Shown here: positions 1 through 53,681 of the stretch, one piece after another | Layout of the letters: each line of letters starts with the position of its first letter | Numbering within the stretch: position 1 is the stretch's first letter | DNA from: a virus | Taxonomy: Duplodnaviria; Caudoviricetes | Length of the DNA stretch: 53,681 bases | Reading direction: 5' to 3' (one strand) | Virus record (IMG/VR): IMGVR_UViG_3300025645_000098 | Span: 1-53,681 of that record | The notes under the pieces: model-generated | Told to the model about the DNA's origin: nothing | Databases searched by the model: none | Seen by the model: the letters and a program-made list of their open reading frames with translations, nothing else | Made by a program: the position numbers and the translations under genes

Positions 1-13
1 AAAGACTTTAAAT

Positions 14-86
14 GGGGATATGGTGAAACTGGCTATCATCGTTGACTTGCACTCAGCAGTTCCGAGTTCGAACCTCGGTATCTCCA
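14..86 (+). tRNA. tRNA-Ala(TGC)
   Basis: Acceptor GGGGATA/TATCTCC with G3:U70, anticodon arm GTTGA-CTTGCAC-TCAGC, T loop TTCGAAC. Confidence 0.93.
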
Positions 87-134
87 CATTTGGTGTTTAC
101 ATATATTTTTAGTATATTTGTAAAAAAATAAATT

Positions 135-251
135 ATGAATAAAAAATATCATTATGTTTATCTAATTGAAAGGATTGAAAAAGAAATTAAGAAATGTATT
201 GTAGTGTGTTCTAATTGTCATAGAAAAATACATTATAAAAATACATTATAA
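135..251 (+). pseudogene. Internally deleted HNH endonuclease remnant (38 aa)
   Basis: MNKKYHYVYLIERIEKEIKKCIVVCSNCHRKIH matches the C-terminus of the HNH ORFs at 16746 and 23326. Confidence 0.7.
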
Positions 252-257
252 AAATAA

Positions 258-291
258 ATTGTTGGTGTGGGTTTGAATCCCATCAGCAATA
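258..291 (+). other. tRNA minihelix (acceptor plus T arm only)
   Basis: ATTGTTG-GT-GTGGG-TTTGAAT-CCCAT-CAGCAAT; no D or anticodon arm. Confidence 0.45.
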
Positions 292-414
292 CAAACGATT
301 GATAATGTTGTTATTATCTTGTAACCACACTGGGCGGTTGAGCCAGATGGAAGGGCAAGGTAGACGTTTGAGATTGGGGTTATCATCTTACAACCAGCTC
401 TGATAACCTAATAT

Positions 415-489
415 GCTCCAGTCGTCTAATTGGCTTAGGACACCACTTTTTCAAAGTGGGCAATGTGGGTTCGAATCCCATCTGGAGTA
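415..489 (+). tRNA. tRNA-Glu(TTC)
   Basis: GCTCCAG/CTGGAGT acceptor, CCACT-TTTTCAA-AGTGG anticodon arm, GTGGG-TTCGAAT-CCCAT T arm. Confidence 0.92.
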
Positions 490-522
490 CTAAGTTTGCA
501 AACTGAGGTTTTTAATTACCTA

Positions 523-589
523 GGGTATATCGTCTAATTAGGTTAGGATAGCTCTGAGCAAGATATAGGTTCGATTCCTATTGTATTCT
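523..589 (+). ncRNA. tRNA-like element with truncated anticodon arm
   Basis: D arm and T arm (ATAGG-TTCGATT-CCTAT) intact; anticodon arm reduced to GCTCTGAGC. Confidence 0.55.
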
Positions 590-600
590 AAAAATTAAAT

Positions 601-673
601 TGGTTTATAGTCTAAAGTTAAGATACCATCCGTATCGGGGTGGAGATGTAAGGTCGGGTCTTACAAAAACCGC
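601..673 (+). ncRNA. Degenerate tRNA-like element
   Basis: Cloverleaf-like with CCATC/GGTGG stem, 8-nt loop and a non-canonical T loop GTCGGGT. Confidence 0.4.
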
Positions 674-755
674 TTACTGTAATGAGGTTTGACTGCTGTC
701 AAAGGATAGCTTCCTCACGTTAAACAAAAAAATGCTTATAGAAGTATAGGCGCCA

Positions 756-822
756 GGGATTGTATAGCAACGTGCAGAGGCGTTGAAATGGTTATGAGAG
801 ATTCGAGTTCTCTTCAATTCCA
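756..822 (+). ncRNA. Degenerate tRNA-like element
   Basis: GGGATTG/CAATTCC-A acceptor and TTCGAG T-like arm; core not canonical. Confidence 0.35.
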
Positions 823-828
823 CAAAAT

Positions 829-948
829 TGGTTAGTCGTATAAGTGGTTAATATATTCGGGATAGGGTTGTCGGTGGTTCGAATCCACTATTAAAATGGT
901 GACGTAATGCCGTACCGAGGGATGTTGGTTCGAATCCAACCTAACCAC
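829..948 (+). ncRNA. tRNA-like element with ~50-nt insertion in the anticodon loop
   Basis: TGGTTAG/CTAACCA acceptor, D arm, TTCGG/CCGAG stem, GTTGG-TTCGAAT-CCAAC T arm; the insert contains a second T arm GGTGG-TTCGAAT-CCACT. Confidence 0.55.
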
Positions 949-1070
949 TAAAATTAATATGTTATGAGCTTGGGAGCCACAAAAAGTTAGAAAGAATTGA
1001 ATCCACTAAAAAGAGGGTTGGTTCACGTAATGACAGGAAACTTAAAAAGTATTCTGAGAAGTTTAATAAA

Positions 1071-1502
1071 ATGTTTAATTTCTATCTATCGGTGCATCGA
1101 AGTGGATTGATTACTTTTTGTGGTGTAAAGGTTCAAGTTAATTTTGATGTTGATGGTTCGGATGGTAAATTTGGGTTTAGGGAATATGACAATGGTAGGT
1201 TTAAAGGTAAAACTCCAGTCTCTAGACATCCAAACATTTTAAGGAGTGTAATCATTGGAAAGAAAGGTTGGGGCTTATTAGTTAGTGAATGGTCAAGTGG
1301 AATTGGTTCTGGGTTATTCACAAAATATGAGTTCTTTGAATTATTTAAAAAATGTGATATTGAAATTCCAGATTCTTTATTGAATGAATTTAATAACTCT
1401 GTTTGGCGTGAACGATTTAAACGTGAAGATGAACAAAAATTACATAATGAGTTTTTAATTAAATTATATAAAACGAATTATGGCTTGAATGATGGACTTT
1501 AG
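1071..1502 (+). CDS. Hypothetical protein
   Basis: ORF; C-terminal part paralogous to the remnant at 2680-2862. Confidence 0.7.
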   Translation: MFNFYLSVHRSGLITFCGVKVQVNFDVDGSDGKFGFREYDNGRFKGKTPVSRHPNILRSVIIGKKGWGLLVSEWSSGIGSGLFTKYEFFELFKKCDIEIPDSLLNEFNNSVWRERFKREDEQKLHNEFLIKLYKTNYGLNDGL

Positions 1503-1525
1503 TAAATTTCTACATATTTATTAAT

Positions 1526-2215
1526 ATGAGAAAGATTACAGTTTATACTTTAAGTGACCCAAGAGATGGGTTAGTAAAATATGTTGGAATAACTAGTAGA
1601 CCAAAAAGAAGAGCTTACGAGCATATTAGAGATGATGAGAATAATCTCAAAAGTGCTTGGATTAAGAGGCTTAAATCATTAGGGTTAAAACCGATATTTG
1701 AAAAGATTGATGTTACCGATGTAGATAATTTTGTATGGGTAGAACAGTATTGGATATCACAATTTAGAACTTGGGGTTTCCCACTTAAAAATATGACTAA
1801 TGGTGGTGATGGTTCATATGGATTTACACCTTGGAATAAAGGGTTAAAGGGTGTTTTTAAACATTCTGAAGAGTCTAAAAAGAAAATGAGTGAGTATCGT
1901 AAGAAACACACAATTGGTGAAGACAATGGTTTTTATGGTAAAAAACATTCTGATGAAAACAAAAAACGTTGGTCTGAACAACGTAAAGGGTCTAAATGGA
2001 ATGAAATTCAACGACAAAAATTAGGTGGTAAAAATAATCCAAATAGAAAAGCAGTATATTGTTTTAATTTAGATGGTGAATTAATAAAAAAATATGATGC
2101 TGCTATAGATGCTAAAGATGATGGGTTTGATGCTAATATGATATCTAAAGTGTGTAGGGGTGTTAGAAAGACGTATAAACAACATTTTTTCTCTTTTAAT
2201 AAATATATTTATTAG
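1526..2215 (+). CDS. GIY-YIG homing endonuclease with NUMOD3/NUMOD1 repeats
   Basis: VYTL..DPR...KYVGIT motif, EQYWI, LKNMTNGGDG, KHSEESKKKMS repeats, C-terminal ISKVCRG HTH. Confidence 0.88.
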   Translation: MRKITVYTLSDPRDGLVKYVGITSRPKRRAYEHIRDDENNLKSAWIKRLKSLGLKPIFEKIDVTDVDNFVWVEQYWISQFRTWGFPLKNMTNGGDGSYGFTPWNKGLKGVFKHSEESKKKMSEYRKKHTIGEDNGFYGKKHSDENKKRWSEQRKGSKWNEIQRQKLGGKNNPNRKAVYCFNLDGELIKKYDAAIDAKDDGFDANMISKVCRGVRKTYKQHFFSFNKYIY

Positions 2216-2216
2216 T

Positions 2217-2717
2217 ATGAAAGAAATAATTAAGAAATTACTTAGAGAAAATTTAAAATCTAATGTAGTTTATCATGGCACACCAAATAAACATGATTTT
2301 GATGATAGAGGTGAAATCTATAATGGCACATTTTTTTCACCAAATGAAAATGAAGCTAAAAGCTACGGAAAATATATTTATAAAATTGAATTAAAACCAA
2401 ATTTAAATTTATTTAATTCAACTGAGTTATACCATACTAAAATATTATTTTCAGTTTTTAATGAATTATATGATGATTATTATAATGAAGATGAACTTGA
2501 ATATTATATAAAAACACCAGAACAATTAATGTATAGTTCAGATAATTGGAACCCAATAGAAAAAACTGATGGTGTTTTAGAATGGTTAGAAGATAAATAT
2601 GATGGTGTTATGATTACTGAAGGTGGAGTTTTAAATATTTTATTGTTTAATCCAATTAAAGAAAAAATAAAAACAATAAATTATTTGGGTAGACCAATGG
2701 AGTCAAGGTATAGTTGA
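2217..2717 (+). CDS. Putative ADP-ribosyltransferase-fold protein
   Basis: VYHGT...GTFFS...AKSYG and YDGV motifs typical of phage ART-like domains; start moved to MKEIIKKLLRE. Confidence 0.55.
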   Translation: MKEIIKKLLRENLKSNVVYHGTPNKHDFDDRGEIYNGTFFSPNENEAKSYGKYIYKIELKPNLNLFNSTELYHTKILFSVFNELYDDYYNEDELEYYIKTPEQLMYSSDNWNPIEKTDGVLEWLEDKYDGVMITEGGVLNILLFNPIKEKIKTINYLGRPMESRYS

Positions 2718-2862
2718 ATGGACATTTACTAAAGATGAAATCCTTCAAGAGTTTATCAAGAGGGATATTACCATTCCAGAACCGTTAATGAGAGAGTGGG
2801 ATAAGTTAATTCATAAGAAGAAAATGATTCGAAATGAGAAGTATTTAAAATTACTTAAATAA
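2680..2862 (+). pseudogene. Startless C-terminal remnant of a paralog of ORF 1071-1502
   Basis: IIWVDQWSQGIVEWTFTKDEILQEFIKRDITIPEPLMREW aligns with LLVSEWSSGIGSGLFTKYEFFELFKKCDIEIPDSLLNEF. Confidence 0.65.
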
Positions 2863-2965
2863 ACACCAACAGTTCTTTTTATGTAGTTCATCGAATATAT
2901 TAGAAATATATTGTTTTTATTAAACATATTTAGTATATTTGCAATTAATAATAAAAACCAAATTT

Positions 2966-3493
2966 ATGAAAAAAGTATTAAGTACATTAATTTTATTTTT
3001 AAGTTTTGTTGCGATAGCGCAAGAAGATTTAACATTATCAGAAGATTTAACTGTGACTAATGGTCAAGAGTTATCTTACAACACACTTGATTTAAATGGA
3101 TTCGATTTAGAATTAAGAAATAACTCAAGTTTAACAGTCGTTAACTTATTAGGACCAGGTAACGTATCAACAATTTCAAACGGTAATACGGGTAATAACG
3201 CTCAACCAATATTGAATGTTACTGGATATCTTGATTGCGAAAATTTAACATTTGAAGGCCAACAAGCATATTCTTCTGATAGTCAATTTACACCTTGTGT
3301 CAGTCTTAGTATAAATCAACCAAATTTAGATATACGTGAATTACCAATGGGTCTATCTTATAAAGTAATTTCACTTTCAGGTCAAAAAAACATAAGTGGT
3401 ATTACTGATTTAAATACAATTAACCAATTGCCTAGAAATCAAATTTTTATATTAAAAGTTGAGGGGTTTAAAGCAGTTAAGGTCATATATTAA
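2966..3493 (+). CDS. Secreted protein with T9SS-like C-terminal domain
   Basis: Signal peptide MKKVLSTLILFLSFVAIA-Q; C-terminus YKVISLSGQ...IFILKVEGFKAVKVIY. Confidence 0.6.
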   Translation: MKKVLSTLILFLSFVAIAQEDLTLSEDLTVTNGQELSYNTLDLNGFDLELRNNSSLTVVNLLGPGNVSTISNGNTGNNAQPILNVTGYLDCENLTFEGQQAYSSDSQFTPCVSLSINQPNLDIRELPMGLSYKVISLSGQKNISGITDLNTINQLPRNQIFILKVEGFKAVKVIY

Positions 3494-3518
3494 TATAAAT
3501 TATTGCAATTATTTAAAA

Positions 3519-3564
3519 AAGACTATCATTTATTTGGTAGTCTTCTTTTTTTTGTATATATTTG
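3519..3564 (+). terminator. Intrinsic terminator overlapping a Bacteroidetes-type promoter
   Basis: AAGACTATCA/TGGTAGTCTT stem, T tract, then TATATTTG. Confidence 0.7.
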
Positions 3565-3579
3565 TATATGAAGATTGAT

Positions 3580-3984
3580 ATGGAAGAGAAGTATAGAGTA
3601 ATTATAGCTGGTGGTAGAGATTTTGACGATTTCAGATTACTTTGTAAGGTATGTATGCATATGTTACAAAATAAAACTAATGTTGAGATTGTTTCTGGTA
3701 CCGCTAATGGAGCTGATAAATTAGGTGAAAAGTTTGCTAAATTTATGGGTTATGAGATTAAACGATTCCCAGCAAATTGGGATGAATTTGGTAAAGCCTC
3801 TGGTCACATAAGGAATAGGGAAATGGCTGAATATGGTGACGCTCTAATTGCCTTTTGGGATGGAAAATCTAAAGGAACTGGTGGTATGATTGGAGAAGCT
3901 GAAAAGCGAAATTTAAAGGTTAAAGTCGAGATATATAAAATTGAAAAAGAAAGTGAGGAAGACAAGCCTTGGTACGAACAATAA
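3580..3984 (+). CDS. SLOG-family (DUF2493/YspA-like) protein
   Basis: IIAGGRDF, IVSGTANGADKLGE, RNREMA, IAFWDGKSKGT motifs. Confidence 0.85.
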   Translation: MEEKYRVIIAGGRDFDDFRLLCKVCMHMLQNKTNVEIVSGTANGADKLGEKFAKFMGYEIKRFPANWDEFGKASGHIRNREMAEYGDALIAFWDGKSKGTGGMIGEAEKRNLKVKVEIYKIEKESEEDKPWYEQ

Positions 3985-4149
3985 TATAAAAATAATGACT
4001 GATATTAATAAAATGGAATATGAAGCTAAACAACGAATCAAATGGTTTGTAGATGGCTATTTTATACATAATCTGGGTAACTTATTTTCTAAATTATCCA
4101 CAGAACGTATTTGTGAATTATATAATATTGAATTAACATATTTTAGACC

Positions 4150-4509
4150 ATGAAAGAACAACTAATAACATTTGATACAGCTAAATTAGCTAAAGAGAAA
4201 GGGTTTGATTGGATACCTGAATTTAAAAATGTATATTCTGTATATAATTGTTGGGGTATCCACAGTTATGATTCTAAAATAAAAAACCTAATAAATTTAG
4301 ATAATAAAACTTTAGCACCAACACAATCATTACTTCAAAAATGGTTGAGAGATGTACATAAGATTGATGTTTGGTGTGAAAGATTTTCAACCGAAGAAAG
4401 ATGGATTTATCAGTGTCCAAAATTAAATATAGGAAGAATTAATTATTATTCTGACGTTTATGAAGAAGCATTAGAAGAAGGATTACAAGAAGCATTAAAA
4501 TTAATATAA
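4150..4509 (+). CDS. Hypothetical phage protein
   Basis: ITFDTAKLAKEKGF...APTQSLLQKWLR...YEEALE pattern common in Bacteroidota phages. Confidence 0.75.
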   Translation: MKEQLITFDTAKLAKEKGFDWIPEFKNVYSVYNCWGIHSYDSKIKNLINLDNKTLAPTQSLLQKWLRDVHKIDVWCERFSTEERWIYQCPKLNIGRINYYSDVYEEALEEGLQEALKLI

Positions 4510-4766
4510 TGAAAGAACCAAGATATAATAAATGGTTACTATTTTCATTTAAAGAAGAACAGTGGACCAATGTTCATTATGAATTTGAATCAGCTGAAAG
4601 TGGTAGATGGCATATAGGTGGTGATGCCTATATGTATGACTTTTATGAAGAATGGTTTTGTATATTTGGATTTAAAATATGGAGAACAAAAATTATTACT
4701 AAAAATAGAGGTTTATATAACATCGAATTAGATGACCCAACACAAAGTATTTATGAGAATAACTAA
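4509..4766 (+). CDS. Hypothetical protein
   Basis: Translationally coupled ORF. Confidence 0.6.
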   Translation: MKEPRYNKWLLFSFKEEQWTNVHYEFESAESGRWHIGGDAYMYDFYEEWFCIFGFKIWRTKIITKNRGLYNIELDDPTQSIYENN

Positions 4767-5208
4767 CGGAGCATACATAGTAGACAGTTTAGGTAAAATA
4801 TTAATAGGACATCCAACAAACCATGTATGGGATGTATGGTCAATACCTAAAGGACTTTTTGATGAGGGTGAAACGTCTTCAAAGGAAGCTGCAATACGTG
4901 AAACCTATGAGGAAACCAACCTTAATTTGGACCTATTCATTAATAAGACAACTTATTTAGATTTAGGTGAAGAAATGTATGGTCATAAGAAAAAGAAATT
5001 ATTAGCTCATTTATTTCATATTGACTTACCATTATCTGAAATGGATTTGAATGTGGTTTGTAAAAGTATGTTCATTTATGATGGTGAAGAATTACCAGAG
5101 TGTGATGTTACCAAATGGGTAACATTTGAGTTTGCAAGTGAAAACTTACACTACTCTCAAAAAAAAATATTAGAAAAAGTGAAAGAAATACTTGTTCATA
5201 AAAAATAA
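4753..5208 (+). CDS. Nudix hydrolase
   Basis: Nudix box PKGLFDEGETSSKEAAIRETYEETNL. Confidence 0.9.
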   Translation: MRITNGAYIVDSLGKILIGHPTNHVWDVWSIPKGLFDEGETSSKEAAIRETYEETNLNLDLFINKTTYLDLGEEMYGHKKKKLLAHLFHIDLPLSEMDLNVVCKSMFIYDGEELPECDVTKWVTFEFASENLHYSQKKILEKVKEILVHKK

Positions 5209-5238
5209 ATTAAGTATATTTGATTTAAATAAAAAAAG

Positions 5239-5445
5239 ATGGCAAATAAAAAAGTTAGATTCAGTAAACCCACAAAATCTTCAAGTGGGTTAAGTTATAA
5301 AGTTAGATTCAAATTCGAAGGTACAAAAGGTGGTTACTTCGTAGTAACAAACCGTAAGGGAAAAGTCTTAGATGGTAAACAATTCAATAGTCCAGAAAAA
5401 GCATTAGAATATGCTACTGAATTACACAACAAGAGCTTTGCATAA
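5239..5445 (+). CDS. Small basic hypothetical protein
   Basis: ORF directly after a TATATTTG promoter. Confidence 0.6.
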   Translation: MANKKVRFSKPTKSSSGLSYKVRFKFEGTKGGYFVVTNRKGKVLDGKQFNSPEKALEYATELHNKSFA

Positions 5446-5533
5446 AAAATATATTCAGGAAGATAGAAAAGAAGGATTTGCACCACCAATCCTTAGAAAA
5501 ATAATTTTAGAAACTAGGAAAAATATAAAAGAT

Positions 5534-6826
5534 ATGAGTAATGATATAATAGAAGTAGATTCGTTTCATGAAGATGGGTTCTGGGATGAAGATGAATTTA
5601 CAATAAATGATTATAAGACTAAGATTCAGTTTTATACTGAAACTAATAAACCAGTCTTAGCTATATTCTTTGATTTTTTTAATAAATTAAATCATAAAAG
5701 AGCGCATGAAGATACACCAACAGTAGATGGTATTACCATTAAAGGTATTTTAGATAGTGATAATAGTTTCATGAATAATCTACCTGAATATCCACCAATT
5801 ACTTTTACTTATTCGGTGATATTAGATTTTAATGGAATTTTATTATCAATAGTAATGATGGCATTTAAAGAAAATGGGTCTATTCGTAATGTAATTAGAA
5901 TGACAAGTTTGAATGAAGAAATCGTTAAGTCTGGTGATATTTATGAAGCATTATTCAAATTAGCTGTAGATAACTCAAAATTAAAGGGGAGTTATATGAA
6001 AATTGAAGATGAAGCCTTGTTATGGCAGATTAGAAGTTTAAAAGATGTTACATTTGATGATGTGTATCTTCCAGAACGTATGACTGAAGACCTCTCAATG
6101 TATGTTAAACTATTTGAGAATAAGAAAATTCTACAACGTTATATGTTTAGTGGTGTACCAGGTACAGCTAAAACAGAATCGACTAGAGCAATTACAAACA
6201 TTCTTAATAAACAAGGTGTTACCATAATTAAAACAAATATTTGTAAAATCATCAAGCAAAAATTTGATTTAGCTAAAATATTAGCACCGTGTGTTGTAAT
6301 ATTAGATGATATTGATTTATATCTTGGTGATAGAAATTCAACTGGTGTAAGTCCATTATTAGGAGCTTTCTTAGATATTTTAGATGGTATTGATAAATTA
6401 CCTGATGATGTTGGTGTTATTGCTAGTACAAACGCACCACACTTGATTGATTTAGCGGCACAACGACCAGGTAGATTTAATAAAGTTTTATTCTTTGATG
6501 AATTAACTTCTGATAATATTGTGAATATTATTAAAAAATCATTAACTAGTATGAATGAGAAACATAATAATGTAAGTGAAAAAGATATTAAAATATTGAC
6601 CGATAGTAAATTGGTTGATTTCTTTAAAGAAAAGGGGTTAACTGGTGCATTTATATTCGAAGCTGTGCAAGACATTAAGCATAAATCAGAAACTTTAGAA
6701 AGGGAAATAGATTTAGTTAAAACAATCGCTGAAATATCACAAAGTAATGATACTTTAGATAAGAAATTGAAGATTATGACAATAGATAATAAATTAAAAA
6801 AGGTTGCTAATAGAATTGGATATTAA
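5534..6826 (+). CDS. AAA+ ATPase
   Basis: Walker A variant GVPGTAKT, Walker B VILDDID, sensor ASTN, AQRPGRF second region of homology. Confidence 0.88.
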   Translation: MSNDIIEVDSFHEDGFWDEDEFTINDYKTKIQFYTETNKPVLAIFFDFFNKLNHKRAHEDTPTVDGITIKGILDSDNSFMNNLPEYPPITFTYSVILDFNGILLSIVMMAFKENGSIRNVIRMTSLNEEIVKSGDIYEALFKLAVDNSKLKGSYMKIEDEALLWQIRSLKDVTFDDVYLPERMTEDLSMYVKLFENKKILQRYMFSGVPGTAKTESTRAITNILNKQGVTIIKTNICKIIKQKFDLAKILAPCVVILDDIDLYLGDRNSTGVSPLLGAFLDILDGIDKLPDDVGVIASTNAPHLIDLAAQRPGRFNKVLFFDELTSDNIVNIIKKSLTSMNEKHNNVSEKDIKILTDSKLVDFFKEKGLTGAFIFEAVQDIKHKSETLEREIDLVKTIAEISQSNDTLDKKLKIMTIDNKLKKVANRIGY

Positions 6827-6904
6827 AAAAACCACCAAATATTTGGTGGTTTCATTTTTTATTCATATATTTGTACTAATATTAATATTAATTAAAGAAA
6901 AATA

Positions 6905-7600
6905 ATGAGTTTATTTAAAAAAGCATTAAGTGCATTTGTCGATTTTGACAATAAAAAAGAGGTTTCTAAAGAAGTGAAACCCCAAGAAACGATTCCAACA
7001 AACAAAATACCAACACAATCATTTAACTTTGAATCTTCTAGTGTTCCAGAAGGGTTGGTTAATCAAGAACTTTCTGCATCTCAACAAGGTGCATTTAATC
7101 AAGAATTTTATAATCACTTGCAAGAAGAAATTGCAAAGAATAACCAAGATGGTGCTGATTACTATGAATTCCGTAAAACTTTTGAGGCATTAAAGAAAAG
7201 TATGCCAGAAATGGCGGCTTTATCTGCGGCCTACAATGCATTAAAAGCAACGTCACCAGAACTTTCAGTAACTAGATTACTAGAAACTGCTGATGTTTAC
7301 TTATCAGTTCTTGAACAAGAACAAGTTGATTTTGAAAATCAATACCAAGATGAGTACACAACTGGGGTAATTGGTAGAGATAATCAAATTGATGTTGAAA
7401 TGCAAAAACAAGCTGACCTTGAGGTACAACTTCAAGCATCAAAAGACGCTGTTAGAACTTTACAAGCTGAAAGAATAGCTGAGAACACAAAACTTCAAGG
7501 TGTGAAAGCTAATTGGGACATTACGTTGAAATTGGTTAAGACCAATATCGAAACTGATAAAAAGAATATTTCTGCTTATCTTGAAACCAACCCAGTATAA
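6905..7600 (+). CDS. Coiled-coil hypothetical protein, first gene of transporter operon
   Basis: Follows terminator/promoter at 6828-6873; helical composition. Confidence 0.7.
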   Translation: MSLFKKALSAFVDFDNKKEVSKEVKPQETIPTNKIPTQSFNFESSSVPEGLVNQELSASQQGAFNQEFYNHLQEEIAKNNQDGADYYEFRKTFEALKKSMPEMAALSAAYNALKATSPELSVTRLLETADVYLSVLEQEQVDFENQYQDEYTTGVIGRDNQIDVEMQKQADLEVQLQASKDAVRTLQAERIAENTKLQGVKANWDITLKLVKTNIETDKKNISAYLETNPV

Positions 7601-7621
7601 ACATTTAAACATTTAAAAATT

Positions 7622-8692
7622 ATGCAAAATCAATTAAAACCAATTAAATCATTCTGGGAAAAGCCACAAGGTACAACTGGTATGGTTGGTGTCGGACTAT
7701 TAGTTTTCGGTGCTGGATATCTATTACTTAAAAATGCTGCATGGATTGCCGAAGCATTCTCAAACTTGACTTCAGCTGTATTCATGGGATTAGGTTTATT
7801 CACAATCTTCTGGTTGCTTAGTGATAAGAAATTTAGAACGTTATTGTGGTATTTCTATAAAGTGGGTATGGAAAAACTAACAAGCCTATTTATTGAGATT
7901 GACCCAATTGGAATCATGAAAGTTTATGTATCGTCATTAGTTGATAAAAGAGCTAATATGGATAAGCAATTAGGTAAACTTAAGCAAGAAAAGGGTAAGT
8001 TACAACGTAAGATAAGTGATGTAAATAAAGAAATACAAAAACTTATGTCTTTAGCATCTGCGGCCAAAAAACTAGGTACTCGAAAAGGTGATAGTCAAGT
8101 TGCTTTGAATACTAGAATGGCTGGTAGACGTGATGAAATGGTTAGAAAACTTCAAATATTACTTGTAAAAATCGAAGACCTTTATAAAAGAATGGATAAA
8201 ATGTATTTCTATTCTGGAATTATGATTCAAGATATTAAAGACCAAATTGAAACTATTGAATATGAAAGAAATGTAATTCATGCCTCTCACAGTGTAATGA
8301 AATCAGCACAAAGTATTATTGCTGGTAATAGTAGTGAAGCTGAGTTATTCGATAGAGCATTAGAATATGTTGCTGATGATTTAGGTGCTAAGGTAGGTGA
8401 AATGGAAAGATTCATAGACGTATCTCAAAACTTCATCGATGGGGTTGACCTAGAAAACGAAGTCTTCAAGGAAGATGGTCTTAAGATGTTAGAAGCATGG
8501 GAAGCTGGTAATAGTTTAGACTTCTTAAATGATAGTAGTACTGATTACTTACAAGTAATTAGAACTCAAATGTCTGGTACTGAAACTGTAGAAAAAGCTG
8601 AACCAGTTCTATTGAGTAGAACTTTTGAACAGGCTCCAGAAATTCCAAAAGGTAGAACTTTTGATTCTAACGAGAAAAACTTTTTCAAATAA
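7622..8692 (+). CDS. Membrane-anchored PspA/IM30-like coiled-coil protein
   Basis: Two N-terminal TM helices, then DP followed by a long heptad region. Confidence 0.55.
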   Translation: MQNQLKPIKSFWEKPQGTTGMVGVGLLVFGAGYLLLKNAAWIAEAFSNLTSAVFMGLGLFTIFWLLSDKKFRTLLWYFYKVGMEKLTSLFIEIDPIGIMKVYVSSLVDKRANMDKQLGKLKQEKGKLQRKISDVNKEIQKLMSLASAAKKLGTRKGDSQVALNTRMAGRRDEMVRKLQILLVKIEDLYKRMDKMYFYSGIMIQDIKDQIETIEYERNVIHASHSVMKSAQSIIAGNSSEAELFDRALEYVADDLGAKVGEMERFIDVSQNFIDGVDLENEVFKEDGLKMLEAWEAGNSLDFLNDSSTDYLQVIRTQMSGTETVEKAEPVLLSRTFEQAPEIPKGRTFDSNEKNFFK

Positions 8693-8765
8693 AATTTGGA
8701 TATCACAAATATTATTCTTATATTTGTAATCAATATAAACATTTAAAAACTTTAATTTAAAAATT

Positions 8766-10325
8766 ATGGCAAAATTAAAACCACAAGGTAAACTTGCAAT
8801 TGTAATTCTTATCGCTATTATAGCGGCTGGTGGATTGTATTTTACTGGAAATTTAGACTTCTCTACACTTATGCCAAGTGTAGATAATGTCGTTACCAAA
8901 GATGGTACAAAGAAAAAGGCAGTAAGAAAGTCAAATAGTGACGCTCTTACAATTAATGTTGGTGTTGTAACATGGGGTGGATATGCTGGTGGACAGTATT
9001 TCAACAACGGTTTTGACGCTAACGAATCTTCAAGATTCTATAAGGACTATGGGTTCTATGTGGAATTTAAAATCTTAGACGATTTCGATGCATCTCGTAA
9101 TGCATGGAAGAATGGTGATGTAGACTTACTATGGGCCACAACTGGTTCATTTAGTACAGAAGCACCTGGTCTAGCAGAATTTGAACCAGAAATTGTATTT
9201 CAATCAGATTGGTCACGAGGTGGTGATGCAGTAGTTGTACGAAAAGGAATTAATAAGGTTAATGACTTAAAAGGCAAATCTATCGCAGTTGCACCAATGA
9301 CACCATCACATACGTTCTTCTTGAACTTATTAGATGCTGGTAATCTTAATGCAAGTGACTTAACTGTAATTGAAGTGGCTAATGCAATTGATGCAGCCGC
9401 TATGTTCAAGAATGGTCAAGTAGATGCGGCAGTAGTATGGTCACCAGACGATATAAGTTGTGTTAAAACAGTAAATGGGTCTAAAGTACTTCAATCTACT
9501 AAACAAGCTTCTAACATTATTGCTGATGTATTCATCGCTAAGAAATCATTTATTGATTCTCATAATGCTGAATTATCTCAATTAGTTGAAGGTTGGATGA
9601 TTGGTGCATCAGAAATTAACACTAGTGCAAGTGCTAAAAATAAAGCAGTGACAATATTATCAGAAGGTCTTAATATCGCTCCAGATGAAGCATTAGGTGC
9701 GATTGACAATGTAAGATTAACTACATATGGTGATAATCTTAATTTCTTTGGACTTAACCCATCATTTGATGGTGTAACTGGTGAGAAGATTTATGGTAAG
9801 ATGTCAGAAAAATATAAATCAATTGGTTACTTACAAGGTAATACGTATTGGAGAACTGTTGCAAACCCTAATATTATAAGAAACATTACTTTAAATGGTT
9901 CTCAACATAATGCAGAAGGTATGGCTACATTCTCAGCTCCAACAGCTGTTATGGCAGATGTTAATATAACAAGTGCGGTGTCAACTAAACAAGTAACTGT
10001 ATCATTTCCAACTGGTAGTGCAACATTAACTGAAAATGCCAAGTACATTATCGATAAAGAATTCTTAGATATAGCTCAGAACTTTGCTAATACACGTATT
10101 AGAGTTGCTGGGAATAGTGATAACACTGGGAGTTATGGAAATAATATATCATTATCAAAACGTAGAGCACAAGCTGTTGCTACGTACTTATCTACTGAAC
10201 ATGGTTTCGATAGAAACAGATTTGTAGTAGTGGGTAATGGTCCTGACAATCCAGTAGCAAGTAATACTACTGCGGAAGGTAGAGCAAAAAATAGAAGAAC
10301 TGACTTTGAATTAATTTCACAGTAG
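8766..10325 (+). CDS. SsuA/NMT1-type substrate-binding protein fused to an OmpA-like peptidoglycan-binding domain
   Basis: TWGGY, DWSRGGDAVV, DLKGKSIAV; C-terminal GNSDNTG...NISLSKRRA...GRAKNRRTDF. Confidence 0.88.
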   Translation: MAKLKPQGKLAIVILIAIIAAGGLYFTGNLDFSTLMPSVDNVVTKDGTKKKAVRKSNSDALTINVGVVTWGGYAGGQYFNNGFDANESSRFYKDYGFYVEFKILDDFDASRNAWKNGDVDLLWATTGSFSTEAPGLAEFEPEIVFQSDWSRGGDAVVVRKGINKVNDLKGKSIAVAPMTPSHTFFLNLLDAGNLNASDLTVIEVANAIDAAAMFKNGQVDAAVVWSPDDISCVKTVNGSKVLQSTKQASNIIADVFIAKKSFIDSHNAELSQLVEGWMIGASEINTSASAKNKAVTILSEGLNIAPDEALGAIDNVRLTTYGDNLNFFGLNPSFDGVTGEKIYGKMSEKYKSIGYLQGNTYWRTVANPNIIRNITLNGSQHNAEGMATFSAPTAVMADVNITSAVSTKQVTVSFPTGSATLTENAKYIIDKEFLDIAQNFANTRIRVAGNSDNTGSYGNNISLSKRRAQAVATYLSTEHGFDRNRFVVVGNGPDNPVASNTTAEGRAKNRRTDFELISQ

Positions 10326-10411
10326 TTAAAGAATTCACAAAAGGAAGTCTAAGGAATACATAGCGATTAGCTGTCTACCCTACTTACACTTCCTTTTTTT
10401 AATAAAAACAC

Positions 10412-11206
10412 ATGAAAAATCTATTTAAATTAAGAGGTGAATTATCTAGAAAAACTGAGACCATAATTGGTTTAAGTGGTTTAGCTATCATCTTATTAAC
10501 TTGGTATGTGCTTACGAGTAGTGGTATGGTAGCAAAATCTATTTTACCAAATCCAATTGACGTTCTTAAATCTTTTAAAACATTACACTTTGATAAGTTT
10601 TTAGTTAAGAATACACTTTATTCATTAAAACTTAATTACTTAGGCTATATTGAAGCTGTTTTAATTGCAGTTCCATTAGGATTTACAATCGGTTTAATAC
10701 CGTTTTTTAGAGCGTTACTTTCTAAGTACGTAGATTCTAGTCGATTTATTCCATTAACCGCTCTAACGGGCTTATTTATAGCTTGGTTCGGTATATATGA
10801 TAATATGAAGGTGCAGTTTTTAGCATTTGGTATATTTGTTTACTTATTACCAATCGTTGTTCAAAGAATTAGCGAAGTTGATAAAGTATATGTACAAGCC
10901 GCTCAAACTTTAGGTGGTAGTAAATGGCAAATCATTAAGCATATATTTGTACCCGCAGTTCTTAGTAAACTATTTGATGATATTAAAGTTATTGTTGCTA
11001 TTTCTTGGACCTATATTATTATTGCAGAAATGCTTAATAGTACAGGTGGAATTGGTGCCATGATATTTAAATCAGCTAGACAAAGTAGAACTGAAGAAGT
11101 ATTTGCCTTGTTAATAGTAATTGTATTGATTGGTATAGTACAAGATAGGTTATTTACTTGGACTGATAAAATATTATTTCCACATAAACATTTAAAGAAA
11201 GCATAA
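10412..11206 (+). CDS. ABC transporter permease (SsuC/TauC-like)
   Basis: Six TM segments; EAA-like motif QAAQTLGGSKWQI; WTYIIIAE. Confidence 0.9.
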   Translation: MKNLFKLRGELSRKTETIIGLSGLAIILLTWYVLTSSGMVAKSILPNPIDVLKSFKTLHFDKFLVKNTLYSLKLNYLGYIEAVLIAVPLGFTIGLIPFFRALLSKYVDSSRFIPLTALTGLFIAWFGIYDNMKVQFLAFGIFVYLLPIVVQRISEVDKVYVQAAQTLGGSKWQIIKHIFVPAVLSKLFDDIKVIVAISWTYIIIAEMLNSTGGIGAMIFKSARQSRTEEVFALLIVIVLIGIVQDRLFTWTDKILFPHKHLKKA

Positions 11207-11207
11207 A

Positions 11208-12020
11208 ATGGAATTTATAAACGATTTGAGCAAACCTGACGTTATTGAATTAAAGGGAATTGAAAAATTTTACGGTGAAGGTGATGCCAAGAAAACAATA
11301 ATTAAAGATTTTAATTTTCTTCTTGAAAGAAATGAGAATATCGTTAATGGTAAACGATATGGCCAATTCAAAACTATTTTAGGACCTTCTGGTTGTGGAA
11401 AATCTACAGTTCTTAGAATGATAGCTGGCCTTACCGAACCTAGTGGTGGTAAAGTATTAATTGATGAAAAAGAAATCATCGGAAATCCTAATATTGGGAT
11501 GGTGTTTCAAAAGTACTCTAATTTTCCATGGTACACAGTTCTTGAAAATGTAGCACTAGGGTTAAAATTTAAAGGTATTGGAAAGAAAGAACGCAATGAG
11601 AAAGCCATGGAAATGATTAAGTTGGTTGGCCTTGATGGTCATGAGAATAAATTCGCTCAATACCCAACATTATCTGGTGGTCAATTACAACGTGTAGCAA
11701 TTGCTAGAAGTCTGGTATCAAGCCCTAATATACTATTAATGGATGAACCATTTGGAGCGTTAGATGTAAAAACTAGACTACAGATGCAAGATTTATTAGT
11801 TGAAATTTATGAAACAATTAACCCTACTATCATCTTTGTAACTCACGATATTCAAGAAGCTGTATATTTGTCTGATGATATTTATATAATGGGTAGAGCA
11901 CCTAGTAGATTCATTATGCACTATGATATAGATTTGCCATTTGAGAGAAAGGGGATTAAAAGAAATCCTATGTTTAACAAGATTGTCGAGCAAATCGAAG
12001 ATTATATGATGACAATTTAA
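11208..12020 (+). CDS. ABC transporter ATP-binding protein (SsuB/TauB-like)
   Basis: GPSGCGKST, LSGGQLQR, LLMDEPFGALD, VTHD. Confidence 0.95.
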   Translation: MEFINDLSKPDVIELKGIEKFYGEGDAKKTIIKDFNFLLERNENIVNGKRYGQFKTILGPSGCGKSTVLRMIAGLTEPSGGKVLIDEKEIIGNPNIGMVFQKYSNFPWYTVLENVALGLKFKGIGKKERNEKAMEMIKLVGLDGHENKFAQYPTLSGGQLQRVAIARSLVSSPNILLMDEPFGALDVKTRLQMQDLLVEIYETINPTIIFVTHDIQEAVYLSDDIYIMGRAPSRFIMHYDIDLPFERKGIKRNPMFNKIVEQIEDYMMTI

Positions 12021-12032
12021 AATTTAAAAATT

Positions 12033-12317
12033 ATGTATAGTTTAATAACATTTTTAATTATTTGTACTGTTCAATATCTTTTCTTCATTTGGAAAAGGTC
12101 TGATATTAGAGATTATCAAGAAATGGGTAGTACAATTGCAGATGCAACAACATTATCAAGACGTGAAATTTATGGTAAGACCGTTATATTTTTAAGTAAT
12201 ATTTCTAATATTATGAAAAGGTATTTATGGCCAATATTGATATTCATATTATTCATTAACTCTATGTTAGCTATTATTATAGGAACCGTAACTCATTTCA
12301 TTCTAAATTTATTATAA
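12033..12317 (+). CDS. Small membrane protein
   Basis: Two hydrophobic segments. Confidence 0.6.
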   Translation: MYSLITFLIICTVQYLFFIWKRSDIRDYQEMGSTIADATTLSRREIYGKTVIFLSNISNIMKRYLWPILIFILFINSMLAIIIGTVTHFILNLL

Positions 12318-12658
12318 TGGTAAAATTAACAAGAATTCCTTCAATGATTGAAAATAAAGATGGGGTTAAAATCCCCGTTTTCATTAAGTTAGGTATTACT
12401 GAAATGCGTTTTATAAAACATAATAATTTTTATTATCGTGATGGTGGACATTGGCACGTAAGTTACATTATTAAAGATGGTAAATTATATGCCGATTGCC
12501 CAACAATTCAACATATAGATGGTAAAGAATTAAATAAAATTACAAAAAAAGAATGGTTGAAAGGTAATGCCCAGAATATACCAAGTAATTCTAAAATTAA
12601 ATGCGATTTAGGTATTCAAGAAATATGTGAATGCTGTAATCAACCAATTATAAATTAA
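12317..12658 (+). CDS. Hypothetical protein
   Basis: Coupled ORF with C-terminal CECC. Confidence 0.6.
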   Translation: MVKLTRIPSMIENKDGVKIPVFIKLGITEMRFIKHNNFYYRDGGHWHVSYIIKDGKLYADCPTIQHIDGKELNKITKKEWLKGNAQNIPSNSKIKCDLGIQEICECCNQPIIN

Positions 12659-12673
12659 TTTAAAAATAAAAAA

Positions 12674-13312
12674 ATGAAAAGATTATTTATTACATTATTA
12701 TCATTATTTATCTCATTCTCAATGTCATCTCAGAATTATTCTTTTTTTGAAAATGATATTAGATTAGCTAATTCTGGAAATTCAGAGGGTAGTTCAATAG
12801 TAACATTAACTCATTTTGGATTTTTTCCAATAACTGAAAAATTTGGCTTTGCAGATTATGTGTCAATTGAAGGGAATGACCAGTATGAATATGGTCAAGT
12901 ATTATTAGGTGGGTATTATAACATTACTGATAAATTATCAACATATATAATGGTTGGTAAAGAAAGTGTTTCTAGTGAAGGTCGATTTGGTTATATGTTA
13001 TATTTTACCACTGGTGATAAAATTAGAACATATGCATTTTATCAAAGAAATAAAAATCCATTTTCACCTACAACACAAAATTCAGAATGGTACGACATAA
13101 TGTTTAGATACGCAATTAAATCTGAAATTAATAATTCGTTTTATTTAGGAGCTAGAGTAATGAAAGGTTATGGTACTGGTATACCTATAACCTTAAGACA
13201 AAGAATTAGTGATGGCGATAGTGTTTATTTATCCTACACCACATATTATGATGAAACATTATCTGATTTTCCTTGGAGGCATACATTAACCCTTGTATTT
13301 GAATTTTACTAA
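12674..13312 (+). CDS. Putative outer-membrane beta-barrel protein
   Basis: Signal peptide, alternating aromatic beta strands, terminal strand TLTLVFEFY. Confidence 0.55.
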   Translation: MKRLFITLLSLFISFSMSSQNYSFFENDIRLANSGNSEGSSIVTLTHFGFFPITEKFGFADYVSIEGNDQYEYGQVLLGGYYNITDKLSTYIMVGKESVSSEGRFGYMLYFTTGDKIRTYAFYQRNKNPFSPTTQNSEWYDIMFRYAIKSEINNSFYLGARVMKGYGTGIPITLRQRISDGDSVYLSYTTYYDETLSDFPWRHTLTLVFEFY

Positions 13313-13378
13313 AATAATTAGGTGGATTAATTAATTTTTTGTATATTTGTAGAATAACATTTAAAAAATTATACGATT

Positions 13379-13960
13379 ATGAGAAATTATATATTAATGA
13401 TTTTACTATTAGTAGGGGTTTTTGGTCATTCACAAATTGGATTTGGAATCTATCAAGACCCTACCTTAGCCTTTTTTAAAGATGACCATGGTAATAGTCC
13501 CTTTACTTTAGATTTAAGAATTGAAGGTGATATGCAAGTGATTGGTAATGATTATGGTGGAATGCTTATTGGATTAACTTTTGAATATGCAGACCTATCT
13601 GAATTTAAATTCATTAGATACGGGCTTCAAGGGGGGTATACATTTCATTACATGCACGTTCCATTTACAGGTGAAAGGGAAACCTATGAGTTAACATTAT
13701 TAGTTGGTGGTGCTAAAATTATAAGAGGTAGTGATTCTACACAAGGTAATCTTAGTCTTGAATTAACCTCTCAAGTTGATTATTACCTTACAGATTGGTT
13801 AGCCGCTTCACTTAAAACTACATTAATGCAACGAGGTGATTTAGCTGAAAAATATGATGACCCATCTGGTTCATATAGACCTTGGGACTGGAAACCTAAT
13901 ATATATTTAGGGATTAAATTCAGAATACCAACATATTCACCCACAAAAACTGCTTATTAA
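13379..13960 (+). CDS. Putative outer-membrane beta-barrel protein
   Basis: Signal peptide, YGLQGGYTF and IYLGIKFRI amphipathic strands. Confidence 0.55.
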   Translation: MRNYILMILLLVGVFGHSQIGFGIYQDPTLAFFKDDHGNSPFTLDLRIEGDMQVIGNDYGGMLIGLTFEYADLSEFKFIRYGLQGGYTFHYMHVPFTGERETYELTLLVGGAKIIRGSDSTQGNLSLELTSQVDYYLTDWLAASLKTTLMQRGDLAEKYDDPSGSYRPWDWKPNIYLGIKFRIPTYSPTKTAY

Positions 13961-14146
13961 AACATAAATTATGGAAACTTTATTAACAATTATTTTAATA
14001 TATTTGATACAATGTTGTCTGTGTGCAATAATTCATATAATTAATGGTAGTAATAAAATACCCTTAAAAGGAGATTTTAAAAGTTACATTTTTAAATTAC
14101 TTAATATTTTTTGGGTATTTAAAAACCTTAAATATTTACGTAGTTA

Positions 14147-14878
14147 ATGGCTGGACGTATATCATATAGAAACCCTTATGGTAATCATAAGATGTTCTCA
14201 ATTAAAGATAAATTCTTAGCACATGTAGATACTAAAAGAATGATTTGGTATTTAGATAGGGAATTGGCTGTAATGATAAATGAAAAAGATTTTAAACTCA
14301 CCTTTGTATCTAAAGGTGATAAAGATAGGGGTGAATATTATAAGTTAGAATTATTGAATTGTTGTGTAGTATGTGGTTCAGATGATGAATTAACAAAACA
14401 CCACGTAGTACCTTATCAATATAGAAAATACTTCCCAGATGAGTATAAATCTAAAAGTTCATTCGATGTTCTATGTCTTTGTAAGACATGTCATAATGAA
14501 TATGAATTAAAGGCTGATGAATTAAAAGATGAATTGCTAATTAAATATAACCTTTTTTCACATACTAAAGATATTCAAAGGGTTAAACGTTCAATACACG
14601 CACTTGAAAATTATAGTGAATGGATTGAATCTGAAAGAAAACAACGTATGGTATCAGAAATTGAAGATTTCTTTGACGATTCTTTAGATAATATATTAGA
14701 TGGTGATGAAACTAATTTCGAATTTGAATCAGCCACATCACTCCTAATGAAGAATATTAAAGATATTAAAGTGTTTATTATTATGTGGCGTAAACATTTT
14801 GTAAAACATACTAATGCTAAATTCTTACCACAAGAATGGTTAGATGAAATGGGAGAAGTAATAAAGTTTATTGGATAA
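14147..14878 (+). CDS. HNH nuclease resembling the C-terminal domain of EXD2
   Basis: CVVCG...TKHHVVPYQYRKYFP...SFDVLCLCKTCHNEYE, plus WYL and WRKHF motifs. Confidence 0.75.
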   Translation: MAGRISYRNPYGNHKMFSIKDKFLAHVDTKRMIWYLDRELAVMINEKDFKLTFVSKGDKDRGEYYKLELLNCCVVCGSDDELTKHHVVPYQYRKYFPDEYKSKSSFDVLCLCKTCHNEYELKADELKDELLIKYNLFSHTKDIQRVKRSIHALENYSEWIESERKQRMVSEIEDFFDDSLDNILDGDETNFEFESATSLLMKNIKDIKVFIIMWRKHFVKHTNAKFLPQEWLDEMGEVIKFIG

Positions 14879-14949
14879 AGTTTGGTGATATCAAAATTTA
14901 TTTGTATATTTGTAATCTAATAAATAAAGAATTAAAAATAACTTAAATT

Positions 14950-15234
14950 ATGAATAAAATATTAACAATAGTATTAACAATTTTATTAGTGATTTTCACT
15001 GCTACTAATCTTTATTTGGTTGTGCAATATAATAAATTACATAATCAAGTAGAAAATTATGCTAATGATGTAATCGGATTTAAAAATGATGTACTTAGTG
15101 TAGTTAGTTTTGAAGTAAGTGAAGCGTCTAACAAACTAGATAAAGAGGTAGACTCAATCAAAAATAAAGCATTTGAAATGGTGAAACATAAAATGTTGGA
15201 TAAATTCATAAAGAAAGACAATGAAAAAAAATAA
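14950..15234 (+). CDS. Membrane-anchored hypothetical protein
   Basis: N-terminal TM helix followed by coiled coil. Confidence 0.6.
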   Translation: MNKILTIVLTILLVIFTATNLYLVVQYNKLHNQVENYANDVIGFKNDVLSVVSFEVSEASNKLDKEVDSIKNKAFEMVKHKMLDKFIKKDNEKK

Positions 15235-15390
15235 GCAAATAAAAAAATTGCTAAAAGAAATTCCTTCTTATAGTTATAGAATGTGTTATAATAATACTGG
15301 AGAAGTTTTAAATCCAGATTTTACACCTTATGATATTTTTAATAATAAAAAAGAATTAATTAAAATATTAACACAAATTAAAAATTAAAT

Positions 15391-15660
15391 ATGAAAAAAA
15401 TATTAGTAATTTTACTCTTAACATTATTTTTAATATCTTGTACTCAAAATTCAAGAGCTAAAAGTTTTGGTGGTACTGCCGAAATTGATGCCCCTTGTGG
15501 GATGATGGTAGGTAATATCACATGGAAAGAAACCCAATTATGGTATAGTTATATACCAATGCCAGAAGGTTACGAACCAGTAACCCACACATTTCAAGAA
15601 GTATCATCTCTTGGTGTTATTCAAGGAAAGTATATTATTAAAGAATCTAAATGTAATTAA
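15391..15660 (+). CDS. Putative lipoprotein
   Basis: Lipobox LISC; RAKSFGG...ITWK...LWY phage family pattern. Confidence 0.7.
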   Translation: MKKILVILLLTLFLISCTQNSRAKSFGGTAEIDAPCGMMVGNITWKETQLWYSYIPMPEGYEPVTHTFQEVSSLGVIQGKYIIKESKCN

Positions 15661-15662
15661 TT

Positions 15663-16184
15663 ATGAGTGAATTAGTAAATAATTTTCCTGAATTCGTATT
15701 CATGGGTAGCGTATTAATGTTTTACGTTTTAACAATAGCATTTATAGTGACACTATTCATTTCAGAAGTTACTGAAAATGGATGGTTAGCATCAATATCA
15801 TTTGTGATATTTATCGTGGCAACTAAATTTTGGGGTAATTTTGAAATTACTGATTATATAACCCTTAAATTAATCGGGTTATATCTATTGATTGGTTTAG
15901 GCCATTCATTAATCAGGACCTATTTCTATGGTAGAAAAAGAGGTGTTCTTAAGAAAAAGTTATTAACACATCACAGTGAAGGTACCACCCCGATACAAAA
16001 TTTTAATGATTCAACTAAAGGTAAGTTAAAAGGTAACGTTTTTCGTTGGTGGTTTTTATTTCCAGTATCATTATTAACTTGGGTATTCTCAGATTTAATG
16101 AGAGATGTATGGAACTTTTTATATCAACAATTTAGAAAAGCATTTGAATATGTTTTAAATTTAGGTTTAAAATCTATAAAATAA
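15663..16184 (+). CDS. Membrane protein
   Basis: Four hydrophobic segments. Confidence 0.7.
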   Translation: MSELVNNFPEFVFMGSVLMFYVLTIAFIVTLFISEVTENGWLASISFVIFIVATKFWGNFEITDYITLKLIGLYLLIGLGHSLIRTYFYGRKRGVLKKKLLTHHSEGTTPIQNFNDSTKGKLKGNVFRWWFLFPVSLLTWVFSDLMRDVWNFLYQQFRKAFEYVLNLGLKSIK

Positions 16185-16190
16185 AATGGA

Positions 16191-16369
16191 TTAAACTCTT
16201 TGATTGAAAATAAACAATGGTATATCCTAATAGTAATTAAATTAGGGCTACAATTGATTCACCATAAACCATTATCAGGTGGTTGTGTATAAGTGGTCTT
16301 GCATGGTGATTTAATTCATGGGCAGAAGTACCTACCATCCCATAGCTGAATTGGGCAAAGAGTTTTTAA
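16191..16369 (+). ncRNA. Candidate structured RNA
   Basis: ORF-free; closed by AAACTCTTTG/CAAAGAGTTT helix. Confidence 0.35.
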
Positions 16370-16374
16370 TATAT

Positions 16375-16501
16375 GGGGTCAAAGACAAGACGGTAGAGTA
16401 GAGTGTACATTATAATCTACTTAGTCTAGAGTTGGTCTAGTTGAGTATAACAGAGTGGTGCAACACAAAGTTATATAGAGGTTCGAATCCTCTTGACCCC
16501 A
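16375..16501 (+). ncRNA. tRNA-like element with enlarged core
   Basis: Perfect GGGGTCA/TGACCCC-A acceptor and AGAGG-TTCGAAT-CCTCT T arm around ~95 non-canonical nt. Confidence 0.55.
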
Positions 16502-16509
16502 CTTTAATA

Positions 16510-17635
16510 TACTGGGTGTACTAGTAGATGTTGTGATACATTAAGAAGGTTAAACATTGAAACCTTTGTGAGTAAGAGAAGACACTAAATTGGAAAGATA
16601 CCTATGTCTTCGTGAGGTATATGCTTATTCACATAAAGATACTAATCCTGAATTGACAGGATGTTATTGTTAATTATAAGGCTTAGAGTCCTAACGGATA
16701 TAATGAAATCTCTAAGCACAATAACGGAGTAATCCTAGTAGCATGTTAGGATGAGTGGTGCTCTCTATGACAATTTGAGCATAGGAGCACACACTTATCT
16801 AATTCAGGTTTAAGTTTATCAAATGAAGTTTTATAGTTTGAATAATCTTTATCCTTTTGAGTAGGGTCTATATGATGAAACTCAAGTGCTGAATTACATT
16901 TATTGTAACCACAATTAGAGCATTTACCACCAAGATAATCAATAGCTTGTTGTTTAATAACTCTTCTTCTTTCAGCATTAGAATCAAGAATACAAGACTT
17001 ACAAAAGCCACTAACCTTAATTTCTTGTCCTTTTATAGGGTAGAAATCAAGCTTTCTGTCTTTAATTGTATTGCATTTAGGACATTTCTTATGGGTAATA
17101 CTATTATTTATATTCATGGGGTAAATATACGACATTTATCTCTTAAAAACAAGTGGGCTAAACATTGATACCACTATAATCACTGATATTTCATAGTAAT
17201 ATGATAATGTGTTGTTCCCTTGAGAAAGGAAAAAGCGTTTAAATATAGAGAATAAAACGTCGTTCTCTACAACACAAATGAGTTCTCAGCAAAGTAGTTA
17301 TCGCATCGGGCTAGTACTGGAATCTAACTACAAGACCCTACTCTTATTAGTGGATTAGTAATCTTAAATGAATAGGATTCAGCTAATAAGAAAGAGGGTG
17401 CTAATAATGATTAACAAACATAGGTCAGGTAATAGCGTGGCAAAATAGTAGGATATTAAGAAGTCAAGTAAATAGTGGTAATCCTACCTCGCTAATAAAA
17501 TTCGTATTAATAATAAAACCTAATATCCTCGAAGTAGAGTGTTGACTAAACGAATATAGATACCAATCATTACCAAAAGGAATCATAAATCACCTGGTAT
17601 ACCAGCCGAAGAGAGAAACTTCAGATTCCTTTTAT
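16510..17635 (+). ncRNA. Candidate large structured RNA (ROOL/GOLLD-like), interrupted by an HNH gene
   Basis: About 240 and 480 nt of ORF-free, hairpin-rich sequence on either side of an antisense HNH ORF; family call tentative. Confidence 0.45.
16746..17117 (-). CDS. HNH endonuclease
   Basis: CPKC, CKSC, CSNC, ALEFHHIDP, ELDKCVLLCSNCHREHH; TATATTTAC motif just before the ATG. Confidence 0.88.
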   Translation of the reverse strand: MNINNSITHKKCPKCNTIKDRKLDFYPIKGQEIKVSGFCKSCILDSNAERRRVIKQQAIDYLGGKCSNCGYNKCNSALEFHHIDPTQKDKDYSNYKTSFDKLKPELDKCVLLCSNCHREHHSS

Positions 17636-17736
17636 TGTAATACTTTTCTTATTTAATTCTGTAATTTATCGATAAAGTGTATAAAAAGCTGGACAACTTG
17701 TAAAAATGTATTATATTTATCTATAAATTTATAGAT

Positions 17737-19401
17737 ATGAAAAAAGTTATTATTACGATGTTTTTGTTGTGCACATCATTAATCTTCGCACAACTACCAG
17801 ATGGTTACGTTTCTGAACAATTAATTGACACTTATAACAGTCCAATGGACGTTGAATTTATTACTGGTAGACCTGATATGATGGTTATAGCTGAAAGAGC
17901 TGGTAAAATTTGGATAGCTGATTTAGTAAATGATAATTGGGTCAAGAGAGATAACCCAGTAATAGATATTACAAATCAAGTAACTACTTATTTTGAAAGA
18001 GGTATACAAAGTATCATTGTTGACAGACATTTTATTTATGTTTATTATACCGTTGAAGAGACTTATTTACTCCCAGGGTTAAATGAAGATGTAAATGATG
18101 ATTCAGCAACAATAAATAGGGTGTCTAGATGGGAAATATCATGGCCACAAAATATTGAGTTTGGTGAAGAAATATTAATTGGTAAAACACCATCTGATGG
18201 GATTCCATCTACAGCTGGAAATCATCAAGGTGGTGGTATGGCTTGGGGTGAGAATAACATGTTATTCGTTTCAACTGGCGATGGTGGAAGTGGTATTTTT
18301 AATCAACAAGCCATTGATAGAGGAATTATGAGAGCTGAATTAAATGTAAATGGGGGTAGTAAAAGTCAAATTATTAATTGTCTTAATGGAAAATTATTAA
18401 GAATTAATCCATGGAATGGTGATGGTGCTAACGGAAATCCATTTTATGATTCTAATAATAGACGAACACCAGAATCTAGGGTTTATGCTTTAGGGTTTAG
18501 AAATCCTTTTGATATAGTAGGTAAACCATATATGGGGGTTAATAATCAACCAACAACAATATACGTTGCTGATGTGGGTGAGGGTAATAAAGAAGAAGTT
18601 ACCCTAATAGATAAAGCTGGTTTAAATGCTGGGTGGGGGTTACGTGAAGGATTTAGTACTAGGACTTTATCTGGTAATAATCCAGATGAAGGCGTACCTT
18701 ATTCTGACCTTATGAGTGAAGCAACTTCATTTGTTGAAGTGTCTGACGATACACAAAGACGATTTACACATCATCCACCTGAATTAGATTATGGGCATAG
18801 TGGAAACCCATTAACTAGATTACCTAGATTTACTGATGGGGTATTAGACCCAATAATTGATGTAAACGCCATTGAAGGAAATTCAATTACTGGTGGTGCT
18901 TATATATCTGGTGATGGTTTTGGTGAAAATTATAACGGTGCTTATATATTTAGTGATTATTCTAGAGGTTGGTTGAATATTGGAATACCTTATGTAGACC
19001 AAAGTAATGATAGATATTTTGATTATATAGAAGAATTTGCACCAATTAATTCTTATCCAGTTACAATAGATATTACTCAAAACCCAATTGATGGGTCAAT
19101 ATATATAGTAACATTATTTGGAGATATTCATAGAATTTCTTTAAGTGAAACATTATCAATTCAAACTCCATCATTAAATGATGAAATTAAAATTATTTAT
19201 GATAATAATACTAATCTTAATTCTATTGTTGGTATTAATAATATGGCAACACTAAAAATATATGATTCATTAGGTAGATTTATATCTGAAGATACAATCT
19301 ATGATTACCATATTATTGATTATAAATTACAGAGTGGTATTTATATTGCTCATATTATAAATGATAGTAATATATTGGTAAAAAAATTCATTATTAAATA
19401 A
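17737..19401 (+). CDS. PQQ-dependent sugar (glucose/sorbosone) dehydrogenase-like protein with T9SS C-terminal domain
   Basis: Signal peptide; HQGGGMAWG, STGDGG, GKLLRINP, YALGFRNP, ADVG; C-terminus KIYDSLGR...SGIYI...KKFIIK. Confidence 0.88.
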   Translation: MKKVIITMFLLCTSLIFAQLPDGYVSEQLIDTYNSPMDVEFITGRPDMMVIAERAGKIWIADLVNDNWVKRDNPVIDITNQVTTYFERGIQSIIVDRHFIYVYYTVEETYLLPGLNEDVNDDSATINRVSRWEISWPQNIEFGEEILIGKTPSDGIPSTAGNHQGGGMAWGENNMLFVSTGDGGSGIFNQQAIDRGIMRAELNVNGGSKSQIINCLNGKLLRINPWNGDGANGNPFYDSNNRRTPESRVYALGFRNPFDIVGKPYMGVNNQPTTIYVADVGEGNKEEVTLIDKAGLNAGWGLREGFSTRTLSGNNPDEGVPYSDLMSEATSFVEVSDDTQRRFTHHPPELDYGHSGNPLTRLPRFTDGVLDPIIDVNAIEGNSITGGAYISGDGFGENYNGAYIFSDYSRGWLNIGIPYVDQSNDRYFDYIEEFAPINSYPVTIDITQNPIDGSIYIVTLFGDIHRISLSETLSIQTPSLNDEIKIIYDNNTNLNSIVGINNMATLKIYDSLGRFISEDTIYDYHIIDYKLQSGIYIAHIINDSNILVKKFIIK

Positions 19402-19448
19402 TTGATTTACAATAGTTTAATATTTTTTTAAAAAAAAAACTATAAAAA

Positions 19449-19649
19449 ACTTGTTTTATTAGATATAATAACATATATTTGTAGTGTAATAAAAAAGTTG
19501 ATATTTTGATACGCAATTTGCGCTAAGAGGGAATCACTACCAAAATAAAAACTTTTTAAAAAAAAATGTAAAAAAAACTTGTTTATTAAAAAATAAGTTG
19601 TATATTTGCAGAGTAGTTTAAAAGCTACCAAACGTTCTTAAAAATATTG
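19449..19649 (+). promoter_or_regulatory. Tandem Bacteroidetes-type promoters plus boxA-like element
   Basis: ACTTG...TATATTTG at 19474 and 19601; GTTCTTAAAAATATTG at 19634. Confidence 0.65.
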
Positions 19650-19657
19650 AAAATAAT

Positions 19658-20472
19658 GGGGTGCTTATGCTCCTGTCTCTTCGGAGACTAAGATAAATCC
19701 AGCAATGGTATTTAAAGTGATGTCTATACAAGGCATTGCGTTATTGAGACTTCGGTTTTAGTAATCTATGTAAGCATATTGACTACGGGAAAGCATCAAG
19801 GGTCGACTGACTTAGATGACAAACCCACTTCCTAGCTTCGGGAAGTTGAGATAGAAATATCAATAGATGGTTAATAGATTTTGGTTGAAACGTGTAAAAA
19901 GCGGATAGGCTGATTTCATCATAATTTGTTATGGAATGTTCAATGTGACACTTCTTTAAGCTCTACTGGAAACAGTACCTTAAAAAGTTAACTGAGGTAA
20001 ATCTAAGTAATGAAGAAATGACGTGACTGTAAAAAGTTACAACGGGGTGTTGTAAGCTACACTGGTCCAAAGCCAGCACGCTTGTCAATCGCAAGACGCA
20101 TCCTGTAAGAGAGAGCATCGCTATTCTATGGTTGGTTAATAGCCAACGTTTTTAATGTAATAAAAATCAGAAAAGTAAAAGTTCTTGCGACCATGGATAC
20201 AAAATTAAGTTATGCTGCTGTAATATGTAGCTAGTGAAAGCTCACAAGGCTGAAACTAAAACGAAAAATAGGTATCGTTAGTAAGAGGGTAGTGCCTTTT
20301 CATCCTCACAAGGGAGCTAGGTAGTGAAATTGGTTTATATCAGTTCATGGTAAAAGAGTTCGCAGTCACTATAAGACTGTCTTAATAATGTCTACCAGAA
20401 CGAAAGTCGAGGTGTGTGCGCTAGGGAAACCAGATGTAAAATGATATTAATAACGCCCAACACTCAAGCGTT
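19658..20472 (+). ncRNA. Large structured RNA, ~815 nt, GOLLD-like candidate
   Basis: ORF-free and less AT-rich; many UUCG/GNRA-capped hairpins (GTCTC-TTCG-GAGAC, GATA-GAAA-TATC, TACTG-GAAA-CAGTA); next to tRNA-like elements. Confidence 0.65.
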
Positions 20473-20476
20473 AAAC

Positions 20477-20544
20477 GGGGATATCGACTAACTTGAAGTC
20501 GCTGCTTTTGAAGTAGAAATGTAGTATCGAATCTACTATCCCCA
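20477..20544 (+). ncRNA. Short tRNA-like element
   Basis: GGGGATA/TATCCCC-A acceptor, D-like arm, CTGCT/AGTAG stem with 5-nt loop, altered T arm. Confidence 0.5.
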
Positions 20545-20648
20545 CTAAAATTTCATTATAAAATACCTATAACGTATGGTATTAAAGAATGTAACTGAAT
20601 ACAAGATTCGTAATCTACTTTTATATTCAAAATAATGATTTTTAAAAA

Positions 20649-20728
20649 GGGGATGTAGTCGGACCTGTTGTGAAGGCAGTGATTCCGTAATCGTACTGAA
20701 AATGCAACTGTGAGTGTTGCCATTTCCA
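20649..20728 (+). ncRNA. Novel tRNA-like RNA, copy 1
   Basis: GGGGATG/CATTTCC-A acceptor; GCAAC-TGTGAGT-GTTGC arm; covaries with copies 2 and 3. Confidence 0.75.
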
Positions 20729-20853
20729 CTAGAGGTTCTCATTTATCCAAAAATGTGTGGTGGAGCTACAAATGCCCAATGACCCAACCTTGAGTTGGTT
20801 GTTACGACAAGGAGCGTAATGTAAAACACTAGAGATTAGTCACTCTGGCGAAA

Positions 20854-20930
20854 GGGGATGTAGCCAGACCAGCATTGAGCTGGTATCTGTAATCATGCTG
20901 AAAATGCTACTGTAAGTGTAGCCATCTCCA
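20854..20930 (+). ncRNA. Novel tRNA-like RNA, copy 2
   Basis: GGGGATG/CATCTCC-A acceptor; GCTAC-TGTAAGT-GTAGC arm. Confidence 0.75.
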
Positions 20931-21023
20931 CTAAAAATATTCATAGTTTAGTTACTATGTTAATTACCTAACCCAGTGAAATGCTGGTTTATCAAATAAA
21001 TGCAGAGGGTAAATATTTTAATC

Positions 21024-21102
21024 GGGGGTATAACCAGACCAGTCATGCGACTGTGATTCTGTAACCAAGTTGAAAATGTTATTGTAAATGTAACTACCCC
21101 CA
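21024..21102 (+). ncRNA. Novel tRNA-like RNA, copy 3
   Basis: GGGGGTA/TACCCCC-A acceptor; GTTAT-TGTAAAT-GTAAC arm. Confidence 0.75.
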
Positions 21103-21194
21103 CTAAAAATATTGAGTTTAATTTTGCGGTTCAGTTCTCAATTTAAAAAAAACTAGGTGGGGTGTTAAAACCCCATCGTAAACGCCCAAAAAAA

Positions 21195-21383
21195 ATGAAT
21201 GATTATCAATTAGTAAATGAAAATATTTCAATAACAAGAAATTGGAATTTAAACGATTGGAGAGATTTCAGAAGTAGATATGAGTATTGGGAAACCAAAG
21301 ATAGGCTCATGAAACAAAAACAATATTTTGCCTTTAAGAAGTTCAAAAACAACGCTTTAAAGGCTTATATTAGAAGAAAATAA
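21195..21383 (+). CDS. Small hypothetical protein
   Basis: ORF MNDYQLVNE... with A-rich Bacteroidetes-type initiation region. Confidence 0.5.
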   Translation: MNDYQLVNENISITRNWNLNDWRDFRSRYEYWETKDRLMKQKQYFAFKKFKNNALKAYIRRK

Positions 21384-21474
21384 AAAAAAGATTAAAAAAA
21401 CATTGTATTTTAAGATACTTTTATGTATCTTTGAACTATATATTAATAACAGCGAAAGCTAACAATTAGAAATT

Positions 21475-21576
21475 ATGACAATTACAACGACATATACGAA
21501 ACAGTATCAACCGACAGGCGGGAAGCCTCAAGGTAAACTGGGTATGCGTTGTAACGAAGACCAAGAATTATGGTAA
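21475..21576 (+). CDS. Putative attenuator leader peptide (33 aa)
   Basis: MTITTTYTKQYQPTGGKPQGKLGMRCNEDQELW, between promoter TATCTTTG (21426) and a terminator. Confidence 0.65.
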   Translation: MTITTTYTKQYQPTGGKPQGKLGMRCNEDQELW

Positions 21577-21603
21577 TATAATTCTAGTCGATAGACAATA
21601 TAC

Positions 21604-21642
21604 AAAAACCCAGTTGATAAAACAATTTCAACTGGGTTTTTT
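21604..21642 (+). terminator. Intrinsic terminator (attenuator) before the tRNA array
   Basis: AAAAACCCAGTTGA/TCAACTGGGTTTTTT hairpin with T tract. Confidence 0.85.
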
Positions 21643-21674
21643 GCGTTTAATAGTTTCCAAATCTATAAAATTGG

Positions 21675-21690
21675 GTTCTTTGAAATATTG
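21675..21690 (+). promoter_or_regulatory. boxA-like antitermination element
   Basis: GTTCTTTGAAATATTG immediately before the first tRNA; resembles rrn boxA. Confidence 0.55.
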
Positions 21691-21699
21691 TATTTTTAT

Positions 21700-21771
21700 C
21701 GGGAATGTGTTGTAAAGGTTGCATACCGCTTTTGGAAAGCGGAGGTCAGAGTTCGAATCTCTCATTCCCGA
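21700..21771 (+). tRNA. tRNA-Pro(TGG)
   Basis: CGGGAAT/ATTCCCG acceptor; CCGCT-TTTGGAA-AGCGG. Confidence 0.88.
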
Positions 21772-21887
21772 AATAATCGAGTTAATCTACTTCCACGTAG
21801 TGATTATTGGAAACAGGTAATGCTGGCTAAAAGATTAACAAAAAAATTCCATTATCATAATTTAGATATTGAAGAAATGAAAACTAA

Positions 21888-21970
21888 CGGGAAGTGACCA
21901 AGGTAAAATGAAAAAAGGCTACGGGGCCTTGGATGCCTCAGTATGGTCGGTTCGATTCCGACCTTCCCGA
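21888..21970 (+). tRNA. tRNA-Pro(TGG), aberrant D arm
   Basis: CGGGAAG/CTTCCCG acceptor; GGGGC-CTTGGAT-GCCTC; expanded A-rich D region. Confidence 0.65.
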
Positions 21971-22030
21971 CGACCAGACTGTTATTAATTCATAGAAGGA
22001 GAAACGTATCCTAGCATAGAATTAAATTAT

Positions 22031-22103
22031 TGGGATGTGGTGTAATGGTAACACAGCTGGTTTTGAGCCAGCACGAGTGAGGGTTCGAATCCGTCCATCC
22101 CAT
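22031..22103 (+). tRNA. tRNA-Gln(TTG)
   Basis: TGGGATG/CATCCCA acceptor; GCTGG-TTTTGAG-CCAGC. Confidence 0.85.
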
Positions 22104-22171
22104 CAATAGTGTTCATTTTAAATGAGTGTTCAGTGACAATGAACAGAGCAAAATAATGAACATTCAAAAAT

Positions 22172-22253
22172 GGGGTACCGCCAACGTTGGAGAGTTGGAC
22201 CAGTCTGTAAAACTGGTGCGTAAGCTGAGTAGGTTCGAATCCTATGTGCCCCA
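22172..22253 (+). tRNA. tRNA-Tyr(GTA)
   Basis: GGGGTAC/GTGCCCC acceptor; CCAGT-CTGTAAA-ACTGG; variable arm. Confidence 0.9.
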
Positions 22254-22392
22254 CAAAAAGAGGATATTATTTGGTGAGTAACTTATTGAACCAGTTGTAC
22301 TGATATAAGTGAAGTGACAAGTAAGAAGATTGGATATGCCAATTGTACAACAACGCCTGACTTTAGCGAGTTTGGTAATCTTCCTCTTTAAA

Positions 22393-22501
22393 TGGCTGTA
22401 GTGAATAGGTCACCTTTCAATCATATTAATTTAGTTGAATGAGAATGGATATGTGAGCGTTACATCATATCGTCGGTTGGGTTCGAATCCCTTCGCAGCC
22501 G
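22393..22501 (+). ncRNA. Degenerate tRNA-like element with long core
   Basis: GGCTG/CAGCC closing helix and GGG-TTCGAAT-CCC T arm. Confidence 0.4.
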
Positions 22502-22664
22502 CTAAAATTTGAATTATGAAAATGATAGAATTAAAACATTCAGGTGAGATATCACCAGAAGCAAAAGAAAAATTAAACAAGAGGATTTTCAACCGTAATA
22601 AACGTTTGAAAGAAATGAAAGAAGCGTATTTGAATGGTGAATATGATGAAATGTTTAATAAAAT

Positions 22665-22737
22665 ACCCTCGTAGCAAACTGGTCGTAGGCAACTCCCTTT
22701 TAAGGAGTGGGGCTGGGTTCGACTCCCAGCGGGGGTA
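22665..22737 (+). tRNA. tRNA-Lys(TTT)
   Basis: ACCCTCG/CGGGGGT acceptor; ACTCC-CTTTTAA-GGAGT. Confidence 0.9.
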
Positions 22738-22792
22738 CTGGAAGTAGATGTCTTTATTAATTTAGCATCTAGGAAGAATAGAAATTAAATTT

Positions 22793-22866
22793 GCTCTGTA
22801 CGCATAAAAGGTGGTGCACTAGATTTGTAACCTAGAATAGAATCGGTTCGATACCGATACAGAGCT
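22793..22866 (+). tRNA. tRNA-Thr(TGT)
   Basis: GCTCTGT/ACAGAGC acceptor; CTAGA-TTTGTAA-CCTAG. Confidence 0.85.
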
Positions 22867-22931
22867 CAGAATGTGGAAAAACATCGCTCCCGTAATGCCA
22901 CGGCTCATGCATGAGTAACGGGAGACAAATT

Positions 22932-23021
22932 GGGTATGTATGCAAATTGGCTGAAGCGAGCAGACTGTAAATCTGTAGGTGTTGAAAGACCCCATTGGGA
23001 GTTCGAATCTCTCCATGCCCA
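22932..23021 (+). tRNA. tRNA-Tyr(GTA)
   Basis: GGGTATG/CATGCCC acceptor; GCAGA-CTGTAAA-TCTGT; long variable arm. Confidence 0.88.
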
Positions 23022-23195
23022 CTATACATGTAGAAAGCAATTATTAATGTCTAGCTTCAGCTTCGTGGAGAGGTCAGGCTACAATCTGGTGATAAGATTA
23101 ATTACCTTAAGGCAGATACGTTAGGAATTGTGAAATATTGGCCTATGGTGTAACTGGTTAACATATCGGCCTTTGACTCCGATGTGGTTATTTAT

Positions 23196-23269
23196 TGGGG
23201 TATCGTCTAGCGGTCTAAGACGCTTGGTTTTGAACCAAGAAAGCGTGAGTTCGAATCTCTCTACCCTAA
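23196..23269 (+). tRNA. tRNA-Gln(TTG), nested inside the split tRNA
   Basis: TGGGGTA/TACCCTA acceptor; CTTGG-TTTTGAA-CCAAG. Confidence 0.85.
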
Positions 23270-23325
23270 CTTTGAATTTTTATTGAACTTCAAAGAGTTT
23301 TTAGATATTTATAATAAAAGATATC

Positions 23326-23733
23326 ATGAAAAAAATTTGTACTAAATGTAAAGTAGAAAAAAACACTACTGAGTTCAATAAAAAAAATAGAAATAAAGAT
23401 GGTTTATCTTCACAATGTCGTGAATGTAATAAATTAAATTTAAAAGCTCATTATAATAATAATAAAAAGTATTATAAAGAAAGGAATATTAATAAACGTA
23501 ATGAGTTAAAAGAATGGTTTTTAGAATATAAAAAGACATTGAAGTGTAGTGTTTGTTCAGAATCTAGATATTGGGTTTTAGACTTTCATCATAGAGACCC
23601 TAATAAAAAAGAGGGGGCGATAAGTTATCTATTAGGTAGATATGGTAAAAATAAAGCCTTAAAAGAAATTGAGAAATGTGATGTAGTATGCGCTAATTGT
23701 CATAGAGATATACACCATAAAATGGAAAATTAG
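23326..23733 (+). CDS. HNH endonuclease
   Basis: CTKC, CREC, CSVC, VLDFHHRDP, EIEKCDVVCANCHRDIH. Confidence 0.9.
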   Translation: MKKICTKCKVEKNTTEFNKKNRNKDGLSSQCRECNKLNLKAHYNNNKKYYKERNINKRNELKEWFLEYKKTLKCSVCSESRYWVLDFHHRDPNKKEGAISYLLGRYGKNKALKEIEKCDVVCANCHRDIHHKMEN

Positions 23734-23803
23734 TGTGGGTTCGAGTCCCACTGGGCCATCAAAGAGGGAGGTGACACCAGACATCTTTAATAAATTGGTA
23801 TAA

Positions 23804-23892
23804 CCGAGAGTATCCGTAGCTAGGCGAACGGTCCAGCCTTTTAAGCTGATGAGTTAATGACTCCACCGTGGGTTCGATTCCCACCTCTCGGA
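23804..23892 (+). tRNA. tRNA with TTT (Lys) anticodon and long variable arm
   Basis: CCGAGAG/CTCTCGG-A acceptor; CAGC-CTTTTAA-GCTG; variable arm GAGTT-AAT-GACTC. Confidence 0.7.
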
Positions 23893-23901
23893 CAAATAAA
23901 A

Positions 23902-23986
23902 TCTCGTATAGGTGTAATGGAACATACTAGTTAAGCACGGTAGCTATAGGGTTACAGGAGGGGGGTTCGAATCCTTCATAGGAGAC
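23902..23986 (+). ncRNA. Degenerate tRNA-like element
   Basis: D-like arm GTGTAATGGAACAT and GGTTCGAATCC T arm; no canonical anticodon arm. Confidence 0.4.
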
Positions 23987-23990
23987 AAAT

Positions 23991-24076
23991 GCGGTGATAG
24001 TGTCAATTTGGAAAGTTCTAGAATAACACGCAGCCTTTCCACGGCTGAGATATAGGTTCGAGTCCTATTCACCGCT
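23991..24076 (+). tRNA. tRNA-Gly(TCC), enlarged D loop
   Basis: GCGGTGA/TCACCGC acceptor; CAGCC-TTTCCAC-GGCTG. Confidence 0.8.
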
Positions 24077-24091
24077 CTAAAATTTAATAAA

Positions 24092-24289
24092 ATGGATGAT
24101 TCAATGCAAATGGAATTATATCAATTCCTAATGAGAAACTTATCTATATCAGTTGATATGGGTACGGAATATGAAACTTATGGTGAGTATGCTACATGCA
24201 ACGTTACTTTAAGTTTAAGAAACCCAGAAACTGGTGAAATGGAAGTGATTGGAAACGCTTACGATTCAGTTTCAATAAATAGAGATTAA
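24092..24289 (+). CDS. Small hypothetical protein
   Basis: ORF between tRNA genes. Confidence 0.6.
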   Translation: MDDSMQMELYQFLMRNLSISVDMGTEYETYGEYATCNVTLSLRNPETGEMEVIGNAYDSVSINRD

Positions 24290-24308
24290 TTACCGTTAAT
24301 TACCAGAT

Positions 24309-24382
24309 GCACCTGTAGTTTAATAGGTTTAAAATTCTTCTGTGGTATGGAAGAGACCCCAGTTCGATTCTGGGTGGGTGCT
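24309..24382 (+). tRNA. tRNA-Thr(GGT)
   Basis: GCACCTG/TGGGTGC acceptor; CTTCT-GTGGTAT-GGAAG. Confidence 0.7.
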
Positions 24383-24458
24383 CAATGAGGAAAAAACAAA
24401 CCCAGCTTGAAGTACATAAGATACATTGGTTGAGAGCTGACTCAACCTTTCCTCAAAC

Positions 24459-24532
24459 GCAGATGACGCATAAGTGGTGGTGCGCCAGCCTTCCAAGCTG
24501 GAATAGACTCGGTTCGATTCCGAGTATCTGCA
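24459..24532 (+). tRNA. tRNA-Gly(TCC)
   Basis: GCAGATG/TATCTGC acceptor; CCAGC-CTTCCAA-GCTGG. Confidence 0.9.
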
Positions 24533-24543
24533 CTTTAGAATAA

Positions 24544-24626
24544 GCGGGTATCGTATAACGGTAGCGAAAGCGATATTATATTGGTCTTCCAAATCAAAGA
24601 TGAGGGTTCGATTCCCTCTACCCGCC
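24544..24626 (+). tRNA. tRNA-Gly(TCC), hairpin inserted in D loop
   Basis: GCGGGTA/TACCCGC acceptor; TTGGT-CTTCCAA-ATCAA; GC-GAAA-GC inside the D loop. Confidence 0.8.
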
Positions 24627-24665
24627 AATTTTAAAAATAGAATATTAATTTAAAAATACAATATT

Positions 24666-24824
24666 ATGTGCTGTGATGCAAGTGATTATTCCGAAAATGA
24701 AATAGATGGAGAATGTCTCGATTGTGGTGGTCCAACAGTAGATGGAGATGCTTATGATTGTTGTGGTTATTCACCATTAGATTGTGAAACATGTGGTTCC
24801 AGACCATGTGACCTAAGTTGTTAA
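24666..24824 (+). CDS. Small Cys-rich protein (52 aa, 10 Cys)
   Basis: MCCDASDYSENEIDGECLDCGGPTVDGDAYDCCGYSPLDCETCGSRPCDLSC; below ORF-track cutoff. Confidence 0.7.
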   Translation: MCCDASDYSENEIDGECLDCGGPTVDGDAYDCCGYSPLDCETCGSRPCDLSC

Positions 24825-24830
24825 AAAATT

Positions 24831-24864
24831 AACCCTATCATTTATTTGGTGGGGTTATTTTTTT
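24831..24864 (+). repeat. 34-nt direct repeat (terminator/promoter unit), copy 1
   Basis: AACCCTATCATTTATTTGGTGGGGTTATTTTTTT, identical at 28503-28536. Confidence 0.85.
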
Positions 24865-24897
24865 TTAGTATCTTTGTATAAATATTAAATATAATAT

Positions 24898-25776
24898 ATG
24901 AAAAATTTTGCAATCTCAAACGAGAGAATTACAAAAAGAGAAACACGTTCAATGAATTCATATTTTAATGAATTGAATAAAATACCTTTATTAACATCAG
25001 ACGAAGAAGTTGAATTGGCAACTCTTAGTAAAAATGGTGATGAAAATGCTAGACAGAAATTAGTTAAACATAATTTAAGATTTGTTGTTAGTATTGCTAA
25101 AAAATATACTACCCCAAATATTAAGATTGAAGATTTGATTAATGAAGGAAATATCGGTCTTATCATTGCCTCTCAAAAATTTGACCCAACAAGAGGATTC
25201 AAATTTATTTCTTATGCTGTATGGTGGATTAGGCAACAAATGTCGGCTTATATTTCTCAAACTTCAAAAATTATTAGGACTCCTGATAATAAAAATAATG
25301 AATTGTATGCAATAAAAAAGTGTGTTAGTTTACTAGAACAAGAATTAGAACGTAAGCCATCTTATGATGAAATAATAGAAGTATTAGAAAAATCTTATTC
25401 TGAAGCCAGTATTAATTTCTTTCTCAATAGAGATAGAATTTTTACTAAATCATTAGATGAACAATTCACTGAAAATTCAGATTCGGGTTCGTTAATTGAT
25501 TCAATTAGGGATTCAAATAGTAATAACCCAAGCAATACTTTAGATTCAACTCATTCAATATATAATATAAATACATTATTAAATAAATTAAATGAACGGG
25601 AATCGTTGGTTCTTCAATTATTATTTGGTTTTAATGGTTATGAACCTAAAACTCCGAAGGAAATTGCTATTGAATTAGGTGTTACATCAACTTTAATTTT
25701 AGTGATAAAACGTAAAGCACTTAAAAAATTAAAATATAAACTACAAGGTAATGCCAGTTGGATGATTGAAAATTAA
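24898..25776 (+). CDS. RNA polymerase sigma-70 factor (Bacteroidetes RpoD-like, no region 1.1)
   Basis: LVKHNLRFVVSIAKKY, DLINEGNIGL, FDPTRGFKFISYAVWWIRQ, region-4 HTH. Confidence 0.93.
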   Translation: MKNFAISNERITKRETRSMNSYFNELNKIPLLTSDEEVELATLSKNGDENARQKLVKHNLRFVVSIAKKYTTPNIKIEDLINEGNIGLIIASQKFDPTRGFKFISYAVWWIRQQMSAYISQTSKIIRTPDNKNNELYAIKKCVSLLEQELERKPSYDEIIEVLEKSYSEASINFFLNRDRIFTKSLDEQFTENSDSGSLIDSIRDSNSNNPSNTLDSTHSIYNINTLLNKLNERESLVLQLLFGFNGYEPKTPKEIAIELGVTSTLILVIKRKALKKLKYKLQGNASWMIEN

Positions 25777-25785
25777 ACACTAAAT

Positions 25786-25917
25786 ATGAATATAAAGATT
25801 TCAAAAGGTGAGGGTTCTGGTTATGGTTCTGGTAATGGTAATGGTTCTGGTTTTGGTTTTGGTTCTTGTGGTTATGGTGATGGTAATGGTTGTGGTGATG
25901 GTTATGGTAGAGGTTAA
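25786..25917 (+). CDS. Gly-X repeat mini-protein 1 (43 aa)
   Basis: MNIKISKG leader followed by (GX)n. Confidence 0.75.
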   Translation: MNIKISKGEGSGYGSGNGNGSGFGFGSCGYGDGNGCGDGYGRG

Positions 25918-25929
25918 AAAATAAAATAT

Positions 25930-26184
25930 ATGAATATAAAGATTTCAAAAGGTGATGGTGATGGTTATGGTAATGGTTATGGTAATGGTGATGGTGAGGG
26001 TAATGGTAATGGTTTTGGTGTAGGTGGTCATTCTGGTAATGGTTCTGGTTCTGGTAATGGTAATGGTGCTGGTGAGGGTTATGGTGTTGGTTATGGTGAG
26101 GGTTCTGGTTCTGGTTCTGGTTCTGGTAATGGTAGAGGTTCTGGTTATGGTGATGGTTGTGGTGATGGTTATGGTAGAGGTTAA
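25930..26184 (+). CDS. Gly-X repeat mini-protein 2 (84 aa)
   Basis: MNIKISKG leader followed by (GX)n. Confidence 0.8.
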   Translation: MNIKISKGDGDGYGNGYGNGDGEGNGNGFGVGGHSGNGSGSGNGNGAGEGYGVGYGEGSGSGSGSGNGRGSGYGDGCGDGYGRG

Positions 26185-26196
26185 AAAATAAAATAT

Positions 26197-26493
26197 ATGA
26201 ATATAAAGATTTCAAAAGGTGATGGTAATGGTTATGGTAATGGTGATGGTGAGGGTTATGGTTTTGGTGTAGGTGGTCATTCTGGTAATGGTTCTGGTTC
26301 TGGTAATGGTAATGGTGCTGGTGAGGGTTATGGTTGGGGTGATGGTTATGGTGATGGTTCTGGTTCTGGTACTGGTTCTGGTTCTGCTTCTGGTTCTGGT
26401 TCTGGTAGAGGTTCTGGTAATGGTAGAGGTTATGGTTCTGGTAATGGTTATGGTAGAGGTGCTGGTTATGGTAGAGGTTATGGTAATAGTTAA
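26197..26493 (+). CDS. Gly-X repeat mini-protein 3 (98 aa)
   Basis: MNIKISKG leader followed by (GX)n. Confidence 0.8.
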   Translation: MNIKISKGDGNGYGNGDGEGYGFGVGGHSGNGSGSGNGNGAGEGYGWGDGYGDGSGSGTGSGSASGSGSGRGSGNGRGYGSGNGYGRGAGYGRGYGNS

Positions 26494-26505
26494 AAAATAA
26501 AACAT

Positions 26506-26793
26506 ATGAATATAAAGATTTCAAAGGGTAATGGTGATGGTTCTGGTGATGGTTCTGGTAATGGTAATGGTATAGGTTCTTTTTGGGGTTATGGTTATGG
26601 TGATGGTTCTGGTGATGGTGAGGGTTCTGGTACTGCTGGCGGTTATGGTTATGGTTGTGGTTCTGGTGCTGGTGAGGGTTATGGTGTTGGTTCTGGTGAT
26701 GGTTCTGGTTTTGGTAATGGTTCTGGTCGTTATGGTTCTGGTGATGGTTATGGTTCTGGTTGTGGTGATGGTTATGGTAATGGTATAGGTTAA
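26506..26793 (+). CDS. Gly-X repeat mini-protein 4 (95 aa)
   Basis: MNIKISKG leader followed by (GX)n. Confidence 0.8.
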   Translation: MNIKISKGNGDGSGDGSGNGNGIGSFWGYGYGDGSGDGEGSGTAGGYGYGCGSGAGEGYGVGSGDGSGFGNGSGRYGSGDGYGSGCGDGYGNGIG

Positions 26794-26805
26794 AAAATGA
26801 AACAT

Positions 26806-26892
26806 ATGAATATAAAGATTTCAAAGGGTAATGGTGATGGTTATGGTTCTGGTTCTGGTTATGGTTATGGTAGAGGTCATGGTATAGGTTAA
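26806..26892 (+). CDS. Gly-X repeat mini-protein 5 (28 aa)
   Basis: MNIKISKG leader followed by (GX)n. Confidence 0.7.
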   Translation: MNIKISKGNGDGYGSGSGYGYGRGHGIG

Positions 26893-26904
26893 AAAATGAA
26901 ACAT

Positions 26905-27105
26905 ATGAATATAAAGATTTCAAGAGGTTATGGTTCTGGTGCTGGTAATGGTTATGGTGGTTGGGGTGGTGGTAGTTCTGGTTCTGGTACTGCTTGTGGT
27001 TCTGGTTATGGTTCTGGCGAGGGTGATGGTTATGGTGATGGTTATGGTAGAGGTTCTGGTAGAGGTGTTGGTAGAGGTTCTGGTTATGGTTCTGGTTCTG
27101 GTTAA
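26905..27105 (+). CDS. Gly-X repeat mini-protein 6 (66 aa)
   Basis: MNIKISRG leader followed by (GX)n. Confidence 0.75.
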   Translation: MNIKISRGYGSGAGNGYGGWGGGSSGSGTACGSGYGSGEGDGYGDGYGRGSGRGVGRGSGYGSGSG

Positions 27106-27189
27106 AAAATAAAATAAAAAAAAGCATAAAAACTTGTTAGTTTAAAAAATAAGTTATATATTTGCATTAATAATTAATAATAAAAAAAA

Positions 27190-27501
27190 ATGAAAAACGA
27201 TTTATTAGGAAAAGAAGTAATGATTAGAACTTATTCAGCTGGAGTTCACTATGGTAAACTAAGTAAAGCTAAAGCTATTAAAGGTGGTTATAGTGTTAAA
27301 TTAACTAATAGTACACGAGTTTATTCTTGGGCTGGTGCTTGCACTTTAAGTCAATTAGCAACTGAAGGTACCAAAAATACTGAAACTAAGTTATCTGTTA
27401 AAGTACCTAGTATTTATTTAAATGCTATTGAAATCATAGAAATGGATGATTTGGCTTCTAAAAGATTAAATGAAATCCCAACTTGGAAGATAAATAATTA
27501 A
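27190..27501 (+). CDS. DUF6948-like small beta-rich protein
   Basis: IRTYSAGVHYG...YSWAGACTLSQLATEG...AIEII motifs. Confidence 0.75.
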   Translation: MKNDLLGKEVMIRTYSAGVHYGKLSKAKAIKGGYSVKLTNSTRVYSWAGACTLSQLATEGTKNTETKLSVKVPSIYLNAIEIIEMDDLASKRLNEIPTWKINN

Positions 27502-27502
27502 T

Positions 27503-28219
27503 ATGTTAGATATTGAAACATTAATGATTGATGGTGCTCCTTCTTATAAAGATGGAAGTAAATATTTGCGAAATAAATATAGGGATAATAAAAAAAGATT
27601 TATTTCTAGATTTATTGAACCAATAAAAATTAATTTACAGATGCATGATGTTGAAAATTATGAAGATATTTGTAATTTCTACATGAATTTATGGGATTCA
27701 ACAAAAGCTTTTACATATGAAGAAGCTTTTTCAATTATGGATGATGAATTTAGGGCGAAGGTTTTTTCAGTGATAGATGTGCCGCAAATGATTAATAATT
27801 TAGGTACAACTAGAATTAAAGTAAGCGGTATTGATTTAGTCAATAGAGTTTACAATAAATTTAAAAAAGAATTCATTGAAGAAGAATTCACTCAAATATA
27901 TGAACTTCATGAAGTTAATGGTGAAAAATTAAAGCTAACTGAAAAAATATACGCTATTAAATGTTGGTGTACTTCTACTAAAGATGAACATTGGTTATGG
28001 ATTGATAGTCAAATGGCTGAAAAAAATGACCCGTTAGAATGCATTGCGTCAACATGCAAGACATATAAATCTATGCTTGGGAACATTAAGCATATAATAA
28101 GACAGGGGGACGTATTTTTATTTGAAATGATAGATGATACTATCCTACCTAAAGAAAATGAGGAAGTAGTGCCATTAGATGCTACCACTTATTTTAAATT
28201 ACTTAAATCACAATCTTAA
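27503..28219 (+). CDS. Conserved hypothetical protein
   Basis: KCWCTSTKDEHWLW and IIRQGDVFL motifs. Confidence 0.7.
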   Translation: MLDIETLMIDGAPSYKDGSKYLRNKYRDNKKRFISRFIEPIKINLQMHDVENYEDICNFYMNLWDSTKAFTYEEAFSIMDDEFRAKVFSVIDVPQMINNLGTTRIKVSGIDLVNRVYNKFKKEFIEEEFTQIYELHEVNGEKLKLTEKIYAIKCWCTSTKDEHWLWIDSQMAEKNDPLECIASTCKTYKSMLGNIKHIIRQGDVFLFEMIDDTILPKENEEVVPLDATTYFKLLKSQS

Positions 28220-28233
28220 AAAAAACAAAAAAG

Positions 28234-28476
28234 ATGAGAAAAAAAACAATTTTAGAACCTTCCACTAACACACACATTACCACAAGTAATGTTGAAATAG
28301 TTGAAAAATTTAACAAAATGGGTACGATAGTTATCGATACCAAAAACGACAATATGATAGTTGAACATGGCCATCATAATACTGTTGCAACTGAAACTGA
28401 TACCAAAAGAGTTATTAAAATTACTCAACAAGAGTACAACCCAGTACTTCAAGCATTCCAGAATGCATTTGATTAA
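28234..28476 (+). CDS. Small His-containing conserved hypothetical protein
   Basis: VEHGHH...QQEYNP...AFD pattern; usually partnered with RQGDV proteins. Confidence 0.65.
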   Translation: MRKKTILEPSTNTHITTSNVEIVEKFNKMGTIVIDTKNDNMIVEHGHHNTVATETDTKRVIKITQQEYNPVLQAFQNAFD

Positions 28477-28502
28477 TGTAAATCTTTTAAATTAGTAAAA
28501 AA

Positions 28503-28536
28503 AACCCTATCATTTATTTGGTGGGGTTATTTTTTT
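28503..28536 (+). repeat. 34-nt direct repeat (terminator/promoter unit), copy 2
   Basis: Identical to 24831-24864; followed by TATATTTG at 28541. Confidence 0.85.
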
Positions 28537-28574
28537 ATTGTATATTTGTAATATAACATTATAAACTTAGTAAG

Positions 28575-28877
28575 ATGGTAAGAACTCATTGTGAAACAAT
28601 AAAAGGATATGATGAATTAGGTAGACCAATACTTAAAAATAAACTTAAATATAAGTCTCACGATAAGGCTGTTAAGGCTTGTAAAAATATGAACCTTAGA
28701 AAGGGTCAAGTTATAAAGTTAGTGACTTACAAGTGTACAGTTTGTTATGAATACCATATCGGAAGAAACGGTACTGAGATTACACCAAAATATCGAAATA
28801 AATTACTCAAAGAAGAAATAATAAAATTCGCACCAAAAAAAATATCTTTAAAAATAATCGGAAAAATAGACTTATAA
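28575..28877 (+). CDS. Zn-finger-like hypothetical protein
   Basis: YKCTVCYEYHIG motif. Confidence 0.65.
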   Translation: MVRTHCETIKGYDELGRPILKNKLKYKSHDKAVKACKNMNLRKGQVIKLVTYKCTVCYEYHIGRNGTEITPKYRNKLLKEEIIKFAPKKISLKIIGKIDL

Positions 28878-31800
28878 TGGTAAAGCAAACAAAAAAAGAA
28901 TTGAAAGCTCTTTTCAAAGAAAGAGAAAAAGACCTTAAATATTTAAATGAAGGGTATAAGGATGATGAAAAATATAAATTATTCCTTGAAAAAATATCTG
29001 AATTTAATAAAGAATTAAGGAGTATTAGAGCTGATTGGTGGCAAGAGCATAAAGAGGCTAGAGATGCTTGTTCAAATGAATTAAAAGCTATTAAAAAAGT
29101 TATCACATATAAAGGTGAGTTAGACCCTAAAGATTATGATAAAGATGTCCAAAAAGCTTATAATTTATTTTATAGAGGCACTTCAGAATACCAAAACAGA
29201 AAATTAATTTGGGTTTCTAATGACCAAAGATTTTGTGTTCTTAAAATGCCATCAACAACTGGTTATGTTGATAGAATGAGTGGTTCTAAATCATCACCAT
29301 CTGAATGGTTCTTAGTTGATGTTGAAATATTTAAAGGTGGTTGGTCTGGAAGTGATGAGGGTGTATTTTACCATCGAGAAGGTGGTCGTTGGTCTAAAAA
29401 GTTTGAAACCTTAATAAAAGAGGAAGTTCAAAAATACATATTTGAAAATTTATTATAATGGCAAAGAGAAAGAGTAAGAATTATTCTAAGTTTGCAAAAA
29501 CTGTTATCGGTAAATTAGAAAAAGAGGGTGTTGAGTGCTATTTGTGGCACGCTGCAACCACTGGTAGTGCTTATATAAGATTTAATGACAGCAGAATAGG
29601 TTCAGTAAGATTAGGTGACCATAAAGGTCGTTCTCAATATAGTTATAAATGGAATATTAGAAGTGATTTCCCAAATGGTCACAATAGATGGCATAAAGTT
29701 AATGGTACGTGGAGATATTATGTACATGCTGGTAATTGGGCTGACATCGTTCCTCATATCGTAGAACGAAAAAAGGAAGTTGAAAAGATGGGTCCTAGTA
29801 AATACGGTGGTTATTACATACCAGACCATAAAAAATAAGGAAATAAAAAATAAATTATTAATATGAGCTACAAGGTAAGATTTAATCTAGGGAATGGGTC
29901 CAATTATATGAAATGGAAGATAGAAAATCTTGACACCAAGAAGTCACGTTATCTTGACCCTAACGAGGTTTCATTAACTTTAGTTAATTGTACCTTACAC
30001 AACAATAGAAACCGCTCAGAAGAGATATTTCTAGGCGCACACAAATCAGTGTGTTCTTGGGTATTATGTGAGAAGGTTCTTATAGATGCACCAAGAGAAG
30101 TTTCTGGTGAACAAGTTAGATACAATCCTAGAGTTGCACCACATTGGTCTCACAATGGTGAAGATGTTGATGGGAAAGAATATACTGAATTAAAAACTAA
30201 CGGTAAAAATTTATATTATGCAAAACAATGTTAAGATAGATAGACAATTAACGGCTATACAAAAATTAGCTGTAATGGGCTTTTTATTTGGAGGTGATAA
30301 TTATGGTGAAGATGTTATCGATGTTCTAGATAATTTAGAATATGATGAAATCCAAGAAGGTTACTCTATTACTGTGATGTTAAGAGAAAGTCCTACACAT
30401 ACCAGCACTTCTGGAATTGGATTTTATTTAAGTGGGAATAATGTTATGGTATATTCATGTAGAGGTGTTTTGACTGTTGGATTAACACCTGAATTACTTA
30501 AAAATTTTAATAATGCTAAAAATAAAGGTTATGGAAAATAGTGAAAAAATCAAAGAACTTAGGGCGAAAGCTGATGAGTTAGAAAAGTTAGATAAAGAAA
30601 ATAGTAAATTACCTGAAGAATATAGGTTGGCAAATATTATTCATTCAAAACAATGTCGTTGGAACCATAGTGATGGTTGTGGTTGGCATTATGAATCTTG
30701 GGATAAGATTGGAAATAGTAGACAAAGATATATTGATAAAGCTAAAGTGATTTTAGTTGAAGTGGATTTTGAAACCGCATATAAAGTAATATCATTAACT
30801 TAAAAATAAATAATGAAAAACGTTAAGAACATTTATATTAGAAAAAATTTAGTAGCCCATACAGAATTGGATGAATTAGATTTTGAGTTACAGGACGAAT
30901 TTAAATTTGATTATGAAAAAGGTGATTTTATCGTGATTGATTCAATTACTGATAAAAAACTTAGAAAAGAATTGAGGTATGGTTATGTAGATGCCACAGA
31001 ATTATCAATCAGTAAGTTAGAGAAGTTAATTAAAAAATTTAAATCTAAAGGTGCTACACATATTCAAATGCTTCATGATGGAGACCATCATGGGTATCAA
31101 TTTTCAGCATTCAAGATTGAACTGGCTGATGATGAATTGATTCAAAGGTATAATGAGGAACAAGAAAAGAAAAAACAACTTCATAAGGAATGTGATAATT
31201 TGAGTCAAAAAATAGAAATAATTAAAAAAGACATCAGAAATTTAAAAGTTTAATTTGTTTAAGTCAAACTTTTTTAGTATATTTGTAATATGAAAAAATA
31301 TGTATTTGCTATTATAGACATTGATGGTCGTGATTGGGGTGCCATATTAAAGTGGGAACTCAAACCATGGCACTTAAGAATATTCACTAGATATAAATAT
31401 TTTTATAAAAAATTTGCATTATCTAATAATATTGAGTATATGCAAGAAATGTATAATGAACAATATTCACATATAAAAGTATGAAACATAAAGTGATAAT
31501 ATCGAAAAGTGTAAGTTCAGTTAATCGTGAATTAGATGATGGTTGGTTAGTTATAAGTGTAACCGCACAACATATCACTGGTAAAGGTGATTCTTCATTT
31601 ACTGAAGATGGTAAGTTATGTTTTGTATTACAAAAAGAAGAATAAATAATTATGAAAAAATTAATGATTTTAATCTTGGTTGGTATTATGATGGCAAGTT
31701 GTAGAGAGAGACAATATAAACCAGAGTCAAACAATGAATCACCTAATGAAATTGTAGATGATGAGATATCAAACCCAATAAAACTTATTGAGCGAAGTGA

Positions 31801-31918
31801 GTTTATTAATAATATTGGTCGTGTTATGGTAGTAGAAATTCAAGAACATTATTATATAATATTGAGTGGTGATAGAGGTCACCCAATACATGCAGAATCA
31901 TGTCCTAAACTACATTAA
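28877..31918 (+). other. Run of small co-oriented hypothetical genes (28877, 29458, 29863, 30218, 30513, 30813, 31290, 31652)
   Basis: Tightly packed ORFs with no recognisable motifs; 31652 has a lipobox (MASC). Confidence 0.65.
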
Positions 31919-32175
31919 AAAATAAGTCAGAGAATCTAACGCTTGGGTATAACTTGATTATACCCAAGAGGAAGTTCAGGACATCTCTCTGAGATGTGGA
32001 AGTTGAGAGACGTTATACCACAGCAACATGGGATGCAACACAAATTTCTTAGCAAGAGACTCAGATTGCGATAATAGATTGGTAGTGGCACCAGCATGAA
32101 AAACTGGATGAATCATAAGGTTCATAGTTAAATGTTAGAATAGAACAAAATCTTGGCTAAGCTCAACTTATTTTT
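31919..32175 (+). ncRNA. rnpB: Compact RNase P RNA
   Basis: P1 AAATAAGT/ACTTATTT; P2 TCTAAC/GTTAGA; P3 hairpin; GAGGAAGTTCAGG and ACAAAATCTTGGCTAA P4 strands; GATGCAACACAAAT. Confidence 0.75.
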
Positions 32176-32202
32176 AAAATATAAATAATATGAAAGGATA
32201 GA

Positions 32203-32976
32203 ATGAATAAATTATACGGAGCAATATTAGGTGACCTAGCGGGTATGCCTTATGAAAAGAAGTTCAATCTTAAGTTGGAAGATATTAAGATACACCCAGA
32301 CAATGCAGTTGTAACTGATGATACTATCATGACGTTAGCGGCAGCATCTAAGTTGGTTAAGAATACTAGCTACGATGTGGAATATAGAATCTGGGGTAAT
32401 GAATACTTCAGTGACTATTACGGTAAGTCATTTAAAGAGTGGCTTAAGGATGATGAAATGGTTGTAGATTCATATGGTAACGGTTGTTTAATGAGGATGT
32501 CACCAGTACCATATGCTTATAGAGGTGATAAGATTAATAGTTCAATAGAAGCTCTTAAAAGTACTGCATCATCACACACAAATCTACATTCTAGGTTTAG
32601 TAGTCAAGTATTGAATGATATATATCATATGATATTTGAAAACTATAAGAAAGAAGAAATTCATGATTGGATTGATTTTTATTATCCATTTCCACCTACC
32701 TTTCAACCATTTAAAGAGATTGATGCAACTGCACAAGGTACATTACCTTTTGTGTTATATGTATTTTTATCAACTGATTCAACCCATGAAGCAATATTAA
32801 AAGCCATTTCATTTGGTGGTGATACTGATACCAACGCATCTATTGTTGGTGAGTTATCTAATGCTTACTATAATGATTTAACTCAAGAAGATATTGAGTA
32901 TGTGGAATCACATTTGGACTTACGTCAATTGGAAATGTTACACGAATTTAATAAATATACGAAGGTAAAGGTATGA
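32203..32976 (+). CDS. ADP-ribosylglycohydrolase (DraG/ARH family)
   Basis: GAILGDLAG, TDDT, SYGNGCLMR, GGDTDTNASIVG. Confidence 0.92.
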   Translation: MNKLYGAILGDLAGMPYEKKFNLKLEDIKIHPDNAVVTDDTIMTLAAASKLVKNTSYDVEYRIWGNEYFSDYYGKSFKEWLKDDEMVVDSYGNGCLMRMSPVPYAYRGDKINSSIEALKSTASSHTNLHSRFSSQVLNDIYHMIFENYKKEEIHDWIDFYYPFPPTFQPFKEIDATAQGTLPFVLYVFLSTDSTHEAILKAISFGGDTDTNASIVGELSNAYYNDLTQEDIEYVESHLDLRQLEMLHEFNKYTKVKV

Positions 32977-33404
32977 TTAATTTGTTTAAAGGTGAATATG
33001 CTTGGTTAAGTAACATGATATTGGTTAATGTGAAATACGATGGGATTGAATATCCATCAGTGGAACATGGTTATATGTCAGCCAAATCAGATGATATGGT
33101 TTGGAAAAGTAGATGTGCCGATAAACAAATACCACCAAAACAAATAAAAAAAGAATCTAAGGATATTGATTTAAGAGACGATTGGGATGATGTAAAAATT
33201 GATGTAATGCGAGAATGCCTTAAAGAAAAATTCAATCAAGAACCTTTTAAAACTTTATTAATTAACACTAAAAATCAAGACCTTATTGAAGGTAATTGGT
33301 GGAACGATACCTTTTGGGGTGTCGATATAGTTACAGGTGAAGGTGAGAATAATTTAGGTAAATTAATCATGCAAATAAGATATGAGAATAGAACAAAAGA
33401 ATAA
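32973..33404 (+). CDS. NADAR (YbiA-like) protein
   Basis: LSN, YPSVEH, DWDDVK, KFNQ, LIEGNWWNDTFWG, GENNLGKLIMQIR. Confidence 0.92.
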   Translation: MINLFKGEYAWLSNMILVNVKYDGIEYPSVEHGYMSAKSDDMVWKSRCADKQIPPKQIKKESKDIDLRDDWDDVKIDVMRECLKEKFNQEPFKTLLINTKNQDLIEGNWWNDTFWGVDIVTGEGENNLGKLIMQIRYENRTKE

Positions 33405-33789
33405 ATTAATTGCTGATTATATGGGGTTAGAACCCTATGAAGATAGTAGATATGGAACTTTATGGTCAAGTCCAGTAAAGGGGGAAACAGGTTCTAATTT
33501 TGTTTTAAAATTTAATACGTCTTGGGATTGGTTAATGCCAGTGGTTGAAAAAATTTGTGCTTTTAATTATTACATTATCATTGATGGCAAAGAATTTTAT
33601 GTTGAAATGTTTGTATTAAAACAAGGTCTAAGTACAGTATCTTTTAATGTTAGAGAAAGGTGGAGTGGTAAGATAGAGTTTACAACTAGCAGTAGGTTTA
33701 ATGAAGACATTAAAAGCGATTTAGAGGCACATTATTATTGTGTATTAGAATATATAAAATGGTATAATAAAAATGGAACAAAAGAATAA
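33382..33789 (+). CDS. Hypothetical phage protein (WDWLMPVVEKI family)
   Basis: Paralog of the next ORF. Confidence 0.7.
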   Translation: MRIEQKNKLIADYMGLEPYEDSRYGTLWSSPVKGETGSNFVLKFNTSWDWLMPVVEKICAFNYYIIIDGKEFYVEMFVLKQGLSTVSFNVRERWSGKIEFTTSSRFNEDIKSDLEAHYYCVLEYIKWYNKNGTKE

Positions 33790-34168
33790 ATTAATTGTAG
33801 AGTTTTTAGAACTTGAACCTTGTGACAGATGTGTTAATTATGGTGGGTTTTATTGTTCACCACATGGCCAACCTACATCATCACACAGCATTATTAACAC
33901 ACCATCTGAAATGAAATATCATTTATGGTGGGATTGGCTAATGCCAGTGGTTGAAAAAATTGAATCAATCTACCATGAAGACCATGGTTATTTTGGGGTA
34001 TATATTTCATCTAATGGTTGCACAATTCAAGGTACCAAATTTAGACCTGATGCTAAAGTAGTTAAGGTTTATTATGATAACGTTGTGTTAAGCACAAAAA
34101 TAGAATCCACTTATGAATGTGTTATTAGATTTATTAAGTGGTATTTAAAAAACATAAAGAACAAATAA
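33773..34168 (+). CDS. Hypothetical phage protein (WDWLMPVVEKI family)
   Basis: Shares NKLI..F/Y, WDWLMPVVEKI and IKWY motifs with 33382. Confidence 0.7.
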   Translation: MEQKNKLIVEFLELEPCDRCVNYGGFYCSPHGQPTSSHSIINTPSEMKYHLWWDWLMPVVEKIESIYHEDHGYFGVYISSNGCTIQGTKFRPDAKVVKVYYDNVVLSTKIESTYECVIRFIKWYLKNIKNK

Positions 34169-34422
34169 TGTTAGCAGAAATACTTGAACAATACTCTGAT
34201 GAAGAGTTATTATTAGCCGATGGTTTCGATGAAGCCGTAATCGGCATAATGAGTGATTTTTCTGAACCAAGATTAATCTATTCTGTTAAGAAATGTCTTG
34301 AAATATTAATGACTAGAGATGAGATGAGTGATATTGATGCTCTGGAATATTTCACTTATAATGTTTCTGGTGGATGGGTTGGTGAGAAGACACCAGTTTG
34401 GTGTTGGGATGATTTTGAGTAA
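34168..34422 (+). CDS. Conserved phage hypothetical protein
   Basis: ADGFDEAVIG...ALEYFTYNVSGGWVGEKTP. Confidence 0.75.
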   Translation: MLAEILEQYSDEELLLADGFDEAVIGIMSDFSEPRLIYSVKKCLEILMTRDEMSDIDALEYFTYNVSGGWVGEKTPVWCWDDFE

Positions 34423-34696
34423 TAAAAACTTGCTTTTATCAATTACTTTTCGTATCTTTGTGATATAACAATTAAAAATTGAGAGATGAGTATTATTAAA
34501 ATTAATAGTTCCCAAGAACCAAGATTTATTTCAGAATGTTCAAAACATATTAGTGATGTACTAAATACCAAAGTAACCTTCAGTGAAGTAGCTGATGAAT
34601 TACTTTTATATAAATGGGGTTCACCACCAATAAACGAAGTTGTATCAAAATTTATGATAACTTTTTTGGAAGATGTTACAATTAATAAGTAAAATT

Positions 34697-35338
34697 ATGT
34701 TAATACAATTAGTAGATAGAAATCAAGGTATGTGTGATGCATGGACTACAGAGTTCATGGATTGTGAAGATGTAATCATCTATTGTGATGATTTCTTTGC
34801 ACCTAAAACAGACTGTATCGTTTCTCCAGCAAACTCATTCGGATTTATGGATGGTGGATTGGATGGTGTTATCACAAGACGTTTGGGGAGACAAACCGAA
34901 ACCAATGTTAAGACTGCAATTGCTAATAGACCAATGAATGAGTTGTTGGTTGGTGAAGCGTTAGTTGTTGAAACTGGTAATAAGGAAATACCATATTGTA
35001 TTTCGGCACCAACGATGAGGGTGCCAATGATATTGAAAGGTACACCAAATGCTTATTTGGCCGCTAAAGCCACTTTTAATTTATTGAAAGATTTAAAAGA
35101 GAGTGAAGATTGGATAAATGGAATTAAAATTGAAAAAATAACTATTAGTGGTTTAGGCACTGGAGTGGGTCAAGTACCATATGAAGTATGTGCCAATCAA
35201 ATGAAAATGGCGTATGATGAAGTGTGGTTAGGTAAATTTGGGGCACCAAAGACTTGGTTTGATGCACAACAAAGACATCAAATGTTATATCATACTGATG
35301 TAAATAACACAAGAGATTTACAACATCCAGAAGAATGA
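34697..35338 (+). CDS. Macro domain (Appr-1-p processing) protein
   Basis: IVSPANSFGFMDGGLD, APTMRVP, GLGTGVG. Confidence 0.92.
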   Translation: MLIQLVDRNQGMCDAWTTEFMDCEDVIIYCDDFFAPKTDCIVSPANSFGFMDGGLDGVITRRLGRQTETNVKTAIANRPMNELLVGEALVVETGNKEIPYCISAPTMRVPMILKGTPNAYLAAKATFNLLKDLKESEDWINGIKIEKITISGLGTGVGQVPYEVCANQMKMAYDEVWLGKFGAPKTWFDAQQRHQMLYHTDVNNTRDLQHPEE

Positions 35339-36024
35339 ATATAAAACGATTTATCCATAAAAAATTTAAGCCATTAATTATAGAATATTATAAAATATTT
35401 CATTCTAATGATATAAGTGAATGTTTAAAAATATTCAGTGATTATGGGGAGGTTAATATAAATGTGGTAATAGATATTCTTAAAACCTATGATGGGTGGG
35501 ATGAAAAAAGAGCAATAAATGCCACAATGAAATGTCTTTATTGCGGTTTTATTACATTATAAAAAAAAATAAAAAATGAACCCAAAAGAAGAAATAGAAA
35601 ATGATGAAAGATTAACCGCATTAATGAATGGGTTAAGAAGCACATGGGGATTCGGAGACGAATTCTTAGCCATTGTATTATGGCACACTGATGATTTTGA
35701 TTTAGCTAATGAAGTAATTGAACTATACATGATTAAAGATGAAGTTGATTTAGAAGAAGTTTTATTCCATTGTTTATCAAGGGATGAGTTTAAAGAGAAA
35801 TGCTTAGAGAGTGAATTTCTAAGTTATAAAAGATGTAAAGAATTATTAAATGATGAATAAAAGTGTTTTAAAAATATTAGGTGGTGTCCTTGCAGCATTT
35901 GTGCTTGGTGGACACGTTAAAATGATGATAGAAGGATATGGCTCTGAAATTGAAATATATAGACCGATAATAATGGGATTTTTTATGGTATTTTTTACAT
36001 ATTTTGGAATTAAAGAATTAAAAA

Positions 36025-36576
36025 ATGAAGAATAATAGTAAATTTTTAAGTCTGGTATTAAGACATAAACCTGAAACTATAGGGTTAAAATTAGATAAGA
36101 ATGGTTGGGTTGCAATTGGTAGATTATTAGACCAAATGGAAATCCATGACCGTATGATAGATTATGAAGAGTTAATGGAAATTGTTGAAAACAATGATAA
36201 AAAACGATTTGAAATCAAAGAGCTTGATAGAGATAATGGATATTATAACCTTATTAGGGCCTCACAAGGTCATAGTGTTAAGGTTGACCTTGAATTGAAA
36301 GCTGAAAGACCCCCAATGAAATTATATCATGGTACTGTTGATAAATTTATCGATGTTATCATGAAAGATGGTCTTAAGAAAATGAATAGACATGCAGTTC
36401 ATTTAAGTGGAGATATTTCAACAGCTACCAAAGTTGGTAGTCGTAGAGGTAAAGCCATCATATTAGAAGTTAATTCAGGTGCTATGTATGCCGATAGAAT
36501 TAAGTTCTTTAAATCAAAGAATGGTGTTTGGTTAACAGATAGTGTTGACCCTAAATATATTAAAATCAAAAAGTAA
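36025..36576 (+). CDS. kptA: RNA 2'-phosphotransferase (Tpt1/KptA)
   Basis: SKFLSLVLRH, NDKKRF, IRASQGHS, LYHGT, RHAVHLS, NGVWLT. Confidence 0.95.
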   Translation: MKNNSKFLSLVLRHKPETIGLKLDKNGWVAIGRLLDQMEIHDRMIDYEELMEIVENNDKKRFEIKELDRDNGYYNLIRASQGHSVKVDLELKAERPPMKLYHGTVDKFIDVIMKDGLKKMNRHAVHLSGDISTATKVGSRRGKAIILEVNSGAMYADRIKFFKSKNGVWLTDSVDPKYIKIKK

Positions 36577-36764
36577 TGTTTAGTATTAAGCGAAAAACAA
36601 GATATGAAAATAGGTATCACCCAAATATGGGTAGACTTAAATGTAGGGTAACTAGAATATATAAAACTATATTTGGTATACCTTATAAAGAAGTTCATGC
36701 ATACCGAGAAACATATTACGGTGAAGTTAAAGAACTAGACGATTGTATATTAAAAAAATAAAAA

Positions 36765-37658
36765 ATGAAAGACGCATTAGGAAATAGAATGAAAGAATAT
36801 GAAGCTGTAACTAAGTATAAGTTGCTTCGTAGAGGTTACACCATGATTAGAATCGATGGTAAAGCCTTTCATACTTATACCAAGGGGCTTGAGAGACCGT
36901 TTGACCAAGGTTTGGTTGATGATATGGATGATACTGCAAAATATCTTTGTAAGAACATTCAAGGGGCTGTATGTGCGTTTGTACAATCTGATGAAATTAG
37001 CATATTAGTTACTGATTTCGAAAAAGTTGAAACCAGTGCTTGGTTTGATAATAATATTCAAAAGATGTGTAGCGTATCAGCTTCAATGGCAACAGCTAAA
37101 TTTAATCAATTAAGGGTTATACGGTCATTACAAAAAAATGCATCACCATCTAATTATGATGATTGGAAACAAGTTAGGGTTTTAAATCTAGCTATGTTCG
37201 ATTCCAGAGTATTTCAAGTTCCTAATAAAATGGAATGTACTAATGTATTAATTTGGAGACAACAAGATACGGTTAAGAATAGCATTTCAAGTGTTGCTCA
37301 ATCTATGTTTTCACACAAAGAATTGAATGGTAAGAATAGCAATCAGAAACAAGAAATGATGTTTCAAAAGGATGGTACTAATTGGAATGATTTCGACCCT
37401 AAATTAAAGAGAGGTAGAATGATTGTTAAAGAGACATATGAAAAAGAACCAGGTGTATTTAGAACACAATGGGTTAGTGTGGCTCCACCAACATTTACAC
37501 AAGAACGAGAGTATTTGATTAGTTTAATCCCTGATAGGGATATAGAGTTAACATCACCAATTAATTTTATACCAAAAGATTTAACAAAGGAAGAAATTGA
37601 AAATTTGATTAAATCATTAAAATCTCAAATGAAAAATACAAGTAATTTATTAACATGA
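36765..37658 (+). CDS. tRNA-His guanylyltransferase (Thg1-like)
   Basis: RIDGKAFHTYT, QSDEIS, FDSR, WRQQD. Confidence 0.93.
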   Translation: MKDALGNRMKEYEAVTKYKLLRRGYTMIRIDGKAFHTYTKGLERPFDQGLVDDMDDTAKYLCKNIQGAVCAFVQSDEISILVTDFEKVETSAWFDNNIQKMCSVSASMATAKFNQLRVIRSLQKNASPSNYDDWKQVRVLNLAMFDSRVFQVPNKMECTNVLIWRQQDTVKNSISSVAQSMFSHKELNGKNSNQKQEMMFQKDGTNWNDFDPKLKRGRMIVKETYEKEPGVFRTQWVSVAPPTFTQEREYLISLIPDRDIELTSPINFIPKDLTKEEIENLIKSLKSQMKNTSNLLT

Positions 37659-38425
37659 GAAGATTTTCTGTAGGTGATATTCATGGCGCACATAAGGCTT
37701 TAGTTCAAGTACTAGAGCGTTGTGACTTTGATTATGAAAATGACCAATTAATAACAATAGGTGATATTGTTGATGGGTGGCAAGATTCTTTTATGGTGGT
37801 TGAAGAACTACTTAAAATAAAGAATAGAATTGATATTATTGGAAATCATGATAATTGGTTAACTACCTTTATTGAGACTGGTATTCATGACCAAGCTTGG
37901 GCTATGGGTGGTTTATCCACGGCCAAATCTTATGCGAGGGCTATTGGGTTAGATTTACTAATTCAAGATGTTGGTAGTGGATTTATATTGAATCTTAATA
38001 GTGGTGATATTCCAGAAGAGCATCAAAGGTTCTTCAAGTGTCAACATAAGTATTATAAAGACCAAGATAATAATCTATTTGTTCATGGTGGGTTTAACCC
38101 CACACAACCAATAGGTAGTCAATTAGCTTATAATTTAATGTGGGATAGACATTTATGGTCGAAGCATTTGGGTATAAGAAATACTAGTATGAAAATTTTA
38201 TATGCTGAAGAGTATAATCATATTTTTATTGGTCATACATCTACTACATTTGCTGGTAGTTATGAACCACTTACCATTGATAAATTAACAAATTTAGATA
38301 CGGGTGCTGGTGGTGGTGGATATTTATCTATAATGGATGTTGATTCAAAAGAATTTTGGCAATCAGATTATGTGCCAGATTTATATCCTGATGATGAACA
38401 TCATATAAATAATTTTAAAGGATGA
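37655..38425 (+). CDS. Calcineurin-like metallophosphoesterase
   Basis: GDIHG, GDIVD, GNHD, VHGG, GHT, LDTG. Confidence 0.93.
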   Translation: MRRFSVGDIHGAHKALVQVLERCDFDYENDQLITIGDIVDGWQDSFMVVEELLKIKNRIDIIGNHDNWLTTFIETGIHDQAWAMGGLSTAKSYARAIGLDLLIQDVGSGFILNLNSGDIPEEHQRFFKCQHKYYKDQDNNLFVHGGFNPTQPIGSQLAYNLMWDRHLWSKHLGIRNTSMKILYAEEYNHIFIGHTSTTFAGSYEPLTIDKLTNLDTGAGGGGYLSIMDVDSKEFWQSDYVPDLYPDDEHHINNFKG

Positions 38426-38793
38426 AAAAAACAATTGAATATTTTTCGGAAGATGGATGTCTTGGTGGTAACCGTGGGTTGTCTTTCAACTTTAAAACAA
38501 ATATTATAACTAAATGGAATGGTGAGGAAGAACCACTATCTATGGATAATGTTGATGTTGTTAAATGGTGTATAGATATGAATATTAAGAAACTTAAAGA
38601 AAGGATTATTAACTTACAGTTAAAGTTAACTCAAAAGAAAAATAAAACTGTTAGAATTGAAGGTGGTTATAAAATGTCTGAAGTTCTAACTGAAGAAAGA
38701 AAAATTATCTTTAATAATAAATTATCTAATTTATTATTAAAACTTGAGTGGTTTGAATCCCTCCAAACAAAACCATTAATAACTAGTCTGTAA
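38422..38793 (+). CDS. Hypothetical protein
   Basis: Coupled ORF. Confidence 0.6.
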   Translation: MKKTIEYFSEDGCLGGNRGLSFNFKTNIITKWNGEEEPLSMDNVDVVKWCIDMNIKKLKERIINLQLKLTQKKNKTVRIEGGYKMSEVLTEERKIIFNNKLSNLLLKLEWFESLQTKPLITSL

Positions 38794-38822
38794 GTGGAAA
38801 ATAAGACACCACACAATATATT

Positions 38823-39395
38823 ATGAGTAAAAAAATAATTAAGGAAAATTTAAGAAAAATTTTATTAGAAAAAAAAGGTGATACACACGATTATGGTTGT
38901 GCTATGTTATTACTAAACATCCCAAAAACAGAATGGGATAAGCTTCAATCAATGATTGATGACGATGATATCTATACAGAAGAAGGTGATAGCAGTTATG
39001 GTAGAGAAGACGAACCTCACATTACCTTATTATATGGGTTAGATAGTGATATAGCAGATGAAGAAATAGAAAAAGTTTCAAAAAAACTGGAAAAATGTAC
39101 TGTTAATCTAAAAAAAATTAGTATCTTTGAGAATGAGAAGTTTGATGTACTTAAATTTGATATTATAGATGACACTAAAAAGGAGTTATCAAAGTTAAAT
39201 AAAGAATATGCTAAGTTTCCTCATACAACAGATTATCCTAATTATCACCCGCATGCAACTTTATGTTATCTTAAAGCTGGTACTGGTAAAAAGTATATCC
39301 AAACATTACCTAAAGATAAACAAATAACAATTGAGTGTGATACTGTAAAGTATAGTAAAGCTGATGGAAGTGCAATTAATTATAAATTAAAATAA
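38823..39395 (+). CDS. 2H phosphoesterase (T4 gp57B/Acb1-like)
   Basis: Two HxT motifs: PHITLLYG and YHPHATLCY. Confidence 0.82.
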   Translation: MSKKIIKENLRKILLEKKGDTHDYGCAMLLLNIPKTEWDKLQSMIDDDDIYTEEGDSSYGREDEPHITLLYGLDSDIADEEIEKVSKKLEKCTVNLKKISIFENEKFDVLKFDIIDDTKKELSKLNKEYAKFPHTTDYPNYHPHATLCYLKAGTGKKYIQTLPKDKQITIECDTVKYSKADGSAINYKLK

Positions 39396-39763
39396 AATGA
39401 GAAGAATATTAAATGGGTTAGTGATTCTAGCTTTAGTGACAGGGTTTATTGGTATTATATTTTTTTTATATGCTGATTATGGTTGGTGGGGTTTCATCCC
39501 AATTCCGATTATTATAACATCCTATGTAATTGGTAGTAAATTTGATATTATAACCTACATGGAAAATCTAGATAATAAAAATGAAGAGAAAACGAATTAA
39601 TTATGGGGATTGTGAAGGTGATTATGTAAAAGTTGAATCCCTATCAGATGAATTAAGATTTGTCGAATGTATGAAACTATATAAATCACATAAGACACTT
39701 GAAGAAATAGAAAATGCATTAACTGCGGAAGCTAAAGAAAGAATCCGTTTAATTGATTAAAAA

Positions 39764-40150
39764 ATGGTAGAACAAATTAAAAAAGACATGGTACAAGCCA
39801 TGAAAGATAGAAATACCCTTAAAAGAGATATTTTAAGGGTATTAATGGGTGAATTAGATAGAAGTTTCATAACTGAAGATGCTGATGTAATCAAAATCGT
39901 TAAAAAGATGGTTACTAATCTTAAGGAAATTGGTGAAGACCAAGCAGATATTGATATCTTAGAAGGTTATTTACCACAACAAATGTCAAAAGATGAGATT
40001 TCTGAAGAAGCTGCTAGTTTTATTGTTAGAGAAAAATTAGACTCACCTAGAGAAATGGGTAGAGTAATGTCCTATTTCAAACAAAATTTTGATGGGACTT
40101 ATGATGGAAAAGTTTTAAGTGATGTAGTTAAAATTTTATTAACAACATGA
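39764..40150 (+). CDS. GatB/YqeY domain protein
   Basis: IKKDMVQAMK, ILEGYLPQQMS, MGRVM, DGKVLS. Confidence 0.9.
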   Translation: MVEQIKKDMVQAMKDRNTLKRDILRVLMGELDRSFITEDADVIKIVKKMVTNLKEIGEDQADIDILEGYLPQQMSKDEISEEAASFIVREKLDSPREMGRVMSYFKQNFDGTYDGKVLSDVVKILLTT

Positions 40151-40542
40151 TATATATTATATTGACTATATTATATATATTAACGACACACTTTGTTGCC
40201 GATTTTATTATGCAAACTGATGAAATGGCTAAAGGAAAGAGCACAAGCATAAAGTGGTTGACACTACATATACTTTCTTATTTTAAGGGATTAGTATGGT
40301 CAGCCCTTTTTTATTTTATGGTTGTTGGATATTTCTTTAGTATGGTTATTCCAGCATGGTCATTAATCGCTTATTGTTTACTTAACGCTGCATTACATTG
40401 GCTTACAGATTACTATACTTCAAAACAAACTGCAAAATTATGGGCTGAACAAAGGGTCCATGACTTTTTTGTTATGATTGGATTAGACCAATTGATACAT
40501 TCAACATGCCTAATAGTAACATTTTATTTTATTTTCCTTTAA
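40147..40542 (+). CDS. DUF3307 membrane protein
   Basis: HFVADFIMQ, HWLTD, GLDQLIH. Confidence 0.85.
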   Translation: MIYIILTILYILTTHFVADFIMQTDEMAKGKSTSIKWLTLHILSYFKGLVWSALFYFMVVGYFFSMVIPAWSLIAYCLLNAALHWLTDYYTSKQTAKLWAEQRVHDFFVMIGLDQLIHSTCLIVTFYFIFL

Positions 40543-40756
40543 AAATTTGCACCTTAAGATATATTTTTGTATCTTTGTGTAAACAATAAAATTATGGCAA
40601 CACATTCAGGAACAAAAGCGGTTTATGAAACCCTTAGAGAACATTTAGATAGTATTGATTTTGATGATGACCAGGTAATGGAAATATCGAGTGCAATCGC
40701 ATCAAATCTAGGTGTAGAATATCAATCATTCCCTAAGTGGGATTAAAAAAAATAAA

Positions 40757-41791
40757 ATGGATATACAAAAAGTAATAAACCCAGAAGATTATAATTGTGG
40801 GGTAATTGTAGCACGTTTTCAAGTTAACAAACTTCACGACCAACAACGTAAGATGATTGACTTCATATTAGGTCATCACAGAAAAGTAATTATCTTTTTA
40901 GGTGTGTCAAGAACACAAGCAACTACTAGAAATCCATTAGATTTCCCAACAAGAAGAGCAATGATACAGAGACATTACCCAACTGCGGTAATCTTACCAT
41001 TAGCTGATAACCGTTCCGATGCTGAATGGTCCAAAACATTAGATAATAAAATTTCAGAGATATTTCCTAATTCTAAACCATTATTATATGGTAGTAGAGA
41101 TTCATTCATACCTTATTATCAAGGTAGATATATGACAACAGAGTTAGCTTCTGATTTCGTAGAGATTAGTGGTACTCAAATCAGAGAAGAAGTTTCAAGA
41201 GAAATCATTGAATCATCCAAATTCAGAGCTGGTGTAATTCATTCAGTTTATGCTAGATATGCCACAACTTTTCCAACTGTAGATGTATGTGCATACAATG
41301 ATGAAGGTCAAATATTATTAGCTAGGAAGCCTAATGAAGATAAATACCGATTCATTGGTGGGTTTGTTGATGCAACTGATATATCATTAGAGAGAGCGGC
41401 TTACAGAGAGTTTAGGGAAGAAGTTAGTGGTTCACATATCAGTGGATTGAAATATATCTTATCTCAAAAAGTTGAAGATTGGAGATATAGAAAAGAAAAA
41501 GATGGTATTATGACTACATTATTCTTAGGTAGATATGGTCATGGTCAAATAAAAGCTAGTGATGATATTGCTGAAGTACAATGGTTTGACGCATCAAAAT
41601 TAAGTGACCCTAGTTATATTCAACGTAATATCATGCCAGAACACCAAGGAATTATGGCAAAGCTTATTCAAACGGTTTATGAAGGTCAATTGATACCAAA
41701 TCTAGGTGAGTTCTTCAAGTTTAAGGAGACACCAAAAGACCCTGATATTAAACAAGCAAATGAATTTGAAATTAAATTAGAAGAATATTAA
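40757..41791 (+). CDS. Bifunctional NMN adenylyltransferase / Nudix ADP-ribose pyrophosphatase (NadM-Nudix)
   Basis: VARFQ..LH, RNPL, SGTQIRE; Nudix box GGFVD...LERAAYREFREE. Confidence 0.88.
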   Translation: MDIQKVINPEDYNCGVIVARFQVNKLHDQQRKMIDFILGHHRKVIIFLGVSRTQATTRNPLDFPTRRAMIQRHYPTAVILPLADNRSDAEWSKTLDNKISEIFPNSKPLLYGSRDSFIPYYQGRYMTTELASDFVEISGTQIREEVSREIIESSKFRAGVIHSVYARYATTFPTVDVCAYNDEGQILLARKPNEDKYRFIGGFVDATDISLERAAYREFREEVSGSHISGLKYILSQKVEDWRYRKEKDGIMTTLFLGRYGHGQIKASDDIAEVQWFDASKLSDPSYIQRNIMPEHQGIMAKLIQTVYEGQLIPNLGEFFKFKETPKDPDIKQANEFEIKLEEY

Positions 41792-42115
41792 TTATGAAAA
41801 ATAAAGACACGCATTTTAATGCTAGAGGCGCATTTGAGAATGGTAAGGTGGTTGAAGCTTATGAGGTGATAGATGATAAATGGGAATCGATAGATTTAGA
41901 AACATTAAGGAAAGAATAATGGCGTTAACGTGGACCCAAATACAAAATAAACTAAATGCTTTTGATAAGAAAGATGTGTTAATATATGATGATAAGCATG
42001 AAGATGGTAATCAATATATTAATATCATGTATAAGAATTCCTTTCAATTCAAGATACGCAGACCGTTTATGAACAAACTTAAAAAATTAGGATATAAAAT
42101 AGAAAAAAGAACTTT

Positions 42116-43777
42116 ATGAAAAACGAAGTATTTACAAAACAAAACGATAAGGTGGTAACATTACCTAGAAAGAGGTTATTTAAAACACCAAGATTATTAA
42201 TGGCTGATGCCTATACAATTGGTTCAGATAAGTTTCAATCAAAAGAAGCTAAAGATAGGTCTGATTACTACGTAACATTCCGTAGAGATTTACATACAGT
42301 GAATCCTACATTATATCCTAAAGGTGATAATAGAATCGTATTTGAAGGATTATCAGATATATTAGAAGAGTTATTTTATGAGCCAGTAACTCATGAAGAA
42401 ATTGATGAAGCTAAAGCATTTTTAGCTACATTTAAAGCAACAACACAAGGTTTCAAGGAGTATCAATTCCCTGAAGAAATGTGGAGAACTGTTGTAGATG
42501 AATTTAATGGTAGACCACCAATTAGAATTAAGGCAATGCCAGCTGGGTCAATCGTTTATCCAAACGAACCAGTAATACAAATTACTTCAATGGTAAAAGG
42601 TATGGGTGAATTGGCCGCATGGTTTGAATCAAGCTTACTTAAAGTTTGGGCTGTATCTGAAAGAATTACACAAAACGAACACTGGTTAGAGAAAATGAAG
42701 AACATGGTCAGAAAAATTGACCCAACATTAGATGAAACATTAATTCATTTATATGGTTCTTTAATGCTAACTGACTTTGGATGTCGTGCTGGAATTACAA
42801 ATCATGAATCAGAAATATTAGGTAAAGCTCACTTATATACATTCGGTGGTACTGATACCGTTGCGGGTGCATACCAAGCTTGGAAGAACGCTAATAATGA
42901 AGTTGTGGGTAGCTCTGTGAACGCTTTAGCTCACAGAAATATACAAGCCTATGAAGCTGAAAATGAAGCATATGAGGCTATGTATAATTCCGCTGAAGAA
43001 GGTGAAATCCTTTCAATGGTAGCTGATTGTTATGATTTCTATTATTCAGTTGAAAATGACTTATTGCCATTAGCACTAAGAAGTGTTAAAGAAGGTAATG
43101 GTAAAGTAGTTGTAGCTAGACCTGACTCTGGTAATCCAAAAGAACAAGTTCTATGGGTTTGTAGATTAGCAGTAAGAAATGGCTTATTCGAGACCAAAGT
43201 GATTAATGGTGTTGAATGGAAGTTCGGTACAACTCTTAAGTTCATTGAGGGTGATGGTATGGATTATGAAACAATGTGGGATATTATTGAAGCATTGATG
43301 GAAGCTGGATTCGCACCATACGGATGGGGATTATTCGGAGTAGGTGGTGGATTACGTAATGGTCTTAAGAGAGATAATTTATCAGCTAAATATGCTTTAT
43401 CAGCTAAAGGTGAGTATAAGACTGGTGTTGTTAAATTCTCTGACACGTTAGGTAAAACGACATTACCTGGTCCATTTAAAGTATTAAGAGATGCAATCTC
43501 ATTAGAAAATAAACAAACTATTGTGTTTGATTGGGAAGATGGTGACGATGCTATGGTGGTTTACTTTGATGGTTCAAATATCAATAAACCATTTGGTGAG
43601 GGTATGAATGATTACTTCTTAGACATTAGAAGTAGAATTAGAGAACAATGGGATATTATGCCATTAGATTTAACCAATGCTGATAATAGATACCCAGCAA
43701 GTGAAGCTATTCTTAATGAGCGTATTAGATTATTAAAAATATATGCACCTAAGAAGAATGTAAATAACTATAAATAA
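42116..43777 (+). CDS. Nicotinamide phosphoribosyltransferase (NAMPT/NadV-like)
   Basis: DAY, TDFGCR, GTDT, VADCYD, RPDSG, IEGDG, FGVGGGL. Confidence 0.88.
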   Translation: MKNEVFTKQNDKVVTLPRKRLFKTPRLLMADAYTIGSDKFQSKEAKDRSDYYVTFRRDLHTVNPTLYPKGDNRIVFEGLSDILEELFYEPVTHEEIDEAKAFLATFKATTQGFKEYQFPEEMWRTVVDEFNGRPPIRIKAMPAGSIVYPNEPVIQITSMVKGMGELAAWFESSLLKVWAVSERITQNEHWLEKMKNMVRKIDPTLDETLIHLYGSLMLTDFGCRAGITNHESEILGKAHLYTFGGTDTVAGAYQAWKNANNEVVGSSVNALAHRNIQAYEAENEAYEAMYNSAEEGEILSMVADCYDFYYSVENDLLPLALRSVKEGNGKVVVARPDSGNPKEQVLWVCRLAVRNGLFETKVINGVEWKFGTTLKFIEGDGMDYETMWDIIEALMEAGFAPYGWGLFGVGGGLRNGLKRDNLSAKYALSAKGEYKTGVVKFSDTLGKTTLPGPFKVLRDAISLENKQTIVFDWEDGDDAMVVYFDGSNINKPFGEGMNDYFLDIRSRIREQWDIMPLDLTNADNRYPASEAILNERIRLLKIYAPKKNVNNYK

Positions 43778-43778
43778 G

Positions 43779-44015
43779 ATGAGAAAAATATTAATATTAT
43801 TGGTAATTGGATTAATCTTTAGTTGTAGTGACAGTAAACAAGGAATTTTTTGGGAGGAAAATCGAGTAAATATTAATGTACTTGATAATAAATTACAAAT
43901 CTTAGAGCATGAAGGTTGTGAGTATTTGATATATACAGCATATGAACCATATGCTGGTTATGGGTTTGGAATGCATAAAGGTAATTGTAAAAATCCAATT
44001 CATGAATGTAATTAA
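43779..44015 (+). CDS. Putative small lipoprotein
   Basis: Lipobox IFSC; GCEY...HKGNCKNPIH. Confidence 0.65.
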   Translation: MRKILILLVIGLIFSCSDSKQGIFWEENRVNINVLDNKLQILEHEGCEYLIYTAYEPYAGYGFGMHKGNCKNPIHECN

Positions 44016-44174
44016 ACGATTTTTTCATTTTATTAGTGATATGGCCACACTTCATCATGAGATGGAGGTTGGTCGTTTATCATGCCCTAAATGTAAAGAA
44101 AATAAAATGAGAGTTGAAGAGAGAGGTGTTATACCAGTTGGGGTTTGTGGGAATTGTAACTTTAAATTATAAAT

Positions 44175-44702
44175 GTGGTGGTAACTTTATTAAGTATTTT
44201 TTATATAACAACAATATTAGTTTTTATAATAATAATTATAATTTTAATTAAATCATTAAGACGAACTAGGGAACCTGATATTCTAAAATCTATCAAGCGT
44301 GAAATCAGTAAGATGGATTCAAAAGAAGAATGGGATTGGATATACTTTTTCTTTGACTTACATGGTACTATAATTAAACCTAACTTTGAGGTTGGAAATA
44401 CTAATGTTGAGTATTATCCATTAGCAAAGGAAACTCTTCAACTTATATCAAATAGAGATGATTTAAGATTGTGTATATATACTTGTTCACATCCACATGA
44501 GATTGAAGAGTATGCTAAGAAGTTTGAAGAGGATGGGATTATCTTTAAGTACGTAAATGAAAATCCAGAGGTACCAACTTCTGGCTATGGTAATTATGAT
44601 AAGAAACCATACATGAATGTATTATTTGAAGATAAAAGCGGGTTCTTTGGAGAGACCGATTGGCCACCAGTATATGAGTATTTTAAAAAAAGATATGGAT
44701 AA
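44175..44702 (+). CDS. HAD-superfamily protein
   Basis: FDLHGTI, YTCS, NENPE, KPY...EDK. Confidence 0.7.
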   Translation: MVVTLLSIFYITTILVFIIIIIILIKSLRRTREPDILKSIKREISKMDSKEEWDWIYFFFDLHGTIIKPNFEVGNTNVEYYPLAKETLQLISNRDDLRLCIYTCSHPHEIEEYAKKFEEDGIIFKYVNENPEVPTSGYGNYDKKPYMNVLFEDKSGFFGETDWPPVYEYFKKRYG

Positions 44703-44769
44703 TGAGTGAGACAAAACATTATTAAAATAAATTTTGTTTAATGATTTATTTTTCGTATCTTTGTCGTAA

Positions 44770-44910
44770 GATAATGAATTAATTAACACATTTAATTCAT
44801 TACATGAAGCTGAAGAAAAAACAGGTAACTTAAGAAAACATATTAGTAGATGTTGTAGGGGATTAGCAAAAACATGTGGTAAACATATTTGGAAATTTAA
44901 AGATGAATAA
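44770..44910 (+). pseudogene. NUMOD1/HTH remnant of a lost homing endonuclease
   Basis: Startless frame ELINTFNSLHEAEEKTG...ISRCCRGLAKTCGKHIWKF. Confidence 0.7.
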
Positions 44911-45766
44911 TAAAAAACATATTGTAAGGGTTTGTCCTTCACCTACTGGAATGCTTCACATAGGTACATTACGTACCATGTACTTCAATTGGTTGATTGC
45001 TAATCAAAATGATGATAGCAAGCTCATATTACGTATAGACGATACCGATTTATCAAGGTCAATGGATTCAATGATTAGACCTATCTTTGATACTATCAGT
45101 GTTTATGGTTTACAGTATGACATTACATTTAAACAATCAGATAATTTTGCAATATACAAATCATTTGCTGATAAATTAGTTCTTGATGGTTATGCTGACT
45201 ATGATGATGGTGCAATTAGACTTTCTAATACTTACGGTTATAACATTAACATGAATTTAGATTGGAAAGATACAATTACTGGTGATAAGAAATGTACTCC
45301 AGATGTATTCGCTGCGGCCAGCACTCAAGTTATTATAAAGAGTGATGGTTCACCAACATATAATTTTGCTTCAGCAATTGATGATATGTGTTATGGTGTA
45401 ACATGGGTTGTTAGAGGAACTGACCACATTGTTAATACCTTTAAACAAGTTATCTTCTATAGGTTATTTGATAAACCATTACCATTATATTCTCATGTAG
45501 GACTTCTACTTGATATGTTTACTGGTAAAAAATATTCAAAGAGAGATAGTGACCTATTAGACTTATCTAATTATAACCCTGATGCAGTATTAAATTTCAT
45601 CTTAAGGTTAGGTTGGTCACCAAGTAAAGACGATAAGAGTAATAACATAATTCCAAGAGATAAAGCTATACAAATGTTTTTAACTGATGGTAAAATGAGA
45701 GCACCAAATTGTAAGGTTGACCTCGCTAAACTTGATTGGTATAATAAAAAATATAATAAGAGATAA
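44903..45766 (+). CDS. Glutamyl-tRNA synthetase catalytic domain only (GluQ-RS-like)
   Basis: PSPTGMLHIG, LRIDDTD, PTYNFA..DD, RGTDH, KYSKR; no anticodon-binding domain. Confidence 0.85.
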   Translation: MNNKKHIVRVCPSPTGMLHIGTLRTMYFNWLIANQNDDSKLILRIDDTDLSRSMDSMIRPIFDTISVYGLQYDITFKQSDNFAIYKSFADKLVLDGYADYDDGAIRLSNTYGYNINMNLDWKDTITGDKKCTPDVFAAASTQVIIKSDGSPTYNFASAIDDMCYGVTWVVRGTDHIVNTFKQVIFYRLFDKPLPLYSHVGLLLDMFTGKKYSKRDSDLLDLSNYNPDAVLNFILRLGWSPSKDDKSNNIIPRDKAIQMFLTDGKMRAPNCKVDLAKLDWYNKKYNKR

Positions 45767-46140
45767 TGGCATTAACAAAATTTGAACTTAAAAAAGAACA
45801 CCTAATCCTATTGAAATTTTTGGATTGGGAAATGATTAGCAAAGACCGTGTTGCTACACTAATACCAGAGGGTGCTGAAACACCTTTTGGTGGTATCGAT
45901 ATCATTGAAGATATTGGTACAATGATATTCGGAAAACCAGAGGGTGAATTTGACCCGACAAGCCCATCACCACCAAGATATTCAAAAGAACAAAAAGAGG
46001 AAATTAAGGTGTTATTGGATGAATTACCAATGGCATTGGAAGTTGTGTTATTCACACAATCTTTTGAGACTGGTGTTTATGCAAGGAAATGGAACCTTAA
46101 GAATTGGAAGAATATCGATTATAAAACCCCAAAATCATGA
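45766..46140 (+). CDS. Hypothetical protein
   Basis: Coupled ORF. Confidence 0.65.
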   Translation: MALTKFELKKEHLILLKFLDWEMISKDRVATLIPEGAETPFGGIDIIEDIGTMIFGKPEGEFDPTSPSPPRYSKEQKEEIKVLLDELPMALEVVLFTQSFETGVYARKWNLKNWKNIDYKTPKS

Positions 46141-47099
46141 AAAGAGATTCAGTAATAGTAAATTTAAACAAAAGTGATAGTCTTATAAATAAGATATATG
46201 ATAAATTAGCTACTATGAGACACCATATACCATTGGGTAAAGCTAACATTCAAGTATTTTCTGATGGTGAGACATGTGTTGATTTCAAGACTTCTATGCG
46301 TGGTAAAAGAGTTTTCTTAATCACATCACCTAACACACCATTAAAGCGTGAACAACTATTCTTTGCAATTGATGCGGCCAGAAGAGCAAGTGCTATTGAG
46401 ATTATCCCAATTATACCATATTTTCCATATGCTAGACAAGATAAACGTGACCAAAGACGTGGACCAATAGGTGCAAGGGTATTTGCTGATATATTACAAG
46501 AAGCTGGCGCAACATCAATCATTACATTTGATTTACACTCTGACCAAATTGAAGGATTCTTCAAAATACCTGTGATTCATTTAAGAGGTAAGTATTTATT
46601 CTCTAAATATATACATGATACAAGCGATTCTAATACGGTATTATGTTCTCCTGATGCTGGTGGATTAAAACGTGTTAAAAAGATAAGAGACCGTATTTAT
46701 GAGAAGTACAACAACAAGCTACCATTTATTTCAATAGATAAAACTAGAACACAAGCTAATAAAACAGACAACGTTGAAATATTAGGTGATGTTAAAGGTA
46801 AAAATGTATTGATGATTGATGATATGTGTGATACTGGTGGGACTCTAATCAAAGGTGCTGACGCATTACTTGAAGCTGGCGCAACATCAGTTAGAGTATT
46901 GGTTACTCACGCTGTATTGAGTGGTGAAGCAAGTCTTAATATTGGTGCATCCAAAATTAGTGAATTTATATGTTCAGATTCATTAATTTATAAAGGTATT
47001 GGGTCTGACATGGATGGAAAATTAAATATAATATCAACTGCTTCTGACATAGCTGATGCTATTGTTAGTATCAATGTGGATGGAAGTATTCATAGATAA
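46137..47099 (+). CDS. prs: Ribose-phosphate pyrophosphokinase
   Basis: FSDGE, PYFPYARQDKR, DLHSDQI, SPDAGG, IDDMCDTGGT. Confidence 0.93.
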   Translation: MKRDSVIVNLNKSDSLINKIYDKLATMRHHIPLGKANIQVFSDGETCVDFKTSMRGKRVFLITSPNTPLKREQLFFAIDAARRASAIEIIPIIPYFPYARQDKRDQRRGPIGARVFADILQEAGATSIITFDLHSDQIEGFFKIPVIHLRGKYLFSKYIHDTSDSNTVLCSPDAGGLKRVKKIRDRIYEKYNNKLPFISIDKTRTQANKTDNVEILGDVKGKNVLMIDDMCDTGGTLIKGADALLEAGATSVRVLVTHAVLSGEASLNIGASKISEFICSDSLIYKGIGSDMDGKLNIISTASDIADAIVSINVDGSIHR

Positions 47100-47310
47100 A
47101 ATTTATGGCAATATATAAATTAAAGGTGTTATATAATACCGCTTTGAGAAGAGGTTTTAGTGATGATGGGCAATATTTTAAAGTAGATGTCGAGGCAAGT
47201 TATTATGAATTAGAACATAATTCCATAGTGTTTTATGATAAAGTAAATTATGTTAGAACACCAGTAGCTGTTTATCCAGCAAATAATACAATAATTGAAT
47301 CAATAGAATA

Positions 47311-48246
47311 ATGAAATTAAATAACTTATATGGCGTTTCAGCCCAAATGAAAGTTGGCAAAGATTTAATAGGTGAAATGTTACTTTACATAACTGAAACG
47401 GTTGGACGAGGTGAAGAAGTATCGTTTGAAGGGTTTGAAAATTATTTACCATTTAACGCTACTTATGAGATTAAGAAATGTGCCGACAAACTTAAAGATT
47501 GTGTATGTTTGATATTGGGTTGCACCAGAGCACAACTTGAGGACCAAGACTTTAAGAATAAAGAATTGGGACCTGATTGGGTATTATATAGATTAAACAC
47601 AGTTTGGTTTCCAGAAACATTAGACTCTGAAAGAATGGATGAGAATAGGGAAAGTGTTATCTATGGTGCTTATGAAGAAGCCTTTTGTGACGGTGAACGT
47701 GAACGTACATATTTTACAGTTGACAAGCCAACGTTTGGTAATTCTTCGGAGTTAACTTATTCAATTGAAAAAGAGTTTTTAACACCTAGAAAAATATTAC
47801 AAATATTAGGTACTCAAGGTGGTAGAATGTTAATCCATCCCAACATATGGGTTAACGCATTATTTAGTGATTATAACCCAGAACACACTTGGGATGACTC
47901 TAAGTGGAATAATCCAATATCTAAATGGATAATTACAGATGTTAGATTTCCAGCCAATGAAGGACAAGCTGTTTTAAAAAGAGGTGGTCTTATGATTGGG
48001 GTTAGAAGACATTTCGCATTAAGATTTCCTGAATATGTACATTTAGTTAATGAAGAACAACCATATAGAATACCAGTACAATTAAGAGTTGAAAACCATG
48101 AATTATATAATAATCTAACACATGAATCAGAAAGTGAGATGGGTGACCATTCTTGGTGTGATGTGGTAATAGAAAATAATGGAACAATCGAAGAATTATT
48201 TAATAACGTTTTAAACGCAGTACAATGTCAAAAAGAATTATTATAA
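47311..48246 (+). CDS. Deoxynucleoside monophosphate kinase (T4 gp1-like)
   Basis: GKD, ADKLKD, TPRKILQILGT, ITDVRF, HESE, IENNGTIEEL. Confidence 0.8.
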   Translation: MKLNNLYGVSAQMKVGKDLIGEMLLYITETVGRGEEVSFEGFENYLPFNATYEIKKCADKLKDCVCLILGCTRAQLEDQDFKNKELGPDWVLYRLNTVWFPETLDSERMDENRESVIYGAYEEAFCDGERERTYFTVDKPTFGNSSELTYSIEKEFLTPRKILQILGTQGGRMLIHPNIWVNALFSDYNPEHTWDDSKWNNPISKWIITDVRFPANEGQAVLKRGGLMIGVRRHFALRFPEYVHLVNEEQPYRIPVQLRVENHELYNNLTHESESEMGDHSWCDVVIENNGTIEELFNNVLNAVQCQKELL

Positions 48247-49433
48247 TTGGAGGTGGAACTTTTCAGGCGATTAGGAATCATTTAGCTCTAGCCGCACCAG
48301 CATTTGGTATTACAGCTAGACAAATACATAGTCATTTAGATGGGTCAGAATTACATTTAACTAAAATGTGTAATTGGACATCACCATTAGTTACAAATGA
48401 AGATGTTGAAAATTTCATTGACGAATTACTATTAGATAAAACAGTTGGAACAATAATTCTTAACGCTGCTTTATGTGATTATAAAGCTTTACCAATTGAT
48501 GATAATAATGGGTGGCATGGTAAACGTTTAAAGACTAGTGATGGTAATATTACCATCGAGTTAACCCCTACTGACAAAATCATAGGAAAGATTCGTAAAG
48601 CACGTCCTGATATCTTCCTTGTAGGTTTTAAAACCACTACAAATGAAACATCTGAAAATCAATTTTTAATTGCATTAAAGATGATGAAGAAAACTAAGTG
48701 TAATTTAGTATTAGCTAATGATACAGTTACTAGAAACAACATGATAATTACACCAGAAGAAACGATTTATGGTGAAACTATTCTTAGATATTCAGTTATC
48801 AAGGAGTTATGTGAAATGATATTAGATAGACATAGATTAACATATAAAGGGGGTGAGTTTATTGAAAATACAAGCGTTCCCTTTGATAATGCACCTAAAA
48901 GCTTTCAGGAGGTTATGAATTTCCTAATTGATAATGGTGGTTATATTGAAAATAATGGAAATGGATTTACTCCAGGTCATTTTGGTTATCGTCAAGAACC
49001 ATATAGCACTAATTTCGTGTCATCACAAAGAGGTGTGAATCATAATGAAGTTAGAGAAAATGGAATGACTGGTGTTTTTATAGATGAAGAGAGTGATAGT
49101 TTCGTTTATATGGGTGATAAAAAAGCTTCAGTAGGAGCTAGAAGTCAAGCGTTATTACTTAAAGAGAATCCTGAATATGATTTTATTATTCATACTCATA
49201 ATCCACTTAAAGAAGGTAGTTTAATCCCAACTACACCACAAAAACCATTTCAGTGTGGCTCAATGGAATGTGGTATTAATACATTGAATAACATGGGAAG
49301 TTTTGATAACGGTATGAAAGCTGTATTCTTAGAAAAGCATGGAATTAATTTATTATTCAAAACCACAACAAAATCAGAGGACGTTATTAACTTCCTTAAA
49401 GATAATATAGAATTAGGAATAAAAATAAGATAA
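48225..49433 (+). CDS. CoaB-like domain fused to class II aldolase-like domain
   Basis: GGGT..IR, AALCDY, LVGFK, LVLAND; C-terminal IIHTHNP and LEKHG. Confidence 0.65.
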   Translation: MSKRIIIIGGGTFQAIRNHLALAAPAFGITARQIHSHLDGSELHLTKMCNWTSPLVTNEDVENFIDELLLDKTVGTIILNAALCDYKALPIDDNNGWHGKRLKTSDGNITIELTPTDKIIGKIRKARPDIFLVGFKTTTNETSENQFLIALKMMKKTKCNLVLANDTVTRNNMIITPEETIYGETILRYSVIKELCEMILDRHRLTYKGGEFIENTSVPFDNAPKSFQEVMNFLIDNGGYIENNGNGFTPGHFGYRQEPYSTNFVSSQRGVNHNEVRENGMTGVFIDEESDSFVYMGDKKASVGARSQALLLKENPEYDFIIHTHNPLKEGSLIPTTPQKPFQCGSMECGINTLNNMGSFDNGMKAVFLEKHGINLLFKTTTKSEDVINFLKDNIELGIKIR

Positions 49434-49559
49434 TGAGTTTATATATCAAATTTTAATAAGAAAATTGTTAGTAAAAAAGATGAATTTAACAGTCTTTTTA
49501 CTTATTTTTTGATATTTATAGTACACGCAATTAACAAAACAATTTAAACGTCTTAACCT

Positions 49560-49841
49560 ATGAAAATACTAGTAATAATGGGTGGTGATGGACACTTCCA
49601 TGCCGCTCATCCCACTGATAGACCAGCAGTTTTAACCCTAATTAAAAAAATCCATAATGGTGATTATTTTAATGATTTCATTAATGATAATAATCTCCAA
49701 ATTAAAAGTGATTTATCAGAATATTGCTGTAAAGATTGGAATAAATTAATTCAACAATTTATTCAAAGGGGTACATTAGAATATGTGACTTTGAGTGACA
49801 CAATTCCAACGGGTTGTCAATGTGTCACAAAAAATAATTGA
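49560..49841 (+). CDS. Hypothetical protein
   Basis: ORF after a TATTTAT motif at 49513. Confidence 0.6.
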   Translation: MKILVIMGGDGHFHAAHPTDRPAVLTLIKKIHNGDYFNDFINDNNLQIKSDLSEYCCKDWNKLIQQFIQRGTLEYVTLSDTIPTGCQCVTKNN

Positions 49842-49904
49842 TTAATGTTTATTAAATCAAATAAAAGGTGTATATTTGCACTTTAACCTAAATTAATTTT
49901 AAAT

Positions 49905-50426
49905 ATGAATATAGAATCGATAATAAAAGTTGTAGTTATAGATTTTGATGGAACTCTTATAGATACAACAATGCCTGAAGTTGGTAAAAAAATGTGGAAA
50001 GATGCTACTGGTGAAGATTTCCCACACAAAGGGTGGTGGGGTAAAAGAGAATCTTTAGATATTAATATTTTCCCTAACGAAACTTTTGGTGATATTGTCA
50101 GTGTATTTAATAAGGTCAAATCCGACCCAAATACCTTTGTTGCTTTATGCACGGGTAGAATTACGCCATTAGCTAATCAAGTTAATGCTATTTTAAATAA
50201 ACATAATTTAAAGTTTGACGATGTAGTATTAACTGGTGATAAAAGATTTAATAATGGTGCTAATAATACATTAACATTTAAAATAAATTATCTTAATTCA
50301 TTAAAAGACCAATTTCCTAATTTGAAAGAGGTTGAATTTTACGATGACCGTAGAGAGCATCATGATACTTTTGTACAGTGGGGTAAGCTCCAACCATTTA
50401 CTGTGAAAGTTCATTTAGTGCACTAA
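49905..50426 (+). CDS. HAD phosphatase (Swiss Army Knife RNA-repair-like)
   Basis: DFDGTL, GWW, CTGR, FK, FYDDR. Confidence 0.8.
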   Translation: MNIESIIKVVVIDFDGTLIDTTMPEVGKKMWKDATGEDFPHKGWWGKRESLDINIFPNETFGDIVSVFNKVKSDPNTFVALCTGRITPLANQVNAILNKHNLKFDDVVLTGDKRFNNGANNTLTFKINYLNSLKDQFPNLKEVEFYDDRREHHDTFVQWGKLQPFTVKVHLVH

Positions 50427-50431
50427 ATATT

Positions 50432-50516
50432 TGTGACGTATATGGTAATAGCAAAACTGGCTAGAATACCCTGTAATAAGGTTCATATGTTGTAGGTTCG
50501 AATCCTACCGTCACAA
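50432..50516 (+). ncRNA. tRNA-like element with non-canonical core
   Basis: Perfect TGTGACG/CGTCACA acceptor and GTAGG-TTCGAAT-CCTAC T arm; poor D and anticodon arms. Confidence 0.55.
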
Positions 50517-50548
50517 CAATAACATTTATAAAAATTACTTAACCTACT

Positions 50549-51418
50549 ATGCGAAAATTAGAAACTACTTCAGAATCTATTACTGTAAAAAGTACACAAT
50601 CAATAAAAAAATACCTATATGATTTATCACAAATACCATTATTAACGCCAGACGAAGAATACGAATTATCAGTATTAGCATTTGAAAAAAATGATGAAGA
50701 AGCTAGACAGAAATTAGTTAAACATAATTTAAGATTTGTTGTTAGTGTTGCTAAACAATATAAGACCAAGGATATTGGCCTTGAAGATTTGATTAATGAA
50801 GGGAATATTGGACTTATTAGTGCCTCTCAAAAATTTGACCCATCAAGAGGATTCAAATTTATTTCTTATGCTGTATGGTGGATTAGAAGAAATATATTAG
50901 CATTTATTACAGAAAATTCTGAAACAGTTAGAATACCAAGCAATAGAAGTTCTACCAATTATAAAATTGGTCAAAAATGTAAAGAGTTAGAACAAAAATT
51001 ACAACACGAAGCAACATATCACGATATTCTAAATGAATATGGTAATATGTTTAAGAAAGAAGAGGTGGCTTTTTACTTTGAAACTGTAGGTTTTAGAACT
51101 ACATCATTGGATAATCCAATTGGTGAATCTACATCATCAGATACTTATGGTTCATTGATTGAAGATGAAAAGGTTTTAAAACCAACTCACTTCGTCAATC
51201 AACTTGATAGTATCTATAATCGTGAGGTAATTTTAAATATACTTAAAGATAATTTGGAACGTGAAGTGATTAAATTCTTATTTGGTCTTGATGGAAAAGA
51301 ACCATTATCTCTAAAACATACAGCCTTTATTCTCGGTCTTTCAAGTGAGAGAATTAGACAAATAAGAGATAAGGCATTTAGAAGACTTAAAATTACCTTA
51401 AAGGATAAAAATAACTAA
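50549..51418 (+). CDS. RNA polymerase sigma-70 factor (second paralog)
   Basis: LVKHNLRFVVSVAKQY, FKFISYAVWWIR, LSSERIRQIRDKA. Confidence 0.93.
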   Translation: MRKLETTSESITVKSTQSIKKYLYDLSQIPLLTPDEEYELSVLAFEKNDEEARQKLVKHNLRFVVSVAKQYKTKDIGLEDLINEGNIGLISASQKFDPSRGFKFISYAVWWIRRNILAFITENSETVRIPSNRSSTNYKIGQKCKELEQKLQHEATYHDILNEYGNMFKKEEVAFYFETVGFRTTSLDNPIGESTSSDTYGSLIEDEKVLKPTHFVNQLDSIYNREVILNILKDNLEREVIKFLFGLDGKEPLSLKHTAFILGLSSERIRQIRDKAFRRLKITLKDKNN

Positions 51419-51460
51419 TAATTTTTTTATTCTAGATTTTTTTATTATCTTTGTCCCTAT

Positions 51461-51949
51461 ATGAAAGAACTACTTAAATATAGAAATAATTCTTATTTTA
51501 ATGCTACTGATTACTTTTTAATGTATGACTTAGCATTGAACAAATTCTTCTTGAACACTGCTGAACGTGGTGATAAAGGGGGTGCCTATTTCTCGAAATA
51601 TAGAAAAGAGATGAACTTCAAATACAAATTCTGGTATAATGAAGGACCATCACAATATAAAATGTCTTCAATACTTTGCGTTAATGCAAATGAATTAATA
51701 GGTAGGACTGTTCGATATCTACATCGAGGTAAATACGACTATCAACATAAAATCACCGATGGTGACAATACTAAATGGGTAGGCATAGAGCGAAATACTT
51801 TACGTCAAACTGATTTGTTCGGTATGATAACAAGTAACTTTGTTCTTAATGGTGTTGGAACGATACCTTTTAGTGGTCAAAGTGATAGTAAGAAAAAGTG
51901 GGGTTTCCCATATTATTTTCAAGACCCTAATTTATTGGAATTATTATAA
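51461..51949 (+). CDS. Hypothetical protein
   Basis: ORF after a TATCTTTG promoter. Confidence 0.65.
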   Translation: MKELLKYRNNSYFNATDYFLMYDLALNKFFLNTAERGDKGGAYFSKYRKEMNFKYKFWYNEGPSQYKMSSILCVNANELIGRTVRYLHRGKYDYQHKITDGDNTKWVGIERNTLRQTDLFGMITSNFVLNGVGTIPFSGQSDSKKKWGFPYYFQDPNLLELL

Positions 51950-52005
51950 TTTTTTAGGCTCTTTCCTTTATCCTCTTATATTTATAGTAAACAAAGTTAT
52001 TCAAA

Positions 52006-52386
52006 ATGAAAAAAGAAGATATTAAAAATATGCTTAGAGAAAATACCATAGAAGAATATGGTATTAAATCTCATCAATCCCCTATTCAAAAGGTAAAAAG
52101 TTCTGGTGATGCTGCAAAAGAAAATAAAACTGAGAAAATCACAAAGTTATTAGTGGGTAATGATGTTATAAATCATGCTGCGGTTGTACGTAAAATGACT
52201 GGTGAAGATTGGACTGGTAATAGTGAGGCTACTAATAGGTCTAAATTTAGAAAAAAATTAAATAAACTCACTAATGATGAAGGTGGTGCTTATTCATTTA
52301 ATGAGGATGAAGTTGGTCAAATTGAAAAGATTCTAATGGGTTTATCATCTACAATAACTAATACAATCGGTAGACAAGGGAAGTAA
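52006..52386 (+). CDS. Hypothetical protein with N-terminal IKxxLRE motif
   Basis: MKKEDIKNMLRE; TATTTAT motif upstream. Confidence 0.7.
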   Translation: MKKEDIKNMLRENTIEEYGIKSHQSPIQKVKSSGDAAKENKTEKITKLLVGNDVINHAAVVRKMTGEDWTGNSEATNRSKFRKKLNKLTNDEGGAYSFNEDEVGQIEKILMGLSSTITNTIGRQGK

Positions 52387-52387
52387 A

Positions 52388-52762
52388 TTGAATAGAAGGG
52401 ATAAAACTAAGGAAATCAAGGAAAAGATAGAACTAATACATAAAACCTTTGATGAACTTCAAGTATTAAAAGACAAGTCTAAAGAAGAATTATCAAGCAT
52501 AGATAGGGAATTATCAAATCATTATCACAATATTGAAGGTACTGAAATCGATTATATGTCAGAGTCACATATAATGATGATGAAACTAAAAGACATCTTA
52601 TATACCAGAAGGGAAGCAAAAGTTAACCATACGCTCTTAGAATCTTTCATTACTGCAATGGAAAGAAGTATGGAGAAAACCAAAAAACGATACGTTGAGA
52701 TTCTCAACAAACATGATGAAATAATTCAAGAGATTATTAATAGGTCAAAAGAAAAAAAATGA
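52388..52762 (+). CDS. Coiled-coil hypothetical protein
   Basis: DRELSNHYHNIE...RREAK. Confidence 0.65.
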   Translation: MNRRDKTKEIKEKIELIHKTFDELQVLKDKSKEELSSIDRELSNHYHNIEGTEIDYMSESHIMMMKLKDILYTRREAKVNHTLLESFITAMERSMEKTKKRYVEILNKHDEIIQEIINRSKEKK

Positions 52763-52801
52763 AATCCTTGTGGGTTTCATTTTTTTTTTGTATATTTGTT
52801 A

Positions 52802-52960
52802 TTATAATTTTTGATTTGGTGATAAAAGAAGCACCAAATGGTTGCTTATGTTAGACCACATATACATTCGAGCGTATACAGACTACGGGAATAGTGGCTT
52901 TAAGTGGATGAAACTATAACTGCGGTTGAAACGTACCATTCACCAAATCATTAATTATAA
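52802..52960 (+). ncRNA. Candidate ~155-nt closed-helix RNA
   Basis: Starts right after a TATATTTG promoter; TGATTTGGTGA/TCACCAAATCA closing helix. Confidence 0.45.
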
Positions 52961-53048
52961 CGGTAAGTATAAGGTTAGTGCGCCTACCACAAACGATTGA
53001 ATTAAGCACCAACCTTCATTGGCGCATTAACTATATACAATGTTATGC
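52955..53048 (+). mobile_element. attC-like imperfect inverted repeat
   Basis: TAAC...GTATA..GTTAGTGCGCC / GGCGCATTAAC..TATAC...GTTA. Confidence 0.6.
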
Positions 53049-53066
53049 ACCGTAAATTTTAATATT

Positions 53067-53255
53067 ATGTTTGAAAAAATGACAGTAGAAGAAGCGATTG
53101 AGTATTGCTATAAACACGAAAATCAATTTAAAAGTGATATGTATAAAATTGGCGAAGATGGTGTTGAACAGTTTGGATGTCTTATAGCAATATTAGAGGG
53201 CGGAACTATCGAACCAAAAGAACTTCCTGATTACGGAATGGATTATGGTGCATAA
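53067..53255 (+). CDS. Cassette-borne hypothetical protein
   Basis: Bracketed by GTTATGCACC and GGTGCATAAC; stop codon lies inside the second motif. Confidence 0.7.
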   Translation: MFEKMTVEEAIEYCYKHENQFKSDMYKIGEDGVEQFGCLIAILEGGTIEPKELPDYGMDYGA

Positions 53256-53304
53256 CTCAGGGTATATGTGAAGTACCTTACCACAAAATTAAAAAATTAT
53301 TAAA

Positions 53305-53436
53305 ATGGAAATAACTTGGACTTACAACTTTTTAGAAACAATAGCCTTTATAGTATTGGTTATACTTGGAATATATGCACTGGTTAAATTATTAGCCTAT
53401 TTAGCTTTATGGATTTTTTGGGGCGGTGGTAGATAA
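53305..53436 (+). CDS. Small membrane peptide (43 aa)
   Basis: MEITWTYNFLETIAFIVLVILGIYALVKLLAYLALWIFWGGGR. Confidence 0.5.
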   Translation: MEITWTYNFLETIAFIVLVILGIYALVKLLAYLALWIFWGGGR

Positions 53437-53681
53437 TGATTATAACTACGCTTTGTGGTTAGCAAAATACTCTAGCTCGAAAACCAAGACCAAACGAGCA
53501 GCACAATCTTTTATAGATAAGCTAAAGTAAATTTATTACTTACAACGTTCTGAATATGGTGAAATGTTTTTATCAAACTTTAATAAAGACCATTAAACAA
53601 GTGATATGAAAAAAGAAAATTTAAATAAACACTTCACCGCACCTAAAAGAATATCACCTTTCTATTATGATATTAGAATAC

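What the first reader, a model, noticed from the sequence alone, without database searches (positions are those of the whole stretch)
20649..21102. Three covarying copies of an unfamiliar ~80-nt tRNA-like RNA
Seen: copies at 20649, 20854 and 21024 share four helices with compensatory changes. Acceptor: GGGGATG/CAT(T/C)TCC versus GGGGGTA/TACCCCC, each followed by ACT. P2: TAGT/ACTG, TAGC/GCTG, TAAC/GTTG. P3: CGGA/TCCG versus CAGA/TCTG, capped by a variable hairpin. T-like arm: GCAAC/GTTGC, GCTAC/GTAGC, GTTAT/GTAAC, with a TGTRART loop instead of TTCGAAT. There is no D or anticodon arm. Copies 1 and 2 have G3:U70 and A73, the AlaRS identity elements also used by tmRNA. I do not recognise this as a known family. 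Inference: aminoacylatable tRNA mimics/decoys, or processing punctuation that releases the structured spacers between them.
Basis: partly seen in the sequence, partly recalled or inferred. Interest (0 to 1): 0.85.

Follow-up and report, generated by a model that had tools for sequence, protein, structure and literature searches.

The report
Anticodon-less alanine-type tRNA mimics in phage
A fragment of a giant lake phage carries three copies of a small, conserved RNA gene that keeps the amino-acid-accepting half of an alanine tRNA but has no codon-reading arm, sitting between a cage-forming GOLLD-like RNA and the phage's tRNA genes; it fits no catalogued RNA family and its job is untested.

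Summary
Copies at 20649-20728, 20854-20930 and 21024-21102 (+) share a 7-bp acceptor stem, a D-stem-like helix carrying a variable hairpin, and a 5-bp arm with a UGURARU loop. There is no anticodon arm. ARAGORN and Rfam 15 miss them, even at E<=10. Covariance models and pattern scans found 10 further distinct sequences, in 4 viral contigs and 20 of 21 metagenome stretches, and none in 185,579 species genomes. Across the 13 distinct sequences, 97.3% of cells pair and 12 of 20 pairs show compensatory changes. RNAalifold on an independent alignment finds the same helices. G3:U70 is kept in 12 of 13 and A73 in 13 of 13. Only 2 of 62 ordinary tRNA-shaped genes of the same loci have G3:U70. Every locus with enough upstream sequence has the ~0.8-kb GOLLD-like RNA upstream and a tRNA array downstream. 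RNA-library contigs cover copies 1-2 at low depth. Best reading: non-decoding, probably alanine-chargeable tRNA mimics, matured like tRNAs. Their target is unknown. The scan has noted similar mimics in other phages, but none alike in sequence.

The parts
20649..20728 (+). Copy 1 of the tRNA-like RNA (80 nt; G3:U70, G4:U69, A73)
   Evidence: Sequence; models R1/R2 96.1/94.8 bits; lies inside RNA-library contigs of runs X8, X9, X10
20854..20930 (+). Copy 2 (77 nt; G3:U70, A73). Its acceptor GGGGATG/CATCTCC differs from the phage tRNA-Ala acceptor at one base pair.
   Evidence: covered by RNA-library contigs
21024..21102 (+). Copy 3 (79 nt; G3:C70, A73). It is the only family member without the G:U pair.
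   Evidence: RNA-library contigs stop at 21005-21027 and do not cover it
19668..20468 (+). GOLLD-like large RNA directly upstream (context, probably the same operon)
   Evidence: Rfam RF02032 at 20042-20470, 65.9 bits, below the gathering score of 150, E 5.9e-16. RNA-library contigs at depth 15-800 run from 19666-19670 to 20468, where the sequencing adapter follows in X9 and X10. Full-length homologues at 72-86% identity lie upstream of the element in 19 loci.
20477..20544 (+). Degenerate tRNA-like element '#0', starting 9 nt after the RNA end seen at 20468 (context)
   Evidence: Fold z = -2.56; weak R1 hit of 17.7 bits; its counterparts in relatives score as tRNA (44.6-47.3 bits)
21699..24626 (+). 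tRNA array downstream (Pro, Gln, Tyr, Lys, Thr, Gly, several duplicated or non-canonical) (context)
21195..21383 (+). Small conserved ORF (62 aa) 92 nt after copy 3; no known family (context, possible partner)
   Evidence: Found downstream of the element in 10 related loci, 42-69% identity over 33-39 aa; 6 database relatives without names or Pfam domains; no Pfam or PHROG hit

Best explanation
The three repeats are genes of a small, conserved family of 76-86-nt tRNA-like RNAs carried by a clade of uncultured large phages. Each keeps the 'top half' of a tRNA: a 7-bp acceptor stem stacked on a 5-bp T-like stem with a 7-nt loop that retains the U1/A5 positions of a T-loop. Each also keeps the acceptor-stem marks that alanyl-tRNA synthetase reads (G1:C72, G2:C71, G3:U70, A73). 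The anticodon arm is missing. In its place, a D-stem-like helix (P2) continues through a 7-nt bulge (UAAYCRU) into P3 and a variable closed hairpin. By inference, this gives an L-shaped molecule with a blind tip. The genes lie on the same strand as the GOLLD-like RNA upstream and the tRNA array downstream, and their leaders and trailers resemble those of the neighbouring tRNAs. The likely pathway, all inferred, is: transcription in the GOLLD/tRNA region; 5' cleavage by RNase P and 3' trimming; CCA addition; charging with alanine by host AlaRS for the copies with G3:U70. Because they cannot decode, they would act as mimics that occupy or divert a factor reading the tRNA top half. Candidates are AlaRS, EF-Tu, SmpB/trans-translation, or a tRNA-end-directed host toxin. 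Shown here: the structure, its conservation, its genomic linkage and its presence in RNA libraries. Inferred: processing, charging and target.
For: Structure: 97.3% of cells pair and 12 of 20 pairs have compensatory changes in 13 distinct sequences; 0 of 500 shuffles reach this, and slid controls pair at 33-51%. RNAalifold on an independent alignment gives the same helices. Not a catalogued family: no ARAGORN call and no Rfam hit at gathering score or at E<=10. Alanine marks: G3:U70 in 12 of 13, A73, G1:C72 and G2:C71 in 13 of 13, and G4:C69 in 10 of 13, while pairs 4-7 covary. G3:U70 occurs in 11 of 12 elements that a simple stem scanner picks up, but in only 2 of 62 other tRNA-shaped sequences of the same 11 loci, one being tRNA-Ala(UGC) at 14-86. 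The acceptor of copy 2 differs from that tRNA-Ala at one pair. tRNA-like setting: in G002 the element starts 7 nt after a tRNA-like gene. Trailers start CTA in 11 of 13, like several true tRNAs of the window. Linkage: a GOLLD-like RNA lies upstream in 19 of 19 loci that hold enough upstream sequence (Rfam GOLLD 65.9-97.4 bits in the window and 5 of the distinct relative loci, and one partial match of 32.1 bits). A tRNA array lies downstream. Expression: contigs from three of the four RNA libraries laid cover 20567-21027 at depth 3-10, while the flanks 19400-19600 and 21117-22400 have none in those three runs, so uniform DNA carry-over is unlikely. Genome setting: the same fragment encodes Tpt1/KptA, Thg1-like, 2H phosphoesterase, an RNA-repair HAD domain, Macro and NAD-salvage genes. 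This is the RNA-repair and conflict toolkit described for jumbo phages (PMC7824862, passages read).
Against: No mature ends, CCA or aminoacylation were seen; the RNA data are assembled contigs, which cannot show small RNAs, strands or ends. The T-like loop is UGURARU, not UUCRANY, and the closing pair is Y53:G61 instead of G53:C61. Recognition by RNase P, the CCA-adding enzyme, EF-Tu or modification enzymes is therefore not assured. Copy 3 has G3:C70, so at least one copy works, if it works, without alanine identity. The 13 sequences fall into about six lineages of one phage clade, so conservation of G3:U70 rests on few independent events. The RNA contigs run through copies 1 and 2 together with their spacers, so excision is at best partial, or only precursors were captured. 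The family is narrow: 4 other viral contigs, 20 metagenome stretches (some duplicating the viral ones), and none in 50,697 phage records at blastn level.
Confidence: 0.55

Rival explanations
1. Pure processing punctuation. The elements are only RNase P / RNase Z recognition modules that cut the GOLLD-tRNA primary transcript into pieces, as the tRNA-like mascRNA defines the 3' end of MALAT1 (recalled knowledge). The small RNAs themselves would be by-products.
For: The GOLLD-like RNA ends at 20468 in two RNA libraries, with the adapter following, 9 nt before tRNA-like element #0. RNA contigs of two runs stop at 21026-21027, at the 5' edge of copy 3. The elements lie in a tRNA-dense region.
Against: A cleavage signal has no need to keep G3:U70 (12 of 13), an invariant UGURARU loop, the UAAYCRU bulge or the UGAAAAU linker. 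The spacers it would release are not notably structured. RNA contigs run uninterrupted across copies 1 and 2. The stops at 21026-21027 are 3-4 nt inside copy 3, not at its first base.
Confidence: 0.15
2. A tag-less tmRNA analogue. The RNA acts like a tmRNA tRNA-like domain (TLD) alone, binding SmpB and blocking or replacing host trans-translation, as proposed for the 'TLD only' tmRNA gene of mycobacteriophage DS6A.
For: Same logic and topology: a three-way junction of acceptor stem, T-arm and one long helix; G3:U70 and A73; no anticodon; phage-encoded. PMC4131195 (passages read) says a TLD-like molecule strongly inhibits tmRNA, perhaps by titrating SmpB. [quoted passage not shown]
Against: No tmRNA model touches the elements at E<=10, including RF04321, which models only the TLD. 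ARAGORN, which also seeks tmRNA, reports none. The T-loop is not the canonical one that tmRNAs keep (recalled). The unpaired D-loop analogue that SmpB contacts in tmRNA (recalled) is replaced here by a paired stem with a 3'-side bulge. No smpB-like gene was seen among the 40 window ORFs scanned against Pfam, in a fragment estimated at 15% of the genome.
Confidence: 0.12
3. A partner or cargo of the GOLLD-like RNA. The mimic is made with the cage-forming RNA and acts with it, for example docked on or enclosed in the assembly.
For: The GOLLD-like RNA lies upstream in 19 of 19 informative loci. Kretsch et al. (bioRxiv 10.1101/2024.12.08.627333, passages read) note that GOLLD lies near tRNA islands, that tRNAs sometimes sit in its linker, and that the cage might hold tRNAs. 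Earlier notes of this scan report other anticodon-less tRNA mimics beside GOLLD in other phages (unchecked AI notes).
Against: Linkage within a single phage clade may be mere synteny. Distances from the GOLLD-like RNA end to the element vary from about 180 nt (window, to copy 1) and 233 nt (L023) to about 1580 nt (L146). RNA-contig depth of the element region is about 1% of that of the GOLLD-like RNA. No complementarity was tested.
Confidence: 0.1
4. An alanine donor for a non-ribosomal reaction. A charged, non-decoding Ala-RNA would feed a transferase (Fem-type, aminoacyl-lipid or peptide-modifying enzyme) without competing in translation.
For: Alanine identity combined with loss of decoding. 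Dedicated non-proteinogenic tRNAs are known in bacteria (recalled knowledge).
Against: No aminoacyl-tRNA-dependent transferase was found among the 40 window ORFs scanned against Pfam. Only about 15% of the genome is in hand.
Confidence: 0.05
5. Decaying tRNA-Ala pseudogenes or tandem-duplication debris with no function.
For: Only the window has three copies, and copy 3 has lost G3:U70. tRNA arrays in these phages are full of duplicated and odd tRNAs.
Against: Compensatory changes maintain all four helices across contigs whose flanking GOLLD-like RNA has diverged to 72-86% identity. Unpaired segments are nearly invariant.
Confidence: 0.03

Closest known systems
tRNA-like domain of tmRNA, especially tag-less ('TLD only', CDS-less) forms such as that of mycobacteriophage DS6A (PMC4131195; PMC11915505; passages read)
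   Same: Acceptor stem plus T-arm with G3:U70 and A73; no anticodon; one long helix replaces the lower half of the tRNA; phage-encoded; expected to be read by AlaRS.
   Different: No hit to any tmRNA covariance model or by ARAGORN. The T-loop is UGURARU with a Y53:G61 closing pair. A paired D-stem with a grafted hairpin and a 3' bulge stands where tmRNA has an open D-loop. There are no pseudoknots and no tag frame. The element sits in a GOLLD/tRNA operon.
Canonical tRNA-Ala (Rfam RF00005), e.g. the phage's own tRNA-Ala(UGC) at window 14-86
   Same: 7-bp acceptor stem GGGGAU(G/A), G3:U70, A73, U8-A9-G10-C11 start of the D region, 5-nt variable-loop-like linker, 5-bp T-stem with a 7-nt loop, tRNA-like leader and trailer.
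   Different: The anticodon arm is absent altogether. The D-loop is replaced by a hairpin plus a 7-nt bulge. The T-loop is not UUCRANY. The tRNA model gives no hit even at E<=10.
tRNA-like 3'-end processing modules (mascRNA of MALAT1, Rfam RF01684; recalled knowledge)
   Same: A tRNA-shaped element placed after a long structured non-coding RNA, which could recruit RNase P.
   Different: This description fits element #0 (20477-20544) better than the three copies. The copies keep aminoacylation marks that a cleavage signal does not need. No RF01684 hit falls on them.
Other anticodon-less tRNA mimics reported by earlier agents of this scan (alanine-type mimics in several phage groups; tRNA-Glu-type mimics beside GOLLD). 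These are unchecked AI notes.
   Same: Same theme: a phage-encoded, non-decoding tRNA shape, often with a hairpin in the D-loop, with alanine identity or GOLLD adjacency.
   Different: No sequence look-alike of this element is in the scan's index. This one combines alanine identity, complete loss of the anticodon arm, a non-canonical T-loop and GOLLD linkage.
Stable RNAs of unknown function in the phage T4 tRNA cluster (species 1 and 2 RNAs, rnaC/rnaD; recalled knowledge, not checked here)
   Same: Small stable RNAs encoded among phage tRNA genes and matured with them.
   Different: No sequence or structure comparison was made here.

Membership tests
tRNA (RF00005) | Cloverleaf with an anticodon arm and a 7-nt anticodon loop | tested here: not met
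   No ARAGORN call. No RF00005 hit on 20649-21102 at E<=10. Only 5 nt lie between P2 and the T-like stem.
tRNA (RF00005) | 7-bp acceptor stem stacked on a 5-bp T-stem with a 7-nt loop, and an unpaired discriminator | tested here: met
   Pairs 1-7/66-72 are 98.9% paired and the T-stem 100% paired in 13 sequences; A73 in 13 of 13.
tRNA (RF00005) | T-loop U54-U55-C56-R57-A58 and a G53:C61 closing pair (recalled consensus) | tested here: not met
   The loop is UGURARU in 13 of 13 and the closing pair is C:G, U:G or U:A. Only U54 and A58 are kept.
Alanine acceptor identity (AlaRS substrates) | G3:U70 wobble pair, with A73 and G2:C71 as minor elements (recalled knowledge) | tested here: met
   G3:U70 in 12 of 13 (not copy 3); A73 and G2:C71 in 13 of 13. 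Only 2 of 62 other tRNA-shaped genes in the same loci have G3:U70. This is sequence evidence only.
Alanine acceptor identity (AlaRS substrates) | Actual charging with alanine | not testable with these tools
   Needs an in vitro AlaRS assay or acid-gel / periodate analysis of RNA from infected cells.
tmRNA / tag-less tmRNA (RF00023, RF01849-51, RF04321) | Match to a tmRNA or TLD covariance model | tested here: not met
   No tmRNA-family hit overlaps the elements at E<=10. ARAGORN finds no tmRNA.
tmRNA / tag-less tmRNA | SmpB binding to the D-loop/P2a region | not testable with these tools
   No RNA-protein modelling tool was available; a binding assay is needed.
GOLLD RNA (RF02032), for the upstream neighbour and not the element itself | Score at or above the family's gathering threshold (150 bits) | tested here: not met
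   65.9 bits in the window and 72.7-97.4 bits in relatives, all full-length matches to the model with E 1e-16 to 1e-25. L023, L146 and L144 show no hit at E<=1, although their DNA is 79-84% identical to the window's RNA over ~830 nt. It is therefore called 'GOLLD-like' here.
RNase P substrate (pre-tRNA-like) | Cleavage at the 5' end of the acceptor stem | tested here: inconclusive
   The contig data cannot map ends. Contigs run across the 5' ends of copies 1 and 2 and stop 3-4 nt inside copy 3 in two runs.

The most novel reading that the evidence does not exclude
The element is an alanine-charged, non-decoding tRNA mimic that is a functional component of the GOLLD operon. It would be either the molecule that the GOLLD nanocage binds or encloses, or a phage tool that enters or blocks the host translation-rescue machinery (SmpB, EF-Tu, ribosome) while the cage RNA acts. 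Either way it would give the first concrete molecular partner for GOLLD RNA.
Probability: 0.15. Interest if true: 0.85.

Novelty: new variant of a known kind. Interest (0 to 1): 0.62.

Why it matters
tRNA mimics that carry an amino-acid identity but cannot decode are rare and informative; tmRNA and the plant-virus tRNA-like ends are the classic cases. This is a compact family supported by covariation. It keeps the alanine marks, has lost the whole anticodon arm, has a re-designed elbow, and in every case examined sits behind a GOLLD-like RNA, whose cage structure is known but whose function is not. That makes two open questions testable with simple reagents. Do phages use chargeable tRNA shells against a host factor that reads the tRNA top half? 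What does GOLLD work with? I found no description in print. Searches returned nothing on such an RNA. The closest items were the DS6A tag-less tmRNA and a catalogue of 10,006 unnamed viral RNA candidates (PMC10690425). That catalogue's supplementary tables, which I could not open, might list this motif.

Tried and rejected
A blastn search of 19900-21200 against 50,697 phage records gave no match.

The first pattern (T-arm only) gave 108 stretches. Of the 80 loci returned, only 2 were real by the model.

The pattern for tRNA-like element #0 gave 24 stretches. Only L004, L023, L118 and L129/L135 belong to this clade. The other loci show no tRNA-like genes nearby and gave no R2 hit at E<=1.

None of the 116 extra matches in the loci returned has both stems. 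That scan was incomplete.

The strict 42-nt pattern found nothing in the genomes of 185,579 species.

One of its 21 metagenome stretches (L145) is a chance match in what looks like coding sequence.

A weak R1 hit at 49737-49809 lies inside an ORF and was dropped.

The minus-strand ORFs overlapping the copies (20545-20742, 20960-21103) were rejected as genes because the stems covary.

The attP / partial-tRNA reading was rejected because the whole structure is conserved.

The consensus promoter and terminator scan was uninformative: 11 promoter-like sites against 12.0 expected.

In the RNA-library contigs, element #0, copy 3 and the tRNA array have no cover. Contigs cannot show absence, so no conclusion is drawn from this.

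I did not test complementarity between the hairpin loops and the GOLLD-like RNA, and I made no 3-D model.

The 381-kb contig that holds a relative of the small ORF could therefore not be examined.
Full report
WHAT IS THERE

The window is an IMG/VR virus record of 53,681 bases, estimated at 15% of a genome. It has about 30% G+C and nearly all long ORFs lie on the + strand. ARAGORN reports 11 tRNA genes, none of them here. Rfam 15 gives 10 matches at gathering score, all tRNA and none here. Even at E<=10 over 19800-25000, none of its 26 matches overlaps the copies.

IS IT MORE THAN CHANCE?

A covariance model built from the three copies (R1) finds only them in the window with filters off. They score 96-99 bits and the next hit scores 17.7 bits. 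Homologues were then found in other contigs by several routes.
- R1 over 80 pattern-selected viral loci gave one sequence, present in two contigs at 90.3 bits, one copy per contig.
- A locus found through the neighbouring sigma-factor gene gave a hit of 53.5 bits.
- A locus found through the tRNA-like element that follows the large RNA gave a hit of 71.4 bits.
- A 42-nt pattern of the invariant positions then matched 4 viral contigs, 21 metagenome stretches and no genome of 185,579 species.
- The second model (R2) confirms 20 of the 21 metagenome stretches, one of them cut by the locus end. The remaining one, L145, is a chance match.

Some metagenome records duplicate the viral ones; two have the same length, 110,535 nt.

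After removing identical rows, 13 distinct full-length sequences remain. On these:
- 97.3% of cells form standard pairs, against 86.1 +/- 1.2 in shuffles and 33-51% with partners slid.
- 12 of 20 pairs change on both sides.
- No shuffle of 500 reaches the covariation score.

That alignment was fitted to the model, so I repeated the test with RNAalifold on a plain MAFFT alignment. It predicts the same acceptor stem, P2 (3 bp), P3 (3 bp) and T-like arm, with 11 of 18 pairs compensatory. The apical hairpin differs in sequence and length between lineages but forms in the MFE folds of most members.

ANATOMY

The consensus is GGGRRYR-UARY-C..(hairpin)..G-UAAnYRW-RYUK-ARAAU-GYWAY-UGURARU-RUWRC-YRYnYCC-A. 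Four features resemble a tRNA.
- A 7-bp acceptor stem and an unpaired A73.
- U8-A9-G10-C11 immediately after the acceptor stem.
- A 5-nt linker where the variable loop would be.
- A 5-bp stem with a 7-nt loop abutting the acceptor 3' strand.

Three features do not.
- The anticodon arm is gone.
- The D-loop is replaced by P3, a variable hairpin and a conserved 7-nt bulge on the 3' side.
- The T-like loop is UGURARU with a Y:G closing pair. Only the U and A that make the T-loop's internal reverse-Hoogsteen pair (recalled knowledge) survive.

A true tRNA-Gly(UCC) in the same array (23991-24076) also has a hairpin grafted into its D-loop. ARAGORN missed it, and Rfam gives it a partial 26.8 bits. 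So P2 is best read as a D-stem, and 'no D arm' is too strong. By inference, P2, P3 and the hairpin stack into a closed arm about as long as the D/anticodon arm of a tRNA.

ALANINE MARKS

G3:U70 is kept in 12 of 13 sequences. A73, G1:C72 and G2:C71 are kept in 13 of 13, and G4:C69 in 10 of 13. Pairs 4-7 of the same stem show compensatory changes. A simple scanner for a 7-bp acceptor stem plus a 5-bp T-stem, run over the 11 distinct family loci, found G3:U70 in 11 of 12 elements; it drops the L118 variant because of a G4-A69 mismatch. Among 62 other tRNA-shaped sequences it found G3:U70 in only 2: tRNA-Ala(UGC) at 14-86 and an uncalled 67-nt element at 523-589. Copy 2's acceptor differs from that tRNA-Ala at one pair. 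Copy 3 is the only member with G3:C70. The 13 sequences represent about six lineages of one phage clade, so this evidence is suggestive, not conclusive.

SETTING

Directly upstream lies a large RNA. Rfam GOLLD matches 20042-20470 end to end at 65.9 bits, below the gathering score of 150, with E 5.9e-16. The 827 nt from 19650 to 20476 have full-length homologues at 72-86% identity upstream of the element in 19 loci. Of the 7 other loci searched:
- one is the chance match L145;
- one (L129) is the downstream half of a contig whose upstream half (L135) has the homologue;
- five hold too little upstream sequence, 0 to 533 nt.

Rfam scores the relatives' copies at 72.7-97.4 bits, gives one partial hit of 32.1 bits, and misses three. 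After the large RNA come one to three tRNA or tRNA-like genes, then the element, then an array rich in Pro, Gln, Tyr, Lys, Thr and Gly tRNAs. In the window the first of these tRNA-like genes is the degenerate element at 20477-20544. Only the window has three copies of the element; each other locus has one. Leaders are A/T-rich. Trailers start CTA in 11 of 13, as after several true tRNAs of the window.

The same fragment encodes:
- Tpt1/KptA, a Thg1-like enzyme, a calcineurin-like phosphoesterase, a 2H phosphoesterase and an RNA-repair HAD domain;
- a 296-aa protein with the class I Glu/Gln-tRNA synthetase catalytic domain;
- Macro, ADP-ribosylglycohydrolase, NUDIX, NAMPT and PRPP synthetase proteins.

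This matches the RNA-repair and NAD-conflict toolkit described for jumbo phages (PMC7824862, passages read).

EXPRESSION

Twenty-four runs hold part of 19600-21700, and 14 are on record as RNA. I laid the contigs of four freshwater metatranscriptome runs. They carry four study codes of one year and habitat, so they may be one campaign.
- The large RNA is covered from 19666-19670 to 20468 at contig depths of 15-800. In two runs the contig ends at 20468 and continues into the sequencing adapter, so an RNA end lies there, 9 nt before the tRNA-like element at 20477.
- The stretch 20567-21027 is covered at depth 3-10 in three runs, once by a single 461-nt contig that spans copies 1 and 2 and their spacers.
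- 19400-19600 and 21117-22400 have no cover in those three runs.

Region-specific cover argues against plain DNA carry-over. Contigs cannot give strands, ends or small-RNA levels, and a contig across two genes does not prove one transcript.

INTERPRETATION

The best-supported reading is a non-decoding tRNA mimic with alanine identity, matured like the neighbouring tRNAs and probably charged by AlaRS. It would act on some factor that reads the tRNA top half. I put this at 0.55. Structure and conservation are near certain, charging is about even odds, and the target is unknown.

Pure processing punctuation (0.15) fits the tRNA-like element at 20477 better than the three copies. It explains neither the kept G:U pair nor the invariant loops, and the spacers it would release fold no better than shuffles in two of three cases.

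A tag-less-tmRNA-like action on SmpB (0.12) has the only experimental precedent: DS6A (PMC4131195 and PMC11915505, passages read). But the element fails every tmRNA model.

A role with the GOLLD-like RNA (0.10) rests on strict linkage within a single clade and on the published idea that the cage might hold tRNAs (bioRxiv 10.1101/2024.12.08.627333, passages read).

The pseudogene reading is disfavoured by the covariation.

NOVELTY

There is no Rfam family for this RNA. I found no paper describing it in six searches: GOLLD+tRNA; GOLLD+tRNA-like; tRNA-like/phage/anticodon-less terms; TLD/SmpB/phage; U70/phage/tRNA-like/AlaRS; and phage tRNA/decoy terms. PMC10690425 lists 10,006 unnamed viral RNA candidates from IMG/VR. 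I read passages only, its supplements were closed, and this motif could be among them.

Earlier agents of this scan noted anticodon-less alanine-type mimics and GOLLD-adjacent tRNA-Glu-type mimics in other phages. The index holds none similar in sequence to this one. Those are unchecked AI notes. They gave me the DS6A lead, which I verified in the papers.

I class the finding as a new variant of a known kind (tRNA mimics). Interest is 0.62.

Noticed in passing
window 19668-20468 (+): An ~800-nt GOLLD-like RNA. Rfam RF02032 matches its 3' half at 65.9 bits, under the cut-off of 150. It is very abundant in four metatranscriptome runs (contig depth 15-800). Contigs start at 19666-19670, and an RNA end at 20468 is marked by adapter read-through in two runs.
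   Followed up: partly
window 20477-20544 (+): A degenerate tRNA-like element 9 nt after the GOLLD-like RNA end (acceptor GGGGATA/TATCCCC, A73, odd 4-bp T-stem). Its counterparts in relatives score as real tRNAs (44.6-47.3 bits). In L144/L146 it appears by eye to have a CUA anticodon. It may define the 3' end of the large RNA through RNase P, in the manner of mascRNA.
   Followed up: partly
window 31927-32164 (+): A sub-threshold match to bacterial RNase P class B (32.3 bits against a cut-off of 97; E 8e-7 in a 1.3-kb search). Most of the specificity domain is missing: 11 nt where the model has 103. A phage-encoded mini RNase P RNA would bear on how the odd T-loops are processed.
   Followed up: partly
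window 23991-24076, 21888-21970, 24544-24626, 523-589 (+): Further tRNA-shaped genes that ARAGORN misses. One is a tRNA-Gly(UCC) with a hairpin grafted into the D-loop (fold z = -3.6). One is an 83-nt RNA with a Pro-like acceptor (CGGGAAG/CTTCCCG), a normal T-arm and no obvious anticodon loop; a similar 83-nt sequence is in L023. One is an 83-nt RNA with a disturbed anticodon region. One is a 67-nt element with G3:U70.
   Followed up: partly
window 36025-39395, 49905-50426, 32203-35338, 40757-47099 (+): An RNA-repair and NAD-conflict island. It holds Tpt1/KptA, Thg1-like, calcineurin-like phosphoesterase, 2H phosphoesterase (also Acb1-like), YqeY, RNA-repair HAD domain, ADP-ribosylglycohydrolase, Macro, NUDIX, NAMPT and PRPP synthetase genes, plus a 296-aa protein with only the catalytic domain of class I Glu/Gln-tRNA synthetases.
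   Followed up: partly
window 21195-21383 (+): A 62-aa Trp-rich ORF (MNDYQLVNENISITRNW...) 92 nt after copy 3. It is conserved downstream of the element in 10 related loci and has six nameless database relatives, one of them seen on a contig of 381,124 nt. The 98 nt between copy 3 and the ORF are 92-97% identical in relatives, more conserved than the GOLLD-like RNA.
   Followed up: partly
L146 2291-2368 (+); window 21772-21838 (+): Weak ribozyme-model matches inside the tRNA regions: RAGATH-1 hammerhead at 48.9 bits (cut-off 56.3) in L146, and the F. prausnitzii HDV-like ribozyme at 25.2 bits (cut-off 44, E 0.14) right after tRNA-Pro in the window.
   Followed up: no
L146 3253-3328; L129 3447-3520: ARAGORN calls suppressor-type tRNAs in related phages (anticodons UUA and CUA). 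This hints at stop-codon reading in this clade. Window ORFs look intact under code 11.
   Followed up: no
window 24898-25776 and 50549-51418 (+): Two sigma-70-family factor genes in one fragment. The first lies just after the tRNA array and is 43% identical to the one in the syntenic contig L118.
   Followed up: no

Follow-up and report, generated by a model that had tools for sequence, protein, structure and literature searches.

The window, that is, the whole analysed stretch of 53,681 nt, represents part of the genome of a jumbo phage whose promoters are of Bacteroidota type. Its tRNA array is preceded by a leader unit composed of a promoter, a short open reading frame (ORF), mutually exclusive hairpins (1:2, 2:3 and 3:4) and an intrinsic terminator. 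Judged from sequence comparison and folding, this unit is very probably a ribosome-mediated (leader-peptide) transcription attenuator that gates the phage tRNA operon. All 33 related loci, namely the window, 5 from IMG/VR and 27 from metagenomes, show the same arrangement, tRNA array included. These loci represent 19 distinct sequences, and 12 representatives were aligned. The metagenome search pattern permitted synonymous variation and fixed residues 8–13 and 15–17 of the leader, so the conservation of these residues in the 27 metagenome loci is by construction. In the window, the unit and its surroundings comprise the following features:

21403–21433, + strand: Bacteroidota-type promoter (–33 TTG, 20-nt spacer, –7 TAnnTTTG; motif scan)
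21451–21460, + strand: small 5′ hairpin P0 in the untranslated leader (folds)
21475–21576, + strand: leader ORF, 33 sense codons and stop, with A at –3 of the ATG
21482–21505, + strand: segment 1, the 5′ strand of stem P1, codons 3–11 (Ile, Thr, Thr, Thr, Tyr, Thr, Lys, Gln, Tyr; folds and pair counts of helix 1)
21516–21528, + strand: apical hairpin of P1 (fold; helix 4, 87.5% of cells paired)
21536–21554, + strand: segment 2, the 3′ strand of P1 and 5′ strand of the putative antiterminator, with a copy of the terminator 3′ arm inside it (sequence, folds)
21564–21585, + strand: stop-codon hairpin with the stop in its loop, apex of the putative antiterminator (folds)
21601–21617, + strand: segment 3, the terminator 5′ arm with a short extension, partner of segment 2 or 4 (folds)
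21604–21642, + strand: intrinsic terminator (3:4 and U tract; –19.0 kcal/mol; helix 5, 89.3% paired)
21677–21700, + strand: conserved 24-nt element adjoining the first tRNA, unique in the window (termed 'boxA-like' in the sequence-only reading)
21699–24627, + strand: tRNA array (Pro, Gln, Tyr, Lys, Thr, Tyr, Gln, Lys, Thr, Gly; ARAGORN, Rfam)
24830–24857, + strand: terminator closing the unit (terminator scan)
24846–24876: next promoter, overlapping the closing terminator (motif scan)

When 50,697 phage records were searched with positions 21100–22300, only tRNA-sized similarities were obtained and no close relative was found. The leader pattern had 0 matches among 185,579 bacterial and archaeal species genomes, so that a host clue and a prophage copy are both absent. 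Three candidates from exact-word scans (L006, L007 and L008) were dropped as chance matches within unrelated coding sequence. A scan for the terminator alone, aimed at members with a different ORF, returned 4 known IMG/VR members and 5 contigs of one unrelated phage group.

Promoter, reading frame and tRNA array

An earlier, sequence-only reading had claimed a promoter at 21426, a 33-codon ORF at 21475–21576 with unusual G/C-ending codons, a stretch of codons 2–21 for almost nothing but Thr, Tyr, Lys, Gln, Pro and Gly, and downstream tRNAs for exactly these amino acids. All of these claims were borne out. The promoter consists of TTG at 21403–21405 and TAnnTTTG at 21426–21433 with 20 nt between them, and agrees with the Bacteroidetes –33/–7 consensus, the source of our numbering, as given in PMC6847099. 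In the window, TTG-N18-22-TAnnTTTG matched 25 times (raw count), 21 times on the + strand and mostly just 5′ of genes. The E. coli-type consensus gave 31 sites versus 37.9 expected and is thus not applicable to this phage. A –7-like element is present in 12 of 12 aligned relatives; the TTG is not present in all of them (L033 is without it). The transcript is predicted to start at about 21438. One metatranscriptome run contained two 151-nt contigs (21204–21354 and 21351–21500) that carry no information on strand or ends; the latter spans the predicted start, with DNA carry-over as a possible source. Folds of 10 of the 12 relatives, and of 4 of 4 folded leaders of types B, C and D (described below), have a hairpin of differing sequence at the position of P0, a stretch that aligns poorly.

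The ATG lies about 36 nt downstream of the predicted start, behind an A-rich stretch and with an A at –3. According to PMC6847099, Bacteroidetes work without Shine-Dalgarno sites and prefer A at –3, –6, –12 and –13. In this respect the unit is therefore as expected of an attenuator: close to the promoter lies a short ORF whose start codon is set in a region suitable for initiation. An ATG-started frame was present in 33/33 loci, with a length of 31–33 codons in 31 of them, and the remaining two frames over the leader are closed early. Start codon, frame and stop position are conserved across the loci: the stop lies 93–99 nt and the terminator 5′ arm 126–135 nt from the ATG throughout the family. 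The 3-nt insertions of L009 and L033 are both in frame. In L011 and L033, one inserted nucleotide puts segment 2 into a different frame, yet the nucleotides of segment 2 and the end of the ORF are retained.

Codon usage of 48 long ORFs identified the G/C-ending codons of the leader as rare: ACG makes up 5% of Thr, CCG 3% of Pro and CAG 8% of Gln codons, GGC 4% and GGG 11% of Gly, AAG 25% of Lys and CTG 1% of Leu codons. Codons 2–21 specify 6 Thr, 3 Lys, 3 Gln, 3 Gly, 2 Tyr, 2 Pro and 1 Ile, that is, 19/20 belong to the set of six amino acids. Among 32,898 stop-free 20-codon windows in six frames, scores of at least 16 were reached only by those overlapping the leader ORF; elsewhere the maximum was 15 per 20 codons, with a background fraction of 0.309. 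Substitutions in the sensor stretch between orthologues of this unit (type A) mostly stay within the set (Ile to Thr, Thr to Lys, Lys to Gln).

Downstream, 9 of 9 ARAGORN calls in 21699–24533 are Pro, Gln, Tyr, Lys, Thr or Gly tRNAs. A further tRNA at 22793–22866 was found by Rfam only and has the anticodon UGU (Thr). The array region further contains an HNH endonuclease gene, small ORFs and tRNA-like genes of irregular form. Family-wide, 200 of the 207 ARAGORN calls downstream of the leader (31 loci with any call) fall into the same set of six, as do 143 of the 149 calls in the 21 distinct call lists. In L011, the member that has diverged furthest, each of the six amino acids is represented by exactly one tRNA. 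At the start of the window, positions 1–950 hold tRNA-Ala, tRNA-Glu and tRNA remnants, for which there is no leader unit inside the window.

Alternative hairpins of the leader

The strong terminator claimed at 21604–21642 proved to have a 14-bp stem, a 10-nt loop, a U tract and the low folding energy listed above; a consensus scan had missed it only because its loops were limited to 3–8 nt. A terminator is found in 12/12 representatives and in types B, C and D, and thus an intrinsic terminator lies between ORF and regulated genes, as an attenuator should have. The ORF had also been said to contain a copy of the terminator 3′ arm and an extension of the resulting pairing, and both sequence and folds agree: the 8-mer at 21536–21543 is identical to 21630–21637 in the terminator 3′ arm and complementary to 21608–21615, 21549–21553 are able to pair with 21601–21605, and both pairings show up in folds. 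The fold of the 201-nt leader is far more stable than those of shuffled sequences (z = –7.24; 0 of 200 shuffles as good). Energies in the window are –22.8 kcal/mol for P1, –24.4 kcal/mol for the antiterminator domain and –19.0 kcal/mol for the terminator.

Among the 12 aligned representatives, 84.8% of cells in P1 and the terminator are paired versus 24–40% with the partners slid. Eight pairs changed on both sides, a number reached by 1 of 500 shuffles; two-sided changes affected 5 pairs in helix 1 (P1) and 2 pairs in helix 5 (terminator). The 2:3 helix is paired in 86.7% of cells versus 16–46% when slid, with one compensatory pair, which is not above shuffles, and mostly invariant columns. 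In L009, segments 2, 3 and 4 changed jointly, and in L011 and L033 the partner of the terminator 5′ arm inside the ORF is retained despite the frame-shifting indel. That is, the leader has the potential for a 2:3 antiterminator that excludes a 1:2 stem over the regulatory codons, as seen in folds, with covariation of 1:2 and one compensatory pair in 2:3.

We then considered how a ribosome would affect these structures. When segment 1 was covered by a ribosome and the transcript ended before segment 4, the lowest-energy fold contained 2:3 in 11 of 12 representatives. This result held at all four stall positions, in L009 only partly. The same footprint folding of types B, C and D gave a 2:3 antiterminator in 4 of 4 leaders. 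The stop codon is in or at the loop of a hairpin of differing sequence in 10/12 representatives. In the equilibrium fold of the complete leader, the terminator still forms even when a ribosome covers segment 1, so the switch would have to be kinetic, as in classical attenuators.

From these structures we infer translation of the ORF with an effect on read-through, the direction of the switch and its co-transcriptional operation. Transcription from the host-type promoter would start at about 21438, and the ORF would be translated during synthesis of the leader. In the absence of a ribosome, 1:2 (P1) would form and leave segment 3 free for segment 4, resulting in termination at 21642. If decoding were slow, the ribosome would stall on Thr, Tyr, Lys, Gln, Pro or Gly codons in segment 1 and the P1 loop (approximately codons 3–15). 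Segment 2 would then be free and 2:3 would pair, with the stop-codon hairpin at its apex; the terminator would be blocked and the polymerase would enter the tRNA genes. If decoding were fast, the ribosome would pass segment 2 and sit on the stop codon, at what would have been the apex of the antiterminator, and the terminator would form. This core of the sequence-only reading, stalling that frees an antiterminator and permits read-through into the tRNAs, finds comparative support in the conserved frame, the covariation of 1:2 and the terminator, the 2:3 potential, the lack of an intervening host-type promoter and the match of paralogous units to their clusters. Since the output would be the tRNAs that read the sensor codons, the unit would act as a negative feedback that matches tRNA supply to demand. 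A tiny gene whose codons call almost exclusively for the amino acids of the array implies that more tRNA is probably made only under slow decoding. Demand-driven feedback on tRNA supply is thus the most likely function suggested by the sequence.

Paralogous units in a complete relative

A complete relative of 360,451 bp with 53 tRNA hits (G001) contains three units in addition to type A that share its build of promoter, 5′ leader, short ORF and terminator:

Type B unit of G001: precedes Asp, Asp, Glu, Phe, Ala, Glu, Glu
Type C unit of G001: precedes Cys, Cys, Val, Leu, Val, Val, Leu
Type D unit of G001: precedes His, His, Trp, Ser, four Asn, Ser, Arg, Ile

Counted by eye from the translated leaders, residues 2–21 include 16/20 from the own set in type A (19 in the window), 9/20 in type B (11 in the relative G003), 11/20 in type C and 15/20 in type D. 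Binomial P values for this enrichment range from 0.026, for the modest 9/20 of type B in G001, down to 3e-9. When leaders were paired with clusters in all 24 ways, the correct pairing scored 51 and was the best; the other 23 permutations scored 34 or less. The check proposed by the sequence-only reading, that leader composition tracks tRNA content, was therefore positive over four paralogous units of one complete relative. That is, with 19/20 codons in the window and four units matching their own clusters, the regulatory codons correspond to the regulated product, as expected of an attenuator. Substitutions in the sensor stretch mostly stay within the set in type B (such as Asp to Glu, Ile to Phe, Val to Ala), with exceptions such as Thr to Ile, and in type C (such as Leu to Val, Val to Cys), with exceptions such as Ser to Asp.

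The four leaders have little ORF nucleotide sequence in common except for a short motif of A and B. Each of the four ORFs contains the complement of its own terminator 5′ arm at codons 18–27, and the four terminators are different. In the duplex matrix, the type A ORF of G001 binds the type B arm 0.2 kcal/mol better than its own arm. Two ORFs and a promoter-like site separate the type B terminator of G001 from its tRNAs, which in G003 follow directly. Type C was found in G003, G004 and G005 and was not found in G002. The type D pattern search matched G001 alone, and when G002 and G003 were searched for this type at the DNA level, the matches were confined to the shared promoter sequence. One further candidate for type D (L049) was rejected as an ordinary gene promoter. 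Outside the four gated runs, G001 encodes tRNAs for Met, three for Phe and further ones for Arg, Ser and Ile. The Met tRNAs lie apart from the four operons, one of them directly behind its own promoter.

Four units over 19 amino acids look more like a general supply-and-demand control of the phage tRNA set than like the counter-defence sensor of depleted or cut host tRNAs that the sequence-only reading had proposed; such a control would include tRNA loss induced by defence without being limited to it. We lean towards an arrangement that may be called a 'tRNA-stat', with the balance somewhat in its favour: tRNAs for 19/20 amino acids would be held in four operons, each gated by a leader that lists its own amino acids, decoding speed would be measured per group and tRNAs in short supply would be topped up. 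This would be the first case of leader-peptide attenuation of tRNA genes, with a product that feeds back on its own sensor. The shortage could then arise from decay of host tRNAs during takeover or from cutting by anticodon nucleases.

Alternative explanations and known systems

The attenuator reading has to be weighed against other explanations. The synonymous sites of codons 8–17 are almost invariant although the search pattern let them vary, which could point to a function at the RNA level instead of, or besides, codon sensing. A structured non-coding RNA (either an sRNA or a cis element to which a factor or, T-box-like, a tRNA would bind directly) with an incidental open frame would fit this very strong conservation, which extends to the loops, as well as the high fold z-score, the covariation of P1 and the retention of segment 2 regardless of frame in L011 and L033. 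We nevertheless regard it as very unlikely. ATG, open frame and stop position are held in 33/33 loci despite indels, the enrichment for the amino acids of each cluster in four leaders is a property of a reading frame and not of an RNA, and substitutions in the sensor stretches are mostly conservative with respect to the set. In addition, no Rfam family, T-box included, matched the + strand of 21438–21642 at E values up to 1. The sole weak Rfam match over the leader (antisense_SR1, minus strand, E 0.17) was ignored. A T-box riboswitch proper, with stem I specifier loop and T-box sequence, is dismissed by the same Rfam result.

An equally slim chance falls to a control of the array by leader translation through another route, namely protection from Rho-dependent termination, or an effect on how the precursor is processed or how stable it is. 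Being long and untranslated, the array is a possible Rho target, and the conserved element 3′ of the terminator (21677–21700) may resemble boxA-type antitermination sites. The exclusive 1:2/2:3/3:4 geometry and the stop codon at the antiterminator apex are conserved, which hairpin competition needs and for which such a route would have no use.

Least probable of the three is an ordinary small gene with its own terminator, followed by an array that is expressed separately, either from a phage-specific downstream promoter or by constitutive read-through. A hairpin identical to the window terminator does end a protein gene in the unrelated phage group (5 contigs), the type B tRNAs of G001 are preceded by the promoter-like site, and the phage encodes a sigma factor (24898–25776), for which promoters could lie inside the array. 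Between 21434 and 24845, however, there was no match to the host-type promoter motif in the motif scan. The conserved 24-nt element between terminator and first tRNA is another point in favour of separate expression: it is kept in 10/12 representatives (one of them shortened) and is exact in 4 IMG/VR contigs. Yet it adjoins the tRNA, leaving no room for a start site, and L011 and L033 are without it; a counterpart after the B, C and D terminators was not seen by eye. The element is thus also not part of the core switch. Furthermore, the complement of the terminator arm inside the ORF recurs in four paralogues with four terminators, neither the leader peptide nor the adjacent small ORFs had a Pfam match, and for four peptides that list the amino acids of the adjacent tRNAs a role other than sensing is hard to imagine.

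Leader-peptide attenuators are a classical means to control amino-acid biosynthesis operons, as in trpL, hisL, thrL, leuL, pheL and ilvL. The attenuator reading assigns the phage unit the same elements: a promoter-proximal short ORF rich in regulatory codons, 1:2/2:3/3:4 hairpins and an intrinsic terminator before the regulated genes. The pheL leader is the subject of PMC3082878. Several amino acids are sensed together in thrL and ilvL too, whereas the phage unit would sense six or seven at once. It also differs from the biosynthetic attenuators in the stop codon within the apical loop of the antiterminator and in being phage-borne, present in four paralogous copies and equipped with a Bacteroidota-type promoter and translation start. 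Since the regulated genes are tRNAs and not enzymes, the product would act directly on the sensor.

Attenuation of a component of the translation apparatus is known from the pheM leader before the pheST operon. A histidine leader before hisS paralogues is described in the accessible part of PMC2965389, in which 0 passages matched 'tRNA gene', 'tRNA operon' or 'upstream of tRNA'. These leaders resemble the phage unit in that leader-peptide attenuation acts on the translation apparatus, but they control the aminoacyl-tRNA synthetase for one amino acid. T-box riboswitches likewise measure tRNA status and choose between terminator and antiterminator; unlike the phage unit, they bind uncharged tRNA directly, without an ORF, and control synthetase and amino-acid genes.

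The usual view is that tRNA genes are controlled at the level of initiation, by growth rate and stringent response, rather than by attenuation. In E. coli, the tRNA-Phe genes pheU and pheV may carry a leader resembling an attenuator. Our literature search for a leader-peptide attenuator before tRNA genes found none. As far as we are aware, it is also largely unknown how phages time and dose the tRNAs they encode. If the attenuator reading is true, a classical mechanism would have been put to a new use, with a leader peptide reading out the tRNAs it gates and a direct feedback on decoding capacity, and the four units would form a natural set of orthogonal codon-group sensors. The arrangement (promoter, short ORF, terminator and tRNA array, with an ORF composition equal to the array identities) would provide a simple signature for searches of other phages and of cellular tRNA arrays. 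It also bears on the current debate about the purpose of phage tRNAs (codon usage, host shut-off, or escape from defences that cut tRNAs), as the wiring of the sensor would mean that the array is wanted when decoding is slow.

Phage tRNA islands have been found beside GOLLD or ROOL RNAs (bioRxiv 10.1101/2024.12.08.627333); the accessible part of that source does not mention tRNA regulation. Similar to these islands, a GOLLD-like RNA, whose match is below the Rfam gathering score, lies about 1 kb upstream of the array in the window and in L002.

The leader unit and its relatives

A leader-peptide attenuator had been proposed ahead of the tRNA array from the sequence alone. On checking the sequence, we found every element listed in that sequence-only reading in place:

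21426-21433, + strand: promoter -7 element (sequence check)
21475-21576, + strand: leader ORF (sequence check)
21604-21642, + strand: terminator with a 14-bp stem, a 10-nt loop and a U tract, -19.0 kcal/mol (folding)

The 8-mer at 21536-21543, suggested to form an antiterminator, has the sequence of a stretch of the terminator 3' arm and complements 21608-21615. The leader codons described as unusual are rare in the phage (ACG 5%, CCG 3%, GGC 4%, GGG 11%, CAG 8%, AAG 25% and CTG 1%), and 19 of the 20 codons 2-21 specify Thr, Tyr, Lys, Gln, Pro or Gly, as had been claimed. When 32,898 stop-free 20-codon windows in six frames were scored for these six amino acids, counts of at least 16 occurred only in windows overlapping the leader ORF; the maximum elsewhere was 15 (background 0.309). 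The array contains nine tRNAs called by ARAGORN, and all are for the six amino acids, in agreement with the earlier assignment. One further tRNA of the array, detected by Rfam only, has a UGU anticodon and reads the leader codons ACA and ACG. The leader RNA is structured far above shuffled sequences (z = -7.24).

A syntenic IMG/VR contig, reached through the downstream sigma factor (protein only 43% identical), carries a nearly identical leader. Word and pattern scans gave a set of 33 loci with such a unit (type A): 5 come from IMG/VR, 27 from metagenomes, and one is the window itself; three further matches were chance hits and were removed. The 33 loci represent 19 distinct sequences, of which 12 were aligned and seven, near-duplicates of included ones, omitted. 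An ATG-started frame is present in all 33 loci, and the ORF is 31-33 codons long in 31 of them (one is cut by a contig end, and another carries an additional ATG upstream in the same frame). Spacing is tight, with 93-99 nt from the ATG to the stop codon and 126-135 nt to the terminator 5' arm. The remaining two reading frames contain early stops. Residues 8-13 and 15-17 were set by the metagenome search pattern, so their conservation in the metagenome loci follows from the search itself; start codon, length, stop position and flanking residues were free.

Alternative folds of the leader RNA

Four strands of the leader (segments 1 to 4) can pair as 1:2 (hairpin P1), 2:3 (antiterminator) or 3:4 (terminator). 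Nearly all of the 12 representatives share one fold of the free leader: a small 5' hairpin, P1, a stop-codon hairpin and the terminator. P1 is a long imperfect hairpin with its 5' strand (segment 1) over codons 3-11 and its 3' strand (segment 2) over codons 21-27. The stop codon lies in or at the hairpin loop in 10 of the 12 representatives, with a different hairpin sequence each time.

In the 12-sequence alignment, 84.8% of the cells of P1 and the terminator are paired, versus 24-40% with the partners slid by 1-3 columns. Eight of these pairs have changed on both sides, a number reached by 1 of 500 shuffles. For the 10-bp 2:3 helix the corresponding values are 86.7% versus 16-46%, with only one compensatory pair, which is not above shuffles. 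This one pair is nevertheless telling: it comes from the relative L009, where the matching position is changed in the terminator 5' arm, the 3' arm and segment 2 alike. In two other relatives, L011 and L033, a 1-nt insertion shifts the reading frame of segment 2 and the segment-2 nucleotides are retained; the constraint there is therefore on the RNA, not on the peptide.

We then simulated stalling at four points (A site at codon 6, 9, 12 or 15), masking a ribosome footprint of 28 nt and ending the transcript directly before segment 4. At all four positions, the lowest-energy fold of 11 of the 12 representatives has the 2:3 antiterminator topped by the stop-codon hairpin; in L009 the antiterminator formed only partly. 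In the window, the energies are -22.8 for P1, -24.4 for the antiterminator domain and -19.0 kcal/mol for the terminator. At equilibrium the full-length leader favours the terminator even with segment 1 masked, and the choice must therefore be co-transcriptional, as in classical systems. A ribosome arriving at the stop codon would occupy the antiterminator apex, which would explain the conserved position of the stop codon in this loop.

Four paralogous units and their tRNAs

Whether leader composition tracks tRNA content had been proposed as a check of the model, and four paralogous units in the virus record G001 bear the relation out. Type A arrays are uniform in tRNA content: at the 31 loci with any call, 200 of the 207 tRNA calls are for the six amino acids (the other seven being three for Glu and four irregular), or 143 of 149 when the 21 distinct call lists are counted. 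The most diverged type A member has exactly one tRNA for each of the six. G001, to which L009 belongs, is a complete, terminally repeated record (360,451 bases) and has 53 tRNA hits, clustered on a single strand. Three more of its clusters share the promoter and the first leader bases of type A, and in each a short ORF and then a terminator come next; the sequence of the 5' hairpin differs.

tRNAs preceded by the other leader units of G001
Type B: Asp, Asp, Glu, Phe, Ala, Glu, Glu
Type C: Cys, Cys, Val, Leu, Val, Val, Leu
Type D: His, His, Trp, Ser, four Asn, Ser, Arg, Ile

Counted by eye from the translations, residues 2-21 include own-set amino acids at 16/20 positions (type A in G001; 19/20 in the window), 9/20 (type B in G001; 11/20 in another record, G003), 11/20 (type C) and 15/20 (type D), where 3.1-6.2 are expected (binomial P from 0.026 to 3e-9). 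The true assignment of leaders to clusters scores 51, the best of the 23 other permutations 34. Types B and C were found again in other records with tRNAs directly 3' of the terminator, and type D is known from one sequence. Between orthologous leaders, the majority of substitutions in the sensor stretch remain within the own amino-acid set.

The four types have four different terminators, and each ORF carries the complement of its own terminator's 5' arm at codons 18-27. In a duplex matrix every terminator arm pairs best with its own type, with a near tie for the type A ORF of G001 (-8.9 with its own arm, -9.1 with the type B arm). Under masked folding, types B, C and D behave as type A. In G001, two ORFs lie between terminator and tRNAs in type B, with a promoter-like site directly before the tRNAs, and one ORF in type D. 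Some tRNAs of G001 are outside the four gated runs. One with a CAU anticodon (L044, reverse strand, ~8589-8700) begins ~10 nt after a host-type promoter with no leader between; thus the translation-initiating amino acid would escape stalling-based control.

Proposed control of the tRNA operon, and its surroundings

The predicted leader unit has the short ORF, matching codons, competing hairpins and terminator by which an attenuator is recognised in sequence, and we consider it likely that the tRNA operon is gated by a leader-peptide attenuator. Slow decoding of codons read by the array tRNAs would turn the operon up; fast decoding, or an untranslated leader, would turn it down. The phage unit is proposed to work in the same way as trpL, hisL, thrL and ilvL. 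Unlike these, the phage units would gate tRNA genes and sense six or seven amino acids each; they also place the stop codon differently and form a phage-borne, four-fold paralogous set. An attenuator-like leader may precede the E. coli tRNA-Phe genes. In the literature searched, which covered subscription journals thinly, we found no description of a leader-peptide attenuator before tRNA genes, phage or cellular; a broad survey of premature terminators (PMC2965389) contains no passage on tRNA genes. A counter-defence purpose, as first suggested for the gating, is possible but unsupported. The four units cover 19 amino acids, which suggests that they control tRNA supply in general.

A motif scan with the host-type consensus revealed no further match between the leader promoter and a terminator at 24830-24857. 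A conserved 24-nt element (21677-21700), the putative boxA-like site of the sequence-only reading, touches the first tRNA, so that a start site would not fit between them. L011 and L033 lack the element, and by eye no counterpart was seen after the type B, C and D terminators; it is a type A accessory. One metatranscriptome run gave two 151-nt contigs over 21204-21500, which show no ends and may be of DNA origin.

The window, a whole IMG/VR virus record of 53,681 bases, has an estimated completeness of ~15%, which identifies it as part of a larger, jumbo phage genome; almost all genes are on the + strand. The motif TTG-N18-22-TAnnTTTG recurs ahead of genes (25 raw matches, 21 on the + strand, most directly 5' of ORFs). 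It corresponds to the Bacteroidetes -33/-7 consensus quoted in PMC6847099, which makes a host from this phylum probable. A scan for the E. coli-type consensus showed no enrichment (31 sites versus 37.9 in shuffles). A phage sigma factor gene (24898-25776, PHROG E 2e-59) lies directly 3' of the tRNA unit, and a nicotinamide phosphoribosyltransferase gene at 42116-43777 (PHROG E 6e-51).

Upstream of the leader, a 1.7-kb ORF-free stretch contains a GOLLD-like RNA (20042-20470; 65.9 bits, E 6e-16, below the Rfam gathering score of 150), which lies behind two host-type promoters (19451-19481 and 19579-19608). In the syntenic L002 the match is stronger (97.4 bits), and GOLLD is reported near phage tRNA islands (bioRxiv 10.1101/2024.12.08.627333). 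Between this RNA and the leader are three tandem copies of an ~85-nt RNA (20649-20735, 20853-20937 and 21023-21109), for which Rfam gives no match at E up to 1. The fold predicted for all three is Y-shaped, with a 7-bp closing stem and two arms, and 8 of its 26 pairs still form although both partners differ between copies.

Within the array, an HNH endonuclease gene (23326-23733, PHROG E 5e-32) and an intact tRNA-Gln (23196-23270) appear, by eye, to lie within another tRNA gene, whose putative 5' half lies near 23140-23187 and whose T arm and acceptor 3' strand lie at 23735-23761. Three irregular tRNA-like genes (21880-21975, 24011-24070 and 24544-24627) have long insertions in the D-arm region and were missed by ARAGORN; Rfam detects two of them weakly as tRNAs (26.8 and 27.8 bits), with anticodon loops read by eye as UCC. 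Several called tRNAs in the relatives' arrays are likewise oversized. Directly at the 3' end of the first tRNA begins a stretch that weakly matches the HDV-like ribozyme family RF02682 (21772-21838; 25.2 bits versus a gathering score of 44, E 0.08-0.16). In an unrelated phage group (L037-L041), the same terminator stem arms with a different loop serve as an ordinary terminator for a protein gene, and no tRNAs follow. A second tRNA cluster of the window (1-950), with tRNA-Ala (14-87), tRNA-Glu (415-490), several T-arm-like remnants and an HNH-like short ORF (135-251), resembles the end of a type B cluster; the corresponding leader would be located upstream of the window start.

Follow-up and report, generated by a model that had tools for sequence, protein, structure and literature searches.

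An HNH endonuclease gene and a complete tRNA-Gln gene nested inside a split tRNA-Gln gene of a very large freshwater phage

Introduction

As a rule, homing endonuclease genes evade selection through their location in self-splicing introns or inteins, or between genes, and the free-standing ones tend to adjoin the resistant allele of their target gene. Group I introns with homing endonuclease ORFs occur in bacterial and phage tRNA genes, and in Aeromonas phage Aeh1 the nrdA gene is split by mobE. Split and permuted tRNAs are known from Nanoarchaeum and other archaea, where they have complementary leaders and are joined at a bulge-helix-bulge by the splicing endonuclease. A nuclease that acts on phage tRNA genes is SegB of T4, which is described as recognising GGTTCRANTCC, a motif in the T arm of tRNA genes, and as driving the inheritance of the tRNA region (PMC2330249).

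In this study we describe a locus at which an HNH gene and a complete tRNA gene lie inside another tRNA gene. The window, i.e. the whole stretch of DNA that was analysed (53,681 nucleotides, IMG/VR record IMGVR_UViG_3300025645_000098; Duplodnaviria, Caudoviricetes), is part of the genome of a very large phage from fresh water. The original prediction, made from the letters of the window, had noted the halves of a tRNA-Gln(TTG) about 550 bp apart with pairing acceptor strands, an insert holding a complete, divergent tRNA-Gln(TTG) and an HNH gene, and the motif TGTGG at both junctions. It had read them as a selfish element that destroys its target tRNA gene and, instead of splicing, makes up for the loss with a cleavage-resistant isoacceptor.

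Results

The split tRNA-Gln gene and its insert

Two parts of a single tRNA-Gln(UUG) gene lie on the + strand of the window, at 23139-23187 and 23735-23759. The 5' part (nt 1-48 of the tRNA; sequence and ARAGORN join) comprises the acceptor strand TGGCCTA, a D arm (GTGT/ACAT), an anticodon arm and a 5-nt variable loop, TGTGG; the anticodon loop CTTTGAC (anticodon TTG) is closed by the stem TCGGC/TCCGA with a single C31.U39 mismatch. The 3' part (nt 49-73, with the discriminator) consists of the T arm GTGGG-TTCGAGT-CCCAC at 23735-23751, the acceptor strand TGGGCCA at 23752-23758 and the discriminator T at 23759. All seven acceptor positions pair, one of them as G.U, and the end pairs U1-A72, G2-C71 and G3-C70 form the pattern usual for tRNA-Gln of bacteria. 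An exact join at 23187|23735 gives 74 nt (49 + 25) that ARAGORN calls as a canonical tRNA-Gln(ttg) cloverleaf; the program is lenient, and when a grid of joins was tried it also called tRNA-Gln for most of the junctions nearby. The break thus lies at 48|49, on the border between variable loop and T stem, with zero bases lost or duplicated. In ViennaRNA the minimum-energy fold of the joined halves (-26.3 kcal/mol) is not the cloverleaf (-21.6 kcal/mol). Among the tRNAs compared, the closest to the 5' part is the tRNA-Gln of locus L078, with 71% identity.

The insert measures 547 nt and is nearly filled by its two genes, all on the + strand. An 8-nt spacer (23188-23195) is followed by the nested tRNA-Gln(UUG) at 23196-23270, which is complete (ARAGORN), scores higher against the Rfam tRNA family than any other match in the window (RF00005, 61.4 bits at 23196-23269) and shares 59% identity with the split gene in a pairwise comparison. 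A 55-nt spacer (23271-23325), with a 7-bp hairpin CTTTGAA..TTCAAAG at about 23270-23295 and an AT-rich leader, then precedes the HNH gene (135 aa plus stop, 23326-23733). A single weak sigma-70-like match at 23300-23327 (9/12) does not exceed those in shuffled sequences. One final base, 23734, separates the TAG stop codon from the orphan T stem, so that all but 64 nt (8 + 55 + 1) of the insert belong to the tRNA or the ORF. The halves with their pairing acceptors and the divergent tRNA plus HNH gene between them are thus as predicted, and we regard an HNH and tRNA-Gln cassette splitting a tRNA-Gln gene as confirmed in this window. The phage carries two other tRNA-Gln(UUG) genes (ARAGORN).

The predicted TGTGG repeat is also present, at 23183-23187 and 23734-23738. 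The first copy corresponds to the variable loop of 5 nt, and the second combines one insert base with the four bases that open the T stem; hence the repeat represents a microhomology of 4-5 nt and no target-site duplication. As a general feature of such junctions it did not hold, since no such repeat occurs in the other split-tRNA cases described below.

Two known kinds of insert were considered and rejected. A group I intron does not fit, since no Rfam intron family reaches its gathering score in the window or an E-value up to 10 in 20300-24900, and the break lies at 48|49 and not in the anticodon loop. An integrase-type element with attL and attR sites does not fit either: the HNH gene is the only + strand ORF of at least 60 aa in the insert, and TGTGG is the sole repeat. 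On reading the sequence we noticed nothing complementary beyond the acceptor stem, such as the leaders of an archaeal-type split tRNA.

Could the locus be an assembly chimera, or two unrelated fragments that pair by chance? The window stems from a metagenome assembly, tRNA arrays are repetitive and ARAGORN accepts many joins, yet we find this hardly credible. Contigs from the run of another sample (X5) cover 22384-23528 and 23574-24860 and thereby bridge both insert junctions with no differences, which argues against an assembly artefact, and five runs contain 95-100% of the sampled words of the window. Seven of seven acceptor pairs are expected by chance in about 0.001 per pair of halves, and both halves contribute to the tRNA-Gln-type end. 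One population variant diverges within an orphan T arm at 22496.

The HNH protein and its family

The 135-aa protein matches phrog_2255 over residues 1-133 (E 5.4e-32, 112 bits). The same family is the best match for both other HNH copies in the window and for the HNH proteins of all split-tRNA cases (6/6). In an alignment of 40 sequences, twelve columns are invariant (C5, C8, C31, C34, C74, C77, F87, H89, E114, K117, C118 and H126), and the window protein keeps all of them, which indicates an intact gene; C122, N124 and C125, conserved in at least 90% of the 40 sequences, are present as well. The protein is laid out as an N-terminal CxxC..CxxC zinc ribbon followed by the HNH core (C74, C77, H89, C122, N124, C125, H126), and the alignment accounts for the catalytic His, Asn and His and for two CxxC pairs of zinc ligands.

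An AF2 model (pLDDT 96.5) predicts strands at 85-89 and 118-122 and a helix at 123-134. Structural comparison gave weak matches: the best Foldseek hit, Hpy99I, has an E-value of only 0.26, and VIA-align found a Gme HNH nicking enzyme with Z 3.7 over 61-135 and Hpy99I with Z 5.3 over 1-39 only. A sequence search with the protein against solved structures returned nothing meaningful. No Pfam family matches it at E up to 0.1, and the window paralogue at 16746 scores 20.7 bits against PF01844, below the cut-off of 21.4; the missing match is a limit of one model, as the HNH motif itself is present. The closest relative of the window protein is just 50% identical, and so there is no sign of recent movement of this cassette.

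Among 156 loci with PHROG-2255 HNH genes, 115 have a tRNA within 1.5 kb. This supports residence of the family in tRNA arrays, in agreement with the predicted association with stable-RNA loci.

Recurrence of the layout in other phages

The design of an HNH gene inside a split tRNA recurs elsewhere, always with a PHROG-2255 HNH. Looser scans for split tRNAs were dominated by noise (24 against about 7, 57 against 57, and 15 against 8 in controls) and were dropped in favour of a strict scan, which looked on either side of the HNH gene for orphan 5' halves and orphan T arms and yielded 70 candidate pairs in the 156 loci. Full 7/7 acceptor pairing was seen in 8 of these 70, whereas with shuffled acceptors the mean was 0.05 and the maximum 2 over 1000 shuffles, a result that also speaks against chance pairing at the window locus. 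Ten rows with at least 6/7 pairs remained, which after merging of duplicates represent four independent loci: the window, L012 (= L013), L025 (= L152 = L154) and L029. L012 holds a split tRNA-Cys that is without nt 39-48 (acceptor pairing 6/7) and encloses a tRNA-Cys; at a second site it holds a split Val-like tRNA around a tRNA-Val, which makes a fifth case. In L029 a tRNA-Pro is nested in a tRNA-Pro whose anticodon stem is degraded, and in L025 the tRNA is split with no nested tRNA. In the Streptomyces phage Wofford a tRNA-Met is split by an HNH gene, a tRNA-Met(CAT) and a small ORF, with 3 nt missing, and in Riptide the 5' T stem is lost. In Jada, Francesca, Myrna and KIL4 the HNH gene adjoins tRNAs, with no recognisable tRNA halves. 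The split halves carry no annotation in the public phage records examined, and our literature search found no description of this layout.

The losses in these other cases bear on whether the window's tRNA-Gln might still work. The halves could be co-transcribed with the array and released once the nested tRNA has been cut out by RNase P and RNase Z, leaving a nicked but chargeable tRNA-Gln held together by the 7-bp acceptor stem and by D-loop/T-loop contacts, or one sealed by a phage RNA ligase. All 74 nt are kept, the break falls in the variable region outside every helix, and a tRNA severed in its variable or anticodon loop can be rebuilt in vitro from the pieces. Nevertheless we consider a working split tRNA very improbable: the bases missing from the L012, Wofford and Riptide copies are essential ones, as is the stem degraded in L029; the 5' half of the window already has its C31.U39 mismatch; neither the window nor the lenient scan holds a group I or other intron family; there is little room for one in the 64 nt outside tRNA and ORF; and two further tRNA-Gln(UUG) genes are at hand. 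If it were true, it would be the first split tRNA outside archaea and algal nuclei, and made by a homing endonuclease cassette.

Nested and split tRNA have the same anticodon in all four cases that can be read, i.e. Gln/Gln in the window, Cys/Cys in L012, Pro/Pro in L029 and Met/Met in Wofford. As a baseline, adjacent tRNAs in the same loci share an anticodon in 9/212 pairs and an amino acid in 38/212. In the usual HNH arrangement an anticodon is common to the flanking tRNAs in 1 of 25 clusters, no excess over that baseline, and the passenger tRNA is thus not generally a rescue copy. What stands of the predicted selfish, self-compensating element is therefore a cassette with a same-anticodon tRNA, an insert with no intron signature and a design that recurs; compensation as a general property does not stand, given these counts and the L025 insert with no nested tRNA.

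Further copies and tRNA pieces in the window

The prediction had also placed related HNH genes in or beside RNA genes at 135 and 16746. The first is a decayed remnant on the + strand (135-251) of 38 aa that retains the C-terminal motif only and contains an internal 14-nt duplication (translation; phrog_2255 E 4e-10; alignment), and window positions 179-240 are 84% identical in nucleotides to 23661-23722. Upstream of it lies a tRNA-Ala(UGC) at 14-87 (+; ARAGORN, Rfam 52.5 bits). Downstream, at 267-291 (+), follows a second orphan T arm, GTGGG-TTTGAAT-CCCAT (267-283), with the acceptor CAGCAAT and the discriminator A, so the order at 14-291 is that of the main cassette: tRNA, HNH, orphan T arm. 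The window holds no 5' partner for this T arm, the sole match lying inside a coding region at 14358; a true partner would precede the contig start. Sharing of an anticodon probably fails here, because the acceptor CAGCAAT would give U3-A70 and not G3.U70, the mark of tRNA-Ala.

The second of the two predicted relatives, at 16746-17135 on the - strand, encodes 129 aa of phrog_2255 in an ORF-poor stretch of 1.5 kb. The family assignment agreed with the prediction, and the placement in or beside an RNA gene is true only loosely: the gene adjoins a tRNA-like element on the opposite strand, and Rfam finds no family in 16000-17800 apart from one fragment match of 15.6 bits. Orphan T arms or odd tRNA-like pieces occur in the array at 267, 565, 21946, about 22470 and 23961.

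Filled and empty alleles

The prediction had called for an insert-free allele in relatives. Sister cassettes provide such pairs. Karimac has an intact tRNA-Met (L163, 676-747), and the same gene is split in its near-identical relative Wofford (L160, 1164|1869), with flanks that are 99.7% identical; the Wofford insert of about 704 nt holds the HNH gene (gene 171), the tRNA-Met(cat) (gene 172) and an ORF (gene 173). Among the matches listed, 21 of 25 have tRNA-Met next to tRNA-Met and no HNH gene. In crAss001-like phages a tRNA-Gly and an HNH gene form a clean presence/absence unit: the sole difference between crAss001 and PhiCrAssBcn4 is the tRNA-Gly(GCC) plus HNH before tRNA-Gly(TCC), between identical flanks, and 7 records are filled and 21 empty among the matches listed. 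The tRNA plus HNH cassette moves as a unit.

For the window locus itself, no insert-free allele was found. Exact and gapped patterns had zero matches in viral, metagenome and genome contigs, a blank that is weak evidence, as these scans require exact matches and may leave out records near the window. Likewise, none of the contigs of four runs joins across 23188-23734, and contigs drop rare variants. The sole syntenic relative found is L078, reached through a sigma-like gene (43% aa identity). Its array, Pro-Gln-Tyr-Thr-Gly, lacks the 2-kb block in which the cassette lies, and it is too distant to decide between insertion and deletion.

These comparisons also bear on a reading with neither drive nor specificity, which we consider unlikely: that HNH breaks in a dense array were mended by illegitimate or microhomology repair and left a scar, with the nested tRNA a prior neighbour, tRNA-Gln not a specific target and rescue not selected for. 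The scattered tRNA pieces of the array, the 4-5-nt TGTGG microhomology at both junctions and the variant diverging at 22496 would fit such a history, and isoacceptors are often adjacent, with an amino acid shared in the 38 of 212 neighbouring pairs counted above. As a precedent, SegB-driven breaks are described as leading to tandem amplification of tRNA and segB with microhomology junctions (PMC13096335). However, starting from a tandem array two exact deletions would be needed where one insertion suffices, and both halves are complete to the base. Moreover, the anticodons agree in 4/4 readable cases against 4% for adjacent tRNAs, and Wofford differs from Karimac by one clean insertion in an intact tRNA within a 99.7% identical background.

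Discussion

We put the probability at roughly 70% that a free-standing HNH cassette of the homing type brought its passenger tRNA into a tRNA gene of the same anticodon and replaces that gene. The PHROG-2255 HNH gene and its passenger would move together, as one small cassette, within the tRNA arrays of phages. At the window locus the 547-nt cassette inside the resident tRNA-Gln(UUG) would leave the resident gene dead, and the nested tRNA would supply the same anticodon. The enzyme might recognise the tRNA gene in its uninterrupted form, at a site that spans the insertion point and probably includes T-arm DNA, as for SegB of T4. Insertion would destroy this site and so make the carrier immune, while the nested tRNA would have to differ enough there to escape cutting. 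Intact alleles in co-infecting relatives might be cut and then mended with the carrier as template; with the two tRNA halves and the adjoining DNA as homology arms, the cassette would thus be copied in by homing. Such homology-driven repair was rejected as the origin of the layout, since by reasoning it yields one orphan half at most and never both. We postulate an end-joining-type event for the first insertion.

How might the anticodons have come to match? Possibly the homing endonuclease gene lay beside a resistant allele of its target, and an insertion by end joining carried this neighbour along. Another possible route is that only those insertions persist that restore the lost tRNA. The proposal as a whole is directly testable, as Wofford (filled) and Karimac (empty) are a cultured pair with flanks of 99.7% identity. 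A cassette of this kind would explain duplicate isoacceptors, unannotated tRNA fragments and the quick turnover of phage tRNA arrays, questions of relevance to ongoing studies of phage tRNAs in counter-defence.

How does the locus compare with known systems? Like a group I intron, it places a nuclease-bearing insert in a tRNA gene with no target bases lost; unlike one, it shows no ribozyme in the Rfam scans of the window and of 20300-24900, its site is 48|49 and the insert is nearly filled by tRNA and ORF. With the split tRNAs of archaea it shares halves that are encoded apart and acceptor strands that match, whereas a bulge-helix-bulge and leaders are not evident here and the hosts are bacteria. 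In 'fractured genes' with split inteins, too, a free-standing homing endonuclease gene leaves a host gene in two pieces (PMC2677866). In such genes, as in nrdA of Aeh1, both parts of the protein remain functional, by trans-splicing or by assembling, whereas here a second full copy apparently restores function and the halves decay in other instances. SegB of T4 is likewise encoded by a free-standing gene in a phage tRNA array, has its target inside tRNA genes, including conserved T-arm DNA (PMC2330249), carries neighbouring tRNA genes along in inheritance and can reshape the array (PMC2330249, PMC13096335). In contrast to our enzyme it has a GIY-YIG and not an HNH fold, and segB lies between intact tRNA genes; in their accessible parts these reports mention no split and describe no same-anticodon tRNA nested in a broken target (PMC2330249, PMC13096335).

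In the synthetic drives HomeR and ClvR, too, a nuclease is coupled with a recoded copy of the disrupted gene that is immune to cleavage, and the HomeR element resides within its own target gene (PMC7968924, PMC6442612). As far as the accessible text of these papers goes, they are built with engineered Cas9, in insects and on essential protein genes, whereas the present locus has a natural phage HNH and a tRNA with a putative rescue role. Breaking the gene in which it lands and carrying a spare copy would be a third route by which a homing endonuclease gene escapes selection, and the cassette would be a natural counterpart of the engineered home-and-rescue drives.

Results

A tRNA-Gln gene split by a nested tRNA-Gln and an HNH gene

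We found that a tRNA-Gln gene is interrupted by a 547-nt cassette (23188-23734) carrying a second tRNA-Gln and an HNH gene. Read from the sequence, its first part (23139-23187) forms a flawless 5' portion of a tRNA, with acceptor strand TGGCCTA, D arm GTGT/ACAT, loop CTTTGAC flanked by the anticodon stem TCGGC/TCCGA (one C.U mismatch) and, 3' of the anticodon arm, the variable loop TGTGG. The 3' part (23735-23759) holds the T arm GTGGG-TTCGAGT-CCCAC, acceptor strand TGGGCCA and discriminator T. The original prediction of two tRNA-Gln(TTG) halves with pairing acceptor strands holds, as 7 of 7 positions pair. Joining 23187 to 23735 gives exactly 74 nt that ARAGORN draws as a canonical tRNA-Gln(ttg), hence the break in the gene lies between nt 48 and 49, and no base is missing. 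Since ARAGORN is tolerant of where halves are joined and the minimum-energy ViennaRNA fold of the 74 nt is not the cloverleaf (-26.3 vs -21.6 kcal/mol), the case rests on the arm arithmetic and the acceptor pairing.

Directly after the 5' part, the insert starts with an 8-nt spacer, followed by a complete tRNA-Gln(ttg) (23196-23270; 61.4 bits in Rfam, the highest tRNA match in the window), a 55-nt leader, the HNH ORF (23326-23733; 135 aa) and one final base before the 3' part. The nested tRNA was predicted to be divergent, and it shares only 59% identity with the split tRNA; the predicted HNH gene is likewise present, with a match to phrog_2255. TGTGG is indeed present at both junctions: in the tRNA reading, the copy at the first junction makes up the variable loop, and the second consists of the one insert base and T-stem bases 1-4. 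Being mostly T stem, the second copy argues for short microhomology and not for target duplication. A run of another sample gave contigs that span 22384-23528 and 23574-24860 and match the window with zero differences; the layout is therefore no assembly artefact.

The window comprises 53,681 bases (the entire IMG/VR virus record; G+C ~30%), and its sequence is present in several freshwater metagenome runs. CheckV puts completeness at ~15%, so the record is a fragment of a very large phage. There are two tRNA-rich stretches (1-1000 and 20400-24650), and ARAGORN counts 11 tRNAs in the window, Rfam 10 at the gathering score.

The HNH protein and the usual home of its family

No Pfam family was found for the 135-aa protein at E up to 0.1; the best PHROGs family is phrog_2255, HNH endonuclease (E 5.4e-32). 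When the protein was aligned with 38 relatives from the fetched loci and the window paralogue, the N-terminal CxxC..CxxC ribbon and the core residues C74, C77, H89 and H126 were invariant and C122, N124 and C125 at least 90% conserved; the window protein has all of them. Its AlphaFold model is confident (pLDDT 96.5), and solved HNH enzymes match the model weakly. Profile and motif, and not the fold, lead us to accept it as a predicted intact HNH enzyme.

By tblastn the family is found in 130 phage records. Relatives were fetched from 75 viral and 80 metagenome loci (the best 80 of 253 relatives), giving with the window 156 loci in 115 clusters at 95% nucleotide identity. A tRNA lies within 1.5 kb in 115 of the 156 loci. 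The HNH stop codon falls within the next same-strand tRNA in 54 loci, and in 11 more that tRNA begins at most 20 nt away, so that the family usually resides in the spacer directly 5' of a tRNA gene. The commonest such tRNA is tRNA-Pro(tgg) (12/48). Where the ORF runs into the tRNA, the nuclease borrows its stop codon from it, judging by L029, the single case read, in which tRNA positions 8-10 form the TAG. Published HNH genes that adjoin tRNA arrays come from cyanobacteria and mycobacteria (PMC8421152, PMC5966550).

Recurrence of the split design

Loose split-tRNA scans gave noise only. A strict scan required T8, A14, D-loop GG, a D stem, T33 and R37 in orphan 5' halves up to 450 nt upstream of the HNH gene, and orphan T arms up to 450 nt downstream. 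It gave 70 candidate pairs in the 156 loci. Ten of them had 6 or more of the 7 acceptor pairs (shuffle mean 0.53, max 4), and eight had all 7 (mean 0.05, max 2; 1000 shuffles). For the window layout, an artefact of assembly or chance is excluded for practical purposes. After merging duplicates (L012 with L013, 99.98%; L025 with L152 and L154, 99.3% or same contig), four independent cases remain: the window with its tRNA-Gln in tRNA-Gln, and the loci L012, L029 and L025.

At L012, a tRNA-Cys(GCA) 5' half broken 3' of the anticodon loop is followed by a nested tRNA-Cys(GCA) and the HNH gene, with an orphan T arm 3 nt past the HNH stop and 6/7 acceptor pairing. At L029, a tRNA-Pro(TGG) 5' half precedes HNH gene, nested tRNA-Pro(TGG), 21 nt and an orphan T arm with acceptor strand and CCA; co-variation links the two acceptor strands of the halves to each other, and neither of them to the nested tRNA. 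L025 has a tRNA broken in the variable region, with the HNH gene alone as insert. At a second site in L012, a 5' half and an orphan T arm with 7/7 acceptor pairing (GGGAGTT/AACTCCC) enclose the gene of a longer HNH protein, which is extended at its N terminus, along with a nested tRNA-Val(TAC) and one small ORF; in acceptor and D arm the 5' half resembles this tRNA-Val. The best family of the HNH proteins in all split-tRNA cases is phrog_2255.

Insert-free alleles in cultured phages

In crAss001 the HNH gene lies between tRNA-Gly(GCC) and tRNA-Gly(TCC). This type of gene is present in 7 records, and 21 PhiCrAssBcn records, among those listed, match in two pieces. Aligned with PhiCrAssBcn4, crAss001 has identical flanks and one indel, tRNA-Gly(GCC) plus HNH, in the spacer 5' of tRNA-Gly(TCC). 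The single indel argues that tRNA and HNH gene move as a unit whose gene order matches that of the window.

Streptomyces phage Wofford is annotated with tRNA-Met, HNH and tRNA-Met; Karimac has two adjacent tRNA-Met genes without HNH and flanks 99.7% identical to Wofford. By alignment and exact-string checks, the second Karimac tRNA-Met (L163 676-747) corresponds to Wofford L160 1125-1164 plus 1869-1898. These halves lie ~704 nt apart, separated by the HNH gene (171), a different tRNA-Met(cat) (gene 172) and ORF 173, with 3 bases gone at the border of anticodon stem and variable region. Among the 25 matches listed, HNH is found in 4 (Wofford twice, Riptide, Anedea), and 21 have tRNA-Met beside tRNA-Met without it. 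Riptide shares its 5' part with Wofford and keeps a shorter 3' remnant. The public annotations of Wofford and Riptide give two tRNA-Met and the HNH gene, the halves of the third, broken tRNA-Met being absent; the nested tRNA-Met has an unusual T loop, TGCGACT.

The cassette of HNH gene and tRNA is thus mobile as a unit and is able to occupy, and inactivate, a tRNA gene of the same anticodon. The insert-free allele that the original prediction called for is at hand for a sister cassette (Karimac against Wofford), but exact-match scans of viral, metagenome and genome contigs gave none for the window locus, nor any close relatives with the window tRNA-Gln locus. It is very improbable that the halves form a working split tRNA: both are complete in the window, but Rfam scans show no intron signature and in other instances the halves are decayed.

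Other HNH copies in the window

A 38-aa remnant of the same HNH gene lies at 135-251 (positions 179-240 and 23661-23722 share 84% nucleotide identity), with a tRNA-Ala (14-87) upstream and a second orphan T arm with acceptor strand CAGCAAT (267-291) downstream. The similarity to the main copy spans the HNH 3' end through TGTGGGTTYGARTCCCA and ends at the acceptor strand: either the mobile unit includes the start of the T arm, or the two targets had this T arm in common. No 5' partner was found elsewhere in the window; it would precede the contig start. G3.U70 is the mark of tRNA-Ala and CAGCAAT would yield U3-A70; the broken gene is probably not tRNA-Ala, and 14-291 is likely an exception to the same-anticodon rule.

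A third copy, likewise phrog_2255, is on the minus strand (16746-17135), and Rfam gave no family in the 1.5-kb ORF-poor stretch around it. Related HNH genes had been predicted near RNA genes at both places, which stands for 135, with its tRNA-Ala and orphan T arm, and holds only loosely for 16746. Within that stretch, adjoining the HNH gene, we noted a 125-nt tRNA-like element on the plus strand (16379-16503) with acceptor GGGGTCA/TGACCCC, a D-arm-like CTAG-AGTTGGT-CTAG, T arm AGAGG-TTCGAAT-CCTCT and an additional ~45-nt hairpin 3' of the 5' acceptor strand.

Further features of the window

Three related ~80-nt elements (20649-20729, 20854-20930, 21024-21102; mean column identity 81%) have a 7-bp terminal stem that co-varies among copies (GGGGATG/CATCTCC vs GGGGGTA/TACCCCC) followed by ACTA(A)AAA; their ends are tRNA-like, without the TTCGA loop. 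Placed at the head of the tRNA array, they look like an undescribed family of small structured RNAs. Directly 3' of tRNA-Pro, an element uncalled by ARAGORN and Rfam (21878-21975) has a perfect acceptor stem near that of tRNA-Pro (CGGGAAG/CTTCCCG), a canonical T arm and a non-tRNA core; between the two lies a weak HDV-like ribozyme match (21772-21838; 25 bits, cut-off 44). Further pieces are a 67-nt tRNA match without anticodon arm (523-589; 37.5 bits), a tRNA-like piece that pairs at 6/7 acceptor positions and has a long middle of irregular form (23906-23985) and an orphan T arm (~22440-22500), within which a contig from one sequencing run (X6) diverges at 22496. ARAGORN calls a tRNA-Lys(ttt) of 90 nt (23804-23893) and a tRNA-Tyr of 83 nt (22172-22254), both with long extra arms, for which the nearest Rfam model is tRNA-Sec (30.8 and 36.1 bits, under the cut-off of 47). 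At 25721-27127, small plus-strand ORFs encode Gly/Ser/Tyr/Asn-rich repeat peptides, all beginning MNIKISKG, overlapped by a His/Asn/Gln-rich antisense ORF of 468 aa; GC skew is 0.57 there and ~0.2 elsewhere.

Discussion

We favour, at a probability of roughly 70%, a free-standing homing-type HNH cassette with a passenger tRNA, which interrupts and replaces a tRNA gene of the same anticodon. Nested and broken tRNAs share the anticodon in all four readable cases (Gln, Cys, Pro, Met). For adjacent tRNAs in the same loci the count is 9 of 212 pairs, and for tRNAs on either side of an HNH gene in its usual setting it is 1 of 25 clusters; the match thus belongs specifically to the split design and is not family-wide, and the passenger tRNA is not, as a rule, a rescue copy. 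A rearrangement scar without any drive would accord with the many tRNA fragments in the array and has a precedent in SegB amplification (PMC13096335); the exact split, the anticodon rule and the clean Wofford/Karimac indel are at odds with it, and we consider it unlikely.

For the homing-type cassette, the enzyme would recognise the uninterrupted tRNA gene around the anticodon-stem to T-stem region. Insertion would divide this site and make the carrier immune, and intact alleles of co-infecting relatives would be cut and then repaired from the carrier. Free-standing homing endonuclease genes tend to sit beside a resistant allele of their own target; the anticodon match would follow if this were the normal neighbour of the nuclease gene. 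Alternatively, only insertions restoring the tRNA might have persisted. As origin, homology-driven repair from a usual-type donor was rejected, by reasoning only: it gives at most one orphan half, so that the founding insertion would need an end-joining-type capture of the HNH gene with its neighbouring tRNA. The microhomology of 4-5 nt in the window and the 3-nt loss in Wofford are consistent with such a capture.

By analogy with SegB, the free-standing GIY-YIG homing endonuclease of T4, the recognition site would include T-arm DNA; the 27-bp SegB site contains GGTTCRANTCC (PMC2330249). Synthetic home-and-rescue and cleave-and-rescue drives form a related literature. In searches of open full text, we found no account of a tRNA gene interrupted by an HNH gene together with a tRNA that shares its anticodon. 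Free-standing homing endonucleases in tRNA arrays are already known, and we file the layout of the window as a variant of these.

What the first reader, a model, noticed from the sequence alone, without database searches (positions are those of the whole stretch)
31919..32175. Phage RNase P RNA with an almost deleted specificity domain
Seen: recognisable P1-P5 and both P4 strands within ~255 nt, but only ~46 nt between the P5 strands (CATC...GATG) where the S-domain normally lies. Known: the S-domain reads the tRNA T-loop/elbow, and S-domain-less RNase P RNAs exist in some archaea. Inference: a minimal ribozyme with relaxed specificity, suited to the non-canonical T loops of the tRNA-like RNAs in this window.
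Basis: partly seen in the sequence, partly recalled or inferred. Interest (0 to 1): 0.75.

Follow-up and report, generated by a model that had tools for sequence, protein, structure and literature searches.

The report
Phage RNase P RNA lacking specificity domain
This large phage carries a shrunken copy of the RNA enzyme that trims transfer-RNA precursors, keeping the catalytic half and almost none of the half that normally recognises the tRNA elbow, and the same mini-gene occurs unannotated in many other large phages.

Summary
Window 31918-32175 (+) is a conserved, structured RNA with the catalytic-domain architecture of RNase P RNA: P1-P3, the P4 pseudoknot with a bulged U, P5, a P6 pseudoknot, and P15-P17 with a GGU loop. 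Only 46 nt lie between the P5 strands, against 164 nt in E. coli. Rfam gives a full-length sub-threshold hit (RNaseP_bact_b, 32.3 bits, gathering score 97, E 5.6e-7). I found 18 distinct full-length homologs, nearly all on contigs held in virus or phage collections, several of 150-735 kb. One is an unannotated gap in the cultured Stenotrophomonas phage DLP_6. Covariation is strong: P2 and P4 pair fully in 18 of 18, and P6 is found in 16 of 17. Each of 9 genomes searched has one copy. In 7 of 19 loci the element abuts a tRNA gene. None of five carrier genomes encodes RnpA or a canonical RNase P RNA. One metatranscriptome contig covers exactly 31920-32168 joined head to tail, which indicates a discrete and possibly circular 249-nt RNA. 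The most likely function is a minimal RNase P ribozyme that uses host RnpA on phage pre-tRNAs; activity is untested. I found no prior description.

The parts
31919..31927 (+). P1 5' strand (AAAAUAAGU); 31918 can add a tenth pair. The metatranscriptome contig starts at 31920.
   Evidence: Pairs with 32166-32174. P1 of at least 6 bp at matching offsets in 18 of 18 members, with different sequences. Contig joint.
31930..31932 (+). P1b 5' strand GAG, pairing with CUC at 32162-32164
   Evidence: Invariant GAG/CUC in the 8 sequences of A2. It never varies there, so it says nothing either way. It is absent in the L049 sub-type (by eye).
31935..31940 (+). P2 5' strand UCUAAC
   Evidence: 6 of 6 pairs with 32134-32139. 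P2 is found in 18 of 18 members with many different sequences; the shuffle control gives mean 0.245 and maximum 2 of 18. 5 of 6 pairs covary in A2.
31942..31968 (+). P3 hairpin: 11 bp with loop CUUGA
   Evidence: 100% of cells paired in A2, and 4 of 7 counted pairs change on both sides. Length varies from 3 to 11 bp among members.
31968..31981 (+). J3/4 and the P4 5' strand (GAGGAAGUUCAGGA). Pairs are at 31973, 31974 and 31976-31980. One U is bulged; either 31975 or 31976 fits.
   Evidence: 7 of 7 pairs with 32152-32158 in 18 of 18 members. Position 9 counted from the G of GAGGAA is U in 18 of 18, the same position as U69 of E. coli M1 RNA. 3 of 7 pairs covary in A2.
31982..31985 (+). P5 5' strand CAUC
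   Evidence: Pairs with GAUG at 32032-32035. 100% paired with 2 of 4 pairs covarying in the structure-blind alignment. At least eight different strand pairs are seen in the family.
31988..31993 (+). P6 5' strand UCUGAG (pseudoknot with 32060-32065)
   Evidence: A fixed-position P6 abutting a 3-bp P17 is found in 16 of 17 members; control mean 2.4, maximum 6. All 5 P6 pairs covary in A2. In the window a local hairpin (31982-31987 with 31991-31996) competes with P5 and P6.
31996..32021 (+). Stub hairpin in place of the S-domain: GUGG/CCAC stem, internal loop, 3-bp stem capped by the GNRA-type loop GAGA (32005-32008)
   Evidence: Hand alignment. The outer stem is 96.9% paired with 3 of 4 pairs covarying in A2. 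There is nothing resembling P8-P14.
32032..32038 (+). P5 3' strand GAUG followed by J5/15; GCAA is at 32035-32038
   Evidence: GCAA is invariant in A2 and present in all 18 members (by construction of the anchor). It corresponds to G247-C-A248-A249 of E. coli M1 RNA.
32039..32087 (+). P15-P16-P17 module: P15 CAC/GUG (32039-32041 with 32085-32087); P16 (32047-32049 with 32076-32078); P17 (32052-32055 with 32066-32069); P6 3' strand CUCAGA (32060-32065); J16/15 UUGGUA (32079-32084) with GGU at 32081-32083
   Evidence: P15, P16 and P17 are 95-100% paired and all 9 pairs covary in 19 sequences (model-fitted alignment). J16/15 is GGGUU or GGGUA in most members, against GGGUa in the Rfam type-A consensus.
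32091..32125 (+). Two peripheral hairpins (32091-32107 and 32108-32125, the latter P18-like)
   Evidence: Present in some members and absent in others, such as L119, L125 and L126 copy 2. Where present they are 89-100% paired and all 12 pairs covary.
32126..32139 (+). J18/2 (AGUUAAAUG) running into the P2 3' strand GUUAGA (32134-32139)
   Evidence: AG.UAAAUG is invariant in A2. The type-A consensus is AGAugAAUG.
32145..32164 (+). J2/4 ACAAAAU, the P4 3' strand CUUGGCU (32152-32158), and P1b 3' CUC (32162-32164)
   Evidence: The type-A consensus is ACAGAACCCGGCUUA.
32166..32174 (+). P1 3' strand ACUUAUUUU. The metatranscriptome contig ends at 32168 and is joined back to 31920.

Best explanation
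Window 31918-32175 (+) encodes a minimal RNase P RNA, a member of a previously unannotated family found mainly in large phages. It is probably transcribed with its neighbours and cut out as a discrete RNA of about 249 nt (31920-32168), possibly with its ends ligated. It folds into the RNase P catalytic domain. That fold comprises the P1-P2-P3 stack, the P4 pseudoknot with its bulged U (the metal-binding core), P5, a P6 pseudoknot tying the strand after P5 to the P17 loop, a P15/P16 internal loop carrying GGU (which pairs with the tRNA 3' RCCA in bacterial enzymes), the J5/15 adenosines (the A248 position, which contacts the residue before the cut), and J18/2. The domain that reads the tRNA T-loop/D-loop elbow is replaced by a 26-nt hairpin, so substrates would be recognised only through the acceptor stem, the 3' end and the leader. 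Because carrier genomes encode no RnpA-family protein, the RNA most likely assembles with the host's RnpA and removes 5' leaders from the phage's own pre-tRNAs. Shown here: the sequence, the covarying structure, homology to the RNase P catalytic domain, distribution, copy number and tRNA neighbourhood. Supported by one contig: a discrete expressed RNA. Inferred: catalysis, the protein partner and the substrates.
For: Rfam: a full-length sub-threshold match to RNaseP_bact_b (32.3 bits, E 5.6e-7). Homologs L033 and L043 match RNaseP_arch (46.6 bits, E 4.8e-10; 39.6 bits, E 7.8e-8). Structure-blind MAFFT alignment of 8 sequences: 88.5% of cells paired against 31-43% when partners are slid; 43 pairs changed on both sides against 4-20; 0 of 500 shuffles as high; P4 100% paired; all 5 P6 pairs covary. 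Alignment-free anchors: P1, P2 and P4 complete in 18 of 18 members, with the P2 control at mean 0.245 of 18; P6 next to P17 in 16 of 17, control mean 2.4. 3' half in 19 sequences: 95.8% paired, 21 of 21 pairs covary (model-fitted). The junctions match the Rfam type-A consensus and E. coli M1 RNA: GCAA, AAA(C/U)AG, GGGU(U/A), AGAUAAAUG, ACA.AAU..GGCU, and a U at the U69 position. One copy per genome in 9 of 9 genomes. The element lies within 100 nt of a same-strand tRNA gene in 7 of 19 loci, and inside arrays of about 30-35 tRNAs in L043 and L108. No PF00825 and no RF00010 match in 5 of 5 carrier genomes, three of them at least 95% complete. Run X10 (metatranscriptome) has a single contig on the 1.1-kb stretch; it covers 31920-32168 and is joined head to tail. 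Literature: the E. coli C-domain alone cleaves with and without C5, needs a 'P6-mimic' for efficiency and does not need P18 (abstract of PMC5839562). This matches what is conserved (P6) and what is variable (P18-like hairpins) here. [quoted passage not shown]
Against: No activity data exist. The Rfam score is a third of the gathering score, and two homologs (L119, L123) gave no RNase P hit at E of 1 or less. My 3'-half model does not hit E. coli rnpB at E of 10 or less, so the family is far from cellular RNase P RNAs. P4 has 7 pairs rather than the 8 of E. coli. The window's copy is 7.4 kb from its tRNA cluster, and none of the window's 11 tRNAs encodes the CCA that the GGU loop would bind. 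In the window a local hairpin competes with P5 and P6. The only virus-encoded RNase P-like RNA I found in print, from orthopoxviruses, showed no pre-tRNA processing in vitro (passage of PMC3001073). The expression evidence is one contig at depth 3.7 in one run; in another RNA run a contig (32008-32259) runs across the 3' boundary. No promoter or terminator signal above background (13 found against 12.6 expected).
Confidence: 0.6

Rival explanations
1. An inactive relic or decoy. The RNA keeps the catalytic-domain fold only to bind and sequester, or redirect, the host RnpA protein or another factor, without cutting RNA itself.
For: The orthopoxvirus RNase P-like RNA is expressed but inactive in vitro (passage of PMC3001073). 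Carriers encode no RnpA, so the RNA must meet the host protein if it meets any. The score against curated RNase P models is low.
Against: A decoy has no need for the substrate-contacting elements. Yet GCAA (the A248 position), the GGU-bearing J16/15 loop and the U at the U69 position are kept in all or nearly all members across wide divergence (36-58% GC over the 3' half). Placement inside tRNA arrays, often flush with a tRNA end, fits a processing enzyme better than a sponge.
Confidence: 0.15
2. An active ribozyme with a changed job. Without the T-loop reader it may cut non-tRNA targets, such as phage polycistronic transcripts, the GOLLD-like or tmRNA-like RNAs found near tRNA arrays, or host RNAs, rather than ordinary pre-tRNAs.
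For: The S-domain is missing in all members, and bacterial RNase P is known to process non-tRNA substrates (passage of PMC4919922). The window holds a GOLLD-like RNA and L108 holds a tmRNA. The host enzyme should already handle standard phage pre-tRNAs. The window's copy lies away from the tRNA cluster.
Against: The tRNA neighbourhood is the only recurrent context (7 of 19 loci abutting a tRNA). Retention of the RCCA-pairing loop points to tRNA-like acceptor ends. No candidate alternative substrate is conserved next to the element: the flanking ORFs compared between the window and L119 are unrelated.
Confidence: 0.15
3. Not related to RNase P: an unrelated structured phage RNA, or chance resemblance.
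For: All Rfam matches are below the gathering scores. The structure model was derived from these same sequences.
Against: Three different members hit RNase P models full-length at E values from 5.6e-7 to 4.8e-10. The order of helices, both pseudoknots, the bulged U and five junction motifs coincide with the type-A consensus. Covariation rules out a non-structured sequence.
Confidence: 0.03

Closest known systems
Bacterial type A RNase P RNA (Rfam RF00010; E. coli M1 RNA)
   Same: Same order of P1, P2, P3, P4 pseudoknot, P5, P6 pseudoknot, P15-P16-P17 and (in some members) P18. Same junction motifs: GAGGAA, GCAA, AAA.AG, GGGU., AGAU.AAUG, ACA.AA...GGCU. A bulged U at the same distance from GAGGAA. 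One carrier infects a gammaproteobacterium, Stenotrophomonas.
   Different: P7-P14 are replaced by a short hairpin: 41-46 nt between the P5 strands in 11 of 17 members, against 164 nt in E. coli. P4 has 7 pairs, not 8. Total length is about 205-260 nt in the short forms against 377 nt. There is no RF00010 match at E of 1 or less in the 5 carrier genomes. It is carried by phages rather than cells.
Archaeal type T (type P) minimal RNase P RNA of Thermoproteaceae/Pyrobaculum (Lai et al. 2010, as cited in PMC7191817 and PMC4919922)
   Same: A natural RNase P RNA that keeps the catalytic domain and lacks nearly the whole specificity domain, including CR-II and CR-III (passages).
   Different: It belongs to a cellular, archaeal lineage and works with several archaeal proteins. 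The phage family has the bacterial-style GGU loop and P6, and the best clan matches were bact_b and arch, not RNaseP-T. The S-domain loss is probably independent.
Engineered E. coli C-domain ribozyme (Eco CP RPR; PMC5839562, abstract)
   Same: [quoted passage not shown] Its efficiency depends on a P6-like interaction, and P18 is dispensable. This is the same set of parts that is conserved or optional in the phage family.
   Different: It is a laboratory construct with reduced efficiency. The phage RNAs are natural, have a capped stub hairpin, and are untested.
Orthopoxvirus (camelpox) RNase P-like RNA (passage of PMC3001073)
   Same: A virus-encoded RNA with partial secondary-structure similarity to RNase P RNA.
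   Different: It comes from a eukaryotic virus, is reported as inactive in pre-tRNA processing, and has no tRNA-array context. I did not compare the sequences.
Bacterial type B RNase P RNA (Rfam RF00011)
   Same: It is the best Rfam match for the window's copy, and there are two hairpins between P15 and P2 as with P15.1 and P18.
   Different: Type B lacks P6, P16 and P17, which the family has. P19 is absent, and the P5.1 assignment in the Rfam alignment conflicts with the covarying P6. That type B lacks P6/P16/P17 is recalled knowledge, not from a call.

Membership tests
RNase P RNA (Rfam clan CL00002) | Score at or above a curated family gathering threshold | tested here: not met
   The window scores 32.3 bits against a gathering score of 97 (RF00011) and has no hit in gathering mode. 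L033 scores 46.6 and L043 39.6 against 84 (RF00373). L119 and L123 have no RNase P hit at E of 1 or less.
RNase P RNA (Rfam clan CL00002) | P4 long-range helix between the GAGGAA region (CR-I) and the ACA..GGCU region (CR-V), with a bulged U | tested here: met
   7 of 7 pairs in 18 of 18 members. U at position 9 from the G of GAGGAA in 18 of 18, as for U69 in E. coli. 3 of 7 pairs covary.
RNase P RNA (Rfam clan CL00002) | Core helices P1, P2, P3, P5 and P15 in the canonical order | tested here: met
   all are present and all covary.
RNase P RNA (Rfam clan CL00002) | Specificity domain (P7-P12 with CR-II and CR-III) that reads the tRNA elbow | tested here: not met
   46 nt between the P5 strands in the window, folding as one 26-nt hairpin. 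The Rfam alignment skips the S-domain positions.
RNase P RNA (Rfam clan CL00002) | Endonucleolytic removal of pre-tRNA 5' leaders | not testable with these tools
   This needs a cleavage assay or in vivo mapping of 5' ends.
Bacterial type A RNase P RNA | P6 pseudoknot between the strand after P5 and the P17 loop | tested here: met
   Found in 16 of 17 members at a fixed position, against a control mean of 2.4 and maximum of 6. All 5 pairs covary in the structure-blind alignment.
Bacterial type A RNase P RNA | P15/P16 internal loop with GGU on the 3' side | tested here: met
   J16/15 is GGGUU, GGGUA, GGGUG, UGGUA or AGGUUG in 17 of 17 members. The type-A consensus is GGGUa.
Bacterial type A RNase P RNA | Partnership with an RnpA (C5) protein | not testable with these tools
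   No PF00825 match in the window or in 5 carrier genomes. Use of the host protein is inferred.
Archaeal type T minimal RNase P RNA (RF02357) | Best match to the type T model and an archaeal (Thermoproteaceae) host | tested here: not met
   Within the clan the best matches were bact_b and arch. The carriers are phages, one of them infecting Stenotrophomonas.
Bacterial type B RNase P RNA | P5.1, P10.1, P15.1 and P19 present; P6, P16 and P17 absent | tested here: not met
   P6, P16 and P17 are present and covary. The P19 positions are deleted in the Rfam alignment. The list of defining helices is recalled and partly confirmed by a passage of PMC7191817.

The most novel reading that the evidence does not exclude
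Large phages across many habitats carry their own class of RNase P ribozyme. It is derived from type A, has lost the specificity domain, is single-copy, sits in or near tRNA arrays, and borrows the host's RnpA. This would let the phage mature its own tRNAs without the host rnpB RNA. The RNA may be circularised in vivo. It is also mobile: a cassette of a mini RNase P RNA plus a GIY-YIG homing endonuclease has invaded and is replacing a resident copy in related phages.
Probability: 0.45. Interest if true: 0.9.

Novelty: new variant of a known kind. Interest (0 to 1): 0.85.

Why it matters
RNase P RNA is treated as a universal cellular ribozyme. In six library searches I found no report of a phage-encoded one. 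The only natural S-domain-less form described in the papers I read is confined to one archaeal family. A bacterial-style minimal version that is widespread in phages would be a natural experiment on how little RNA is needed for RNase P function. It would show that phages take over tRNA 5' maturation as well as tRNA supply, and it would explain unannotated gaps in phage tRNA arrays. Current models miss the family entirely at gathering thresholds. Because a cultured phage (DLP_6) carries a copy, the function can be tested directly. The nested copy with a homing endonuclease and the possible circular form raise further questions about ribozyme gene mobility and stability.

Tried and rejected
Rfam at gathering thresholds on the whole window gave tRNAs only.

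BLAST of the window's region and of the L123 element against GenBank phages found nothing.

Exact-motif scans:
- The 15-mer GAGGAAGTTCAGGAC gave 117 or more loci.
- My first regex screen kept none of them and wrongly discarded nine that model R1 later recovered.
- Two other motif scans added only the chance matches L120 and L122.

MAFFT misaligned the window's P7-P17 and P1. I report the counts on that alignment as they stand, so they are conservative.

A free-position shuffle control for P6 was uninformative: 8-82% of shuffles did as well. I replaced it with a fixed-position test.

Script faults:
- picked the wrong GGGUUUCC (fixed).
- One search stopped at L048 and used a wrong P4 3' anchor for L049, L020 and L080 (fixed).
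- One search stopped at L033 (fixed).

Promoter and terminator scans around the element were at background.

RtcB was absent from 5 of 5 genomes. The RNA ligase family PF09414 was found in only 2 of 5 and not in the window fragment. A phage ligase therefore cannot be tied to the head-to-tail joint.

Parts of the 1.1-kb stretch without cover in runs X9, X10, X13 and X7 are not evidence of anything.

The weak ToxI-like match at 32407-32433 (E 0.69) and the snoRNA and miRNA matches are noise.

The flanking ORFs I compared between the window and L119 are unrelated, so there is no conserved protein partner next to the gene. L130's record was not held, so its copy number is unknown.

Supplementary tables of the DLP6 paper (tRNA and CDS lists) could not be seen and might annotate the gap differently; the GenBank record shows no feature there.

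I did not test protein binding. Complex prediction does not take RNA.

Full report
**What is in the window**

The window is a 53.7-kb fragment of an uncultured virus record, estimated at 15% complete, which points to a phage of roughly 350 kb. All long ORFs are on the + strand. It carries 11 tRNA genes. It also encodes NAD-salvage genes, a Thg1-like tRNA-His guanylyltransferase, and an ADP-ribosylglycohydrolase followed by a NADAR protein.

The finding lies in the 285-nt gap between a stop codon at 31916-31918 and the ADP-ribosylglycohydrolase start at 32203. The gap has no + strand ORF of 30 aa or more.

**Checking the observation**

Rfam at gathering thresholds reports no RNase P in the window. 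A permissive local search aligns the whole RNaseP_bact_b model (positions 1-365) to 31927-32164. The score is 32.3 bits against a gathering score of 97, with E 5.6e-7, and the S-domain positions are skipped.

Exactly 46 nt separate the P5 strands. In E. coli M1 RNA, fetched here, the same interval is 164 nt.

**Finding relatives**

- Synteny with the ADP-ribosylglycohydrolase gave one relative, L119. Its upstream gap holds a shorter copy.
- A loose pattern built from the shared 3' block gave a third member on a 362.5-kb contig.
- In metagenome contigs the same pattern gave nine loci, all true members.
- The same pattern found nothing in 185,579 prokaryote genomes.
- A covariance model of the 3' half (R1) then recovered nine more members among loci I had fetched with an exact P4 15-mer and wrongly dismissed.
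- BLAST with two members found the family in two GenBank records. One is a 735-kb uncultured phage, LR756501.1. The other is the cultured Stenotrophomonas phage vB_SmaS-DLP_6, where the element fills an unannotated 258-nt gap before tRNA-Arg.
- The DLP6 genome paper never mentions RNase P (0 occurrences).

In all I have 18 distinct full-length members, plus one interrupted and one truncated copy.

**Structure**

On a MAFFT alignment made without any structural information (8 sequences), my proposed structure has 88.5% of cells paired, against 31-43% when partners are slid by 1-3 columns. It has 43 pairs with changes on both sides, against 4-20 in the slid controls. None of 500 shuffles reaches any of the five measures.

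| Helix | Result in the 8-sequence alignment |
|---|---|
| P2 | 100% paired, 5 of 6 pairs covary |
| P4 | 100% paired, 3 of 7 pairs covary |
| P5 | 100% paired, 2 of 4 pairs covary |
| P6 | all 5 pairs covary |
| P15 | 100% paired, 3 of 3 pairs covary |

The structure was derived from these same sequences. That inflates the comparison with the slid controls, but it does not affect the count of pairs changed on both sides.

Alignment-free anchor tests on the larger set gave:

| Test | Result | Control |
|---|---|---|
| P1 of at least 6 bp | 18 of 18 | none run |
| P2 with 6 of 6 pairs | 18 of 18 | mean 0.245, maximum 2 |
| P4 with 7 of 7 pairs | 18 of 18 | none run |
| U at the ninth position from the G of GAGGAA, the U69 position of M1 RNA | 18 of 18 | none run |
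| P6 strand right after P5 pairing with the last loop nucleotides next to a 3-bp P17 | 16 of 17 | mean 2.4, maximum 6 |

A model-fitted alignment of the 3' half in 19 sequences is 95.8% paired, and 21 of 21 pairs covary.

**Which kind of RNase P RNA**

Although the window's best Rfam match was type B, the anatomy is type-A-like. The family has the P6 pseudoknot, and its P15-P16-P17 module carries GGU on the 3' side of the internal loop. Its junctions read GCAA, AAA(C/U)AG, GGGU(U/A), AGAUAAAUG and ACA.AAU..GGCU. The type-A consensus reads GCAA, AAAUAG, GGGUa, AGAugAAUG and ACAGAACCCGGCUUA.

Two other members hit the archaeal model full-length, at 46.6 and 39.6 bits with E 4.8e-10 and 7.8e-8. 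From recalled knowledge, the archaeal form resembles the ancestral type A.

The elements that contact the substrate's cleavage site and 3' end are therefore kept. Everything that reads the tRNA elbow is gone.

The region between the P5 strands is 41-46 nt in 11 of 17 members. In the rest it is 56, 80, 92, 102, 125 and 436 nt. In the short forms it is a single hairpin with an internal loop, often capped by a GNRA loop (GAGA in the window).

The two hairpins between P15 and P2 are present in some members and absent in others.

This pattern matches experiments on the E. coli C-domain. That construct is active with and without C5, depends on a P6-like contact, and does not need P18 (abstract of PMC5839562).

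**Context and partners**

- Each of nine genomes searched holds exactly one copy.
- Five carrier genomes have no RnpA-family gene and no canonical type-A RNase P RNA. Three of them are at least 95% complete, including a 362.5-kb genome with terminal repeats. The window fragment has no RnpA either.
- In 7 of 19 loci the element lies within 100 nt of a same-strand tRNA gene. In L076, L033 and L043 it starts a few nucleotides after a tRNA 3' end with encoded CCA. L043 and L108 hold about 30-35 tRNAs.
- The window's own copy is 7.4 kb from its tRNA cluster, and its tRNAs do not encode CCA.

**Expression**

Three metatranscriptome runs hold parts of the region. In run X10 the only contig on the 1.1-kb stretch is 279 nt long. 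Its positions 71-279 lie on 31920-32128 and its positions 1-70 lie on 32099-32168. So 32168 is joined back to 31920, a 249-nt unit, with no mismatch.

The length 279 equals 249 + 30. I read this as a circular path in a k = 31 assembly; the value of k is recalled. The ends fall inside the predicted P1 strands.

This fits a discrete, relatively abundant RNA whose ends are either ligated or joined by reverse-transcriptase template switching. It is one contig at depth 3.7 in one run. In another RNA run a contig (32008-32259) crosses the 3' boundary.

Circular RNase P RNA has been described in some archaea (passage of PMC4238349). An Rnl2-type ligase family is present in two of five genomes checked, and RtcB in none.

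**Interpretation**

I am about 90% confident that this is a true homolog of the RNase P catalytic domain. I am about 60% confident in the full explanation: an active minimal ribozyme that uses host RnpA on phage pre-tRNAs.

The main rivals are an RnpA decoy or inactive relic, as reported for the orthopoxvirus RNase P-like RNA, and a ribozyme redirected to non-tRNA targets.

The trait is family-wide, and the accompanying tRNAs look ordinary.

**Novelty**

Six full-text searches found no phage-encoded RNase P RNA. I also read passages of two RNase P reviews and of the P Finder paper. Minimal type T is described only in Thermoproteaceae. The library lacks most subscription journals, so a report elsewhere cannot be excluded. 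I rate this a new variant of a known kind.

Noticed in passing
L126 (reverse strand; locus about 1420-2150) and L131 (reverse strand; locus about 1886-2870): Nested RNase P-like genes. In L126 a window-like copy is interrupted between its P2 3' strand and its P4 3' strand by about 470 nt. The insert holds a complete second minimal copy and a 41-aa NUMOD3 remnant. In L131 the same second copy is followed by an intact 205-aa GIY-YIG + NUMOD3 homing endonuclease, and the first copy has lost everything from P5 to P18. This looks like a mobile cassette replacing a resident ribozyme gene.
   Followed up: partly
window 31920-32168: A metatranscriptome contig (run X10, 279 nt, depth 3.7) joins 32168 back to 31920. 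This is a 249-nt head-to-tail form of the RNA, either a circular RNA or template switching on an abundant linear RNA.
   Followed up: partly
window 20042-20470 (+): A sub-threshold full-length match to GOLLD RNA (65.9 bits, gathering score 150, E 6.4e-16).
   Followed up: no
L143 2957-3204 (KU682439.2, about 105771-106018): The cultured Stenotrophomonas phage vB_SmaS-DLP_6 has an unannotated family member in the gap between CDS AAY80_165 and tRNA-Arg, inside its 30-tRNA region. R1 scores 52.3 bits, and the 7-bp P6 is GUGAGAA/UUCUCAC.
   Followed up: yes
L144 about 2000-2235 (LR756501.1, about 181300-181540, reverse strand): A 735,411-bp uncultured phage record carries a family member of the L049 sub-type (R1 82.6 bits). 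The record has no annotation at all.
   Followed up: partly
L048 about 6354-6789; L070 about 10730-10860: There are large insertions inside otherwise typical members. L048 (482-kb phage) has 436 nt where the S-domain would be. L070 has about 130 AT-rich nt inside the P16/P17 arm. No Rfam family matched the L048 insert at E of 0.5 or less. Their nature is unknown.
   Followed up: no
L049 5592-5667; L020 1739-1810; L080 2573-2647: ARAGORN calls tRNAs with stop-codon anticodons (CTA, CTA, TTA) in the three loci that carry the L049 sub-type. This hints that these phages recode stop codons.
   Followed up: no
window 36765-37658 and 32203-33404: A Thg1-like tRNA-His guanylyltransferase (PF04446, E 4.2e-29) lies 4.6 kb downstream. 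An ADP-ribosylglycohydrolase and a NADAR protein directly follow the RNA gene. NAMPT, NUDIX and PRPP-synthetase genes lie further on. A 5'-end-adding enzyme beside a minimal 5'-end-cutting ribozyme may not be coincidence, but I did not test it.
   Followed up: no
window tRNA genes (14-87 to 24459-24533): None of the 11 tRNA genes encodes a 3' CCA. By contrast the tRNAs directly upstream of the element in L076, L033 and L043 do.
   Followed up: partly
L108 (record flagged provirus, 152.6 kb, element about 3190-3450 reverse strand): A high-GC (58%) member sits in a run of about 35 tRNA genes plus a tmRNA (49 bits). Its P15-P18 region looks closer to canonical type A, and P6 was not found by my fixed-position rule.
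   Followed up: partly
L123 2528-2600 (reverse strand): A tRNA gene starts about 6 nt after the 3' strand of the element's P1. Processing of the tRNA 5' end would therefore also define the 3' end of the ribozyme.
   Followed up: no
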